This document shows, piece by piece, positions 1 through 32,000 of a stretch of DNA of 32,000 nucleotides (its first letter is position 1; each line of letters opens with the position of its first letter). Where the stretch lies: the NCBI GenBank assembly GCA_041521345.1, contig JBGOHB010000002.1. The stretch is one strand, 5' to 3'. The translations under genes and the position numbers were made by a program. Source of the stretch: Virgibacillus oceani (GTDB lineage: Bacteria > Bacillota > Bacilli > Bacillales > Amphibacillaceae). The notes beneath the pieces are model-generated. The model made no database searches. It was not told the origin of the DNA and worked only from the letters and a program-made list of their open reading frames with translations.

Positions 1-400
1 TTTTAATCCATGGATATGTTGCCAGCGCTGCAGAAGTGGTGATACCACCCATACTCGTTCCAGCTATGCCAAAACGGTCATTCAATATCAATTCCTTTTC
101 GTCCAATTCTTTTTTTATACGCTCAAGTTCATTTACATTATTCATTACGATGTTCCAAAAAGAAACCTGCTTTTTTTCTTTAGAAACTTCCATTTCCCTC
201 ACGCCATGGTATTGACTGTCAGGAAGAATTACTCTGTACCCTTTATCCGCCAGCAAATAGGCGATTGGCAGATTATGCTCCTTGGCACTCGTAAACCCAT
301 GAAAATAGACCACTGTTGGCAATGACTCTTTTTCCTTTGTTGTTTCTACTACATGTAAAACCGGAATCTCGTTCAGTTGTTGTTCAAATATGCCGATCAT
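1..400 (-). CDS. alpha/beta hydrolase (YitV-like esterase), N-terminal part; gene runs off the left edge
   Basis: Absent from the ORF track because it is open at the edge. Minus-strand ATG at 400-398 follows GGAGAAAAACG. Translation MIGIFEQQLNEIPVLHVVETTKEKESLPTVVYFHGFTSAKEH...RFGIAGTSMGGITTSAALATYPWIK carries a G-x-S-x-G nucleophile elbow (GTSMG). It lies divergent to the yitU-like gene, as in B. subtilis. Confidence 0.7.
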   Translation of the reverse strand, partial: MIGIFEQQLNEIPVLHVVETTKEKESLPTVVYFHGFTSAKEHNLPIAYLLADKGYRVILPDSQYHGVREMEVSKEKKQVSFWNIVMNNVNELERIKKELDEKELILNDRFGIAGTSMGGITTSAALATYPWIK

Positions 401-569
401 CGTTTTTCTCCTTTGTTCGCTTTTACCCATATGAAAAAATTATCTGTAACCTTTCTTTCATAATATCATTTTACTTTCTTATTCATCCATTTTGCAACTA
501 ATGTAAAGGAAAAATTACTTTACATCATCGCTGTTCCCCTATAAACTGTTGTCTAACGAGGTGAGAAAA

Positions 570-1403
570 ATGGAAAACAAAAGACATTTAATTGCTTTAG
601 ATCTGGATGGCACGCTTTTAACAGATATGAAACTGATTAGTGAGCGTACGAAAGAAACCGTACTAACAGCAATGGAACAAGGACATATTGTAGTGATAGC
701 CACCGGCAGACCACACCGGGCCAGTATTGGCTTTTACGAAGCACTTGGATTAAATACGCCGATGGTTAACTTTAACGGGGCATTAATCCATCATCCGAGA
801 GATAATAAGTGGGATGCCCTGCATAATCCAATGCCAATAAGAACCGCCCGCAAGATCATCGACGCCTGCTATGAAATGAACGTAAACAATATCCTGGCTG
901 AAGTCCTGGATACGGTCTATTTGGATCAGTTTAATCAGCAAATCATTGATATTTTTCAATCGATGCCGGATGAATCCCCTTTTAAAATCGGAAATATAAA
1001 AAACAACTTGTCCGAAGACCCTACTTCCATTTTGATTCATCCAAAAGAAAACCATATCAGGGAGCTCCGAAGTCATTTAGATGATTTTCATGCAGAGCTG
1101 ATCGAGCACCGGAAATGGGGTGCACCATGGAACATCATTGAAATTGTTAAAAAAGGCATGAATAAAGCTGTAGGATTGCATAAAATCGCCAAATACTTTG
1201 ACATCCCCCCGGAACGCATTATTGCTTTTGGAGATGAAGACAACGACTTGGAAATGATCGACTATGCAGGAGTCGGTGTAGCCATGGGAAATGCCATTGA
1301 TGAACTTAAATCAGTTGCCAAACATGTCACAGATACGAACGAAGCAAATGGCATCGGGAATTTCCTTGAACAGTATCTATACCTTAAAGTGAAGTCATTT
1401 TAA
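570..1403 (+). CDS. Cof-type HAD-IIB family phosphatase (B. subtilis YitU-like)
   Basis: ATG at 570 follows GAGGTGA; the track start at 549 is a TTG with no RBS. HAD motif I DLDGTLL and motif IV GDEDNDLEM are present, with a Cof-like cap region. Confidence 0.88.
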   Translation: MENKRHLIALDLDGTLLTDMKLISERTKETVLTAMEQGHIVVIATGRPHRASIGFYEALGLNTPMVNFNGALIHHPRDNKWDALHNPMPIRTARKIIDACYEMNVNNILAEVLDTVYLDQFNQQIIDIFQSMPDESPFKIGNIKNNLSEDPTSILIHPKENHIRELRSHLDDFHAELIEHRKWGAPWNIIEIVKKGMNKAVGLHKIAKYFDIPPERIIAFGDEDNDLEMIDYAGVGVAMGNAIDELKSVAKHVTDTNEANGIGNFLEQYLYLKVKSF

Positions 1404-1543
1404 AAATCACAAATTATCCCCCTAAATAAATCACCAAGTTTTAACAGGAAAATTAGCTCGGCTGCTCTAATCCAATTTAAACGGTTTTCCTTAACTATTT
1501 CCCAAAAGTTTCATGCTATAGCATTGCTGTAATAATTCATACT

Positions 1544-1574
1544 AAAAGTGAACGTAAAATACGTTCACTTTTTT
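1544..1574 (+). terminator. rho-independent terminator after the HAD phosphatase gene
   Basis: Stem GTGAACGT / ACGTTCAC with loop AAAAT, followed by TTTTTT. Confidence 0.7.
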
Positions 1575-1710
1575 CACGGATAAGAAATAATTAGTGAAAA
1601 GCAGGTTAATTCACTGCAGTTTCAGTGATGAGACGGTTAGCCAGACCTAGCAAGATTTTTTCTAACTGCCTGATAAGCGATATTTTAGTCCATGTGAAGG
1701 AGGAATCATC

Positions 1711-1860
1711 GTGGGAAAAAAGAGTAAGTCGAAACGATTTAGTCAACAGAGCGCTGATTCTATCAAGAAGCATGATGAACGATTTCCCTACAGATCAACG
1801 TTTTCCGATGCGGAGCGTAAGAGTGGGGAAGCAGATAACCATACTGTAGGAGGGTTTTAA
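1711..1860 (+). CDS. small basic protein, 49 aa, function unknown
   Basis: Below the track size cutoff. GTG at 1711 follows a strong RBS (AAGGAGG plus 7 nt). Translation MGKKSKSKRFSQQSADSIKKHDERFPYRSTFSDAERKSGEADNHTVGGF. Its stop at 1858-1860 lies 1 nt before the next start, and its 3' end supplies that gene's RBS. Confidence 0.45.
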   Translation: MGKKSKSKRFSQQSADSIKKHDERFPYRSTFSDAERKSGEADNHTVGGF

Positions 1861-1861
1861 G

Positions 1862-2068
1862 TTGGAAAACAATAATAATAACCTGTTTCAACAGGCCAAA
1901 GACGCTGTCACAAACTTAATGAATAACCAGAACAATCAAGCAAATGCCCAGGATCAACAAGCTGTACAAAATGCCATTCAAGCTGCCTATAATGAGGCTA
2001 CACCTGAAGAAAAGCAGCAATTACAGCAACTGGAGAATCAATTGAGACAGCAAAACGAAATGCAATAA
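1862..2068 (+). CDS. Q/N-rich small protein, 68 aa, function unknown
   Basis: TTG start with RBS GGAGGG 8 nt upstream. Low-complexity N/Q-rich helical sequence. A strong terminator follows. Confidence 0.55.
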   Translation: MENNNNNLFQQAKDAVTNLMNNQNNQANAQDQQAVQNAIQAAYNEATPEEKQQLQQLENQLRQQNEMQ

Positions 2069-2143
2069 CCTCTGCACCCTTGATGTTAATGTAATTTCTC
2101 ATTTCATTTGTTGATGAAACGGTTTTACCACTGATACAAGGGT

Positions 2144-2178
2144 AAGACTGCCTTCTTTTTTGAAGGCAGTCTTTCTTT
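2144..2178 (+). terminator. rho-independent terminator
   Basis: 12-bp stem AAGACTGCCTTC / GAAGGCAGTCTT with a T-rich loop and T-rich tail. Confidence 0.75.
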
Positions 2179-2274
2179 CATTTCTCTCCGTTCCCTAAAA
2201 TTCGGTATAATTCCTTTTTTAATGATGCTATTTCTGCTAATATAGGGATGAGTAGACATAAGGAGGTTTTAAAT

Positions 2275-2538
2275 ATGGGAATTCGCGCTGAAGCGACACC
2301 AAACCCAAATGCTTTAAAATTCACAGCAGATAAACTGATTTTCGAAGGTACGAACAGCATTTCAGTTATGCCCGGGGATAAAAGTGAACATGAGATTTTA
2401 AATGACCTGATGAAACTTGAAGGTGTGGACAACGTTTTCGGATACCAAAATTTTATTACCGTGAATAAACTTTTTGGAGTAGAATGGGATGATTTGACAC
2501 CTAAAGTAGAAGAGGTATTTGAAAAACACGGGTACTGA
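2275..2538 (+). CDS. Nfu/NifU N-terminal domain protein (Fe-S scaffold-like)
   Basis: ATG at 2275 follows AAGGAGG. MGIRAEATPNPNALKFTADKLIFEG... is the typical Nfu_N signature. Confidence 0.8.
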   Translation: MGIRAEATPNPNALKFTADKLIFEGTNSISVMPGDKSEHEILNDLMKLEGVDNVFGYQNFITVNKLFGVEWDDLTPKVEEVFEKHGY

Positions 2539-2595
2539 TCTACATAGAATGCAGGCCAATCCAGTTTATACTTTCCTGATTCAGCACAGGATAAT

Positions 2596-2634
2596 AGAGA
2601 GACACATGTGTATTTTTCGGTGTCTCTTTTTTTG
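2596..2634 (+). terminator. rho-independent terminator
   Basis: Stem AGAGACAC / GTGTCTCT followed by TTTTTTT. Confidence 0.65.
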
Positions 2635-2906
2635 CGTTTACCGGCAGATTGTATTTTTATTTACCTTGTAATAATTGGTGTATCTTTATTACAATGAAGG
2701 CTAATTATCGGGAATATGGGGGTAAGATAATTCTTTCTCTCGGATAAAGCTCACCCTTCCCAGATAAGTTAAAGGAATTATATGTGACCTTGCATAACAT
2801 AAAGATGGTCACTCGGACACTTAAAGACGTTATACGTGACCGAGTATTACCTTCCCCTGCACTTTCGGACGTTTAGAACCCCTTTATCAACCGCTGGACA
2901 AACTGC

Positions 2907-3308
2907 CTATAAATCCACTGGAATATGGTTTGGATTAATCATATCCCCTTCACTATTTTTTCCGTATAATACTATGATGGGCGGCTCTTCGTTATTTGCA
3001 TAGTTCTCTGTTAAATCCAGTATAATCTCAAAGTTGCTCCAGTCAGACTGAGATTCCTCCAGACCCATGTGGGTCTCTTCAATAATTACGTTTCCCTCTT
3101 CTTCCACCCTATAATAAAATTCATCAGATGCAGTGCTTGCTTCTCCGGTTACTTCCACTTCCAAGTCCTCGACTTCCACTTCCACATTCCTCAGATTAAC
3201 CGAACCTGTTCGATCCGTTTCAGACGCATTTTCATCAATAGTTTCTCCAGTATCTCCACAAGCTGCTAAAAACAGTACCGTAATGATGATCAAATTTAAA
3301 TACCTCAT
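2907..3308 (-). CDS. lipoprotein, possibly with a Gmad2-like Ig domain
   Basis: ATG at 3308 follows GGAGATAACAGT. MRYLNLIIITVLFLAACGD has a lipobox (LAAC). The rest is acidic and beta-rich. The track start at 3380 overlaps the upstream gene and has no RBS. Confidence 0.7.
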   Translation of the reverse strand: MRYLNLIIITVLFLAACGDTGETIDENASETDRTGSVNLRNVEVEVEDLEVEVTGEASTASDEFYYRVEEEGNVIIEETHMGLEESQSDWSNFEIILDLTENYANNEEPPIIVLYGKNSEGDMINPNHIPVDL

Positions 3309-3321
3309 ACTGTTATCTCCT

Positions 3322-4164
3322 TTAATCTCTTCTAAACAAACCATATACTCCTGTTGTCTGTACCACATTTGTAAATGCATTTGGATCTATCTCATATACA
3401 ATCCGTTCTAAATCGTATAATTCATAGCGTGTTATAACAAGGTATAACATATGTTTATCTGATTGTGTATAAGCACCTTTGACAGGTAATATTGTAATTC
3501 CTCGTACCATTGTCTGATGGATCGCTTTCTGCAATTCATCCGCTTCATGTGTAATAATCATTGCCGTAACTTTTTCATGACGAGTATGAATGGCATCAAT
3601 GACACGGGTCGTTACATATAACGTGAGTAATGTGTACAACGCATTCTCGGGTTCATACAGGATACCTGCCAATGCAATGATAATGGAATTTAAAATCATA
3701 AAATATGTTCCAATCGGTTTATCCTTCATGCGTGATAATATCATTGCCACTATATCCATACCGCCTGTAGAAGCACCGATTTTCAACGTCAGTCCGACTC
3801 CAATTCCCGCAAGCACACCGCCGAATACCGCATTAAGTATAATGTCTTCAGACAAGGCGATGACCGGCAGCAGTTCCAGAAATAATGTAGTAAACATAAC
3901 AGAAATGCTACTGTAAACGGTAAAACCTTTGCCAACTTTCATCCAACCTAAAATAGCTACAGGTATGTTAAATAAAGCAAGAAAGATTCCCGTGCTAATG
4001 CCGATTCCCAGAACGTCGTAGAAAAAACTTGAAGTCAACTGGGCAAACCCGGTAAAACCACTTGCATAAACATTTGCACCTATCAAGAAAAAATTTAGTG
4101 AAATCGCATTTAATAACGCCCCAAACATAACGCCGGCAATCCGTTTTGCCTCGATTAGAAACAT
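3322..4164 (-). CDS. YitT family membrane protein (DUF2179 C-terminal domain)
   Basis: Multi-pass N-terminal region plus a C-terminal soluble domain. The sequence pattern is typical of B. subtilis YitT paralogues. RBS AGGAGG lies upstream of the ATG. Confidence 0.85.
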   Translation of the reverse strand: MFLIEAKRIAGVMFGALLNAISLNFFLIGANVYASGFTGFAQLTSSFFYDVLGIGISTGIFLALFNIPVAILGWMKVGKGFTVYSSISVMFTTLFLELLPVIALSEDIILNAVFGGVLAGIGVGLTLKIGASTGGMDIVAMILSRMKDKPIGTYFMILNSIIIALAGILYEPENALYTLLTLYVTTRVIDAIHTRHEKVTAMIITHEADELQKAIHQTMVRGITILPVKGAYTQSDKHMLYLVITRYELYDLERIVYEIDPNAFTNVVQTTGVYGLFRRD

Positions 4165-4405
4165 ATTTTACCTCCTTTTCCTACATGAGTTGCACTAATG
4201 AAGACAGTTCCATATCCTGAGTTTTCACTTATCCCGTTAAAAACAAACCTGATTCCAGACAGGTAGAACTATCATATAATACACCTAATACCTTAAAGTG
4301 CAACCTAAATTTAACAAAATGTGATTTTTTACAATGAGACATATGAATTATACAGATGAAAAAGTTATATACTTTAAAATCTGCTAAATAATCATGCAAT
4401 ATGCT

Positions 4406-4434
4406 TTGACTATCTTTATAACTAGCTTTAAACT
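4406..4434 (+). promoter_or_regulatory. putative sigma-A promoter for degV
   Basis: TTGACT, 17-nt spacer, TAAACT, about 35 nt upstream of the degV RBS. Confidence 0.35.
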
Positions 4435-4467
4435 AAAAGAAACATATAAAAAAGAGGGTGAGAAAAA

Positions 4468-5325
4468 ATGACGGTTAAAATAATAGCAGATTCTGCTTGT
4501 GATTTATCAACTACACATTATAACGAATATGATATTGAAATGATACCATTAACTGTTCACCTAGATGATAAAGAATACAGAGACGCCATCGATATCGATC
4601 CAAAAACCGTTTATGATGCGATGAGAGAAGGCGCTATGACAAAAACATCCCAGGTTACGCCGCAGACATTTAAAACAGTTTTTACTTCCTACGCCAAGGA
4701 AAATAAGCCATTTGTTTACCTTGCCTTTTCTTCTGAACTATCAGGTACATATCAATCAGCAAAAATGATGGAACAGGAAGTAAAGGAAGAATATCCGGAT
4801 GCAGATTTTGAAGTGATTGACACAAAATGTGCTTCGATCGGATATGGACTTGTTATCCTGCATGCAGCAAAACTGGCCAAGCATGGAGCAACGCTTGAAG
4901 AAATAGCAGTATCAGGAACCAAACATGCCAAAAACATGGAGCATATTTTTACTGTAGATGACCTGGAATATCTAAAACGCGGGGGGCGGGTGAGTAAAAC
5001 TGCAGCCTTTGTAGGTTCGCTCCTCAAAATTAAACCACTTCTTCATGTCGATGAAGGAAAGCTGATTCCGCTGGAAAAAATTAGAGGATCCAAAAAAGTA
5101 TTGTCAAGAATGCTGGAAGTTATGGAAGAAAGAGGGACAGACTTCAAAAACCAGACAATCGGAATCAGTCATGGTGATGATCTGCAAAGAGCGGAACAAT
5201 TGGCAGAAATGATCAGGGAAAAATTCGGAACAGATGACATCCTTATAGAAATGGTCGGCTCGGTCATCGGCGCTCATTCCGGTCCCGGAACTATTGCTTT
5301 ATTTTTCTTAAATAATACGGACTAA
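4468..5325 (+). CDS. DegV family fatty-acid-binding protein (YitS-like)
   Basis: MTVKIIADSACDL start and full-length DegV-like sequence. RBS AGAGGGTGA. Confidence 0.9.
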   Translation: MTVKIIADSACDLSTTHYNEYDIEMIPLTVHLDDKEYRDAIDIDPKTVYDAMREGAMTKTSQVTPQTFKTVFTSYAKENKPFVYLAFSSELSGTYQSAKMMEQEVKEEYPDADFEVIDTKCASIGYGLVILHAAKLAKHGATLEEIAVSGTKHAKNMEHIFTVDDLEYLKRGGRVSKTAAFVGSLLKIKPLLHVDEGKLIPLEKIRGSKKVLSRMLEVMEERGTDFKNQTIGISHGDDLQRAEQLAEMIREKFGTDDILIEMVGSVIGAHSGPGTIALFFLNNTD

Positions 5326-5369
5326 TGAATAAAGTGCTGAAAAAGCTTGGTGAATGCAATACACCCCAG

Positions 5370-5401
5370 ACCTGACCCGCATTATTGGGTTGGGTTTTTT
5401 T
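5370..5401 (+). terminator. rho-independent terminator after degV
   Basis: Stem ACCTGACCC / GGGTTGGGT (two G-U pairs) followed by a T-run. Confidence 0.6.
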
Positions 5402-5566
5402 ATCCCTTCCCCGCAAAATTGTCCTTTTTTCGTCATATTTTTAATAAATTTTGATGACTATTACCTTACTATGGATTGCATTTTCCCGGAATAAATAGCA
5501 TATCCAATTGTTTTTATTCATAGTTATAGAGCAGGGGTTGTACAAAATATACGGGAGGGGTACAAG

Positions 5567-5755
5567 ATGCAAATAAGTGAGTTGGTCCATACTTATCAAA
5601 ATGATTGCAACCATACACCTGACTCAGTGAATGACCTTTTGGATTATTATCAAAAAAAATACATTATCGGTGACATTGATGTTATCTATTACAGAGAGAT
5701 TTACATGTTTTTGAGTAAACAAGGTGCTATTTCCGCACATGAAAACGTGTCTTAA
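5567..5755 (+). CDS. small helical protein, 62 aa, function unknown (possibly YppF-like; weak recollection)
   Basis: RBS GGGAGGGG upstream of the ATG and its own terminator downstream. Confidence 0.5.
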   Translation: MQISELVHTYQNDCNHTPDSVNDLLDYYQKKYIIGDIDVIYYREIYMFLSKQGAISAHENVS

Positions 5756-5774
5756 GAAAATTAATCAAGATTTT

Positions 5775-5809
5775 GCAGTTTTTGACAAAAGAACAAAAAC
5801 TGCTTTTTT
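5775..5809 (+). terminator. rho-independent terminator
   Basis: Stem GCAGTTTTT / AAAAACTGC followed by TTTTTT. Confidence 0.65.
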
Positions 5810-5959
5810 ATGTTGAAATCCTATTTGCTTTTAGTTCATGTGAAACTTCTATACTTACCTTTCAAAAATACTTCTCAGATTTTTATGGCTCTGCATGGTT
5901 GAACAATACTAAATTTGGGTAAATATGTATTAACACATTATTTGTAAGGTGGGATAGCA

Positions 5960-6832
5960 ATGGGTATGGAAAAAAACAACGGAAAAATAACCCCTCCGGC
6001 TCAAAGGCAGCATAAACAGCCGGGGATTGAATCAAAAATGTTTCCGGAACCGGCATATCTCCGAAAAAGCTATAAAGGAAGCGGAAAATTGGAAAATAAA
6101 GTAGCACTGATTACAGGTGGAGATAGTGGTATTGGAAGGGCAGTAAGCATTCATTTTGCCAAAGAAGGCGCTAATGTAGCTGTTGTATACCTTGATGAAC
6201 ATGAAGATGCAGAGGAAACAAAACGGCTTGTAGAATTGGAAGGACAGCAATGTTTATTGATCAGCGGGGATATTGGTCATCAATCCTTCTGTGAAGTTGC
6301 TGTAACGGAAACAATAAATAAATTTAAAAAAATTGATATTCTCGTTAATAATGCCGGTGAACAGCATCCTCAAGGAAGTTTCATGGATATTTCCAGTGAA
6401 CAGCTGGAACAAACCTTCCGTACAAATGTATTCAGCATGTTCTATATTACAAAAGCAGTATTGCCTAATTTAAAGGAAGGAAGCTCTATTATTAACTCTT
6501 CTTCCATAACTGCTTACCAGGGAAGTGCAGATTTAATAGACTATTCGGCAACAAAAGGAGCGATAACCTCTTTTACCAGATCATTATCTGAATCAGTAGC
6601 AGCGGAAGGTATTCGAGTTAATGGAGTTGCTCCCGGCCCGATATGGACACCGCTTATTCCAGCATCTTTCAGCAAGGAAAAAGTCGATGATTTCGGTGGA
6701 AATACGCCGATGAAAAGACCGGGGCAGCCACAGGATTTAGCCCCGGCTTATGTATATCTGGCATCAGAAGATTCCAGTTATGTCAGTGGTCAAATGATTC
6801 ATGTAAATGGCGGCATCATAGTTGCAGGCTGA
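5960..6832 (+). CDS. SDR family oxidoreductase (YdaD/YhxC/YhdF general-stress-type)
   Basis: TGGDSGIGRA cofactor motif, NNAG, and a Y-x3-K active-site region. The N-terminal extension ...QPGIESKM.P.P... is typical of this SDR subgroup. Confidence 0.9.
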   Translation: MGMEKNNGKITPPAQRQHKQPGIESKMFPEPAYLRKSYKGSGKLENKVALITGGDSGIGRAVSIHFAKEGANVAVVYLDEHEDAEETKRLVELEGQQCLLISGDIGHQSFCEVAVTETINKFKKIDILVNNAGEQHPQGSFMDISSEQLEQTFRTNVFSMFYITKAVLPNLKEGSSIINSSSITAYQGSADLIDYSATKGAITSFTRSLSESVAAEGIRVNGVAPGPIWTPLIPASFSKEKVDDFGGNTPMKRPGQPQDLAPAYVYLASEDSSYVSGQMIHVNGGIIVAG

Positions 6833-6853
6833 GACAAATTTGTCTCAGCCTGC
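6824..6853. terminator. bidirectional terminator between the convergent SDR and GH13 genes
   Basis: Perfect 13-bp palindrome GCAGGCTGAGACA-AATT-TGTCTCAGCCTGC with a T-run on the plus side. Confidence 0.75.
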
Positions 6854-6869
6854 TGTTTAATTTTTATAT

Positions 6870-8378
6870 TTACTCATTATTTCCCGTTGTCTCTCTATCC
6901 TTTTGTTTGCGGCTCAATATAATAATAGCCGTAATAAACAATACAAAGCTCCCTGCTACAAAGGAGATAAAGCTCCAATTTAATCCAGCATCAGGTTGAA
7001 CGGTAAATATCTCGACTGATTCACGAGCTAGGCCAACCTGATATTCTCCTTCATCATTTGCACGTACAGTGTGATCTTCCATAAACCCTCTTAGCTGCAT
7101 TCCTTCACCAATGTCATCCAAAGTGACAACTTGTGTCTCCACATCATTATTAATAGCAATATACAATGCTTCATTATCCAGTGTTCGTTTAAAAATACTC
7201 ATAGCGCCGCTGGAACCGACCATTTCAAAATCCCCGTGTATCAATGCAGGAAATTGCATCCTTAGCGAAGAAATCCGATTATAGAACTCGGTAAAATCCG
7301 ATTCTCCGTTGTTAAATGGAACAAGGCTTCTTGTCTCTTCGATCTCAGTGCCGCCCATAGGTATTTCTGAACCTTGCAGGATAGAAGGCGCGCCTGGTGA
7401 GGTATACATGTAAGCGAGCGCGAGCGACCAAACAGTTAACGGATTACGTCCATTTTCTCCAATTAATTGCGTGAAACGTTGCGTATAAAAATCATCTACA
7501 AATAAAATATCTTTTTCTGTAGCATGTTCTTCATATGCTTGATAAATATCTGAAACCTCATTGCCTGCTTGTGAAAAAACTGCTGTAATAACTTCAAACA
7601 TTTGATAATTGTCCACTGCATCAATAGCAGGATTTTCCAAAAGATGGGACGTTTCCGCATCCGGGTCTAATACATCTGCAAGCAGGTAGAAATGATCATT
7701 GTTACTTTCTATTTCGGCAGTAAGGGTTTCTAAAAATGCAGGATCGGCTTGATCTGCGGCATGAAGTTTAAAACCGTCAATATCAGTTTCTTCCATCCAG
7801 TAGATTGCAACATCGATAAGAAAATCCTGTACTTCAGGATTTTCCTGGTTTAATACTTCCACATTTTCGGACCAGTCTGTCGTTACATCCATTTCTCCTT
7901 TTACCCAGTCCTCTCTTTCCGGATCTTCGGCAATCGGGTGACTTGATGCAATATAATTGGAGACGAACTCCATAATCACTTTAATCCCACGATCATGTGC
8001 TTCTTCAACCAATCTATGTAAATCAGCCATCTCCCCAAACTGTGCTTCCAATTCATAAAAATCCTCTATCCAGTAGCCGTGATATCCTTTGGGAGCATTT
8101 GCCATAATCGGAGAAATGGAAATGGCAGTATACCCAAGCTCTTCATATTCATCCAGTTTGTCGATGATACCTTGCAGATCCCCGCCGTGATAAGCTAGCT
8201 GGTCATTGACATCGATTTGATCATCCAGTTCATAATCACCGTTATGATAACGGTCTACCATGATATTGTATATAATTTCATCCTTTACCTGTCTTTCACC
8301 ATTGGCTGCTTCTGCTTCCGGTTGAAAAGAGGTTAGGACCAGTAAAAATATAAGAAAAGAAAATAACATTTTTTTCAT
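6870..8378 (-). CDS. GH13 alpha-amylase-family protein, secreted and C-terminally membrane-anchored; catalytic residues substituted
   Basis: ATG at 8378 follows GGAGG. Signal peptide MKKMLFSFLIFLLVLTSFQPEAEA. GH13 framework motifs are present (DRYHNGD, YHGGDLQGIIDKLDY). C-terminal TM segment FISFVAGSFVLFITAIIILS. Confidence 0.85.
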   Translation of the reverse strand: MKKMLFSFLIFLLVLTSFQPEAEAANGERQVKDEIIYNIMVDRYHNGDYELDDQIDVNDQLAYHGGDLQGIIDKLDEYEELGYTAISISPIMANAPKGYHGYWIEDFYELEAQFGEMADLHRLVEEAHDRGIKVIMEFVSNYIASSHPIAEDPEREDWVKGEMDVTTDWSENVEVLNQENPEVQDFLIDVAIYWMEETDIDGFKLHAADQADPAFLETLTAEIESNNDHFYLLADVLDPDAETSHLLENPAIDAVDNYQMFEVITAVFSQAGNEVSDIYQAYEEHATEKDILFVDDFYTQRFTQLIGENGRNPLTVWSLALAYMYTSPGAPSILQGSEIPMGGTEIEETRSLVPFNNGESDFTEFYNRISSLRMQFPALIHGDFEMVGSSGAMSIFKRTLDNEALYIAINNDVETQVVTLDDIGEGMQLRGFMEDHTVRANDEGEYQVGLARESVEIFTVQPDAGLNWSFISFVAGSFVLFITAIIILSRKQKDRETTGNNE

Positions 8379-8488
8379 TAGTAAGGCCTCCAATAGAAAT
8401 ACTGCTCTTGTTCTATTATTACGATCACAGAAAAATAGTCAATAAAAACAGATAAATTGTCAGAAATCCTTCATATTTTATAAACAAA

Positions 8489-8538
8489 GGGACGGTTCTA
8501 ATGTTGGAGAAAAACTTTCACAACACTAGAACCGTCCC
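8489..8538 (-). terminator. possible terminator after yisL (long-loop hairpin)
   Basis: 12-bp stem GGGACGGTTCTA / TAGAACCGTCCC with a 26-nt loop. On the minus strand a T-rich stretch follows. Confidence 0.4.
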
Positions 8539-8550
8539 CGTGTTTCAACT

Positions 8551-8904
8551 TTACATTGGCAGTCGCCAGAATCCAAGTATTAATGTGATAAGGAACGCAA
8601 TAATCAACTGGATCCACGCGCTTTTTTCTGCTTTTCCTTTATTGTTTCTCACAAGTATCATTTCCATTGCAACGATCACCCAAATACCAGCTAACCCTTT
8701 TACAATAGCTTCAGGGAGGAAGCTGCTGCCACCAAAATAATTAGCGATTAAATCCCCGCCGGTATACAAAATAAATAAGAAATCAAGTCTTAGTATCATG
8801 TGTAATATTTTGCCTGGCTTTGCTTTTCCCTGATTGTACATTACCAATGCAATGATGAATAGGATAAGCGCGAGCACCCAACTGGTAATATGCATATGAG
8901 TCAT
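8551..8904 (-). CDS. yisL: UPF0344 membrane protein YisL (DUF1516)
   Basis: ATG at 8904 follows GGAGGAATAAACAA. MTHMHITSWVLALILFIIAL...HMILRL... closely resembles B. subtilis YisL. Four TM segments. Confidence 0.75.
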   Translation of the reverse strand: MTHMHITSWVLALILFIIALVMYNQGKAKPGKILHMILRLDFLFILYTGGDLIANYFGGSSFLPEAIVKGLAGIWVIVAMEMILVRNNKGKAEKSAWIQLIIAFLITLILGFWRLPM

Positions 8905-9024
8905 TTGTTTATTCCTCCACTTCGCTACAGACTTTCTATTTATTGCTAAGAACATCATATCATTTTCTATTAGAAAATCCTACAATTTACTAGTTGCTCA
9001 ACAAGTGTAATTTCTAATAAAGCG

Positions 9025-9365
9025 AAACTTCATTCAGTAGGGGTTTTCTTTTCATCCCCCACTGAATGTTAGCACCGCAAGGGTATGACCTAAAGGCCCT
9101 TGAACGAATCGGGCCGTTACTGGCTGTTGGATCTCCCACTTAGCATTTTCATGTTTCCTTCATGCTTGAAGTGGGAGTCTTACGACGTACAGGACGTGCT
9201 AGTGCCGACAATGCCACAATTCTTTATGATGGGACGAGGAACTACTGTCCCGTAGTCCCAAAGGTTTTCGGTGGGACGAGCATTTACGCACAGTCCCAGG
9301 ACGTGGCGTTTTTGTCGGCCAGCCAGTTACACTGCGATAAATCTATAGCAAATCAAACATACTTA
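9025..9365. repeat. GC-rich mosaic intergenic repeat, copy A (inverted relative to copy C)
   Basis: Shares modules with 18628-18912 in reverse complement. For example, 9185-9204 matches the reverse complement of 18778-18797 at 18 of 20 positions. Contains strong hairpins at 9031-9068 and 9132-9178. Confidence 0.7.
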
Positions 9366-9370
9366 CAATT

Positions 9371-10546
9371 TCAAAAAACTTTACGCAACGGCTGCTTTTT
9401 AAGATAGGTCAAAGTTCTCCAGACCCATTCGAGCGGGCCAAACCGAAAACGCTGAAACCACCATTTGCTGAAAAACACCTGGAAAATGAACACAATCATT
9501 ACAATAACAACACCGATCGTTGGGCTTACCGACCCATATAAACCAAACCCAACACCGTAAAACAAAGTAAAACTTATTACGGACTGAAAAACATAGTTGG
9601 TTAATGCCATTCTTCCAACATAGATAAAGGGTTTGATTAATTTTTTTCCAAGTTCTGTTTGTGCCATGATCGTAATGGATAAAAGATAAAATATCGCTGA
9701 AGCAGTACCGCCAATATTATCTTGAATATAAGAAAACCACGTTGGATTTCCATAAAAGTACGGACCCAATTTAAAAGCAATAAATAGAACGAATGAGATA
9801 TACCAAAGCCGTTTTAATAAGGACAGATGTTTCTTCGGTTCATGAAAAATCCGCTGCCTTGCAGCATACATCCCAAACAGGAACAATGGTAATAGTATTC
9901 CCGCTAAAGGCAAGTATGCTATCCCGCCATTTGCATAAACCCAGTCATTGTAATTTTGGGATAAAATAACCAAAAGACTTGATTCCTGATAATTCTCGAA
10001 TGCCTGACTCACCGCTGCTACGCTATACCAGTCCAAGTGATCCCTCACCTGGTACAGGAGCAGTGTAAATAATCCCACGGTTACGGATAATAGGACCATC
10101 CCCCACATCAATATTGTCCGGCTTCTTACCTGCAGGAAAAACAACAATAACAGGCCGATGATTCCATAACTCAATAGTATATCTCCATGCCAAAGCAAGA
10201 AAGAATGGATGAAACCGAAACCAATTAATACAATCAACCTTCTCAGCAATATCATATAAAATGCTATATTTTTTTCTGCGAGTCTATCTGTCATTAATTG
10301 GATACTGAAACCGAATAAAAATGAGAATAACGTATAAAAGCTAGCCTGAAAGAAAATATCAATGATAGCTTGAATAAACTGATCTATGGGAGAAGTCCAT
10401 ACATCCTCCGCACCACCATACAAAAAGTAAGGAGCTGAAAAGCCTAAAATATTGACGATGAAAATTCCAAATATGGCAAACCCTCTTGCTGCATCGATCC
10501 ATACAAGCCGATTTTTCTCATTAATTGGCGAAGCTGCTGTTGGCAT
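9371..10546 (-). CDS. DUF418 domain membrane protein (YeiB-like)
   Basis: N-terminus R..WIDAARGFAIFGIFIVN and about 10 TM segments, with the C-terminal GPLEW motif typical of DUF418. Confidence 0.8.
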   Translation of the reverse strand: MPTAASPINEKNRLVWIDAARGFAIFGIFIVNILGFSAPYFLYGGAEDVWTSPIDQFIQAIIDIFFQASFYTLFSFLFGFSIQLMTDRLAEKNIAFYMILLRRLIVLIGFGFIHSFLLWHGDILLSYGIIGLLLLFFLQVRSRTILMWGMVLLSVTVGLFTLLLYQVRDHLDWYSVAAVSQAFENYQESSLLVILSQNYNDWVYANGGIAYLPLAGILLPLFLFGMYAARQRIFHEPKKHLSLLKRLWYISFVLFIAFKLGPYFYGNPTWFSYIQDNIGGTASAIFYLLSITIMAQTELGKKLIKPFIYVGRMALTNYVFQSVISFTLFYGVGFGLYGSVSPTIGVVIVMIVFIFQVFFSKWWFQRFRFGPLEWVWRTLTYLKKQPLRKVF

Positions 10547-10653
10547 ATTTCATCCCGGCCTTTCGTAAAAAAATGGACTTCTTTATATATGACTGTCTTC
10601 TAAAATAATTTTGTTTTTGAAGCAAACTTAGGACATATATTACTATACTAGTA

Positions 10654-10825
10654 GGCCGAATACACGTAGACTCCTGCGGGAGGACAGGCATCGGTGAGAC
10701 CCCGCGGTGCGCCAATATTGAAGGCCCGACTAAAACCGCCCTTTGCGGGCAACGTCGGCATCCCCCTTGTCGAGGCAAGGGGGATCACCAGCCGCCCGAG
10801 GAAAGCGAAGTGTGTTCGGACTGCC
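10654..10825. repeat. GC-rich mosaic intergenic repeat, copy B
   Basis: The 5' end matches copy C at 42 of 49 positions (10655-10703 vs 18628-18676). Termini form a 10-bp helix (10656-10665 with 10810-10819). An internal module is shared with copy D. Confidence 0.75.
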
Positions 10826-11175
10826 GATTGAGTAAAAATAGACCCCCATAATCCGCAAAAGCATTATCCGTAAAATAAAGCGCCACCCAGAAACCGGATA
10901 TGACTGGCAGCACATTCACGATTAATACGGTTGCATAAAAAAGAGATCTGAGATCAGAAAGTAATGTTGATCGCTTACTATGATATACAAATTTATCCTA
11001 GTACTTTATATAATATATCCTTCCGAAATAGGTGAAAAAACATAATCATTTCAAGTATTTATATCATATCACGGAATGAAAGAGGACAACAGTTATACAG
11101 CGATTGCAAGATATATAATATTAAAATTACCTGCTTAAGAGAAGTTTTCAGGTAGTCATTGCGTGTGAAAACAGC

Positions 11176-11208
11176 AAAAAGCGAGTGTCCTTAAAATTAG
11201 ACACTCGC
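11176..11208 (-). terminator. second of two tandem terminators after addA
   Basis: Stem GCGAGTGTC / GACACTCGC, followed on the minus strand by a T-run. Confidence 0.7.
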
Positions 11209-11209
11209 T

Positions 11210-11246
11210 AAAAAAAGAAGCCAACCCTCATATGAAGGTTGGCTTC
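11210..11246 (-). terminator. first terminator after addA
   Basis: Stem GAAGCCAACC / GGTTGGCTTC, followed on the minus strand by TTTTTTT. Confidence 0.8.
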
Positions 11247-11252
11247 TACAAT

Positions 11253-14200
11253 TTACTCACCTGGCACTTCCAATAAAAGCTGCCTGGAAAAGAAATATAA
11301 ATATGCTTCTTTCACCGGCTCTTTCCATATTTGTTCAACGGCTTGCCGGTACAAGTTCAGCTGTGTTTCATACCTTTTCATCAGTTTTCTTTTTGCCTGT
11401 GTGTCCACCTCTTCAGGAATGGCATCCGTTTTATAATCCATGATAATCCAGCCATCTTCTTTTGGAATCAGGCAATCAATAACGCCCTGAATCAGCACCT
11501 GCTCCTCCGTTCCATCTGCCAAGTCAGCATATACTTCATTTGCCGGCAAGGTAAGGCTGAAAGGGACTTCCCGATGTACATTTTCTACTTCTCTCATATA
11601 ACCTGCAATTGGTGTAGCAAAAAAACCTGCTATAGCTGAATAATCAATGATCGACGCTTGTTCCTGCGTTAGTATTTCTTTTGCTGCCAGAAATTCCACA
11701 AATTCTGCAATCTCATCTTCACTTAAAGCTCTGTTCATTGGGATGTGCTGCATTACCGTATGCATTGCTGTACCTTTTTCCGCTGAAGTAATAGTTTTCT
11801 TTTTCTGTATAAAATTAGGCCGTTTTACTATTGGCGCCTTAAATTGCTGGACAAGCTGGTCTGAGCTGTATTCGTCCTTGATTTCCTGCTGTCTTTTTAT
11901 TTCGGTTACCGTTTGTTTCGCCCTCAACGCAGCTGCTTCCTTGAAACCATAAGTAAAGGATAAACGTTGATCTACTGCCTGCTCCAGACTTTCATCAGCT
12001 ACAGAAGCCTTCTCCCAGTTGACAATAGTACGCTTTAGCTCTTCCTTCTTGTCTCCCTCGGCTTCATCTATATTGACAAGCTCACTCCCATGTAAAATAG
12101 TTACATCCCATGTGGATGGATCAAGGTGAATCTCATTTAATGTTGAAATCAGCTCCATTTCTCCACGTAGCAGGTTGTTATCTTCGTGTCTGATAAGGGC
12201 TGGCCCTACCCAATCCAGATAAGTTTTGGATTCCATCCGAAAATGTGCGGGGAGCACCCACTGGGCGTGATCAATCATTCTTTCCCACTTTTTCCGTTTA
12301 TCTTCCATCGAATTGACGTTTCCGACCATAACGAGTTTTTCTTTTGCTCTGGTTAACGCCACATATAAAACCCGCATTTCTTCAGCCAAAAGCTCTCGCA
12401 GTTTTTCCTGTTTTAAAGCATGATAAAAAAGTGTCGGGTACGTGATTCGTTTTACGGGATCGATATATTTGGAAGCAAACCCCATTTCTTTATGGAGTAA
12501 ATACTGCTGATTTAAATCCATTAAATTAAACTGCTTATCCATTGCGCCTAAAATGACCACCGGGAATTCAAGCCCTTTACTTTTGTGAATGGTCATGATT
12601 CTTACGACATCTTCCTGCTCGCTCAGTGCTCTTGCCGCACCAAGATCATCATTATTTTCCTCCATCCGCTCAATGAAGCGTAAGAATCTGAACAGACCGC
12701 GAAATGATGTTTCTTCATATGTTCCTGCCCGGTCATAAAGTGCCCTCAGGTTTGCTTGCCGCTGACGACCGCCAGGCATACCGCCGACAAAGTCGTAGTA
12801 GCCTGTCTCCATATAAATATCCCAGATTAATTCCGATAATGCTCCCTGTCTTGAGGCAAATCGAAATTCCTCCAATTTTTCAAGAAACGCTTTAATTTTG
12901 TCTGAGGTATTATTCCGATTGGTATCTATATAGCTTTTCATAGCTTCATAAAAATAGGATCCTCTTTTCGCCAACCGAATAGCAGCTAATTCCTCTTCAT
13001 TTAAGCCTACAATTGGTGAACGTAAAACGGAAGCCAGCGGAATATCCTGTCTTGGATTATCTATTACTTTGAGAAAACTAATCATCACTTTTACTTCAAT
13101 TGCTTCAAAATAACCAGTGGACAGCTCTGCATAGACAGGAATCCCTTGTTTCTTCAATTCTTCTACGATCACGGGGCCCCAATTGCTCATGGAACGCAGT
13201 AAAATGACGGCATCCCGATACTGGAAGTCCCGCTGTACTCCTGTTGATTTATCCACAACTTGCAGCGGTACTCCGCCCTTTTGTCCGATCCATGTTTTAA
13301 TTTTTTCCGCATAGAAACGAGCTTCCAGCTGAGCTTTTTCTAAATCCTGATAATCCTCTTCATCTTCTGAGACGTCTACATCTTCTTCTGCTTCTCTGTC
13401 AATTATAACGAGTTCGGGATTTGGCTCGGAGTACGGCAGTTCATCATACATTTTATTCCCATAGATTAATTCAGCGTTTTTATCATAATCAATCTCTCCC
13501 AGTTCCGCATCCAAAATTTGCCGAAAAATATAGTTTGTTCCTGTCAGTACCTGCTCCCTGCTGCGAAAATTCCGTGCTAAATCAATCCTGCTGGCCGGGT
13601 TAGTTTCTTCAGCAAAATATCCGTATTTCTGAATAAACAGCTTTGGTTCAGCATGACGAAAGCGGTAAATACTTTGTTTCACATCACCCACCATAAACAT
13701 GTTGCCTGTTCCTGTACGGTCGCTGATCAATGTCAATAAAGTTTCCTGCACCAGGTTGGTATCCTGATATTCATCAATTAATAATTCGCTGAATTTTTCT
13801 TTATAATAATGTGCTACCTTGGAAGGTACCGGTTCAACCGTTGTTGCCGATTCATCCAAAAATAATGATAAACAGTAATGCTCCAAATCAGAAAAGTCCA
13901 CAATGGCTTTTTCTTTTTTCTTTGTTGTAAATCGATCTTTAAAAGTTTTTACCAGCGCTGTCAGCTTTTTAACGACAGGTGCCATTTCCTGCATATCTTC
14001 CACATGACTGGCTAAATTTCGTTTGAACCACCTGTCTTTCATTTTATTCCAGCGTTTTTTATAGCTGTCTCTCAAGTTTTTTAATTTTTCTTTTTTCTTT
14101 TCATCACATTCTATTTTTTTCCCCGATAATCTGCCGAAGCTGCTTGATGACATAAATTCCTGCAAATTATCCCAGTTATGAAAATGGTTTAATGCTTCCT

Positions 14201-14981
14201 TTAGACCAGTAAGATCCTTTTCTATTGCATCCATATAATGAAATGGTCCGTCAGTTTCCTGGGTTAAATTGAAAGCTAGATTCATTTCATCCTGAATCGC
14301 AGCAAATTGACTTTGAACTTCGTTTTTTATAATATCCAGCCAGGACAGCTCCGACTCCTGCCAATCCGCACCTATCTCATAAGCTGTTGCGAGTTCGTCA
14401 AGCCATTCATCCGGCCACGGGTTCTGCATTGCAAAATGATATAATGACAGAATTAATTCTTCTACAGCCGCATCACTCCGGTCATTGGAAAAACGGTCTA
14501 CTACAGCGAAAAATTCATCCTGCTCTATATCCCCTGCGCCATACCATTCCTCAAACAAATCTTCCATTACTTCCTGCTTTAACAGGTCTGCTTCCATTGT
14601 ATTTGCAATCCGGAATGCAGGGTCAATATCCAGTAAATAGGCGTGCTGCTTTACGACATCCAAGCAAAAGGAATGCAAGGTAGAGATCGAAGCACGCTGC
14701 AGAAGAGATAACTGCTTTTTCAAATGGATTGATGACGGATCTGCTGCAACTGCCTTTTCCAAAGCAGCACCAACCCGGTTGCGCATTTCCTGGGCAGCTG
14801 CATTGGTAAAAGTTACGACAAGCAGGGAATCAATATCTACCGGATTTTCTTTATCTAACAGTTTTTGAATAATACGTTCCACGAGCACTGCCGTTTTGCC
14901 GGAACCTGCCGCAGCAGCGACAAGCACATCCTTCCCTGAAGTATAAATAGCTTCTTCCTGTTCTATTGTCCATTTGACCAT
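11253..14981 (-). CDS. addA: ATP-dependent helicase/nuclease subunit A (AddA)
   Basis: 1242 aa. UvrD-type Walker A VAAAAGSGKT and a C-terminal RecB-type nuclease domain. TGATG junction with addB. Confidence 0.97.
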   Translation of the reverse strand: MVKWTIEQEEAIYTSGKDVLVAAAAGSGKTAVLVERIIQKLLDKENPVDIDSLLVVTFTNAAAQEMRNRVGAALEKAVAADPSSIHLKKQLSLLQRASISTLHSFCLDVVKQHAYLLDIDPAFRIANTMEADLLKQEVMEDLFEEWYGAGDIEQDEFFAVVDRFSNDRSDAAVEELILSLYHFAMQNPWPDEWLDELATAYEIGADWQESELSWLDIIKNEVQSQFAAIQDEMNLAFNLTQETDGPFHYMDAIEKDLTGLKEALNHFHNWDNLQEFMSSSSFGRLSGKKIECDEKKKEKLKNLRDSYKKRWNKMKDRWFKRNLASHVEDMQEMAPVVKKLTALVKTFKDRFTTKKKEKAIVDFSDLEHYCLSLFLDESATTVEPVPSKVAHYYKEKFSELLIDEYQDTNLVQETLLTLISDRTGTGNMFMVGDVKQSIYRFRHAEPKLFIQKYGYFAEETNPASRIDLARNFRSREQVLTGTNYIFRQILDAELGEIDYDKNAELIYGNKMYDELPYSEPNPELVIIDREAEEDVDVSEDEEDYQDLEKAQLEARFYAEKIKTWIGQKGGVPLQVVDKSTGVQRDFQYRDAVILLRSMSNWGPVIVEELKKQGIPVYAELSTGYFEAIEVKVMISFLKVIDNPRQDIPLASVLRSPIVGLNEEELAAIRLAKRGSYFYEAMKSYIDTNRNNTSDKIKAFLEKLEEFRFASRQGALSELIWDIYMETGYYDFVGGMPGGRQRQANLRALYDRAGTYEETSFRGLFRFLRFIERMEENNDDLGAARALSEQEDVVRIMTIHKSKGLEFPVVILGAMDKQFNLMDLNQQYLLHKEMGFASKYIDPVKRITYPTLFYHALKQEKLRELLAEEMRVLYVALTRAKEKLVMVGNVNSMEDKRKKWERMIDHAQWVLPAHFRMESKTYLDWVGPALIRHEDNNLLRGEMELISTLNEIHLDPSTWDVTILHGSELVNIDEAEGDKKEELKRTIVNWEKASVADESLEQAVDQRLSFTYGFKEAAALRAKQTVTEIKRQQEIKDEYSSDQLVQQFKAPIVKRPNFIQKKKTITSAEKGTAMHTVMQHIPMNRALSEDEIAEFVEFLAAKEILTQEQASIIDYSAIAGFFATPIAGYMREVENVHREVPFSLTLPANEVYADLADGTEEQVLIQGVIDCLIPKEDGWIIMDYKTDAIPEEVDTQAKRKLMKRYETQLNLYRQAVEQIWKEPVKEAYLYFFSRQLLLEVPGE

Positions 14982-17900
14982 CAGCTTTTCCTCCCTTCAG
15001 TTAATCTTTTTAAAATCTCATCCTCTTTCATATCGGTTAATTTATGATAATTATTGTCATCCAATGATGGATCGAATTGACAGACAGAATGAAACGGACA
15101 AAAAGTACAAGCGACGTTCTGTTTATGTTTAAAGGGATTTAAATGTACGTTTCCCCCTGTTATATCAAGCCCTGCATCGACCATCAGGCCCTGCACATGG
15201 TGCTGCAGCTTTTCAAAGTTTTCCTCATCCGCAATTTTAGAATTATAAAATCCGCCCCCTTTTTTGATCGCTGCCGGCACAATTGGACTGTACCCCTGTT
15301 CCAGGTTGGTATCCATCATTTTCACTGCTTCCTCATCAGACAGCAGCAAACCGTCCATTTTAAACTTTTTAAAAATCTCATTTTCTATTTTTTCTTCACT
15401 TATTCTATCATTGCCGGAGATCATCGGGTTATGGACATGAAAATATAATACGCCTGCAGGAGTCGCTTGCACCCCGAGCCATTTTTCCGACTGGGATAAA
15501 ACAACATCCAGATACGTGAGCATTTGCAAGGCCAAACCGTAATATACTTCCAGCAAATTCAATCCTTTGGAGCTTGATTTGTAATCGATAATCCTTAGCA
15601 AGAGGGAATCTTCGTTTAATGCCTTGTCCACTCGGTCGACACGTCCCCGAAGCACAAGTTCATAGCCATTTGGCAATGCTAAAATATGTGGATCCAATGT
15701 TTGATCTTTCCCGAAACCGAGTTCAAGCCCTACTGGTGAAAACTGGCTTTGTCTTGCCTGTTCACTTAATACATAGGCTGCTCTGGCAATGACTTGCTGC
15801 AGTTTTTGCTGTATATATTTATACCGGTTGGAGCTATGCAAAATCTGATGCTGCAGCACAGGAGCAAGCTGGTGAACAGCTTTTTTCGCATACTGATCTG
15901 TATCCTGTTTCGACAATGCCGCAAAATCCCTGTTCTCCCCTTGGATCCATTCGGTAATTGTTTTTAATGCTTCATGAAATAACTGACCAATATCCGGTGC
16001 ATCCAGTTTATACGTTTTTCGTTCCTCAAGACCAAGACTGTATTTTGCAAAATGCTGATAAGAACAGCGATAGTACGTTTCCAGCCTGGATACACTGGCA
16101 TTGACCTCTTTTGGAGGATATAGTTTTTCCGCTGTTTCTGCTGATAAATCTATTGGTTTATTCTGGTAAAAAAGGCTTTGCAGGATTTTATATGTTGTAC
16201 TGTGTTTTGCATGGTTTTCCACATACCAGTTTAAAACATGCCACCAGATTTCCTTCACCGGATAACCTTTTCTGTATCTTGCAAGCTGGGCGGTCAAGGC
16301 AGATCTTGTTTTCAGTGCTGTGGTGATAAACTGATCGGCCTCAACCAATTCTTCAGGATCCTGCAATAAAATATGGTCACAGCATATTGGGTATAAATCT
16401 TCTATTCGTTTAATAAGCTGGGAAGGCATTTTTGTATTACCTTCTTCATCACTTAAAGGATAGCTGATCCAAAGCTGATCCTTGGCAGCAGTGAAGGCAA
16501 TATACATATAAAACCAGTCATCAAGCAACTGCTGTCTGCTGCTTTCCGCCAGTTTAAGCCCATGTCCTTCGAGAATCACTCGTTCCTCTTCATTAATAAT
16601 ACCGTCAGCCGGTGGTTTCATCGGCCAAATTCCTTCATTTACACCGAGCAGTAGGGCAACTTTGATGCCGCTGATTCGTGAGTGATCAATCGTACCAACA
16701 ATGACCTGATCCATACTTGGCGGAACATGGGCAAATTTCAATGCTTCAAATCCGGCATCCAGTGTGGACCTGAAGCTTGCCAGCGTCATTTTTTCTTCTC
16801 CGGCCATTTCCACCATTTCATCAAACAGCTGAATAATAGCGTCCCATACCTGCTCCTGCTCTCGCCCTTTTTCAATTTCTCCCTGCTCATCATAAAAAGC
16901 CCGCATTGCTTCCAGACGTCCAGGCACTCCAACAGCCTCGAGCAGCATATACGTTATCTCGCAAAACTCCATTACGGTTTTGGCTTTTCGGATATTTTGG
17001 TCAAAATCCCGGAGTGCATCCACGACCTGAGAGCGGTATTTATTAATTCGCTTTTGAGTCTCCATTTCTGCATCCGTCTGACCCTTTTGTTCAAAGCCGC
17101 GGAACCGCTGAAAGACCCATTCTTCTTCACTTAACCATCGTTCCCTGGAAAGAATACCGTATTCCAATACATAATTTTCCAGTTCATCAATGGCATCATT
17201 TGTTAGCGGAAGTTCCTTGTCTGAAGCAGGAATAAATCCTGTCTTCAGCACTCTGAAAATAGCATCATACCGCCAGTTTCCTTCCACAATATCCATAGTA
17301 GAACGAATAAACTCAATCAGGGAGTGATTAATCATCGTACGTTTTTCATCAATAAATACCGGAATATCATAATCTCGAAAAATGGTGGAAATTAAATCGT
17401 TATACGTATTAGCTTCCCTGATAAATAGGGCTATATCCTGATAACGGTAATTTTCATCCCGCACAAGGCGAATGATTTCCTGTGCAGCCCCTTCAACCTC
17501 TGCCCTTGGGTGCACCGCCTCCGCAATCCGAATAGGAACATCTCCTGCGTAACTTGGAGAGGGAATCGTATTAAAGTGCTGCTCCAAATGAGCAAAATAA
17601 GGACGATCTTTAAATCTTCCATCTGCAGGATTCAGATAAATCGTATCTTCTACCGGAACCCCGCTTTCTCCCGCCATCTGCGTTAATTGTTGATAAGTTT
17701 CCGCAGTTTTGTAAAACAAATCCAGTTCGGATGGTGCTTCCTGATCCACTTGATCCAAAGTGAGCGTTACAGTTACACGTTTGCATTTTTTCATCAGTGC
17801 TTCAATAACAAGCAGTTCCTTAGGAGTAAAACTATGAAAACCATCCAAATAGATTTCTGCATCCTCCAGTGCTTGCGAGAGTCCGACCTTTTCTGCCAGC

Positions 17901-18472
17901 AATTCCAACTGATCCTCACTATCAATATAGTTTTCCTGCAAAGCAAAAAGGGATTTCTCATAAATATATACTAAATCTGTCAGTTTATTTAAAAGTGCTA
18001 TCTCTTTAGGATCTTTATGTACAAAACGATCCATTCCTTCCATTTGTGCATAAAGCAGTTCCGGTGTCACATTATAACGTTTGAATTCGGTGATGATGCT
18101 TTCCAGCTGCTGTAAAAATCCCTGTTTCTCCTTTGCCTTTCCGAAAGTAAGCCATTCCCCTGTTTTCTCTTCAATAATTTTTCTAAGCATCATCTGTGTT
18201 CCAACAGAACTGATAAATTGTCTTGTAGCACCGCCTGTTTCCTGCAGCACACGCCAGGCCAGCCTTGAAAAGCTGACAACCTGTGCACGGATGCTTCCTG
18301 TTATATGTTCGTCGCGAAATAACGTGTATTCCTGCTGAAATGTCATTTGATCCGGTACAATATAAAAGATGGCAGAACCTTGCGGGTGCTCAAGCAATTT
18401 TTCTTTTATTTCATCCAATGTTCTTCCGCTTTTTCCGGTTCCGGCTCTGCCAATCAGAAATCGGACTCCCAT
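14981..18472 (-). CDS. addB: ATP-dependent helicase/nuclease subunit B (AddB)
   Basis: ATG at 18472 follows GGAGGAGTCACT. MGVRFLIGRAGTGKS start. C-terminal nuclease domain with Fe-S cysteines (CTFCPFHSVC). Confidence 0.97.
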   Translation of the reverse strand: MGVRFLIGRAGTGKSGRTLDEIKEKLLEHPQGSAIFYIVPDQMTFQQEYTLFRDEHITGSIRAQVVSFSRLAWRVLQETGGATRQFISSVGTQMMLRKIIEEKTGEWLTFGKAKEKQGFLQQLESIITEFKRYNVTPELLYAQMEGMDRFVHKDPKEIALLNKLTDLVYIYEKSLFALQENYIDSEDQLELLAEKVGLSQALEDAEIYLDGFHSFTPKELLVIEALMKKCKRVTVTLTLDQVDQEAPSELDLFYKTAETYQQLTQMAGESGVPVEDTIYLNPADGRFKDRPYFAHLEQHFNTIPSPSYAGDVPIRIAEAVHPRAEVEGAAQEIIRLVRDENYRYQDIALFIREANTYNDLISTIFRDYDIPVFIDEKRTMINHSLIEFIRSTMDIVEGNWRYDAIFRVLKTGFIPASDKELPLTNDAIDELENYVLEYGILSRERWLSEEEWVFQRFRGFEQKGQTDAEMETQKRINKYRSQVVDALRDFDQNIRKAKTVMEFCEITYMLLEAVGVPGRLEAMRAFYDEQGEIEKGREQEQVWDAIIQLFDEMVEMAGEEKMTLASFRSTLDAGFEALKFAHVPPSMDQVIVGTIDHSRISGIKVALLLGVNEGIWPMKPPADGIINEEERVILEGHGLKLAESSRQQLLDDWFYMYIAFTAAKDQLWISYPLSDEEGNTKMPSQLIKRIEDLYPICCDHILLQDPEELVEADQFITTALKTRSALTAQLARYRKGYPVKEIWWHVLNWYVENHAKHSTTYKILQSLFYQNKPIDLSAETAEKLYPPKEVNASVSRLETYYRCSYQHFAKYSLGLEERKTYKLDAPDIGQLFHEALKTITEWIQGENRDFAALSKQDTDQYAKKAVHQLAPVLQHQILHSSNRYKYIQQKLQQVIARAAYVLSEQARQSQFSPVGLELGFGKDQTLDPHILALPNGYELVLRGRVDRVDKALNEDSLLLRIIDYKSSSKGLNLLEVYYGLALQMLTYLDVVLSQSEKWLGVQATPAGVLYFHVHNPMISGNDRISEEKIENEIFKKFKMDGLLLSDEEAVKMMDTNLEQGYSPIVPAAIKKGGGFYNSKIADEENFEKLQHHVQGLMVDAGLDITGGNVHLNPFKHKQNVACTFCPFHSVCQFDPSLDDNNYHKLTDMKEDEILKRLTEGRKS

Positions 18473-18535
18473 AGTGACTCCTCCATTCAATTAAAAAGGC
18501 TGTTTTTTAAAGGATTGAGACTGAAATTTTCCGTC

Positions 18536-18600
18536 CTCGTAATGATTTAGGACTACGAGATATTCTCGTCCCACCGTAAAGATTTGTTGTTTTTCTGCAA
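18536..18600. repeat. short module of the GC-rich repeat family
   Basis: Contains the CTCGTCCCACCG / AGGACTACG / CCTCGT motifs also found in the 42-bp extra segment of copy A (9230-9280). Confidence 0.5.
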
Positions 18601-18627
18601 AACTGATATATTATTATTTTGCTATCA

Positions 18628-18912
18628 GCCGGATACACGTACACTCTTGCGGGAGAAAAGGCATCAGTGATACCCCCGTAGAGCGCGAGGAGTGCTCAAG
18701 CACGAGGTTGGTGACAACCGTCATCGACCAAGACTGCGCCAAATGCTCGCCCATCATAATACCTGTGACGTCATCTACACTAGCACATGCTGTACGTTGG
18801 GAGCTCTCCAGTCGCCGGCGGCAAAGAAGACACGCTGAAAATGGCCAACGGGAGTTTCCAGAGATGCCGATTTGTGCCTGGAGGTAAAAGCGCAGTGTAT
18901 TCGGGCTCCGGT
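18628..18912. repeat. GC-rich mosaic intergenic repeat, copy C
   Basis: 5' and 3' ends are homologous to copy B. The 10-bp terminal helix pairs 18629-18638 with 18895-18904. The interior is homologous to copy A in reverse complement. Confidence 0.75.
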
Positions 18913-19021
18913 CTGAATAGCAACAAACTATATGAACATAACCATTAAAAAGCTTCCATCTTCTATTTTACCAAAGATGGAAGCTTCTCCATAGCTATTT
19001 GCGAACAAAGGCTTAAAGCTA

Positions 19022-19290
19022 GATTAGCGACGTATGGACTGGACTGAGCCGTAGGAGATAAAGGAAACATGCCCCTTCATAGGGGTATGCCGACGTTGGA
19101 CGCGAAGTCCGATTTTAGTCGACCTTCCTTCTACATAGGAGCCATGTTGACTTATCGAAGGATGTTCGGTTAAAAACGCGACGTCCTGTCGCAACACCGA
19201 ACTGACCTGCATCCTGCAGGCCCGAGGTGAAGGACGTCTCGCTAGTCGCTAAGCGTGGAGCGGGACGTGGCTAAACTTGTTGTTTCATTA
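19022..19290. repeat. GC-rich mosaic intergenic repeat, copy D (inverted relative to copy B)
   Basis: The reverse complement of 19071-19128 aligns to 10722-10785. Exact shared words are AACGTCGGCAT and CGACTAAAA, followed by a CCCCT/AGGGG hairpin. It also shares CAGGACGT-GCGTTTTT with copy A. Confidence 0.7.
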
Positions 19291-19316
19291 ACACCTACAT
19301 AAAATTATATACTTTC

Positions 19317-19868
19317 TTATTTCCCCAGTGTAAGACTCGCCTGAGGGAGCGGCCAGTATGTCATACCGACTTTTCCTACAAGCACTTCCTGATCAATAAA
19401 ACCGAATGACCTGCTGTCAAGACTATCCTGCCGGTTGTCACCAAGCACGAATAATTTTCCTTCAGGCACTTGTGTTTCACCTGTCAGCGCTTTTAGCGTG
19501 AAATCCTCTGTAAAAGGGTCGGAACTGCTAGCCATTTTATATGATTCCAGAAATTCCTCTTCAACATATTCACCGTTCACATACAATTGATCGTTCTTAT
19601 ATTCTATTTTGTCTCCCGGTGTTCCAATGACTCGTTTCACGTAATCTTCTTGGTCATTTGCATGAAAAACAACGACATCAAAACGGTCTGCCTCCTGCAG
19701 GTTATAAAGTACTTTATTCACGATTAACAAATTGCCGTCATTCAATGTGGGCTGCATTGATTCTCCGACAACTGAATAATTTGCAAATATGACGCTTCTC
19801 AGCGTAAAAGCAAGAACCAATGCAATGCTTATTGCAATAAGCAACCTAGGGTAGTTTACTTTTTTCAT
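19317..19868 (-). CDS. lepB: signal peptidase I (SipV/SipS-type)
   Basis: N-terminal TM anchor, catalytic Ser box GESMQPTL, Lys box YVKRVIG and GDNRQDSLDSR. Confidence 0.95.
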   Translation of the reverse strand: MKKVNYPRLLIAISIALVLAFTLRSVIFANYSVVGESMQPTLNDGNLLIVNKVLYNLQEADRFDVVVFHANDQEDYVKRVIGTPGDKIEYKNDQLYVNGEYVEEEFLESYKMASSSDPFTEDFTLKALTGETQVPEGKLFVLGDNRQDSLDSRSFGFIDQEVLVGKVGMTYWPLPQASLTLGK

Positions 19869-20368
19869 GATTATCTTCCTCCAGATATCATTCTACCCTT
19901 TTTATTGGCTCTTCAACCCTCTTAAAGCTTGGTTTCATGCCTTGTTAACAATTTTCTACCCAATCTTTTCTCCATATATTTGCCAATCACCTAAAATAAT
20001 AAAATACATAACCTACTGTCTTGTTTCGATTTGGAACGGGTGGAAACTCCATAACATTTGAACTCAATAGGCAAGCTCGCCCTTCACTGCATACATGCTG
20101 CTAAAACTGATGATACAGAAACGTTGAATAAATTTTTGAAAGGTTTTTACTCGTGAAATTATTCTATACTCAATTCGTATCCCATTCATATCAACCAGGA
20201 TTAAACTGAAGTGTTTAATTCTAATCCAAACTGCCTGCTATACCTAGTCAGAACCACGGAACAGCTACTTTAATTTCATTGTTTTTCATTTTTTTATTGT
20301 ATTTTTCCGTTGGTTTTGCATATAATATAGAAACAGAGAACATTTGTTCTTTTTTGGAGGGATGTCGT

Positions 20369-20758
20369 ATGCGGTATCTTCAAGATGAGGATTCTAAAGT
20401 GTCCGTACGTTTTCTTTTTTTATCCATGGCAATGATCGTCATTGAGCAGGATATAAAGCATGTGGAAGCCGGACCATTCAAAATAAAAGAACCGTATCTG
20501 CAGCTATTGAAAAGCATGATGCAGATCGCTGTTAGTGAACGGAAGCAGTTAAGAAAAATCATGTTGCAGAAAAGCATGCATGTAGTAAGACTGCATAAAA
20601 ATGATTCGTTCTCCACTTTTTTACTTATCTGTGATGGTCATGAGGAAAAAAGGAATTTTTTTAATCCGGCAATACGGATGAAAGTGGAGGAAATTTTACA
20701 GGAGCTTATGGATAAGGCTCTGCTATCATCCCAGCAGTATGTTTCTTCAAATACTTGA
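20369..20758 (+). CDS. hypothetical protein, 129 aa (position corresponds to the B. subtilis yhjD/yhzC neighbourhood)
   Basis: ATG at 20369 follows GGAGGGATGTCGT. The track start at 20279 has no RBS. Its 3' end overlaps the comK remnant convergently by 53 nt. Confidence 0.5.
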   Translation: MRYLQDEDSKVSVRFLFLSMAMIVIEQDIKHVEAGPFKIKEPYLQLLKSMMQIAVSERKQLRKIMLQKSMHVVRLHKNDSFSTFLLICDGHEEKRNFFNPAIRMKVEEILQELMDKALLSSQQYVSSNT

Positions 20759-20963
20759 GCCGGTGATCCAGCGTATAGCGAAATTGAGCCGTTCGCTGTA
20801 TTTGATTTTGAATCGAACCATAAGAAACTTGCAGCAACACCCGCTGGCCATCTTTGAAAATAATTTCCGTACCTTTACCCACTTTATTAACATGTTCAAT
20901 ATGGGAATGACCAATCCATGAGCATGAGGGGTTTCTCGGAGATGTAGTCGGAAAGAAGTACAT
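20706..20963 (-). pseudogene. comK: comK 3' fragment (C-terminal half of the competence transcription factor), truncated by prophage insertion
   Basis: FFPTTSPRNPSCSWIGHSHIEHV...LQVSYGSIQNQIQRTAQFRYTLDHRL aligns to B. subtilis ComK LFPTLSSTRPQCGWISHVHVKEF...LPISYNSFENQVYRTAWLRTKFQDRI (second half of the protein). An in-frame stop lies 8 codons upstream of the ATG (20990-20988). Phage genes follow immediately. Confidence 0.8.
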
Positions 20964-21141
20964 GCTAATTATAACAATGTAATAGACTTATTAATAATAT
21001 AAAACACTGATTTAATAGGGTTTTAGGGAGTGTGCTTCCAGTTGAATAAGTCTATTTTTTTATTGAAAGTGTATCACGAGTTGTATCACAGATAAACAAT
21101 AATAAATATAGAGGAGCCTTGAAGGCTCTTTTTCTTTTGTG

Positions 21142-21169
21142 AAAATAAAAAGCCCTCGGTGTGAGGGCT
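21142..21169 (-). terminator. rho-independent terminator ending the accessory operon
   Basis: Stem AGCCCTC / GAGGGCT starts right after the stop codon and is followed on the minus strand by TTTTTATTTT. Confidence 0.8.
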
Positions 21170-21712
21170 TTACATTTGAGTTATAAAAGTAACTATAATT
21201 GCTGATATTCCTATAATAAAAGCCACTTGTCCCCAAAAGTTAGTTCTTTTCATTGACTCTAAATTTTTAACGGAATCATCAATTTTTTGTTCTGACTTTT
21301 CAAGACTAGCTTTCATTTTCTCATTTTCTTCAACAATTTTATTTTCAAGTTTTTCTATTACTGCAATAAAGCGTTCTTCTCTTTCTTTACTTTCTTTTTG
21401 ATAATTTTTTAAAGATTCATTAAAACGTTCTTCACGATTAATCGTTTCTTCCCTAAGCCTTGTTTCACGTTCTCGTGCATCATCCAGTAAATGCTTTTCT
21501 GTTTCTCTTCTATCGGTATCAACTTTTTCCATATATTTTTCTAATATTTTACTGTCATCCATTTTTTCACCGCCGTTATATTGATGGTTACTAGTTGCTG
21601 CTATTTCATTTATAGGTATAGCATGGTTTAAGTGTGATCTTTTACGTTTACCACCTATAACACCGTCAGACTGTCCAGGAAATTCAATGACTTTGCCCTC
21701 AGAAGCATTCAT
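21170..21712 (-). CDS. C-tail-anchored coiled-coil membrane protein, 180 aa, function unknown
   Basis: ATGA start/stop overlap with the upstream gene; RBS GGAGAGGG. A long charged E/K/R heptad-like region ends in a single C-terminal TM segment (FWGQVAFIIGISAIIVTFITQM). Confidence 0.65.
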   Translation of the reverse strand: MNASEGKVIEFPGQSDGVIGGKRKRSHLNHAIPINEIAATSNHQYNGGEKMDDSKILEKYMEKVDTDRRETEKHLLDDARERETRLREETINREERFNESLKNYQKESKEREERFIAVIEKLENKIVEENEKMKASLEKSEQKIDDSVKNLESMKRTNFWGQVAFIIGISAIIVTFITQM

Positions 21713-22350
21713 TCATTTTCCCTCTCCTCTAACTCACTTTCAAGTGTAATCAGATATTCCTTTAAATCAATAGTTGTCGATTCTAAATCAGAAACAATGG
21801 TTCTAAGGTTAGATATATCTTCGAAACTGACAGCCCCTTCATTTAACATTAATGAAAAATAATACAGAATATCAGATATCATTAAAGAAAAATCTTTCGT
21901 GTCCACAGACATTAAAAATTGATCAGAATCATTTCTTAGTAGGTACATATTAAACATGTTTCTATTCTGATTATGCGTAAAATCCACTTTATCAAAACCC
22001 AAAGGATTAACATTGAATTGTTTGGCTCTCTTAAAATCCAATGAATAATTAAACAATAAATAATTCAAAAAAGTATTTGCTTTTTCGTTTTTAAATATTA
22101 TATCGTCATAGGAATTGTCTTTAATATTTCCTCCCAATGCAAACCAAAATAGAAACATCGAAGCCTCTATTCCCATTATTTTAGGTAAAAATTCATCTCT
22201 CAAATTATAATATGACTTTGGCCATTCAGGACCTTCTATGCAACGATCAATAGTGTTTATTAATAGATGCTTATTAAATTCGTCTGATATGTAATCAATA
22301 AATGAATTGTAACCTTCTATTACTTGGTTGTAATCTAAATCTATTTCCAA
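21709..22350 (-). CDS. hypothetical protein, 213 aa, no recognisable motif
   Basis: Preferred start is TTG at 22350, 7 nt after AAGGAGGG. The track ATG at 22461 has no RBS and overlaps the YolD-like gene. Very AT-rich. Translationally coupled to the downstream gene. Confidence 0.6.
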   Translation of the reverse strand: MEIDLDYNQVIEGYNSFIDYISDEFNKHLLINTIDRCIEGPEWPKSYYNLRDEFLPKIMGIEASMFLFWFALGGNIKDNSYDDIIFKNEKANTFLNYLLFNYSLDFKRAKQFNVNPLGFDKVDFTHNQNRNMFNMYLLRNDSDQFLMSVDTKDFSLMISDILYYFSLMLNEGAVSFEDISNLRTIVSDLESTTIDLKEYLITLESELEERENE

Positions 22351-22441
22351 TATTTCTCCCTCCTTATATTGAATACATTCTACAAATAAGGTCTCTTTTC
22401 CTGCTTTTTTGCAAAATAGATATAACAATTGTAAATTTAAT

Positions 22442-22756
22442 TTAATCCACCATAACATCAATTACATCATTAATGCCAACCTTTGTTCCGTCATCAAAAA
22501 TAATACAGTCATCAGCAACAATACTTTTTAATTTACCTCTCAACATATGGTATTCATAATTGCTGAAAAACTTTACTTCAACAGTAAGACTATCGTGAAT
22601 AGCAAGCTGCAGCTTCATCACATTTTCCTCTATCTGCTGTTCATCCTGGATTGGCTTTTCTTTTTTATCATCTTCTGCCCACATTTCTTTAATCATCTGT
22701 ACATGCTCAGGCAACATGAGCGTAGTCCATTTTATGCTACCCCTGTCATTTGTCAT
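22442..22756 (-). CDS. YolD-like protein
   Basis: RGSIKWTTLMLPEHVQMIKEMW matches the YolD-family signature (R-G-x-I-K-W...MLPEH). RBS AGGAGG. ATGA overlap with the upstream gene. Confidence 0.75.
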   Translation of the reverse strand: MTNDRGSIKWTTLMLPEHVQMIKEMWAEDDKKEKPIQDEQQIEENVMKLQLAIHDSLTVEVKFFSNYEYHMLRGKLKSIVADDCIIFDDGTKVGINDVIDVMVD

Positions 22757-22965
22757 GCTGTAAACCTCCTGCTTGCTTTTTGTAACGACAATATGTTTTC
22801 CATTTTAAAGGTGCGTACCTTCTTCCGATAATAACAATAAGCTAAAATGCTGTTTTCATGCTTATCCAGTACCCGGATAAACCGCTGTGTCAAGTTATTA
22901 TCGTCATCAATATAAATCATTTCCAACACAGTTTTACTACCGACGGCACGGTTTATTAAGTCCAT
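22753..22965 (-). CDS. small WYL-like domain protein, 70 aa
   Basis: VLEMIYIDDDNNLTQRFIRVLDKHENSILAYCYYRKKVRTFKMENILSL follows the WYL-domain pattern (Y-x-d-x-g-x-x-T-x-R-x-I...ayC...R-x-F...I). RBS GAGGTGA. Confidence 0.5.
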   Translation of the reverse strand: MDLINRAVGSKTVLEMIYIDDDNNLTQRFIRVLDKHENSILAYCYYRKKVRTFKMENILSLQKASRRFTA

Positions 22966-22981
22966 AAGATCACCTCAAAAG

Positions 22982-23035
22982 GAAACGTTTGTTCTAATAT
23001 GATACCATAAAAACGAGAACGTGTGTACTGTTGTT
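22982..23035 (-). promoter_or_regulatory. putative SOS-regulated promoter with two LexA (Cheo) boxes
   Basis: On the minus strand: -35 TACACA, 17-nt spacer, extended -10 TGgTATCAT. Box 1 is AGAACAAACGTTTC (22995-22982), just downstream of -10. Box 2 is AGTACACACGTTCT (23029-23016), overlapping -35, with one mismatch to GAAC-N4-GTTC. Confidence 0.55.
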
Positions 23036-23040
23036 TATAG

Positions 23041-23068
23041 TTGAATATTTTGCTTTTTAATATATAAT
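23041..23068 (+). promoter_or_regulatory. putative sigma-A promoter for the small Cys-rich ORF (divergent from the SOS promoter)
   Basis: TTGAAT, 16-nt spacer, TATAAT. Confidence 0.4.
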
Positions 23069-23159
23069 AAAAAATAAAAACCAAAATAACAGAAATCAAT
23101 AGAAAAGAATAAAAATATGGTTTCCAAATTATTTTTACCAAAAAATTGGAGGTATTTTT

Positions 23160-23303
23160 ATGAGTGATAATTACTGTGAATGCAATTCAATCGCAGGAGT
23201 GTATACTGATAATGTGGATTTTGGATATTGGGAGTACTGCACTGAATGCAATAAAAAGTTAGAAGATGGGTTCCATTATTATGATGAGCCTGAACTATAT
23301 TAA
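23160..23303 (+). CDS. 47-aa CxC...CxxC zinc-ribbon-like microprotein
   Basis: Below the track cutoff. ATG follows TTGGAGGTATTTTT. Translation MSDNYCECNSIAGVYTDNVDFGYWEYCTECNKKLEDGFHYYDEPELY. A terminator follows. Confidence 0.5.
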   Translation: MSDNYCECNSIAGVYTDNVDFGYWEYCTECNKKLEDGFHYYDEPELY

Positions 23304-23316
23304 AAGTTTATTGTTT

Positions 23317-23351
23317 AAAAAGGGTAGAGTTTTCCAGGCTCCACCCTTTTT
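23317..23351. terminator. bidirectional terminator (small plus-strand ORF / endolysin)
   Basis: Stem GGGTAGAG / CTCCACCC (one mismatch), flanked by an A-run and a T-run. Confidence 0.65.
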
Positions 23352-23392
23352 AAAATCAATAACACAAACATGAAAGAAGGATTTAACCTTAA

Positions 23393-24322
23393 TTATACAA
23401 ATGTCCCTGAATTTAATTGACGTTGCATTTCCCTGACCACCATAGATGGCCTACTTAACACACCATCTACGGTAGTACCCAAGTAAGTCTGTAACAACCT
23501 AATTGTCTGCGGTCCGAGTAAACCATCCACAGTAGCTCCAATTAACTTCTGCAACGCACGAATCACCATACTGCCGCCGCTGTTACTAAAACGTACAGTA
23601 TTGCCGTACATAGCTTCAGTGACAGAGTTTCTACGTTGGTTACTTATGATATCGTCAACAGTTGTACCAAGCGCAACCTGTAACGCTCCTGTTGTAGCAC
23701 CTCCCCACTTGCCATCAACTGTGAGGTTTGCACCTTTTGACTTGCTTGGAGGTTTAGCCTTTCCACCGCCAGAGCCGCCAGACAGCCCCAAATAAACCGC
23801 AATCCCTTTCGCATGTGCCTCAGCAATCTTTCTCAGGTTGCTATCACTCTTTAAAAAATCTGCATCCTGTGAATTGTCGATAAAGCCGTTTTCCGTTAGT
23901 ACTGCCGGCATACTGGACTGTCTCAATACTGCAAAGTTAGCCTGTTTTTTACCACGGTTGTTTCTAAACAGCGGAGCCAATTCTGCATGTAATGCATCTT
24001 GCAATTTTCCAGCTTCGGAATTTCTGCTTAATTGATTATAAATATAATCCTCATACCCATAGGCAGATCCGTTAAAAGCATTAATGTGGATAGATACAAA
24101 GATATCTGCTCCCCAGCTGTTTGCATCATTTGTACGATCTGTTAGCGATGGGAAACTGTCATCATTACGAGACATTCTCACAGATACACCACTATAATCA
24201 TTCTGCAAATAGTTCCTTGTATAACGTGCGATTTTTAGCACCACATCTTTTTCCTTTAATCCATTACCCGCAGCACCCGGATCACTGCCACCATGACCTG
24301 GATCTAAATATACTTTAGACAT
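23393..24322 (-). CDS. N-acetylmuramoyl-L-alanine amidase endolysin (Amidase_3 plus peptidoglycan-binding repeats)
   Basis: MSKVYLDPGHGGSDPGA...SIHINA matches the amidase_3 core. The C-terminus has three VDG-x-x-G-x-x-T...LQ repeats (PG_binding_1-like). Confidence 0.95.
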   Translation of the reverse strand: MSKVYLDPGHGGSDPGAAGNGLKEKDVVLKIARYTRNYLQNDYSGVSVRMSRNDDSFPSLTDRTNDANSWGADIFVSIHINAFNGSAYGYEDYIYNQLSRNSEAGKLQDALHAELAPLFRNNRGKKQANFAVLRQSSMPAVLTENGFIDNSQDADFLKSDSNLRKIAEAHAKGIAVYLGLSGGSGGGKAKPPSKSKGANLTVDGKWGGATTGALQVALGTTVDDIISNQRRNSVTEAMYGNTVRFSNSGGSMVIRALQKLIGATVDGLLGPQTIRLLQTYLGTTVDGVLSRPSMVVREMQRQLNSGTFV

Positions 24323-24573
24323 TATTTAGCCTCCTTTTCTCCATTTAAATACTGCTGAGCCCTTTTAGCTTCAGCCGTCCAGTTATTGTTTTTCCAGTGA
24401 TTCCAAATCTCTGTACCCGCCAATGCAATAACAGATATACCTGCTACAATAGTCTCGTTGTCAAAAGGAAGTAGTTCATATCCAAACATTAGAGCTCCAG
24501 CATTAGCAAATACAACTGCCATAGCTACCAGACGGATCCATTTGTTATCAATTTTTTTAAGTTGTTTTCTCAT
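24322..24573 (-). CDS. holin (SPP1/XhlB-type)
   Basis: 83 aa with two TM segments and the HWKNNNWT motif typical of this holin family, followed by a charged tail. TAATG junction with the amidase gene. Confidence 0.8.
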   Translation of the reverse strand: MRKQLKKIDNKWIRLVAMAVVFANAGALMFGYELLPFDNETIVAGISVIALAGTEIWNHWKNNNWTAEAKRAQQYLNGEKEAK

Positions 24574-24878
24574 CTCTGATCACCCCCTTTATCTAAATTA
24601 TCCAATCGCTTATGAGCTTGTTTGGACGATTCCTCAACCCTAGTTAAACGTTCGCCTAATGCACCTATTCGCTTTTCGTTCGCCCTTAGATCAATCCGGA
24701 TATCATCAACACCTTTACGGATATAATCAAGACCAGCCTTTACTTCTGCACTTTCTTTTGTATCGTTTTTGGTGGATGTGCTTTTTTTAGATTGATAGGT
24801 TAAATAAGCGATAAGAACACCAATAACGGCAATAAAAAAAGATCCAATTGAAATCAATATTCCTAGTTCGACACTCAT
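24570..24878 (-). CDS. lysis-cassette membrane protein (N-terminal TM plus coiled coil), in the XhlA position
   Basis: 102 aa. TM segment GILISIGSFFIAVIGVLIAYL, then a coiled coil. 4-nt overlap with the holin start. Confidence 0.6.
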   Translation of the reverse strand: MSVELGILISIGSFFIAVIGVLIAYLTYQSKKSTSTKNDTKESAEVKAGLDYIRKGVDDIRIDLRANEKRIGALGERLTRVEESSKQAHKRLDNLDKGGDQR

Positions 24879-24944
24879 GCTCGACCCCCTACATTTTCAG
24901 ACATCAAAAAAAGGAAGCCTGTAAGCTCCCGTATTTCCCCATAT

Positions 24945-24968
24945 AAAAAAGCACCTCGTTTGAGATGC
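24945..24968 (-). terminator. rho-independent terminator (copy 1 of an exact repeat)
   Basis: On the minus strand GCATCTC-AAAC-GAGGTGC-TTTTTT, directly after the stop codon. Identical to 31324-31347. Confidence 0.75.
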
Positions 24969-25487
24969 CTACAATACTTTTATTACTTTAGCTTTACCTG
25001 TAAACAAGTACTCTACTTTTTTATTATCTAACACATGTCCTCCCCAGTATTTATTGGCATTCTCCCTAACTTTTGATAGAGGAATCGGATTTCCTTCAAC
25101 AAAAGTTGCGTCACACTTAAACACTACCCCAGTTAATGACAATTCAAGAAGTTGCACTTTATTATGCTCAAAATGCATTTTCCAGTCTTTCATACTTTCA
25201 TAATCTCCAACCCAAAGAGAAGTAAATCTTGACGGTAAGTTTTCATTAATGTTTTTTCTCTCCTCTTCAAAAATTGTCTCTCTAGCATAGTGCCAGTAAA
25301 AAGTAACTGCGCTTATTAGGGCTTGTTTATTATTTATAACATTCGGTACTTGGTTTTCATATGAAGACATAAATGGATTGATTGTTTTGCCTATGTTTAA
25401 AATATCACCCTCAGATAATAAGTTATATGGATTTTGATTACTTGTTGAATTACAATGATAAAAAATTTCATTTACTACTTCTTTCAT
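24969..25487 (-). CDS. hypothetical protein, 172 aa (accessory gene between the tail-fibre and lysis modules)
   Basis: ATG at 25487 follows AGGAGGGGATTTTT. AT-rich. Has its own terminator. Confidence 0.6.
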   Translation of the reverse strand: MKEVVNEIFYHCNSTSNQNPYNLLSEGDILNIGKTINPFMSSYENQVPNVINNKQALISAVTFYWHYARETIFEEERKNINENLPSRFTSLWVGDYESMKDWKMHFEHNKVQLLELSLTGVVFKCDATFVEGNPIPLSKVRENANKYWGGHVLDNKKVEYLFTGKAKVIKVL

Positions 25488-25562
25488 AAAAATCCCCTCC
25501 TGCCTAATTATTTCTACAGGGTGGGGCAAAAGTCCTTCTTTTTTCACACATAAAAATAACGC

Positions 25563-25982
25563 CTATTCAGCGTTAACCTCTTCTATAAATATTTCTTCTG
25601 CCATTTCTTCCAGTCTTTCCATAGCCTTGTTTTCTTCATATTCTTTATCACTTAATTCAAAATTCCCATTGAAACTGACAGTCCGATTATCATTCCTTGT
25701 AGTGTACGATATTTGCACACTCACTACTTCATCATCTGAGTATCTTGTATTAATACTTCTAACCTCAAAATTCAAATTAGGGACTTCATCAAGCAAATGC
25801 TGTTTTGCCATTTGTTCCAAGGTGGCAATTGATTCATTTCCTTCATATTCATCTGCAGACAAGTTAAAATTTCCATTTCCATTAACAGATCGGCTTTCAG
25901 TATTTGCTTTATACGATACCTGAACATTGTCTATTTGGCTTTCTTTGTATCTGGTGTTGATGCTTCTGACTTCGAATTGCAT
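25563..25982 (-). CDS. hypothetical protein, 139 aa, made of two tandem ~68-aa repeats
   Basis: ATG at 25982 follows AAAGGAGG plus 9 nt. Both halves begin FEVRSINTRY and align throughout. Confidence 0.65.
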   Translation of the reverse strand: MQFEVRSINTRYKESQIDNVQVSYKANTESRSVNGNGNFNLSADEYEGNESIATLEQMAKQHLLDEVPNLNFEVRSINTRYSDDEVVSVQISYTTRNDNRTVSFNGNFELSDKEYEENKAMERLEEMAEEIFIEEVNAE

Positions 25983-26125
25983 TTTTCATTTTCCTCCTTT
26001 AGTTTTTTAATTTCAGCTTTCAACCTTTCGTTCTCAGCCGATAAAATAGCGATACGTCTTTTTGCATTCGACATATCGCCTGACCATTCTATATTTAATT
26101 TATTGATGATTCGGTTTACATCCAT
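25931..26125 (-). CDS. small coiled-coil protein, 64 aa
   Basis: ATG at 26125 follows AGGGAGGTGGAAATA, with a TAATG junction to the tail-fibre stop. The 3' end overlaps the next gene by 52 nt. Confidence 0.45.
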   Translation of the reverse strand: MDVNRIINKLNIEWSGDMSNAKRRIAILSAENERLKAEIKKLKEENEKCNSKSEASTPDTKKAK

Positions 26126-29100
26126 TATTTCCACCTCCCTATAGCAGTCGCTGTTGTCGTCCATGTAGAAGTAGAGGGATTGTATGAACTAAAAGCAATT
26201 AGATTAACGCCTGTGGAGTTTGGTTCATTTGCAATGTCCCCCCATCTTCCCACGGAAGCCACGGAAACAGATACAGAAATAGGAAACCCACTTTGAAAGG
26301 AAGCAGGAAAAGACCATGTAACAGGGTTAGACGTCCTCGATAGAGAGCCGCTTGATTCATCTGTCATCAACTCTATATGATTGGCCCAGCATATTTGCAA
26401 TCCACTTGAATAACGAATGTACTCACCATCAGCATTAGATCCTTCATCTACAATAACATCTGCTCTGCCCTCTTCTGTAAAAAAAGCGGAGGCTCTTAAC
26501 GCTGCATGCTCCCACGGGTTGGCTCCAGAAAAAAAGTTAAACAAATTTTGCGGAGCGAAAAAGTTAGCCTCATTTTCTGAAACAGCAATTCTAAATAGAT
26601 TGCCAAATTCATAGCTGCCTGTGGCGTTATTAAATACAGGGTTTTTCAGCGTTAGTCCTTGTCCAAGAGACTCTTGGTCGTCATAATAACTAGCATCTTC
26701 TACTCCTATAACTACACTGTCTGTTGTTATTTCTCCTGATGACACTTTACCACTAAACGTAGCATCCTTCCCAAACGTATGCCCTAGGAAATTTATCTGA
26801 TCAGCGTCAAAAGTAAATGAGCCTGCTTCCTGCGTAAAGATGGAACGCACATCCCCGTCATCGACTTTACCGCTAATCTCTTCAGACATGACCGTAAACT
26901 GCGCACTGTGATCTTCTACGATGTCGTTAATCGTGTCGACATACGTGCTGTCAGCTTTTAAGTCGATTCTGCCTGCCACTTGTTCAAATTCGGATGATGC
27001 GTACTCGTAGACGTCAGTTATTTCCGCTTGCGTATCCTCCGGTGCTGGTGTCCAGTCGGTGGATTTGTTGCCTTTTTCGAGTTGTACATTAGTAAATAGA
27101 ACTCCGTTACCGTTAGTATTTCCAGATTTGCCTGCATAAAATAAAAGACGGTTTGTTTCATCATTGCTAGTTGTAAAAGTTCGCATGATCTTTCCATCTC
27201 TAATTTCAAGGTCTCCGACACTTCCATTCGAATCATTACTTCCTCGCCTTTGAAGAACAGTAATTTCTGTTACATCTCCATCTGTTACTTCCACATCGGC
27301 TGATACGGTGTACACTGTATCACTTTCCAATGTTTTCGTTAGGTGCATTGAGGCGTAGTTATAACTAGTGTCTCTAGGCGTTAGTTCATATTTAGAGCTG
27401 TCTTCAATTAAATTCCGCCCACCAATCTCCAAGTTATCCAATTCCGCACTGACGTCCGAAACATCAATTACAAGACCGTCTGCGGTTTGCTCTACGGTTG
27501 ATACCCTATTACTAAGATCTCCTGTAACACTATTAAAATCGGTCTGTTCTACCTTACTTGTAATATCAGATTCGGTTTGAGTAATTCTAGTTTCATGGTC
27601 TGTTAGGTCTGTAATTACATTATCCATATCAGTACTATATTCAGTTTTGGTAACCCTATCCTCAATTAAATCAGCATGCTGTAACCTTGCTGTCTCTAAA
27701 TCTGATATTTCGGTACCATGGTCACTTACAGTCTGGGTGAGACTGGATACATTACCTTCTATCTCTTCAACATTTACAGATAAGGCAGATAAATCATCGC
27801 TAACAGTAGTTACATCACCTTCTAAGGTCTCAACAACTGACCGCTCGGCTTTTGCTTCAACTTCTCCGGCAACTACGGACAATTCTGCTGATAAACTACT
27901 TACGTCACCCGATACGGTATCCAAATCATCTTGATTCGCTTTTAGGCTTATTGCAGTAGCGTTTGCACTTATATCCGTTTGCGCTTGACTTACAGTATCG
28001 TCCAGATTAGATAAGTCGGTAATAGCTACGTTTAAATTACCTTCCACAGTATCTAAGTCCGTGACAACATTCGTAATACGCCCGTCATGTGCATCCAGCT
28101 CGTCTGCATTATCAGCTACTGCCTGTTGCAGATTATCAGCAGTATCTGATAAATCATTAACAGTAGCATCAATAGCTTGTACAACGTCACTGTCAGCTTT
28201 TAACTGCAATTGACCGTCAACGTACTCAACGCCTACTTTATCCGCTAAATCGTCGCCGATCTCCTGCATTTTTGCGTTATAGGCTTCCCAATCTACAGCA
28301 TTTTCGTCTGTATAATCTTTAGCATTACGTTCTGCCTCATCTGCCCTGTCGTCGGCATGACCTTTAGCGTTATCCTCGGCACGATTAGCCTTATCAGTTG
28401 CGTCTTGCCCTGCATCCTCCCTGACAAATTCGTCTTGGTCTTCGGCATGCTTTTTAGCATTACTCTCCGCCTGCTCGGATTTCTGAGAAGCATCTCTTTT
28501 TGCCTCTTCATCATAAACAATGTCTTGATCATCGGCATGGCGTTTAGCTTCCTGTTCAGCTTGATATGCCTCTTCACCTGCGTATTCTTTAGATTCGTCA
28601 AGGATTTCAAGTGCCTGCTCAATACGTGCTCTTTCTTCCTCGGATAAGCGTTCATCCCCATATTCCATGGCCTCACGCATCCGTTCAACAGCTAACCGGG
28701 CAGGTAATTCCTGCTGCTCAATGCCTTTCAAATCGTCAAATTCACGCTTAATTTTGTTGATTAAAGTTGGCTGCGCTTCTCCGAAAACAGCCTCCAAGAT
28801 AAACCCACCGGGCTCATGGATTTCTTTAAACTCGGTGATGGGAGCGTTCATTGTAATGTTCCACTTTTTATTAAAGACCTGTACCACATCACCTAAACGA
28901 AAATCAGTCTCATATTCAAATGGTGTACTCATGGCAAAATCATTATTGCGGTTAATGCTAGGTGTCAGTATTTGAGCTTCCAAATAAAACGTAGTCTCAA
29001 ACTCTCTCATCCTACGTTGACCACGTTCAATTAACAGCTGCTCGTATTCTTCAGGTGGAAGTTCTTCTTCTGTTTCCTCGTCCGTTTCGGAAACGTCCCG

Positions 29101-29892
29101 GGCATCTATAAATATTTCATGCAGATCTATGCCTTTTGCTTCACCGATTTTTACAATTTTTCTTTCTACGCCTTCACCTTGACCGCCTACATAGCCAACA
29201 TTTTTATAGTTTAAATCGGAATCGACAAACTGCTGCGTCTTTATTGTGGAAAAATCGGGACTAAAAAAAACAGGTTGTAAGCCTGCTTCATTTCTTTGCG
29301 TGACATTTCTCGGTTCCACTACGTCAAATATCCACTTCCTGCGTTCCATGTCAGCATACATAATCCAGCCAAGATTAGCCTGCTTACTTATCGCAGTCAG
29401 TTCATCGGAAACATTTTTAAACCGGGATTCCCATTCAACATGTGCACCTCTCTCTTGATCTGCAGCTATTTCGATGAATTCTATTTTTCGGTCAGAGTCA
29501 ACCGGATTAATAAAATGATTCTCGACATAGTGCTTCATGACTGTTTCAGCGTTTCCGCTTTTACGATCGTGGGAAGTATTCTCCGGCGGTATGGTTGCAC
29601 GCTGATCTAGCACGCCCTCAAGTGTTACACCTGTAATGCGCCAATTTTCGGATGCCTTTCCATTTTGATCAAGTGCTACCTCTCTATGCCTGATTAGCAT
29701 CGCTTTGTCGCCACGCTTATCCAGTACAATGAGATTGCCCTTTACAAAGTATTCAGCGCTTTCGATATACTGATTAATATGCAGTTCAAAGTCTCCCACT
29801 TCATAAAAACGCGGCATAAACTGTAAGGATAAATAATTATCCGTTTCGGTGAGCATGTTTAAATTTTTATCATAAACTCTGATAGGCTGCAT
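26125..29892 (-). CDS. phage tail fibre / host-specificity protein (Gp37-like N-terminal domain, long fibrous repeats, C-terminal head)
   Basis: 1255 aa. The N-terminal ~380 aa resemble the siphovirus Gp37-like tail domain. The centre has A-E-x-N-A-K-x-H-A-D-D repeats and coiled-coil D/T/S-rich repeats. The C-terminus ends in GRWK. Confidence 0.85.
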   Translation of the reverse strand: MQPIRVYDKNLNMLTETDNYLSLQFMPRFYEVGDFELHINQYIESAEYFVKGNLIVLDKRGDKAMLIRHREVALDQNGKASENWRITGVTLEGVLDQRATIPPENTSHDRKSGNAETVMKHYVENHFINPVDSDRKIEFIEIAADQERGAHVEWESRFKNVSDELTAISKQANLGWIMYADMERRKWIFDVVEPRNVTQRNEAGLQPVFFSPDFSTIKTQQFVDSDLNYKNVGYVGGQGEGVERKIVKIGEAKGIDLHEIFIDARDVSETDEETEEELPPEEYEQLLIERGQRRMREFETTFYLEAQILTPSINRNNDFAMSTPFEYETDFRLGDVVQVFNKKWNITMNAPITEFKEIHEPGGFILEAVFGEAQPTLINKIKREFDDLKGIEQQELPARLAVERMREAMEYGDERLSEEERARIEQALEILDESKEYAGEEAYQAEQEAKRHADDQDIVYDEEAKRDASQKSEQAESNAKKHAEDQDEFVREDAGQDATDKANRAEDNAKGHADDRADEAERNAKDYTDENAVDWEAYNAKMQEIGDDLADKVGVEYVDGQLQLKADSDVVQAIDATVNDLSDTADNLQQAVADNADELDAHDGRITNVVTDLDTVEGNLNVAITDLSNLDDTVSQAQTDISANATAISLKANQDDLDTVSGDVSSLSAELSVVAGEVEAKAERSVVETLEGDVTTVSDDLSALSVNVEEIEGNVSSLTQTVSDHGTEISDLETARLQHADLIEDRVTKTEYSTDMDNVITDLTDHETRITQTESDITSKVEQTDFNSVTGDLSNRVSTVEQTADGLVIDVSDVSAELDNLEIGGRNLIEDSSKYELTPRDTSYNYASMHLTKTLESDTVYTVSADVEVTDGDVTEITVLQRRGSNDSNGSVGDLEIRDGKIMRTFTTSNDETNRLLFYAGKSGNTNGNGVLFTNVQLEKGNKSTDWTPAPEDTQAEITDVYEYASSEFEQVAGRIDLKADSTYVDTINDIVEDHSAQFTVMSEEISGKVDDGDVRSIFTQEAGSFTFDADQINFLGHTFGKDATFSGKVSSGEITTDSVVIGVEDASYYDDQESLGQGLTLKNPVFNNATGSYEFGNLFRIAVSENEANFFAPQNLFNFFSGANPWEHAALRASAFFTEEGRADVIVDEGSNADGEYIRYSSGLQICWANHIELMTDESSGSLSRTSNPVTWSFPASFQSGFPISVSVSVASVGRWGDIANEPNSTGVNLIAFSSYNPSTSTWTTTATAIGRWK

Positions 29893-29893
29893 G

Positions 29894-31069
29894 TTATCGC
29901 CATCTTCCTTTTACAAAGTAACCAAGTACAACTCTTGCGCTGTCATGATTAGTTGTGCTCAAAACTCTAAAACTAGGGGTGGATGATCCTGTACTGGATG
30001 ATGCAGCCCAAATATTAAATACAGACTGTTCACGTGGGAAGATATTAAAATAGTGTATTTCCTCAAAGTTTTTGTCTAATGGTAATACAAAGTTATCGTC
30101 AGCACGCCAAATATCACTGCTTCCAATTGCAGAATCAATTGCAATATTACCCAAGTCTATAACGCCATGATATTCCATTGAGCCATCCGTGTACTGTACC
30201 CAGTGATTATTTCCATGTCTGCCTTTATCAAATACCATTATTTCTTCCTGCCATCTGCCCCATATGCTAGATGACGATGTGGTATTGGACTGACGGCTAA
30301 ACTTGCCGTACACCTGATAATCATTATTCTGCGACCAATCAAACACTGTAAATGTCTGAACACCGGATCCTGCTCGATCAATATTCAAGTCCACTCTTGC
30401 CCGTAAGCTTGATAGCCCTCGTCCATAATCTGAAGGACTAATGCCAATACTGTCCATCCACTCCTGCAATTCATCTCCGTTATTTTCACCGTGGAGTCTA
30501 AAGCCGTAAACTCCGGGGTCAAATGCTGAAGATGCTCTCTGCGGACTGTATATGTCCACGCTGTCAAGCTGTGACGATACTGTCGGTGTTAATCTGACAC
30601 GACCACAAGCATCCGGATCCCCGCGCTCATCCGTGATCTGGGAATCATCAATAAATGATTTTCCTGCTTCAATTAATATTTGTGCAAGGGATATTTCCCA
30701 AACATAATCATTGCGTGTTAATTCAGGTGGTGACGGATTGCTACCCTCGGTACCTTTTTTGATAAACGCCCTTATATTTCTAACGTCAACATCACGATTA
30801 AGCCTTAACACAATACGGTCAATTCTGTTCTGTGTTGCGCTTGCTGTGTCGTGAGTTAAATTAAAACTTGTCGTATTTGTGTATTCATGACCTTGTATAA
30901 ATGCAGAGCCGGGCTGTATGGTGACATTCATTGAGTTACTGGATGACACTGCCAAACCGTCAAAGAAACCGTCACCTAAAAAGTTTATAAAAAACTGTGC
31001 AAAGTCATTCGCTTGATAGGTTCTTTCGTCTCCGGCTACGCTATTAAAAAAACGTGATAGTTCTGCCAT
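29894..31069 (-). CDS. phage tail/receptor-binding protein
   Basis: 391 aa. The N-terminus FFNSVAGDERTYQANDFAQFF is typical of Firmicute phage tail-fibre/baseplate proteins. The C-terminus ends in GRWR. Adjacent to the large fibre gene. Confidence 0.75.
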   Translation of the reverse strand: MAELSRFFNSVAGDERTYQANDFAQFFINFLGDGFFDGLAVSSSNSMNVTIQPGSAFIQGHEYTNTTSFNLTHDTASATQNRIDRIVLRLNRDVDVRNIRAFIKKGTEGSNPSPPELTRNDYVWEISLAQILIEAGKSFIDDSQITDERGDPDACGRVRLTPTVSSQLDSVDIYSPQRASSAFDPGVYGFRLHGENNGDELQEWMDSIGISPSDYGRGLSSLRARVDLNIDRAGSGVQTFTVFDWSQNNDYQVYGKFSRQSNTTSSSSIWGRWQEEIMVFDKGRHGNNHWVQYTDGSMEYHGVIDLGNIAIDSAIGSSDIWRADDNFVLPLDKNFEEIHYFNIFPREQSVFNIWAASSSTGSSTPSFRVLSTTNHDSARVVLGYFVKGRWR

Positions 31070-31303
31070 TTAATCACCCACTTTGTCTACGAAAATATAT
31101 TTTTCATAGTTGGTTTCTTTCACGAAATCTTTTATTTCATCAATATCTTCATCTGCTATTCTTATTTTATCGAGTCCTTTATCTAAATAAACTCCTTCAC
31201 AATCATTAACGATACCTTCCTTACTGCAATCACTGATAACCTCCAAGTCACCGAATTTTTCTTTTGCCTTTTCTAACAGGGAAATTAGTTCAGAGACACG
31301 CAT
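31070..31303 (-). CDS. small acidic phage protein, 77 aa
   Basis: ATG at 31303 follows AAAGGAG. TAAATG junction with the downstream tail gene. Confidence 0.6.
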   Translation of the reverse strand: MRVSELISLLEKAKEKFGDLEVISDCSKEGIVNDCEGVYLDKGLDKIRIADEDIDEIKDFVKETNYEKYIFVDKVGD

Positions 31304-31323
31304 TTGATCAACTCCTTTCAATT

Positions 31324-31347
31324 AAAAAAGCACCTCGTTTGAGATGC
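31324..31347 (-). terminator. rho-independent terminator (copy 2 of an exact repeat)
   Basis: Identical 24-mer to 24945-24968, again directly after a stop codon. Confidence 0.7.
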
Positions 31348-31533
31348 TTAAGCAGGTTGAAAATTAATATCAGTTTCTCTTATCAATCTAGCTTCTTGTT
31401 CAAGTTTTGCATGAGTTGCTTCAAATTCAATAAGCATGTTTTTCATTTCCTCATCTGAAGGCTCTTTAATGCTCGCGTGCTTTCCTACAATTTGGTCATT
31501 TTTATAAAACGTCATAATATAGCCTCTTACCAT
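31348..31533 (-). CDS. small phage protein, 61 aa
   Basis: ATG at 31533 follows GGATGGAGTGAAAAC, which includes the upstream gene's stop. Confidence 0.55.
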   Translation of the reverse strand: MVRGYIMTFYKNDQIVGKHASIKEPSDEEMKNMLIEFEATHAKLEQEARLIRETDINFQPA

Positions 31534-31537
31534 GTTT

Positions 31538-31738
31538 TCACTCCATCCTAATAAGATAGTAGTCTATAATGTTGTGTGGGTGTTGCTCCTTATAGCTTTC
31601 AATCATTACCTTCTCATCACCCATTTGGATGACGTCTCCCATCTCCAATTCACGATCTTTCAAGAAATCATGCTTATCTGATGTAGTTTCCAATACCATT
31701 TGGTCATCAAGATAAAATCTCATTAAAGTATTTTCCAT
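31538..31738 (-). CDS. small acidic phage protein, 66 aa
   Basis: ATG at 31738 lies 8 nt after GAGGAG. The track GTG at 31747 falls inside the RBS spacing. Confidence 0.55.
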   Translation of the reverse strand: MENTLMRFYLDDQMVLETTSDKHDFLKDRELEMGDVIQMGDEKVMIESYKEQHPHNIIDYYLIRME

Positions 31739-31793
31739 CTTTATCACTCCTCTGTCTAATTAATTCGACAGGAAATGATAGATTCCTTTAAAT

Positions 31794-32000
31794 TTATATC
31801 CCAACATATTGCGAATGCCACCCAATAGCCGCAATGGCTTCAGCAATACCTTCATCAGCTGTATACCGCAATTCATTCTCACCGATTTCCAGCTGCCAAA
31901 AATCAGAGTTATGGTCAAAATAGCCCATTGCCTTTATAATTTGATTCGGCCGGTGTATCTCTACACGCTTTGCTTGCGGGTTAGTGTCAATGTAAAGCAC
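31794..32000 (-). CDS. phage protein, C-terminal part (open at the right edge)
   Basis: The open frame runs to the window edge. No recognisable family. Confidence 0.45.
   Translation of the reverse strand: MLYIDTNPQAKRVEIHRPNQIIKAMGYFDHNSDFWQLEIGENELRYTADEGIAEAIAAIGWHSQYVGI

Follow-up and report, generated by a model that had tools for sequence, protein, structure and literature searches.

A probable prophage attachment site at invariant codons of the competence gene comK in Virgibacillus oceani and related halophilic Bacillaceae

Disruption of comK by a prophage is the textbook case of active lysogeny. In a 32,000-nucleotide stretch of the Virgibacillus oceani genome (contig JBGOHB010000002.1; the whole stretch is called the window here), an ORF of only 85 amino acids lies beside phage genes and is entered at NCBI as 'competence protein ComK' (MFA1818984.1; the V. 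oceani protein entries MFA1818974 to MFA1818995 cover the window). Is this ORF one half of a comK gene that a prophage has split, as an earlier note made from the letters alone had proposed, or a gene in its own right? And if comK has been split, at which site, by which kind of element, and with what consequence for the host?

The ORF (20706-20963, minus strand) encodes exactly the C-terminal 85 residues of a ComK protein of about 172. Its product matches the Pfam ComK family (PF06338, E=2e-22) over profile positions 82-151 of 152, that is, over the C-terminal half only, and aligns end to end onto residues 88-173 of the 173-aa ComK proteins of Virgibacillus, Lentibacillus and relatives with 62-67% identity. 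Two closer relatives with an intact 172-aa ComK (metagenome loci L023 and L098) are 83-84% identical to it in the matching part. The product starts MYFFPTTSPRNPSCSWIGHSHIEHV and includes SYGSIQNQIQRTAQFRY, and the translation upstream of its ATG reads '*VYYIVIISMYFFPT', with an in-frame stop eight codons before the start. Both points, that the ORF is the second half of ComK and that a stop closes the frame eight codons upstream, had been read correctly in the earlier note. Full length is the normal state in this clade: nearly all of the best 120 of 412 ComK relatives measure 156-228 aa. The fragment is free of frameshifts and stops, retains in the alignment all residues invariant in 18 other ComK proteins, and has a Ka/Ks of 0.19 against L023. 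A ribosome-binding site was looked for upstream of its ATG and none was found. This ATG is the native internal Met88 of comK.

The point at which comK homology breaks off was located by comparison with three prophage-free relatives from metagenomes (L023, L098 and L099), all with an intact 172-aa comK. In each, the BLASTN match to the window begins exactly at the A of the Met88 ATG (3586, 7540 and 3704, respectively, equivalent to window position 20963) and extends leftward through comK-C', yhjD, sipV and addB at 79-91% identity; the sequence of these relatives upstream of Met88 has no BLASTN match anywhere in the window. Comparison with prophage-free relatives had been suggested in the earlier note, and it upholds the claim made there that a prophage splits the chromosomal comK: homology to three intact loci starts exactly at Met88, within a core that is shared with related attP sites (see below). 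With a discrete end of comK homology and phage genes beyond it, the locus falls into the structural class of a prophage splitting comK.

The host side of the junction is that of an ordinary comK locus. The order in L023, L098 and L099 is AMP-binding enzyme, comK, yhjD, VTT/DedA, sipV and addB, and the addA, addB and S26 signal peptidase genes of the window (Table 1) follow the order of the relatives, in keeping with the B. subtilis-like neighbourhood (addBA, sipV-like) described previously. Synteny of the flank extends to three further loci, L001, L002 and L074, which are introduced below. An identical 53-bp overlap between yhjD and comK is found in L023 and L098, whose gene products match Pfam YhjD, and the DNA of the yhjD-like region is 79-82% identical to these two loci; judged by this comparison, the convergent overlap is the native arrangement. 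The DedA/VTT gene of the window, in nearby host DNA, carries a deletion of about 490 bp.

Table 1 Features around the comK junction and in its flanks (window coordinates)
Feature	Position	Strand	Basis or remark
addA	11253-14981	minus	Pfam, V. oceani protein names
addB	14981-18490	minus	Pfam, V. oceani protein names
sipV-like S26 signal peptidase gene	19317-19868	minus	Pfam, V. oceani protein names
yhjD-like gene, convergent with comK	20279-20758	plus	53-bp overlap with comK 3' end
comK-C' (codons 88-172 + stop)	20706-20963	minus	Pfam ComK; colinear with L023, L098 and L099 comK from first base of Met88
att core ATGTACTTCTTTCC, encoding M-Y-F-F-P	20950-20963	minus	single match in window; 14-mer common to eight att sites
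attR phage-derived non-coding arm	20964-21169	minus	departs from attB directly 5' of the ATG; without homology to comK 5' half
Arm-type repeat TGTGATAC-AACTC-GTGATAC, presumed binding site of integrase arm domain	21071-21090	minus	motif at conserved offset
Two terminator-like hairpins (21110-21132; 21149-21171)	21110-21171	bidirectional; minus	close last phage gene before att arm
att-proximal accessory genes	21170-23141	minus	ORFs, Pfam, PHROG, composition
Lysis module: N-acetylmuramoyl-L-alanine amidase (309 aa), SPP1-type holin (83 aa), 102-aa phage protein	23393-24878	minus	Pfam, PHROG
Further late genes: DUF2441 protein, small ORFs, 1255-aa tail fibre-like protein, 391-aa virion structural protein, others	24969-32000	minus	ORFs, Pfam, PHROG

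To the right of the junction, at least 11 kb of phage late genes, intact, uninterrupted and all on the minus strand, run from about 21170, and the prophage continues past the right edge of the window. The genes nearest the att arm encode a 180-aa coiled-coil/membrane protein, a 250-aa protein of unknown function, a 104-aa YolD-like protein (Pfam YolD, E=2e-17) and products of 70 and 61 aa; this region also gave a weak XhlA match and matches to PHROG families, and its G+C content is low (0.27-0.34). The lysis genes scored E=2e-51 for Amidase_3 and E=4e-16 for Holin_SPP1, with a match to phrog_1863, and the 391-aa protein matches PHROG virion-structural families. The assertion that phage genes adjoin the fragment is thus borne out by the amidase, the SPP1-type holin, the YolD-like protein and the PHROG structural families. 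Terminator-like sites are over-represented (5 found against 0.4 expected).

To define the att core, eight att sites were anchored on it: attB of L023, attP of L071 and L073, attL of L003 and L070, and attR of the window, L001 and L002. The only block common to all eight is the 14-bp sequence ATGTAYTTYTTTCC, which in the window occurs once, at 20950-20963. It lies inside the interval (20950-20975) predicted earlier, and judged by the identity of the eight sites strand exchange would have to fall within it. The core codes for ComK residues 88-92, MYFFP, within a stretch (G87-T93) that is invariant across the ComK alignment; because the target is invariant, one integration module can serve hosts whose ComK proteins are only about 55-65% identical.

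Beyond the core, the attR arm of the window has patchy similarity to the attR arms of L002 and L074. It contains two copies of GTGATAC (21071-21077 and 21083-21089) within a 20-nt repeat. The motif GTGATAC-N5-RTGATAC starts exactly 127 nt from the core ATG in the attR or attP left arms of the window, L001, L002, L071 and L073, and a sixth arm with the repeat at -127, that of L074, was read by eye from the sequence; the attR/attP side can be written as the pattern GTGATAC-N5-RTGATAC-N(100-114)-ATGTAYTTYTTYCC. The same motif recurs at +59 in four attL or attP right arms, just inside the 3' end of the integrase gene, and in the attL of Paraliobacillus salinarum CGTGATAC stands at +59 in place of TGTGATAC. 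We presume that these repeats are the arm-binding sites of the integrase. An identical core in attP, attB, attL and attR, accompanied by arm repeats at fixed distances, is the layout of lambda-type att sites, and on this comparative evidence the junction in the window is a site-specific attR.

Other elements occupy the same site. In the ENA/JGI metagenome contig L001/L072, comK-C' abuts, at the same break point, an element with FtsK/SpoIIIE and Replic_Relax genes, which looks more ICE-like than phage-like. In P. salinarum (L002) the break point is again the same and lies beside tail, holin and amidase genes. Here both ends of the element can be seen: on contig JACEFA010000003.1, comK N' (235348-235016) and C' (194634-194353) share one orientation and are separated by about 40.4 kb. 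The N' side of this prophage carries the integrase, a cI-like S24 repressor, cro and replication genes, and the C' side the lysis module; at the far end, a 110-aa N' fragment stands directly against the integrase gene. The polarity equals that of the window, with the lysis end at comK-C', and tblastx revealed patchy similarity between the late genes of the window and this prophage.

N-terminal ComK fragments tell the same story from the opposite end. P0126 and P0127/P0142 continue to ...SSGMYFFP and then diverge, and in L003 and L070 the N' fragment directly abuts the gene for a tyrosine integrase of 361-363 aa (Arm-DNA-bind_4, Phage_int_SAM and Phage_integrase domains), the two integrases being 88% identical. 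A pattern scan of JGI metagenomes yielded two unintegrated attP sites, L071 and L073, laid out as arm repeat, core, second arm repeat and integrase; the integrases are 69-70% identical to that of L003, and L071 also has a cI-like repressor. The integrases of L003, L070, L071 and L073 have the catalytic residues R...HxxR...H...Y, visible in the motifs ARIGEL, HDFRHSHA, LGH and TTYDxYxHL. At 88% and 72% identity, the L003 integrase has counterparts at the ends of two IMG/VR prophages of about 38 kb. A different state of the site is preserved in P. ryukyuensis (L074), where a 175-aa comK of full length is followed by an element remnant of 3.1 kb that lacks an integrase gene, then by an attR arm and a second copy of comK-C'. 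This copy, 99% identical, begins exactly at the core ATG and lies 3 kb downstream of the intact gene. Elements with related integrases have thus inserted at the orthologous site in V. oceani, P. salinarum, P. ryukyuensis and ENA/JGI/Logan metagenome contigs, and the core site is common to phages and at least one ICE-like element.

Several searches marked out the limits of this set. Full-text literature searches turned up comK-inserted elements in Listeria alone, and megablast of the window prophage against deposited phages gave no match. A scan of a genome collection with an attL pattern requiring TGTGATAC at +59 returned 17 chance matches and no Bacillaceae; with CGTGATAC at that position, the P. 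salinarum attL shows the pattern to have been too strict by one base. IMG/VR scans with a ComK alignment, a single integrase and the attL pattern returned nothing useful, the amidase retrieved 44 IMG/VR prophage loci with comK pieces in none, and the relatives retrieved with the 391-aa structural protein were all only about 50% identical. A profile search for comK N' fragments detected many, P0154 and P0156 among the further ones, and none from V. oceani; short N' matches with '...STRLNSSH...' tails are assembly chimeras and were left out.

How does this system relate to that of Listeria, to which the earlier note had likened it? The Listeria phages A118 and phi10403S, of the comK prophages known from L. 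monocytogenes and L. innocua, are temperate siphoviruses of about 40 kb that split comK into N' and C' parts, and their precise excision restores the gene (PMC3556126, PMC7397523); A118 relies on a large serine recombinase that works without arm sites and has GG as its 2-bp crossover (PMC3556126). The outcome, a split comK, is shared, and so is the location of the lysogeny module on the comK-N' side, as seen here in the relatives. The likeness ends there: unlike A118, the relatives of the window element have an integrase of the tyrosine family that carries an arm-binding domain, and their att sites combine a 14-bp core with arm repeats; the attB position differs as well. From one intact and one split Listeria comK among deposited 'phage' contigs, we placed the Listeria break in the Gly63 codon (GGA). 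The Listeria counterpart of MYFFPT is YVFPT, which lies 26 codons further downstream; the two sites, Gly63 in Listeria ComK and Met88-Pro92 here, are 26 codons apart. The hosts also differ, free-living halophilic spore-formers here and an intracellular pathogen there, and a switch function has been shown in Listeria only. With the integrase read in relatives, the sequences indicate that convergence between the Listeria and halophile systems extends to the gene only; site and enzyme differ.

The nearest sequenced phages are BtCS33, phIS3501, BceA1 and vB_BthS-HD29phi, which share the integrase architecture at about 40% identity over the full length. As in those Bacillus phages, the integrase gene adjoins and faces attP, with a cI-like S24 repressor upstream. 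The four lack the comK core beside their integrase genes, which implies that phages of the BtCS33 type integrate elsewhere, and the comK-specific integrases are closer to one another (69-88% identity); BtCS33/phIS3501-type phages were accordingly rejected as comK integrators. Staphylococcus phage phiSP15-1 was also considered and rejected as an insertion in comK: the comK in its record is intact over its whole length, and about 0.5 kb separate it from the att repeat downstream.

Insertions into other competence genes (comYC, comFA, comM, comGA and ssbB) are known (Croucher et al. 2016, PMC4774983; review PMC12378983), and the elements described here resemble that class in two respects: related integrases hit a conserved site in a transformation gene across species and genera, and unrelated recombinases converge on the target. 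They differ from the surveyed insertions in their hosts, which are Virgibacillus, Paraliobacillus and uncultured relatives; the comK insertions in those surveys are from Listeria only, and the Bacillus cereus-group examples are in comFA (PMC4774983, PMC12378983). A further parallel is offered by the intervening elements of Bacillus, skin in sigK, SPbeta in spsM and vfbin in spoVFB, whose excision restores the gene (PMC4191935, PMC6957869). These too are phage-derived elements within a regulatory or developmental gene of a spore-former. Their excision, however, is developmentally programmed in the terminal mother cell, whereas no developmental control is indicated here, and skin and SPbeta use serine recombinases as opposed to the tyrosine integrase of the window's relatives.

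Taken together, these results suggest, with a probability of about 80%, that the window contains the attR of a temperate siphovirus-like prophage integrated site-specifically in the comK coding sequence, with the two ComK halves separated and scarless excision possible. The junction structure and the att sets are supported by direct comparison. From these we infer, for V. oceani, the type of integrase, the presence of the N' half, the loss of ComK and the capacity for excision. In this model, attP and attB would be exchanged within the 14-bp core ATGTAYTTYTTTCC, the attP of the element carrying the same core and GTGATAC-N5-RTGATAC arms at -127 and +59. Homology to the related elements predicts that the recombinase is a tyrosine integrase of the lambda type whose N-terminal domain binds the arms. 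If P. salinarum and L003 are a guide, both the integrase gene, adjoining attL, and comK codons 1-87 would lie beyond the right edge of the window. Integration would leave an N' product of about 93 ComK residues with a short phage-encoded tail, which lacks the conserved C-terminal half of ComK, and an untranslated C' remnant. Since the insertion separates the two halves, the lysogen should be ComK-deficient. Integrase and an excisionase would rebuild comK without a scar, because the core and the reading frame are identical in attP and attB.

Other explanations of the junction were weighed against this one. In one of them the 85-aa ORF would stand on its own, either as a short ComK-like paralogue or as a gene borne by the phage, as its NCBI annotation as a complete protein and the existence of several short database relatives (83-93 aa) might suggest. 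Yet every short relative inspected sits at an element junction, the usual ComK length in the clade is about 172 aa, and the homology ends at the att core. Because the ORF and its downstream genes are colinear, at 79-85% DNA identity, with intact comK loci from their 3' half onward, because the invariant residues are kept with a Ka/Ks of 0.19 and because no ribosome-binding site precedes the ATG, we rejected this reading, which retains a negligible probability. Another idea is that comK survives in the strain, either as a full-length copy at the other end of the element, with the C' duplicated, or as a second comK elsewhere, so that the 85-aa ORF would be a redundant leftover. Two ComK paralogues are reported for some Bacillus species (PMC3128618), and P. 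ryukyuensis, with its 175-aa comK, remnant and 99%-identical duplicate C', is a precedent; since that species keeps an intact comK beside the duplicate, a C' fragment alone is insufficient proof that comK has been lost. Against survival, the sole complete large prophage inspected, that of P. salinarum, has a truncated 110-aa N' against its integrase, as does L003, and the cluster that holds the window fragment contains full-length ComKs from metagenomes only and none from V. oceani. A layout like that of P. ryukyuensis also seems unlikely here given the 11 kb of intact phage that adjoin the junction, and we regard retention of comK as very unlikely.

Two further readings accept the site-specific insertion and differ from one another in its present state. 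The junction may be a fossil, in which the prophage is defective, or its far end deleted or rearranged, and comK permanently inactive in this strain. The far end of the prophage is outside the window, the 3.1-kb integrase-less remnant at the same site in P. ryukyuensis demonstrates that such elements do decay, and the DedA/VTT gene has lost about 490 bp. However, the visible late genes fill 11 kb, intact and closely packed, the core and arm repeats of the attR are a perfect match to functional-looking attP sites, and comK-C' has neither frameshift nor stop, so that a fossil is unlikely. At the other extreme, the prophage may be a regulatory switch that, under competence or stress, undergoes reversible non-lytic excision, restores comK in a subpopulation and re-integrates. 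Exact restoration of comK upon excision, an undecayed C' with all invariant residues at a Ka/Ks of 0.19, repeated use of the site across genera and the precedent of phi10403S in Listeria (PMC7397523) all fit such a switch. A recent insertion predicts an intact fragment equally well, however, and the sequence gives no sign of regulated non-lytic excision; the recombinase and the site are unrelated to those of the Listeria system (PMC3556126), and the ICE-like L001 at the same site accords better with a shared integration module than with a host-adapted switch. Active lysogeny, which the earlier note had raised, is thus improbable on present evidence. So, to the same degree, is the broader speculation in which tyrosine-integrase phages and ICE-like elements of halophilic spore-forming Bacillaceae came to use the most conserved codons of comK independently of the serine-integrase phages of Listeria, and in which reversible excision in stationary phase or under stress gates the K-state in some hosts; this would make a second instance of active lysogeny at comK, with an unrelated mechanism.

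The preferred reading, a site-specific prophage insertion in comK, belongs to the known class of competence-gene insertions; what is new is a tyrosine-integrase att system at the invariant MYFFP codons of comK in halophilic Bacillaceae. Reviews up to 2025 give comK disruption for Listeria alone (PMC12378983, PMC7029219); a paper from 2020 and the 2025 review both name no other case. One practical outcome concerns databases, in which 'competence protein ComK' entries of 85, 93 and 110 aa are fragments of split genes and not short paralogues. Another is a defined att system, with a 14-bp core, arm repeats and integrases 69-88% identical, in a culturable host in which excision and competence can be measured.

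For mobile elements that insert into competence genes, host range and protection from deletion have already been proposed as advantages (PMC4774983, PMC12378983). By analogy, the most likely biological meaning here is the same: a conserved target would open a wide host range, and a block to transformation would shield the element from recombinational deletion. Unrelated recombinases, tyrosine in the relatives studied here and serine in Listeria, have converged on comK at different codons in different families of Bacillota, and this convergence strengthens the view that mobile elements profit from silencing, or riding on, the competence regulator.

Two records deposited as 'Listeria phage LM 4-11-1' and 'UNVERIFIED_ORG' phage records (OR846724.1 and OR846733.1) are, despite the phage label, contigs of the Listeria chromosome. 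In one of them comK is intact and in the other it is split, and comparing the two located the A118-type break in Listeria comK to the codon GGA of Gly63. Staphylococcus phage phiSP15-1 differs in integrating beside comK and not inside it: its record (MK075001.1, 53-1174) contains the host comK at full length, under the annotation 'competence transcription factor', and the att repeat lies ∼0.5 kb downstream of the gene.

In Paraliobacillus ryukyuensis (QNRI01000005.1, 6360-10300), the order is a full-length 175-aa comK, a 3.1-kb remnant, the attR arm (phage-side DNA with arm repeats) and a duplicate of the 3′ part of comK. The remnant encodes Peptidase_M15_4 and small ORFs, without an integrase. 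The second copy of the 3′ part is 99% identical to the first and begins exactly at the ATG of the att core (6606 versus 10001), and three copies of a 96-nt segment from the comK 3′ end occur here. The arrangement resembles a scar left when comK was restored, with the right end of the prophage and the old 3′ copy still in place.

The host flank of the Virgibacillus oceani window also differs from that of L098 and L099, two prophage-free metagenome relatives with intact comK. The ∼320-bp stretch within which the Bacillaceae-1 sRNA is located has no counterpart in either relative, and a DedA/VTT-domain gene, which in relatives sits between yhjD and sipV, is mostly deleted (∼494 bp of L098, 8423-8917, versus 22 bp in the window). 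On the prophage side, the att-proximal genes may be accessory (moron) genes; the 250-aa product gave no family match, and no Y-family polymerase gene is adjacent to that of the YolD-like protein. The DUF2441 gene occupies a position typical for a phage accessory gene.

Features of the host flank and the prophage in the window
Feature	Position	Strand	Remarks
Stretch containing the sRNA	19000-19318
Bacillaceae-1 sRNA (RF01690)	19154-19220	+	79 bits, E=3e-13; between sipV and addB
DedA/VTT-domain gene, site of the deletion	20061-20083		3′ remnant left
comK, 3′ half	20706-20963	-	85 aa
Prophage att-proximal end	21170-23141		G+C low, 0.27-0.34; 180-aa coiled-coil/membrane protein, 250-aa protein, YolD-like protein
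DUF2441 protein, 192 aa	24969-25547	-	between tail-fibre genes and holin

Split comK halves, including that of the window and proteins P0002, P0006 and P0142, are publicly annotated as complete 'competence protein ComK'. The entries so named, MFA1818984.1 (85 aa), WP_246366927.1 (110 aa) and WP_113868632.1 (93 aa), are ComK fragments and not complete proteins; the N-terminal entries among the annotated fragments end in phage-encoded tails.

The comK site is also occupied by a different type of element. At L072 and L001 (the latter 1-4817 of ENA ERZ27252336 k141_571055), the element adjoining the 3′ half of comK encodes FtsK/SpoIIIE and Replic_Relax proteins, and is ICE/IME-like on the basis of these genes. 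Its attR arm and core are the same as in the comK phages, and this sharing suggests an integration module that moves from one type of element to another. In P0154, an N-terminal ComK fragment continues in frame into the read-through of an attP arm (MYFFPLERLVSGG...) of the type found in L073, an unintegrated attP with a tyrosine integrase; the fusion marks P0154 as a predicted attL made by an L073-type element in another host. In another N-terminal fragment, P0156, the break falls one residue further on, at 'MYFIPT', and the tail is related, which hints that the family is wider.

Follow-up and report, generated by a model that had tools for sequence, protein, structure and literature searches.

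A prophage integrated in comK of Virgibacillus oceani ends with two genes, here called A and B, that are inherited together; the product of the first is, by sequence profile and predicted fold, a distant relative of the chlamydial protein CT584/Cpn0803. Both are located in the window, that is the whole stretch of 32,000 nucleotides analysed here (Table 1). To the reading that the pair is an autonomous lysogenic-conversion ('moron') cassette of temperate phages of the Bacillota, the products of which would work on the inner side of the membrane by exclusion or by abortive infection, we give a probability of roughly 40%.

The coupled arrangement of the two genes with its ATGA overlap, as described in the original prediction, is borne out by the coordinates and by NCBI, which calls the same two proteins in V. 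oceani; furthermore, homologues of A and B start at matching residues in the alignments. Compared to a 76%-identical pair (locus L007), dN/dS was 0.12 for A and 0.32 for B; therefore, both are considered real genes under purifying selection. The ribosome binding site and TTG start of gene A, the 91 nt spacer towards the YolD-like gene (22441-22351) and the strong terminator behind gene B are likewise present as had been described. Within this spacer, the terminator scan found no terminator. The pair is also AT-rich, as first stated, with a G+C content of 27–32% across positions 21001-22500 compared to 39–46% in the tail genes, and its position in the cargo region between lysis genes and attachment site agrees with the endolysin on one side and the host comK fragment on the other. 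The TerI system of a Listeria comK prophage was considered as a relative and rejected, as it consists of an unrelated small protein at a different locus.

Table 1. Features of the A/B pair and its surroundings; positions are those of the window.
Feature	Position	Strand	Evidence or remark
comK 3' fragment (host)	20706-20963	-	Pfam ComK positions 82-151 of 152, E 2e-22; prophage/host junction
Second hairpin	21110-21132	.	terminator-like on both strands; between pair and comK fragment
Intrinsic terminator of the pair	21171-21149	-	9 pairs and T-run; overlaps the last 2 nt of the B stop codon (21171-21170)
Gene B	21712-21170	-	ATG start, 180 aa; membrane protein with tail anchor, charged and helical
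B residues 158-180	21173-21241	-	sole membrane segment (tail anchor); Kyte-Doolittle mean 2.14
B residues 51-75, MDDSKILEKYMEKVDTDRRETEKHL	21488-21562	-	best-conserved B motif, start of long helix; alignments
B residues 7-21, KVIEFPGQSDGVIGG	21650-21694	-	N-terminal 'h-h-x-F-P' motif; alignments and sequences of L023, L025, L028
A/B stop/start overlap ATGA	21712-21709	-	ATG 21712-21710, TGA 21711-21709; translational coupling
Gene B ribosome binding site GAGGAGAGGG	21729-21720	-	within gene A
Gene A	22350-21709	-	TTG start, 213 aa, pI 4.3 (acidic), soluble
A residues 116-213	21712-22005	-	COMM/CT584-like C-terminal domain; AF2 and Foldseek
A residues 1-115	22006-22350	-	all-helical N-terminal domain, HN-like; AF2 helices 7-114
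Gene A ribosome binding site AAGGAGGG	22365-22358	-	7 nt before TTG; sequence
Candidate own promoter region, GCAGGAAAAGAGACC then TTTGTAGAAT	22377-22404	-	putative; absent from the promoter-scan list
YolD-like gene, 104 aa	22442-22756	-	Pfam YolD E 2e-17
WYL-like gene, 70 aa	22753-22965	-	Pfam WYL E 6e-4; PADLOC WYL E 1e-7
Promoter-like TACACA-17-TGgTATCAT with two LexA-type boxes, GTACACACGTTC and AGAACAAACGTTTC	22982-23028	-	promoter scan, sequence
Amidase_3 endolysin	23393-24322		

Scans of the window A and B against Pfam, PHROGs, PADLOC and NCBIfam gave nothing significant, and no match to known defence, lysis or toxin families was found in these collections. In PADLOC-DB 2.0, A had no match and the best one of B (E 0.056) fell on low-complexity helical regions; the check for a known defence system thus left the pair unmatched. 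The statement that A belongs to no recognisable family is nevertheless superseded by the comparison of profiles and structures. Proteins of the A family, about 200 aa long, are rare (32 clusters among 1.84 billion representatives), and the alignment-based run of a word-index search recovered only 5 proteins. A profile of the family searched against the PDB sequences reached E<0.01 only with CT584/Cpn0803 (PF17435, CT_584-like), the next match having an E value of 0.14. This match improved from E 1.2e-4 with 31 sequences to E 3e-5 with 35 sequences (3q9d; 5.5e-5 for 4mlk) and covers about 135 residues. With 3 sequences, AF2 gave a model of low quality (pLDDT 58.6); with 31 sequences, the pLDDT was 93.5. 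When the latter model was submitted to Foldseek, as had been proposed, 3q9d_A, 3q9d_B and 4mlk ranked at the top (E 3e-4 to 3e-3), followed, after these chlamydial proteins, by COMMD7 (E 0.019). Since the profile and the AlphaFold model independently give the same best match, we assign the predicted fold of A to CT584/Cpn0803. The relationship is a distant one: identity is about 16–18%, the Foldseek TM-scores against CT584 are low (0.33–0.44), and hhalign of the A family against a single CT584 sequence gives E 3e-4 with a probability of just 39%. At E<=0.1, PF17435 was matched by none of the 31 A-family members, the Pfam gathering threshold not being reached, while a CT584-family fragment scores E 1.8e-76. 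The BFVD library of viral structures contained no match to the A model.

A and CT584 have the same predicted succession of a helical N-terminal domain, a three-stranded sheet and further helices. In the N-terminal domain of A, the family alignment shows the motif WPxxYYxLRDxxLPxxxG with the conserved columns W43, P44, R51, P56 and G60. In the model of the C-terminal domain, three beta strands (119-150) are followed by one helix (151-170) and then by a long helix at the C-terminus (179-212). The domain carries the motifs NPLG and RNDS, the latter reading RNDG in most relatives; P116, R139 and D141 are invariant. It aligns to 'RVDGQEFLL' of CT584. The strand motif R-x-D-G-(E/Q) is common to the A family and CT584, and in one relative (L030) it literally reads RVDGQEF. 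Unlike CT584, A occurs in phages of the Bacillota, and its gene is coupled to that of a partner with a tail anchor.

The two-domain architecture predicted for A, of HN-like and COMM-like parts, resembles that of the COMMD proteins, which differ from A in that there is no match at the sequence level and that A has, as CT584, an extra C-terminal helix. The eukaryotic COMMD ring has the coiled-coil proteins CCDC22/93 as the partners that hold it. In the pair, A is obligately linked to the gene of a helical partner. Two reports restrict the CT584 family to the Chlamydiales and connect it with type III secretion (PMC6089597, PMC13392464). A related family in Bacillota phages would extend the CT584-like fold beyond the group so delimited. 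CT584/Cpn0803 forms a hexamer, a trimer of dimers (PMC3260263), and a homo-oligomeric ring of 8–10 subunits from COMM-domain dimers is described for COMMD-like proteins (Liu et al. 2026, PMC13392464). Because its relatives of solved structure are obligate dimers which build hexamers or rings, we infer that A oligomerises as well.

Gene B encodes a protein of a different kind. The original prediction had described it as a long charged coiled coil with one C-terminal membrane helix. The membrane segment and the charge (38% of all residues) are confirmed. However, the maximum heptad a/d enrichment of 0.60 was reached by 98 of 500 shuffles and does not exceed these, so that for the segment of 107 aa free of proline and glycine (residues 51-157) a coiled coil is no better supported than a single ER/K-type helix. 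K155-R156 precede the membrane segment and there is no other hydrophobic segment in B. This tail-anchored architecture, with no signal peptide and a positive N-terminal side, was found in B and all B-type relatives. Since the only membrane segment follows K-R, the N-terminus is predicted to be cytoplasmic, and nearly the whole of B should face the cytoplasm; therefore, such a protein could not block adsorption from outside. The N-terminal region contains a basic patch. Besides the 'h-h-x-F-P' peptide, B has a LEKYxDKVDxDRR motif. A profile of B found only generic helical proteins in the PDB.

The expectation that the pair would recur elsewhere, set in advance, held: in all 14 loci that could be checked, a tail-anchored B-type gene follows the A-type gene, usually with overlapping stop and start codons. 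One of these related pairs is gp35/gp36 of the Clostridium difficile phage phiMMP02. The clostridial A-type proteins are a short form without the last helix, matching phrog_9125 with E 7e-36, and the clostridial B-type proteins are phrog_9105. Both PHROGs are annotated as 'unknown function' and have the same gene order after the amidase, but are not matched by the window proteins. The short form is the only one that matches sequenced phages; among 50,697 phage genomes, no match was obtained by blastn with the region or by tblastn with A, B and two further long-form proteins of the family (P0022 and P0034). A pattern scan of public genomes returned one already known locus only, and a pattern scan of public metagenomes found nothing.

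B-type genes also occur behind unrelated first genes, namely DUF6941 and a gene for a 225-aa protein, and the 'h-h-x-F-P' motif of B-type proteins is kept regardless of the upstream partner. This recurrence would fit a modular build in which the membrane component stays constant while its soluble partner is exchanged. BLASTP detected no pairwise similarity between A and the DUF6941 partner, nor between the window B and the Ureibacillus partner; the relationship of the latter two is visible only in the multiple alignment.

With regard to location, the pair follows directly after the lysis genes or lies between lysis genes and integrase in the window, L001-6, L013, L019, L020, L021, L023, L025, L026 and phiMMP02. 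In C. difficile phages, the region after the lysis genes has been described as a lysogenic conversion module (PMC4009436). Among the neighbours of the pair are genes of LXG toxins and of a TIR protein as well as a Tad2-like gene, and in L013 toxin cargo on the opposite strand is placed between the pair and the lysis genes.

The position after the holin and endolysin genes in most loci brings up a role in lysis, which we regard as somewhat unlikely. B would then be an extended XhlA-type protein that helps, antagonises or times the holin of its own phage, and A would modulate B. B resembles XhlA (PF10779, known from PBSX-type lysis cassettes) in its C-terminal helix, the K-W-h-h-G motif before a single terminal membrane segment and its vicinity to holin and endolysin genes. 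Repeated matches below the threshold point in the same direction: residues 119-173 of the window B match Pfam XhlA with E 0.008 and 16.8 bits, and the tails of relatives with E 1e-3 (L027) and 2.8e-5 (L030, model positions 8-64 of 67). Because of this weak XhlA-like tail, and because in several loci the pair is on the strand of the endolysin and only 130–300 nt behind it, a lysis role has to be taken into account. However, all XhlA scores stay below the gathering threshold of 34.7 bits, the best B-type relative reaching 24.7 bits, and hhalign of the B-type against true XhlA alignments gives a probability of 29% over 16 columns around the K-W..G membrane segment; an identification of B as XhlA was considered and is not established. 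B is, moreover, twice as long, has two extra conserved motifs and is located after the endolysin instead of before the holin. Ahead of the holin, some phages bearing the pair already have a gene of their own for XhlA or an XhlA-like protein (L021, L023 and phiMMP02); it is a true XhlA in L021 and phiMMP02, and likewise in the Ureibacillus genome locus L002. Further points against a lysis role are a terminator between pair and lysis genes in L020, L021 and L023, the inverted, convergent orientation relative to the endolysin in Ureibacillus (L002), the occurrence in a prophage-remnant island of Bacillus vallismortis which has no lysis genes, the position next to terminase genes in L028 and the far higher AT content of the pair.

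In relatives, a terminator followed by a promoter-like sequence stands ahead of the pair (L007, L016, L020, L021, L023 and L033), and these elements, together with the inversions, fit an expression independent of the late operon. To this extent an expression of its own, as suggested, is plausible for the pair in relatives; in the window, read-through is also possible. The extended -10 element that had been suggested, TGTAGAAT at 22384-22377, is not canonical: it is without the spacer base of TGnTATAAT, has no -35 element and is absent from the promoter-scan output. The putative promoter region around it is partly kept upstream of A in L007, L016 and L020. Judging from the sequence, transcription that begins at the LexA-box promoter (22999-23027), ahead of the genes for the WYL-like and YolD-like proteins, can run through into the window pair; the box AGAACAAACGTTTC agrees at 13 of 14 positions with CGAACRNRYGTTYC, which we take to be the consensus of B. 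subtilis LexA sites.

In a lysogenic-conversion cassette, the very acidic A would oligomerise and the equimolar, co-translated B would hold it at the inner face of the membrane. A promoter of its own might drive production of the complex in the lysogen, to which read-through from the SOS-type promoter may add in the window; the complex may act at the membrane on incoming or induced phage, either by blocking a step after DNA entry or by triggering a premature failure of membrane or holin; the outcome would be superinfection exclusion or abortive infection. B would constitute the constant membrane component of such a system, with A-type, DUF6941 or 225-aa proteins as possible soluble partners. 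Prophage pairs of one cytoplasmic and one membrane protein expressed in the lysogen are known from lambda (RexA/RexB) and the mycobacteriophage Butters (gp30/gp31). The likeness concerns the way of working and the cargo position; there is no relationship in sequence or fold, and in place of the tail anchor of B, RexB and gp31 have several passes through the membrane. If an exclusion system is true, a new membrane-acting type of modular build would be added to the known ones.

It would go further to regard the CT584/COMMD-like oligomer with its obligate membrane-anchored partner as an undescribed modular two-gene anti-phage system of exclusion or abortive infection (constant B; exchangeable A, DUF6941 and others). 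No COMMD-type protein of a prokaryote or virus would have had a defined partner before, and the likeness to the COMMD ring held by CCDC22/93 would be a loose one. This reading appears quite doubtful. The prokaryotic survey of COMMD-like proteins reports no predicted partner for any member, and its main text names neither Bacillota nor phages, but says 'amongst others' (Liu et al. 2026, PMC13392464).

Lysogenic conversion could also serve purposes outside the conflict between phages, the pair forming a membrane-tethered scaffold that alters secretion (T7SS/LXG), an SOS/YolD-linked damage response or the envelope. We consider this improbable. It would be in agreement with the binding of CT584/Cpn0803 to type III secretion components and lipids (PMC3260263), with the clustering of myxococcal COMMD-like genes with type VI-like genes (PMC13392464), with the LXG modules flanking the pair in L013 and L033, and with the YolD-like genes that adjoin it in the window and in B. 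vallismortis. The lipids bound by Cpn0803 include phosphatidic acid and phosphatidylinositol. However, LXG and YolD are common cargo at prophage ends in Bacilli, most pair loci have neither, and no secretion component is consistently linked to the pair. Very unlikely, finally, is an addiction or toxin-antitoxin-like system, in which B would be a membrane-damaging toxin neutralised by A and the pair would stabilise the prophage or cargo region. The gene order with its ATGA coupling resembles such operons, and the small single-pass B, the strongly acidic A opposite the basic patch of B and the exchangeable first gene would agree with this reading. Known antitoxins, however, do not look like A with its about 200 aa and conserved fold of two domains, A lacks a DNA-binding domain through which it could regulate its own operon, no toxin family is matched, and a simple membrane toxin needs no long conserved cytoplasmic part like that of B.

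With a constant partner gene and tractable hosts, the A family offers a simple genetic system for studying the role of this fold. Suitable carriers are B. vallismortis, which belongs with B. subtilis to one group, and phiMMP02 or other phages of C. difficile. For these phages, a predicted fold can now be assigned to two conserved 'hypothetical' genes of the lysogenic conversion module.

Taken alone, the product of gene A, the soluble first member of the coupled pair at the prophage end, matched nothing in the Pfam, PHROG, PADLOC and NCBIfam libraries, and a word-indexed search returned only two relatives (76% and 47% identity). When a profile was run exhaustively against 1.84 billion representatives, a family of 32 clusters emerged, nearly all about 170–235 aa long, whose named members belong to the Bacillota (Niallia circulans, Bacillus vallismortis, Cytobacillus, Ureibacillus and a partial Streptococcus sequence). 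Three motifs stand out in their alignment, WPxxYYxLRDxxLPxxxG, AKxxNxNPLG and RNDG, with P56, P116, R139 and D141 invariant. With this alignment as input AlphaFold2 gave a model with pLDDT 93.5 and pTM 0.79, an earlier attempt from 3 sequences having been unsuccessful. In the model the N-terminal half is helical; three beta strands (119–150) come next, then one helix and finally a long helix at the C-terminus.

Among all PDB sequences, the family profile matched only the chlamydial proteins Cpn0803 (3Q9D, E 1.2e-4) and CT584 (4MLK, E 3.8e-4), in an alignment of about 135 residues that takes in the R-x-D-G strand. After the addition of four further relatives, three of them more divergent clostridial short forms, these values became 3e-5 and 5.5e-5; in one added relative the chlamydial sequence RVDGQEF recurs unchanged. 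Foldseek with the model ranked 3q9d_A, 3q9d_B and 4mlk on top (E 3e-4 to 3e-3) and COMMD7, from a eukaryotic family of similar two-domain build, next (E 0.019), at low TM-scores of 0.33–0.44. These are two independent searches arriving at the same target. No A-family member reached Pfam PF17435, the family of the chlamydial proteins, on its own, and hhalign against one CT584 fragment gave a probability of only 39%. We consider it likely that A has the CT584/Cpn0803 fold and, probably, a common ancestry with these proteins. This supersedes the original prediction, in which no family was recognised for A, and would place A in the wider COMMD-like structural class (PMC6089597, PMC13392464).

Both gene families already have database entries, listed as hypothetical proteins and as PHROGs without an assigned function. 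Within the searchable literature, what appears to be new is the recognition of the first protein as CT584/COMMD-like, the occurrence of such a fold in Bacillota phages, and the constant travel of A with a tail-anchored helical partner. Earlier descriptions confine the CT584 family to Chlamydiales, and neither phages nor Bacillota are named in the main text of a 2026 survey of COMMD-like proteins (PMC13392464). For the prokaryotic COMMD-like proteins that text predicts no partner at all (PMC13392464), whereas A always has a partner gene.

The linkage is obligate in our data: an A-type gene is followed by a B-type gene in 14 out of 14 loci with sequence available downstream (the window, Ureibacillus L001-6, L007, L016, L018, L019, L020, L021, L023, L025, L026, L030, phiMMP02 gp35/gp36 and B. 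vallismortis L033), and the pair thus does co-occur elsewhere, a point raised with the original prediction. The partners have 109–188 aa and one membrane segment at the extreme C-terminus. Translational coupling is frequent, the genes usually overlapping by 4–23 nt or being separated by at most 67 nt. In L017, which has the same A protein as L018 (P0037), the B call begins internally, 227 nt downstream, and gives 128 aa. Likewise, the B-type gene of L023 (6638–7078) was called from an internal ATG (109 aa) and has about 146 aa with the start re-called; its conserved N-terminal motif RILRFPQD shows that it really begins within the last part of the A-type gene. Among the PHROGs, phrog_9125 (A-type, E 7e-36) and phrog_9105 (B-type) are the counterparts of the clostridial short forms, both annotated as of unknown function.

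Unrelated first genes also precede B-type genes, namely DUF6941/phrog_5881 in L009–12 and a 225-aa protein in L028; thus B looks like the constant element of the cassette. In L009 (2127–3120) the coupled genes follow a holin-amidase, and in L028 (2468–3656) the 225-aa protein is of no family and the coupled genes adjoin terminase genes.

B carries a single hydrophobic segment (residues 158–180 of 180) preceded by K-R, so it is predicted to be tail-anchored with nearly the whole protein in the cytoplasm. Residues 51–157 are free of Pro and Gly, and 38% of all residues are charged. The original prediction of a charged protein with one C-terminal membrane helix holds, but its coiled coil is unproven, because the heptad signal is matched by 98 of 500 shuffles; a lone helix of the ER/K type is just as possible. 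Pairwise BLAST did not link the most distant partners. A multiple alignment revealed three common elements: an N-terminal h-h-x-F-P peptide (KVIEFP, RVFRFP, RILRFP, LIKFP, IIPFP), a strongly conserved GGxxMDxxK(I/L)LEKYxDK(V/I)DxDRR at the helix start, and K-W-h-h-G ahead of the membrane segment. In L002 (2755–3315, Ureibacillus) and L033 (9617–10123) the LEKY...DRR region gives way to a tandem array of three repeats, each about 15 aa long with the pattern h-P-(S/T)-K-(D/H)-E, ahead of the anchor.

The features of the window are collected in the table. As originally predicted, the pair is translationally coupled (A's stop and B's start share ATGA, with B's Shine-Dalgarno sequence GAGGAGAGGG inside A), AT-rich (27–32% G+C versus 39–46% in the tail genes) and terminated, and the existing annotation of Virgibacillus oceani has the same two proteins. 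Purifying selection acts on both genes, with dN/dS 0.12 for A and 0.32 for B when the 76%-identical pair of L007 is the reference. Of comK the window has only the 3' third, directly past the pair; therefore the prophage is inserted within this gene, and the pair forms the last of the prophage cargo. The junction with the host falls at about 20964–21148. comK is the known integration target of Listeria phages of the A118/phi10403S type; here the insertion is in a Virgibacillus.

Features of the A-B pair and its surroundings in the window
Feature	Position	Strand	Remarks
comK 3' part	20706-20963	minus	Pfam ComK positions 82-151 of 152, E 2e-22
Second hairpin	21110-21132		two-way
Terminator hairpin	21171-21149		9 pairs + T-run; shares last 2 nt of B's stop codon
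Gene B	ATG at 21712 to 21170	minus	180 aa
Gene A	TTG 22350 to TGA 21711-21709	minus	213 aa
AAGGAGGG	7 nt upstream of A's TTG start	minus	
YolD-like gene		minus	upstream of pair
WYL-like gene		minus	70 aa; upstream of pair
Promoter-like TACACA-17-TGgTATCAT	22982-23028	minus	upstream of WYL-like and YolD-like genes
amidase_3 endolysin		minus	upstream of pair
Holin-sized ORF	24322-24573	minus	83 aa; called by size; upstream of pair

A proposed extended -10 element, TGTAGAAT, is present at 22384–22377, but canonical spacing and a -35 are absent and a promoter scan did not return it. The promoter-like sequence farther upstream is flanked by two LexA-type boxes, GTACACACGTTC and AGAACAAACGTTTC, of which the latter fits the B. 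subtilis LexA consensus at 13 of 14 positions. No terminator was found in the 91-nt YolD–A spacer, therefore SOS-controlled read-through is a further way in which the pair in the window could be transcribed; the WYL-like gene and the YolD-like gene likely form an SOS-controlled unit able to read into it. A short element, GCAGGAAAAGAGACC or similar, is kept upstream of A in the window (22390–22404), L007 (about 254–268) and L016 (about 288–301), although the proteins are only 49–76% identical, and may be a regulatory site.

In most loci the pair directly follows holin/endolysin genes or lies between lysis genes and integrase. The position is the same in the C. difficile myoviruses phiMMP01, phiMMP02, phiMMP03, phiCD505, CDKM15 and phiCD418; for C. 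difficile phages this region is presented in the literature as a cassette-like module for lysogenic conversion (PMC4009436). Judged from its surroundings, the pair is autonomous. In L007, L016, L020, L021, L023 and L033 it comes after a terminator followed by a promoter-like sequence. In Ureibacillus the pair and the endolysin gene converge, in L013 an LXG toxin module on the opposite strand stands between it and the lysis genes, and in B. vallismortis it sits in a prophage-remnant island adjoining manR. The genes around it are those of typical cargo: LXG toxins and their immunity genes, a TIR protein accompanied by a Mom-like gene, a Tad2-like gene, and genes of the YolD-like kind.

The solved relatives of A are described as obligate dimers assembling into hexamers or rings, and Cpn0803 as binding acidic lipids (PMC3260263, PMC13392464). 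A has a net charge of about -20. By analogy A would probably oligomerise, equimolar B would keep it on the cytoplasmic side, at the membrane, and the long helix of B might serve as a spacer leaving its N-terminal peptide free for a further factor. Position, autonomy and neighbours place exclusion or abortive infection, acting at the membrane and expressed in the lysogen, first among the candidate roles, at a probability of roughly 0.4; PADLOC holds no model for the A-B pair. A lysis-accessory role through an XhlA-like tail of B ranks second and is rather unlikely: Pfam matches of this tail to XhlA, a membrane protein of PBSX-type lysis cassettes, recur, every one below threshold, and a profile-profile comparison with true XhlA proteins gave no clear result either way. 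Lysogenic conversion unrelated to exclusion or abortive infection is less probable still. Ranked last on the same three grounds, toxin/antitoxin-like addiction is improbable.

Further genes were noted beside the cassette in other loci and elsewhere in the window. LXG toxins (Ntox50; Tox-HNH-EHHH) with immunity genes stand beside the cassette in the unrelated loci L013 (5769–7644) and L033 (3798–5785), type VII secretion cargo and cassette sharing one prophage-end hotspot. The TIR-domain protein and Mom-like gene lie at 920–3014 of L017, the Tad2-like (anti-Thoeris) gene within the lysis cassette of L021 (2416–2712), and a 772-aa protein with weak AAA/TrwB-like matches near the cassette in L001 (2266–4584). 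In the window, the position before the holin, which XhlA takes in related phages, is occupied by a 102-aa protein (24570–24878, minus; Pfam XhlA E 0.16 only) that has a charged helix and a membrane segment at its N-terminus; in XhlA the membrane segment is C-terminal. Between tail and lysis genes are a DUF2441 protein (24969–25547, minus; E 6e-13) and a 139-aa protein with weak lectin-like matches (25563–25982, minus). The endolysin's terminator (about 23343–23316) is followed by a 47-aa Cys-rich, zinc-ribbon-like ORF on the opposite strand (23160–23303, plus), ahead of the WYL-like gene.

What the first reader, a model, noticed from the sequence alone, without database searches (positions are those of the whole stretch)
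22442..22965. YolD-like protein and WYL-like mini-protein without the usual Y-family polymerase partner
In B. subtilis, YolD-like genes (yolD, yqjX, yozL) sit directly upstream of UmuC-type Y-family polymerase genes (uvrX, yqjW, yozK), and YolD has been proposed as a UmuD-like accessory. Here the YolD-like gene is start/stop-coupled (ATGA at 22756-22753) to a 70-aa WYL-like protein. It is followed by the two unknown genes rather than a polymerase. This suggests either a repurposed DNA-damage-sensing module feeding a new effector pair, or a polymerase lost or replaced by recombination.
Basis: partly seen in the sequence, partly recalled or inferred. Interest (0 to 1): 0.6.

Follow-up and report, generated by a model that had tools for sequence, protein, structure and literature searches.

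The report
SOS-controlled mini-WYL plus YolD prophage cassette
A prophage inserted in comK carries a 0.6-kb, probably DNA-damage-switched, two-gene cassette: a helper subunit of an error-prone repair polymerase and a tiny one-domain protein that probably binds single-stranded DNA; the polymerase is encoded elsewhere in the host, and the tiny protein belongs to a large, unstudied family.

Summary
22442-22756(-) is a YolD protein (Pfam 63.5 bits, cut-off 27.5). 22753-22965(-) is a stand-alone WYL domain: Pfam falls just below cut-off, but the fold matches PafBC, BrxR, CapW and DriD. The two genes overlap by ATGA, and the window holds no Y-family polymerase.

The pair is a self-contained 593-bp cassette (23038-22446) with a promoter bracketed by two LexA boxes. 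A second copy (76% nucleotide identity) sits in another prophage of the same genome, followed by different genes. The downstream 213-aa and 180-aa genes are a separate cassette, found elsewhere without YolD.

Lacking a polymerase is the norm for this cassette. Of 38 mini-WYL loci with a YolD nearby, 34 have no polymerase within 5-6 kb. The host has an orphan UvrX-type polymerase with its own perfect LexA box.

The mini-WYL family is widespread: 225 of 401 sampled Bacilli genomes. A perfect LexA core lies upstream in 59 of 101 loci, against 0.2% of control windows.

Best reading: an SOS-induced accessory module acting in trans on the host polymerase. The role of the mini-WYL protein is inferred, not shown. 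Earlier notes of this scan describe the same kind of cassette on other DNA.

The parts
23016..23029 (-). Distal LexA (Cheo) box AGTACACACGTTCT, one mismatch in the GAAC-N4-GTTC core, overlapping the -35
   Evidence: Sequence and pattern search. The same GTAC variant lies at -64 to -87 in L026, L038, L042, L044, L052, L056 and L057.
22999..23027 (-). Sigma-A-type promoter: -35 TACACA (23027-23022), 17-nt spacer, TG-extended -10 TATCAT (23004-22999)
   Evidence: Consensus scan. This is a consensus match only; its position between two conserved LexA boxes supports it.
22982..22995 (-). Proximal LexA box AGAACAAACGTTTC (one core mismatch), immediately downstream of the -10
   Evidence: A box at the same position occurs in nearly all homologous loci. 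A perfect core lies within 120 nt upstream in 59 of 101 loci, against 14 of 7640 control windows.
22753..22965 (-). Stand-alone mini-WYL protein, 70 aa (one Sm/SH3-like barrel with a short N-terminal helix)
   Evidence: pN/pS is 0.27 against the C12 copy.
22442..22756 (-). YolD-family protein, 104 aa: N-terminal arm NDRGSIKWTTLMLPEH, two helices, C-terminal Sm/SH3-like barrel; start overlaps the mini-WYL stop (ATGA)
   Evidence: pN/pS is 0.23 overall and 0.13 in the N-terminal half.
22446..23038 (-). Extent of the mobile cassette: the block shared (76% nucleotide identity) with the second copy at G000:C12
   Evidence: blastn of the two copies with their flanks.
22351..22441 (-). Junction and intergenic region. 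It is homologous to the region upstream of the 213-aa gene in L006/L007 and probably carries that cassette's own promoter. No terminator was detected here.
   Evidence: The promoter is inferred.
21709..22350 (-). 213-aa protein, first gene of a separate prophage-end cassette (not part of the SOS cassette)
   Evidence: Only 4 clusters in 5.8 billion proteins. Contexts lack YolD upstream.
21170..21712 (-). 180-aa coiled-coil protein with a C-terminal membrane anchor, partner of the 213-aa protein
21149..21171 (-). Intrinsic terminator closing the leftward transcription unit(s)
20337..20758 (+). Host gene for a YhjD-like protein (start 20369) with a perfect LexA box AGAACATTTGTTCT (20337-20350) after a TATAAT; part of the same dispersed SOS regulon
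   Evidence: (jackhmmer groups it with YhjD proteins).
20706..20963 (-). C-terminal fragment of comK, marking the prophage/host junction
   Evidence: Pfam ComK positions 82-151 of 152. The N-terminal fragment lies 42 kb away on the same contig.

Best explanation
The finding is a self-contained, LexA-repressed two-gene cassette (window 23038-22446) carried as cargo at the lysin-proximal end of a comK-integrated prophage.

Proposed sequence of events:
1. DNA damage leads to LexA cleavage, which frees the promoter (inferred from the operator layout).
2. The mini-WYL protein and YolD are then made together through ATGA translational coupling (shown by the sequence).
3. YolD is the small subunit of the Gram-positive Pol V-like mutasome. 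It keeps the conserved N-terminal arm that, in published models, inserts into UvrX/YqjW-type polymerases.
4. It therefore most likely docks onto the host's own SOS-boxed UvrX-type polymerase, encoded in trans on contig C96 (inferred).
5. This would raise or tune translesion synthesis on damaged host and phage DNA at the time the prophage is likely to be induced.

The mini-WYL protein is a stand-alone version of the domain that binds single-stranded DNA in DriD and CapW. It probably binds ssDNA or YolD's barrel and targets or gates the complex (inferred, weakest step).

The two downstream genes are an unrelated neighbouring cassette.
For: The cassette is discrete.
- A 593-bp block at 76% identity is shared with a second prophage in the same genome. 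It ends at the YolD stop, and the downstream genes differ.
- Both genes are under purifying selection: pN/pS 0.27 and 0.23.

LexA control.
- Two boxes bracket the promoter.
- A perfect GAAC-N4-GTTC lies within 120 nt upstream of mini-WYL genes in 59 of 101 loci, against 0.18% of control windows. With one mismatch allowed the figures are 85 of 101 against 3.3%.
- Only 34 perfect boxes exist in the 4.66-Mb genome. They sit at the second cassette, at two further YolD genes, at the yhjD-like gene and at the UvrX-like polymerase.

YolD looks functional.
- The arm DRGxIKWxxxMLPEH is conserved as in the polymerase-linked YolDs of SPbeta, PVJ1 and L082, and it is the most constrained part of the protein.
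- The model shows a disordered arm, two helices and an Sm/SH3 barrel.
- The published role of the arm is in PMC12926913. The dispersed LexA-boxed yolD and polymerase of Staphylococcus are described in PMC6511836.

A host partner exists.
- The C96 polymerase is 52% identical to SPbeta UvrX, shares its C-terminal tail, and has a LexA box just upstream of its start codon.
- All 10 other genomes tested that carry a polymerase-less cassette have a UvrX-type polymerase elsewhere.

The mini-WYL protein is linked to the polymerase system.
- Its immediate downstream gene is YolD, YhjD or the polymerase itself in many loci from at least 8 GTDB families.
- In phage PVJ1 it leads the operon mini-WYL, LexA-head, Pol V, YolD.

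Fold: WYL domains, including the ssDNA-bound CapW and DriD structures.
Against: - No expression, binding or phenotype data exist.
- The window's two LexA boxes each carry one core mismatch, and one-mismatch boxes are not enriched in the window as a whole (15 found, 10.3 expected). Their weight rests on position and conservation.
- Co-occurrence with a UvrX-type polymerase does not discriminate. 7 of 10 control genomes without a mini-WYL match also have one.
- In 46 of 60 class-wide loci the mini-WYL gene has no polymerase-related neighbour. Its core function may therefore not depend on translesion synthesis.
- Some phage YolD-likes paired with mini-WYL lack the polymerase-binding arm.
- Published genetics for B. 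subtilis yqjX showed only a 1.5-fold effect on mutagenesis (PMC6511836).
- Profile-profile comparison found no significant mini-WYL/YolD similarity, and no complex could be modelled here.
Confidence: 0.55

Rival explanations
1. The pair is an SOS-triggered phage control module unrelated to translesion synthesis. Examples would be an antirepressor or RecA/LexA modulator that couples prophage induction or host physiology to DNA damage, in the manner of the LexA-controlled antirepressors of coliphage 186 (Tum) and the Gifsy phages.
For: - It is a LexA-boxed small-protein operon at a prophage end.
- The same pair sits between lysin and integrase in phages B13, Fern, AP45 and Mimir87.
- Some of these YolD-likes lack the polymerase-binding arm.
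- Mini-WYL genes are repeatedly coupled to LexA DNA-binding heads that have no cleavage domain (Pfam LexA_DNA_bind 1e-17 to 1e-20).
Against: - Most family members lie in loci with no phage lysin within 5 kb (lysin in 3 of 60 class-wide loci).
- The family is found in 225 of 401 sampled Bacilli genomes, which does not fit a phage-specific antirepressor.
- The window's YolD keeps the constrained polymerase-binding arm.
- There is no similarity to known antirepressor families in Pfam, PHROGs or NCBIfam.
Confidence: 0.17
2. One reading: all four genes form one damage-responsive operon. In it the mini-WYL/YolD pair senses damage and controls the 213-aa and tail-anchored 180-aa proteins as a new effector pair, for example a membrane-acting abortive or lysis-related function.
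For: - The four genes share a strand and a low GC content of about 31%.
- No terminator was detected between YolD and the 213-aa gene, and a single terminator follows the fourth gene. SOS-driven read-through into the pair is therefore possible.
- In Ureibacillus and Aeribacillus the homologous pair lies within about 1 kb of a mini-WYL+YhjD pair, although in divergent or convergent orientation.
Against: - The pair occurs without YolD upstream. In its closest homologue it follows a terminator and has its own conserved upstream region.
- The C12 copy of the cassette has other genes downstream, and homology ends at the YolD stop.
- Of 35 related loci, only the window has the pair.
- Neither protein hits a defence-system model.
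Confidence: 0.1
3. Decaying remnant: the cassette is what is left of a yolD-uvrX-type operon after the polymerase was deleted, and it no longer has a function.
For: - Classical YolD genes sit next to their polymerase (SPbeta; PMC6511836).
- Polymerase fragments lie beside some cassettes (L026, L083).
- A truncated YolD exists in this genome on C42.
Against: - Both reading frames are intact in two diverged copies, with pN/pS 0.23-0.27.
- The promoter, the LexA boxes and the ATGA coupling are conserved across genera.
- The polymerase-less layout is the majority state (34 of 38).
Confidence: 0.05

Closest known systems
B. subtilis SPbeta yolD-uvrX and chromosomal yqjX-yqjW (PolY2) SOS operons; the proposed YqjW-YqjX-RecA mutasome (PMC6511836, PMC12926913)
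   Same: A YolD-family small subunit with the conserved N-terminal arm and Sm/SH3 barrel. The operator is of LexA type. It is carried on a prophage, as in SPbeta.
   Different: No polymerase gene lies in the operon or the window. An extra, translationally coupled stand-alone WYL protein leads the operon; SPbeta has none upstream of yolD. The polymerase partner must come from the host, on contig C96.
Staphylococcus aureus dispersed yolD (SACOL1986) and uvrX-like (SACOL1400) genes, each with a LexA site (as described in PMC6511836)
   Same: The YolD and the UvrX-type polymerase genes lie in different genome regions, each under its own LexA box. That is the layout found in this genome.
   Different: Here the YolD is phage-borne, present in several copies (two prophages plus the chromosome), and coupled to a mini-WYL gene.
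HTH-WYL-WCX regulators that sense single-stranded DNA: DriD, CapW, BrxR, PafBC (PDB 8tp8, 9c5g, 7t8k, 6sj9; PMC12041258)
   Same: The 70-aa protein has the WYL fold (TM 0.73-0.81) and the family's conserved Arg/Tyr/Phe pattern (Y18, R28, R47, R51, F53). It belongs to a DNA-damage context.
   Different: It is the WYL domain alone. It has no HTH and no WCX dimerisation domain, so it cannot be a transcription factor of that type. It is a target of LexA control, not a LexA-independent regulator.
LexA-controlled prophage antirepressors (coliphage 186 Tum, Gifsy phages); named from my own knowledge, not tested here
   Same: A small protein operon on a prophage, repressed by host LexA and located away from the immunity region.
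   Different: No sequence or fold similarity was found. The mini-WYL family is mostly found away from phage genes, and YolD is a polymerase accessory family.

Membership tests
YolD family (Pfam PF08863) | Match to the family profile above the curated cut-off | tested here: met
   63.5 bits against 27.5, E=2e-17.
YolD family (Pfam PF08863) | Conserved N-terminal arm (DRGxxKWxxxMLPEH), the part modelled as inserting into UvrX/YqjW-type polymerases (PMC12926913) | tested here: met
   NDRGSIKWTTLMLPEH aligns with the arms of SPbeta YolD, PVJ1 YolD and the L082 YolD. D4, R5, G6, K9, W10, M14, P16 and E17 are invariant in A3.
YolD family (Pfam PF08863) | C-terminal Sm/SH3-like beta-barrel of the WYL-like superfamily | tested here: met
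   The model has five strands at residues 58-103 (pLDDT about 84). Foldseek returns SH3 mini-barrels, Hfq and WYL domains, but only at E about 0.03-0.1.
YolD family (Pfam PF08863) | Gene adjacent to a UvrX/YqjW-type polymerase (typical but not universal, PMC6511836) | tested here: not met
   The only Y-family genes are on C23 and C96, and the window is on C20.
YolD family (Pfam PF08863) | Physical binding to the polymerase | not testable with these tools
   No multimer prediction or experiment was available.
WYL domain (Pfam PF13280) | Match to the family profile above the curated cut-off | tested here: not met
   20.3 bits against 21.8, E=5.8e-4. 13 of 24 relatives match at E<0.01, best 7e-5. 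A PADLOC WYL model matches at 1e-7.
WYL domain (Pfam PF13280) | WYL/Sm-like five-stranded barrel fold | tested here: met
   Model pLDDT 88.5. The top Foldseek hits are the WYL domains of PafBC, BrxR, CapW and DriD, at TM 0.73-0.81 and E from 2.6e-4. The PDB sequence profile finds the same proteins.
WYL domain (Pfam PF13280) | Conserved basic and aromatic ligand-pocket residues | tested here: inconclusive
   Y18, R28, R51 and F53 are invariant, and R47 nearly so. They were not superposed on the ssDNA-contact residues of DriD or CapW.
WYL domain (Pfam PF13280) | Binding of single-stranded DNA or another ligand | not testable with these tools
   Inferred only from solved relatives (9c5g, 8tp8, 7tzv).
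HTH-WYL-WCX transcription regulators (DriD/CapW/BrxR/PafBC type) | N-terminal HTH and C-terminal WCX domains flanking the WYL domain | tested here: not met
   The protein is 70 aa, a single domain. The top 150 relatives among 1864 clusters are almost all 60-80 aa.
LexA (SOS) regulon of Bacilli | Cheo box GAAC-N4-GTTC at the promoter, conserved in orthologous loci | tested here: met
   Two one-mismatch boxes bracket the promoter. A perfect core lies upstream in 59 of 101 homologous loci, against 14 of 7640 control windows.
LexA (SOS) regulon of Bacilli | LexA binding and damage induction shown experimentally | not testable with these tools
LexA-controlled phage antirepressors (Tum type) | Similarity to a known antirepressor family, or restriction of the family to prophages | tested here: not met
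   No such hits in Pfam, PHROGs or NCBIfam. The family is in 225 of 401 Bacilli genomes, mostly without phage genes nearby.

The most novel reading that the evidence does not exclude
The stand-alone mini-WYL protein is an unrecognised, ssDNA-sensing component or gatekeeper of the Gram-positive Pol V-like mutasome (UvrX/YqjW polymerase with YolD or YhjD and RecA). It would replace the timing control that RecA-mediated UmuD cleavage provides in E. coli. Temperate phages would carry SOS-boxed mini-WYL+YolD cassettes to take over the host polymerase, so that damaged phage genomes can be copied or mutated on induction.
Probability: 0.25. Interest if true: 0.7.

Novelty: new variant of a known kind. 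Interest (0 to 1): 0.48.

Why it matters
How Gram-positive bacteria regulate their Pol V-like mutagenic polymerases is still open. YolD has no self-cleaving domain like UmuD, and its genetics in B. subtilis were inconclusive (PMC6511836).

This survey shows that a very common 70-aa WYL-only protein is a conserved LexA target. It was found in 225 of 401 sampled Bacilli genomes and forms 1864 sequence clusters. It is repeatedly coupled to the small subunits (YolD, YhjD), or to the polymerase gene itself. The papers I could search do not mention it. That gives a concrete, cheap-to-test candidate for a missing regulator.

The finding also shows that prophages spread polymerase helpers without the polymerase. 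This bears on stress-induced mutagenesis in lysogens.

For the window itself the result is more modest. It is one more copy of a recurrent cargo cassette, and the suggested link to the two downstream genes does not hold.

Tried and rejected
- DNA search of the four-gene region, and tblastn of the 213-aa protein, against phage records: no match.
- The 213-aa protein in 60 related genomes: found only in the window's own genome.
- NCBIfam: no family for any of the proteins.
- The first alignment (A1) was too diverse for the genome-contig scan. The narrower A2 used a single pattern, LAYCYYRK, so that survey is biased towards Amphibacillaceae-like relatives. I offset this with a class-wide profile search and 60 fetched loci.
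- hhalign of the mini-WYL profile against the YolD profile: no significant similarity, probability 0.1%. Their shared superfamily rests on folds and on the literature.
- Attempts to name a B. subtilis orthologue (yhjC or yqzH) from the literature failed, and the Au et al. 2005 paper is not held. I make no such claim.
- Co-occurrence of the cassette with a UvrX-type polymerase: 10 of 10, against 7 of 10 in controls. This is consistent but does not discriminate.
- Fusions of the mini-WYL domain to other domains, sought as functional clues: none among the best 150 representatives.
- Defence-system models: only generic WYL hits.

Full report
**Setting.** The window joins host chromosome to the end of a prophage. 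The host part holds addAB, a signal peptidase gene and a yhjD-like gene. ORF 20706-20963(-) matches only positions 82-151 of the 152-position ComK profile. The N-terminal part of comK lies 42 kb away on the same contig. The phage is therefore inserted in comK. Reading leftwards from the tail-fibre and lysis genes (amidase 23393-24322), the last four phage genes lie on the minus strand in a low-GC stretch of about 31%.

**Observation.**
- 22442-22756(-) is a YolD-family protein (PF08863, 63.5 bits against a cut-off of 27.5).
- 22753-22965(-) encodes 70 aa. Its Pfam WYL score (20.3 bits) is just under the cut-off (21.8).
- Other evidence makes the 70-aa protein a genuine, minimal WYL domain. A PADLOC WYL model hits at 1e-7. 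Of 24 relatives, 13 hit Pfam WYL. A profile of the family finds the WYL domains of PafBC, PafC, CapW and BrxR among PDB sequences. The AlphaFold model (pLDDT 88.5) matches the WYL domains of PafBC, BrxR, CapW and DriD best, at TM 0.73-0.81, ahead of Hfq.
- The ATGA start/stop overlap at 22756-22753 is real.
- No Y-family polymerase lies in the window. The genome's only two are on other contigs.
- One correction: the next gene is 213 aa, starting at the TTG near 22350, so a 91-nt gap follows YolD.

**The cassette and its limits.** The genome holds a second mini-WYL+YolD pair on contig C12, also just past the lysin of a prophage. There it is followed by XRE and ImmA-like genes and a tRNA.
- Aligning the two regions with their flanks gives one 593-bp block at 76% identity.
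- The block runs from 73 nt upstream of the mini-WYL start to 4 nt before the YolD stop, window 23038-22446.
- Both genes are under purifying selection. pN/pS is 0.27 for mini-WYL and 0.23 for YolD. The YolD N-terminal half is the most constrained, at 0.13.

**The downstream pair is separate.** The 213-aa family has only four clusters in 5.8 billion proteins.
- In Ureibacillus, Aeribacillus and two metagenomic contigs it sits with its partner next to phage lysins but never behind a YolD.
- In the closest homologue (75% identity) it follows a terminator hairpin. It shares with the window the sequence just upstream of its start, which points to its own promoter.
- None of 34 related Oceanobacillus, Virgibacillus, Amphibacillus or Lentibacillus loci has the pair.
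- No terminator was detected between YolD and the 213-aa gene, so some read-through cannot be excluded.
My context data agree.

**LexA control.** The promoter is TACACA, 17 nt, TG-extended TATCAT (23027-22999). It is bracketed by AGTACACACGTTCT (23029-23016) and AGAACAAACGTTTC (22995-22982). Each box is one mismatch from the Bacillus GAAC-N4-GTTC core.
- Alone this is weak. One-mismatch boxes are not enriched in the window (15 found, 10.3 expected).
- Conservation gives it weight. In 101 homologous loci a perfect core lies within 120 nt upstream of the mini-WYL start in 59, against 14 of 7640 control windows. With one mismatch allowed the figures are 85 of 101 against 3.3%.
- The box usually abuts the -10 and often comes in tandem. 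The GTAC variant of the distal box recurs in seven related loci.
- These loci are related to one another, so the counts are not independent events. They do span many GTDB families.
- The whole genome has only 34 perfect cores. They stand before the C12 cassette, the C13 YolD, the C42 YolD fragment, the C96 polymerase, and the host yhjD-like gene at window 20338-20349.

**Where the polymerase is.** C96:48344-49606 encodes a polymerase 52% identical to SPbeta UvrX. It has the same conserved C-terminal tail, a perfect LexA box just upstream of its start codon, and no YolD beside it. The C23 enzyme is of the DinB type, at 28-30% identity.
- This dispersed, individually LexA-boxed layout is what Timinskas & Venclovas describe for Staphylococcus (PMC6511836).
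- The window's YolD keeps the arm NDRGSIKWTTLMLPEH, as do the polymerase-linked YolDs of SPbeta, phage PVJ1 and L082.
- A 2026 analysis models this arm as inserting into the polymerase. It notes that YolD, arm-only proteins and YhjD are alternative small subunits (PMC12926913).
- My model of the window's YolD shows a disordered arm, two helices and an Sm/SH3 barrel.

**How usual the polymerase-less state is.**

| Set | Loci | YolD immediately downstream | Other immediate partner | Polymerase within 5-6 kb |
|---|---|---|---|---|
| Amphibacillaceae-like | 35 | 20 | none identified in 15 | 2 |
| Class-wide sample | 60 | 10 | polymerase 3, YhjD 1, none of these 46 | 3 |

- Overall, 34 of 38 mini-WYL loci with a YolD nearby lack a polymerase nearby.
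- Phage records show the same cargo position between lysin and integrase in Mimir87, B. cereus phage B13, P. larvae phage Fern and Aeribacillus phage AP45.
- PVJ1 has the full operon: mini-WYL, LexA-head, Pol V, YolD.
- All 10 genomes tested that carry polymerase-less cassettes have a UvrX-type polymerase elsewhere. So do 7 of 10 control genomes. This is consistent, not decisive.

**The mini-WYL family.**
- The profile hits 225 of 401 sampled Bacilli genomes, in 90 of 146 genera.
- It hits 1864 clusters at 50% identity, 403 of them at E<=1e-10. Nearly all the best 150 are stand-alone proteins of 60-80 aa.
- Other recurrent downstream partners are LexA DNA-binding heads without a cleavage domain (Pfam LexA_DNA_bind, 1e-17 to 1e-20) and YqzM-like membrane peptides. 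Many members are monocistronic.
- In the papers I could search, YolD is placed in the WYL-like superfamily (PMC4012209, PMC6511836). I found no mention of a stand-alone WYL gene as an SOS-regulon member or mutasome neighbour. This is absence from a limited library, not proof of novelty.
- Earlier notes of this scan report the same kind of thing on other DNA: e1-3141746, e1-3444758, e1-3635855, e1-3284152 and e1-1997556. They are leads, not independent evidence. I re-derived the main points here.

**Mechanism and verdict.**
- Shown: the family assignments, the coupling, the cassette limits, purifying selection, conserved LexA boxes, a LexA-boxed UvrX-type polymerase in trans, and the independence of the downstream pair.
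- Inferred: damage induction, YolD docking onto the host polymerase, and ssDNA or YolD binding by the mini-WYL protein.
- The finding is a recurrent cargo cassette, a variant of the known yolD-polymerase SOS operons. Its most interesting part is the uncharacterised, widespread mini-WYL partner.

Noticed in passing
window 20337-20758 (+): The host yhjD-like gene (start 20369) has a TATAAT followed by a perfect LexA box, AGAACATTTGTTCT. It is the only perfect GAAC-N4-GTTC in the window. YhjD proteins are proposed alternative small subunits of UvrX/YqjW polymerases (PMC12926913).
   Followed up: partly
G000:C12:1188-2735 (-), outside the window: A second mini-WYL+YolD cassette lies at the end of another prophage. 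It is followed by an XRE-type HTH (118 aa) and an ImmA/IrrE-like protein (171 aa), next to a tRNA gene.
   Followed up: partly
L061:5213-5416 (phage PVJ1), L068:4724-4987, L063:3667-3924 (phage Fern), L095, L107: Mini-WYL genes are repeatedly followed by a 67-87-aa protein that is only a LexA DNA-binding head, or a related winged helix, with no cleavage domain. Such a protein would be a non-cleavable competitor at LexA boxes.
   Followed up: partly
L078, L094, L100, L111, L122: In several families the mini-WYL gene is followed by a YqzM-like single-pass membrane peptide of about 45-60 aa (Pfam YqzM 1.5e-7 for L100). This recalls the SOS-induced small membrane division inhibitors.
   Followed up: no
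L042, L044, L051-L053, L056, L063, L065: Some YolD-like partners of mini-WYL are barrel-only proteins of 75-96 aa without the polymerase-binding arm. In L042, L044 and L052 a second, arm-bearing YolD (132-135 aa) is transcribed divergently.
   Followed up: no
window 20706-20963 (-) and G000:C20:65924-66208: comK is split by a prophage of about 42 kb. The N-terminal fragment carries two in-frame TGA codons in the search output.
   Followed up: partly
window 23160-23303 (+): A 47-aa ORF with two cysteine pairs (weak zinc-ribbon hit, E=0.036) is the only rightward gene between the endolysin and the SOS cassette. It has a near-consensus promoter, TTGAAT-16-TATAAT, at 23041-23068.
   Followed up: no
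window 24969-25547 (-): A DUF2441 protein (Pfam 6e-13; PHROGs 9842 and 5663) is inserted between the tail-fibre genes and the lysis genes.
   Followed up: no
G000:C42:159075-159320 (-): A 5'-truncated YolD-like ORF (81 aa, 62-95% similar in parts to the prophage copies) still has a perfect LexA box at 159332. It lies in what looks like another mobile island.
   Followed up: no

Follow-up and report, generated by a model that had tools for sequence, protein, structure and literature searches.

A predicted LexA-repressed promoter of a mini-WYL and YolD gene pair at the left end of a Virgibacillus oceani prophage

Genes and promoter elements at the prophage end

The window, meaning the whole stretch of 32,000 nucleotides of Virgibacillus oceani DNA that was analyzed, contains the left end of a 42.3-kb prophage that splits comK, and the promoter region described here lies at that end (Table 1). 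The two comK fragments overlap at Pfam profile positions 81 to 99. Four other ComK-family genes, all full-length, were found in the genome. Close protein relatives were from Virgibacillus and Oceanobacillus, and a megablast search of positions 20900 to 23400 against phage records returned no match.

Table 1. Positions of genes, promoter elements, and LexA-type sites at the prophage left end (window coordinates unless a contig is named)
Feature	Position	Strand	Basis or remark
comK, C-terminal fragment	20706-20963		Within the window
comK, N-terminal part	C20:65924-66208		Outside the window, ~42 kb further along the same contig
Intrinsic terminator, end of transcription unit	21149-21171	-	Terminator scan: 9-bp stem, 5 G-C pairs, T run
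Gene 4, 180-aa coiled-coil protein with C-terminal membrane anchor	21170-21712	-	ORF list; start/stop-coupled to gene 3
Gene 3, 213-aa protein	21709-22350	-	TTG start; first gene of a two-gene prophage-end cassette
Gap between YolD-family gene and gene 3	22351-22441	-	91 nt
Gene 2, 104-aa YolD-family protein	22442-22756	-	PF08863, 63.5 bits, E = 2e-17; start/stop-coupled to gene 1
Gene 1, 70-aa stand-alone WYL-domain protein	22753-22965	-	Ribosome-binding site GAGGTG at 22971-22976
Box 1, AGAACAAACGTTTC	22982-22995	-	Candidate proximal LexA operator, GAAC-N4-GTTT
Extended -10, TGgTATCAT	22999-23007	-	Promoter scan; TGnTATAAT kept at the equivalent place in relatives
Box 2, AGTACACACGTTCT	23016-23029	-	LexA-like, overlaps -35; right half GTTC perfect, left half degenerate (GTAC)
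-35-like hexamer, TACACA (4/6)	23022-23027	-	Promoter scan; 17-nt spacer to TATCAT
Divergent sigma-A-type promoter, TTGAAT-16-TATAAT	23041-23068	+	Promoter scan, 10/12; for the 47-aa ORF
47-aa Cys-rich ORF (CxC...CxxC)	23160-23303	+	Downstream of the divergent promoter
Amidase_3 endolysin gene	23393-24322		Lysis gene, right of the promoter region
SPP1-type holin gene	24322-24573		Lysis gene, right of the promoter region; tail genes also on that side

The product of gene 1 was matched by the PADLOC WYL model (E = 1e-7) and scored 20.3 bits against the Pfam WYL profile, under the cutoff of 21.8. Its AlphaFold model (pLDDT 88) contains the Sm/SH3-like five-stranded barrel of the WYL domain, and the best PDB matches found with Foldseek were the WYL domains of BrxR, PafBC, CapW, and DriD (TM 0.74 to 0.82), with CapW and DriD WYL domains bound to single-stranded DNA (ssDNA) among the matching entries. 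No DNA-binding helix-turn-helix (HTH) was found in this protein from the AlphaFold model and Foldseek matches. NCBIfam returned no names for genes 1 to 3, and PADLOC returned none for genes 2 to 4.

YolD is an SH3-like protein of the WYL superfamily that has been proposed as a UmuD analog (PMC4012209, PMC6511836); what it does in translesion synthesis remains a matter of dispute (PMC13335488). The YolD-family class is LexA controlled in Bacillus subtilis, in SPbeta, and in Staphylococcus aureus (PMC6511836, PMC8270828). No Y-family polymerase gene was found beside the YolD-family gene in the window, where the next genes are those for the 213-aa protein and the 180-aa membrane-anchored protein. 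The Y-family (IMS) polymerase gene identified in this genome, at C96:48344-49627 (L096), has no neighboring YolD gene.

Gene 3 most likely starts at the TTG at 22350, which is preceded by AAGGAGGG, and not at position 22461, the start of the longest ORF; its homologs and the gene calls in protein databases are 207 to 213 aa long. With this start, the apparent overlap with the YolD-family gene becomes the 91-nt gap listed in Table 1. An AlphaFold model of gene 3, made from a single sequence and for an over-long 250-aa version, had a pLDDT of 39.6. Similarity of gene 4 to XhlA was weak only, and its counterparts in other loci have the same architecture with no sequence similarity.

A consensus promoter scan recovered the extended -10 that the earlier note had placed just before box 1, and the divergent sigma-A promoter that it had described close by was found 12 bp from box 2. 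The predicted transcription start of the minus-strand promoter (~22992) falls within box 1. The 47-aa ORF behind the divergent promoter has a homolog in Virgibacillus doumboii (L118 3501-3644) that is 75% identical and likewise lies just after a phage amidase gene; because of this homolog in the same place, the ORF is probably a real small gene.

LexA-type sites at the promoter

The Bacillota LexA (Cheo/SOS) box is a 14-bp palindrome with the core GAAC-N4-GTTC, in which variants are tolerated at the G and at the second A of the half-site. Two such boxes had been proposed on the minus strand, AGAACAAACGTTTC at 22995-22982 (box 1) and AGTACACACGTTCT at 23029-23016 (box 2), and both 14-mers were read from the sequence at these positions. 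Each matches the core at 7 of 8 bases. Box 1 begins 3 nt past the -10 and spans the predicted +1. The 3' end of box 2 lies 17 nt upstream of the -10, and its overlap with the -35 holds, since the two share TACACA; the first T of this hexamer is the T of the GTAC half-site. The description of box 2 as having one mismatch is accurate for the 8-bp core, but three mismatches (positions 1, 3, and 14) were counted against the 14-mer consensus quoted with it. The core mismatch replaces the first A of GAAC with T, at a base that is invariant in 85 reference operators.

Cores with at most one mismatch are common. The window contained 15, versus 10.3 expected, and the 4.66-Mb genome contained 1,128. In the one-mismatch class, 22% were intergenic versus 20% for the genome overall, so that no intergenic enrichment was apparent for this class. 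Perfect GAAC-N4-GTTC cores numbered 34 in the whole genome.

To keep the scoring independent of the cassette under study, a LexA matrix was trained on lexA promoters from the same family, drawn from 30 other genera and contributing 85 boxes. With the promoter of this genome counted in, 28 of 31 lexA promoters had three boxes and the other three had one or two; the boxes were spaced 28 to 40 bp apart. The two boxes fared differently when scanned with this matrix: box 1 scored 13.8 bits, within the training range (9.9 to 20.3 bits; 10th percentile, 14.2), and box 2 scored 7.3 bits, under each of the 85 training operators. By score, box 1 ranked 30th in the genome, where 42 sites this good were expected under a Markov null; of the 30 actual sites, 17 were intergenic. 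Sites scoring at least as high as box 2 numbered 727 in the genome, and the null gave ~1,000. The genes behind the top-scoring genome sites included a Y-family polymerase gene, lexA with a divergent resolvase-like neighbor, and YolD genes, and the best site of all (19.2 bits) lies 6 bp upstream of the Y-family polymerase gene on contig C96. Sites at 13 to 14 bits were also followed by unrelated genes, and the matrix score alone therefore cannot separate true from false sites in that range. By score alone, box 1 lies in the grey zone and box 2 lies in the noise. The score of box 1 is not significant genome-wide, and what argues for this site is therefore its position and conservation, not the quality of the match.

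Box 1 was the best LexA-type site of the 42.3-kb prophage and the sole one in a promoter position; a scan of the prophage found no other good LexA sites. It also has the sequence form of a known operator class: in 31 of 31 genera, counting the present genome, the promoter-proximal lexA operator was GAAC-N4-GTTT, the same variant as box 1.

The second-best matrix site of the genome (18.7 bits) is found in the host DNA flanking the prophage. This perfect palindromic LexA box, AGAACATTTGTTCT (20337-20350), lies right after a TATAAT hexamer and before the host gene adjoining the comK fragment. The gene behind it (20369-20758, plus strand) encodes a 129-aa product that is a distant relative of the YhjD family (pairwise E = 5e-8 to a PF26325 protein). 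Strong LexA-type sites were likewise seen upstream of YhjD-family genes in three other loci (L074, L075, and L118).

Conservation of the site and of the gene pair

Homologous loci with non-identical sequences (n = 47; proteins 44 to 80% identical) were searched for sites of at least 12 bits. Such a site was found 15 to 70 nt before the start codon in 45 of these loci and in none of 47 control windows, with the reservation that the loci (L007, L011-L039, and L076-L095) are phylogenetically related and the counts overstate their independence. In about two-thirds of those loci, the 14-mer begins 0 to 1 nt after a TATAAT hexamer (5 or 6 of 6 bases), usually with an upstream TG. The comparative evidence settles the question left by the scores in favor of box 1. 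Its place at the promoter, the contrast between homologous loci and control windows, and its lexA-operator sequence type all agree with the earlier identification of a LexA-type site, and box 1 is very probably a functional LexA operator, as judged from sequence comparisons.

All four YolD-family genes of the genome have an upstream LexA-type site, and for the three other than gene 2 this site has one of the 34 perfect GAAC-N4-GTTC cores. One YolD-family gene belongs to a paralogous cassette in a second prophage of the same genome, on contig C12 (L007 1188-2735), with 76% DNA identity. This paralog retains the -35, TGcTATAAT, and a perfect box 1; box 2 is absent, with its right half lost. The C12 cassette is followed not by genes 3 and 4 but by an XRE-type HTH gene and a gene for an ImmA/IrrE-like metallopeptidase (HEIGH motif, identified by eye). 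What is probably a degenerating remnant of the cassette lies at C42:159087-159345 (L008): a truncated YolD-family ORF of 81 aa, with its N-terminal part missing, that retains a perfect LexA core 23 nt upstream of the start.

The same gene or gene pair was found in the temperate phages Virgibacillus Mimir87, Aeribacillus AP45, and Paenibacillus BN12 (L040 to L042), each with two LexA-like boxes bracketing the -10. When the 70-aa protein was used as the sole query in a related-locus search of genome contigs, no relatives were returned; a family-level genome search did find homologs, which were present in 169 of 246 genomes of the family. In 22 of 31 loci, the YolD gene comes immediately after the 70-aa gene.

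Conservation of box 2 was less uniform. In the 12 closest relatives, the element aACAGTAyAyAyGTTC was recognized, with GTTC kept in 11 of 12 and a left half that was always GTA[C/T] or GTTT and never GAAC. A second site of at least 7 bits, 20 to 45 bp upstream of the proximal site, was found in 14 of 45 loci versus ~0.25 expected, a comparison in which the relatedness of the loci again inflates independence; the other 31 loci had no second site. No further copies of the box 2 motif were found in the prophage when it was considered as a possible phage operator. A reading of the element as an AACA-N7-TGTT palindrome was rejected, as the arms are 4 bp each and imperfect in the window. Box 2 would be at most a weak auxiliary site, and its binding by LexA in vivo is somewhat doubtful on the sequence comparisons.

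Genes 3 and 4 have a different distribution. Their homologs form a two-gene cassette adjoining lysis genes in Ureibacillus, Aeribacillus, and metagenome contigs (L073 to L075 and L116), where no YolD gene lies directly upstream and no upstream LexA site was found. Counterparts of genes 3 and 4 were found in 0 of 30 mini-WYL and YolD cassette loci. A gap of >100 nt is normal after the YolD gene in other loci, which suggests that the conserved unit is bicistronic. The 91-nt gap in the window shares homology with the sequence that natively precedes genes 3 and 4, of which ~75 nt are retained, so that an internal promoter is possible. Neither a terminator-like structure nor a consensus-like promoter was found in 22351-22441, and the terminator scan returned a single good terminator, at the end of gene 4. 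The four-gene operon that had been placed under LexA thus stands in part: genes 1 and 2 have an SOS-type promoter and no terminator precedes gene 3, but genes 3 and 4 are a separate cassette that elsewhere lacks a LexA box. As read from gene order in the compared loci, the unit is a composite of the conserved mini-WYL and YolD pair followed by this two-gene cassette.

Predicted regulation and comparison with known systems

The promoter at 22999-23027 on the minus strand is likely to be a LexA-repressed SOS promoter of the prophage WYL and YolD bicistron. The SOS-type layout claimed in the earlier note agrees with the location of box 1 at the predicted start, the retention of a site in 45 of 47 homologous loci, the lexA-operator type of the motif, and the presence of a YolD-family second gene. 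By the textbook SOS mechanism, in which RecA-stimulated cleavage relieves LexA repression, a dimer of host LexA would occupy box 1 in the absence of damage, covering the promoter from immediately past the -10 to about +11, and no productive RNA polymerase complex would form; upon DNA damage, RecA-stimulated self-cleavage of LexA would free the promoter. Box 2, with a perfect half-site at the -35, might add weak extra repression, and the model does not need it. Transcripts would probably run past the YolD gene into genes 3 and 4 and stop at 21149-21171. We infer LexA binding, damage induction, and read-through from the anatomy of the promoter and its conservation. Control by LexA independent of the phage repressor, as the earlier note proposed, is plausible. 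LexA is not predicted to act on the lysogeny switch, because box 1 is the sole LexA-type site in a promoter position in the prophage.

Box 2 can be read in more than one way. LexA may bind box 1 alone, with box 2 conserved from a common ancestor as part of the -35 and upstream promoter and unbound at physiological concentrations, and this has close to an even chance of being correct. It accords with the low score of box 2 and the 727 genome sites at least as good, with a mismatch at a base that is invariant in the training set, with the T of GTAC being the first T of the -35 hexamer, with the C12 paralog that has box 1 alone, and with the 31 of 45 homologous loci in which the second site is missing. 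The promoter spacer has no sequence requirement for sigma-A. Against a single operator, the GTTC half lies in this spacer and is nevertheless kept in 11 of 12 relatives, second boxes at ~30 bp recur in several clades and phages, and box 2 occupies the position of a validated SPbeta yolD(1) box. A left half that departs from the LexA consensus in 12 of 12 close relatives could also mean that a different regulator reads aACAGTAyAyAyGTTC, alone or with LexA, either phage encoded or as a small LexA cofactor of the gp7 type; GIL01 gp7, which stabilizes LexA on a half-site box, is a precedent, and small proteins (the 70-aa WYL protein and the 47-aa Cys-rich protein) flank the promoter. This reading is improbable: the element is single copy in the prophage, which is not the pattern of a repeated phage operator, the WYL protein has no DNA-binding HTH, and nothing ties the 47-aa protein to LexA. 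That both boxes arose by chance in AT-rich intergenic DNA would fit the frequency of one-mismatch cores, which is as expected in the window (15 versus 10.3) and in the genome, but is scarcely credible given that 45 of 47 loci, versus 0 of 47 controls, have a site at this place in the promoter and that LexA-type sites lie upstream of all four YolD genes of the genome.

The extent of the LexA-controlled unit is a separate matter. Because the gap between the YolD gene and gene 3 contains neither a terminator-like structure nor a consensus-like promoter, LexA-controlled read-through into genes 3 and 4 is slightly favored on sequence grounds, and the only good terminator, at 21149-21171, is consistent with it. 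These features weigh against two transcription units, in which LexA would act on the WYL and YolD genes only and genes 3 and 4 would be expressed mainly from a promoter of their own in the 91-nt gap, with no LexA-dependent damage response. Two units are nonetheless a substantial minority possibility: the gene 3-4 cassette occurs alone after a terminator, without LexA sites, in L073 to L075 and L116, the gap in the window is homologous to the native upstream region of that cassette, and the >100-nt gap after the YolD gene in most loci suggests a bicistronic unit.

The closest known system is the SPbeta yolC-yolD intergenic region. The two SOS boxes of SPbeta yolD lie on either side of its -10, one 17 nt upstream and the other 14 nt downstream, and LexA binds them in vitro with a Kd of 3.9 nM, as tabulated in PMC8270828, which cites Au et al. 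2005. Both regions contain a prophage-borne YolD-family gene, a divergent gene on the other side, and two LexA boxes ~30 bp apart that bracket the -10, here 17 nt upstream and 17 nt downstream. The SPbeta boxes both have perfect cores, whereas each box here has one core mismatch, that of box 2 at an invariant base. Downstream of SPbeta yolD comes uvrX, a Y-family polymerase gene; here no polymerase gene is adjacent, and the YolD gene has a WYL mini-gene on its upstream side and an unrelated two-gene cassette on its downstream side. The regulatory layout is already known from SPbeta yolD, with weaker boxes and different gene content in this prophage, and would not surprise a specialist.

YolD homologs are SOS induced in B. 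subtilis and S. aureus (PMC6511836). The S. aureus genes SACOL1986 and SACOL1400 resemble the arrangement here, in that the YolD gene and the Y-family polymerase gene lie far apart and each has its own LexA site (PMC6511836). B. subtilis yqjX-yqjW and the S. aureus YolD genes are host genes, whereas the genes described here are prophage cargo at the att-proximal end. With Bacillales lexA operators, box 1 shares the proximal GAAC-N4-GTTT form, but lexA promoters have three boxes and this promoter has one good and one degenerate box. The pairing of a canonical LexA box with a neighbor that has a single recognizable half-site resembles dinBox1 and dinBox1b in the P1 promoter of GIL01 from Bacillus thuringiensis, where LexA binds the half-site dinBox1b weakly, with a minor effect in vivo (PMC4551915). 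The GIL01 boxes are adjacent, and LexA there runs the lysogeny switch and needs gp7; the sites here are 34 bp apart and belong to an accessory operon.

With the promoter read as LexA repressed, one more prophage accessory operon would join the host SOS regulon. The mini-WYL and YolD pair, nearly always behind a LexA-type site, is widespread in the family and in temperate phages and is largely unannotated, and the mini-WYL protein is a defined candidate partner for YolD. A more speculative and rather unlikely extension is that the pair is a phage-spread functional unit that senses or binds ssDNA arising from damage and modulates the host Y-family polymerase or LexA/RecA, and that its promoter has also captured the membrane-directed two-gene cassette by read-through, in which case the timing of the cassette's expression would be set by host LexA instead of the phage repressor.

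The bicistron of a 70-aa WYL gene and a YolD-family gene behind a LexA box was also observed among phages that include Mimir87, AP45, and a Paenibacillus Fern-like group, and the pair is mostly annotated as hypothetical in the source records. In Ureibacillus and Aeribacillus prophages, a distant mini-WYL homolog (29% identity in L074) is paired with a YhjD-family gene, again with two LexA boxes.
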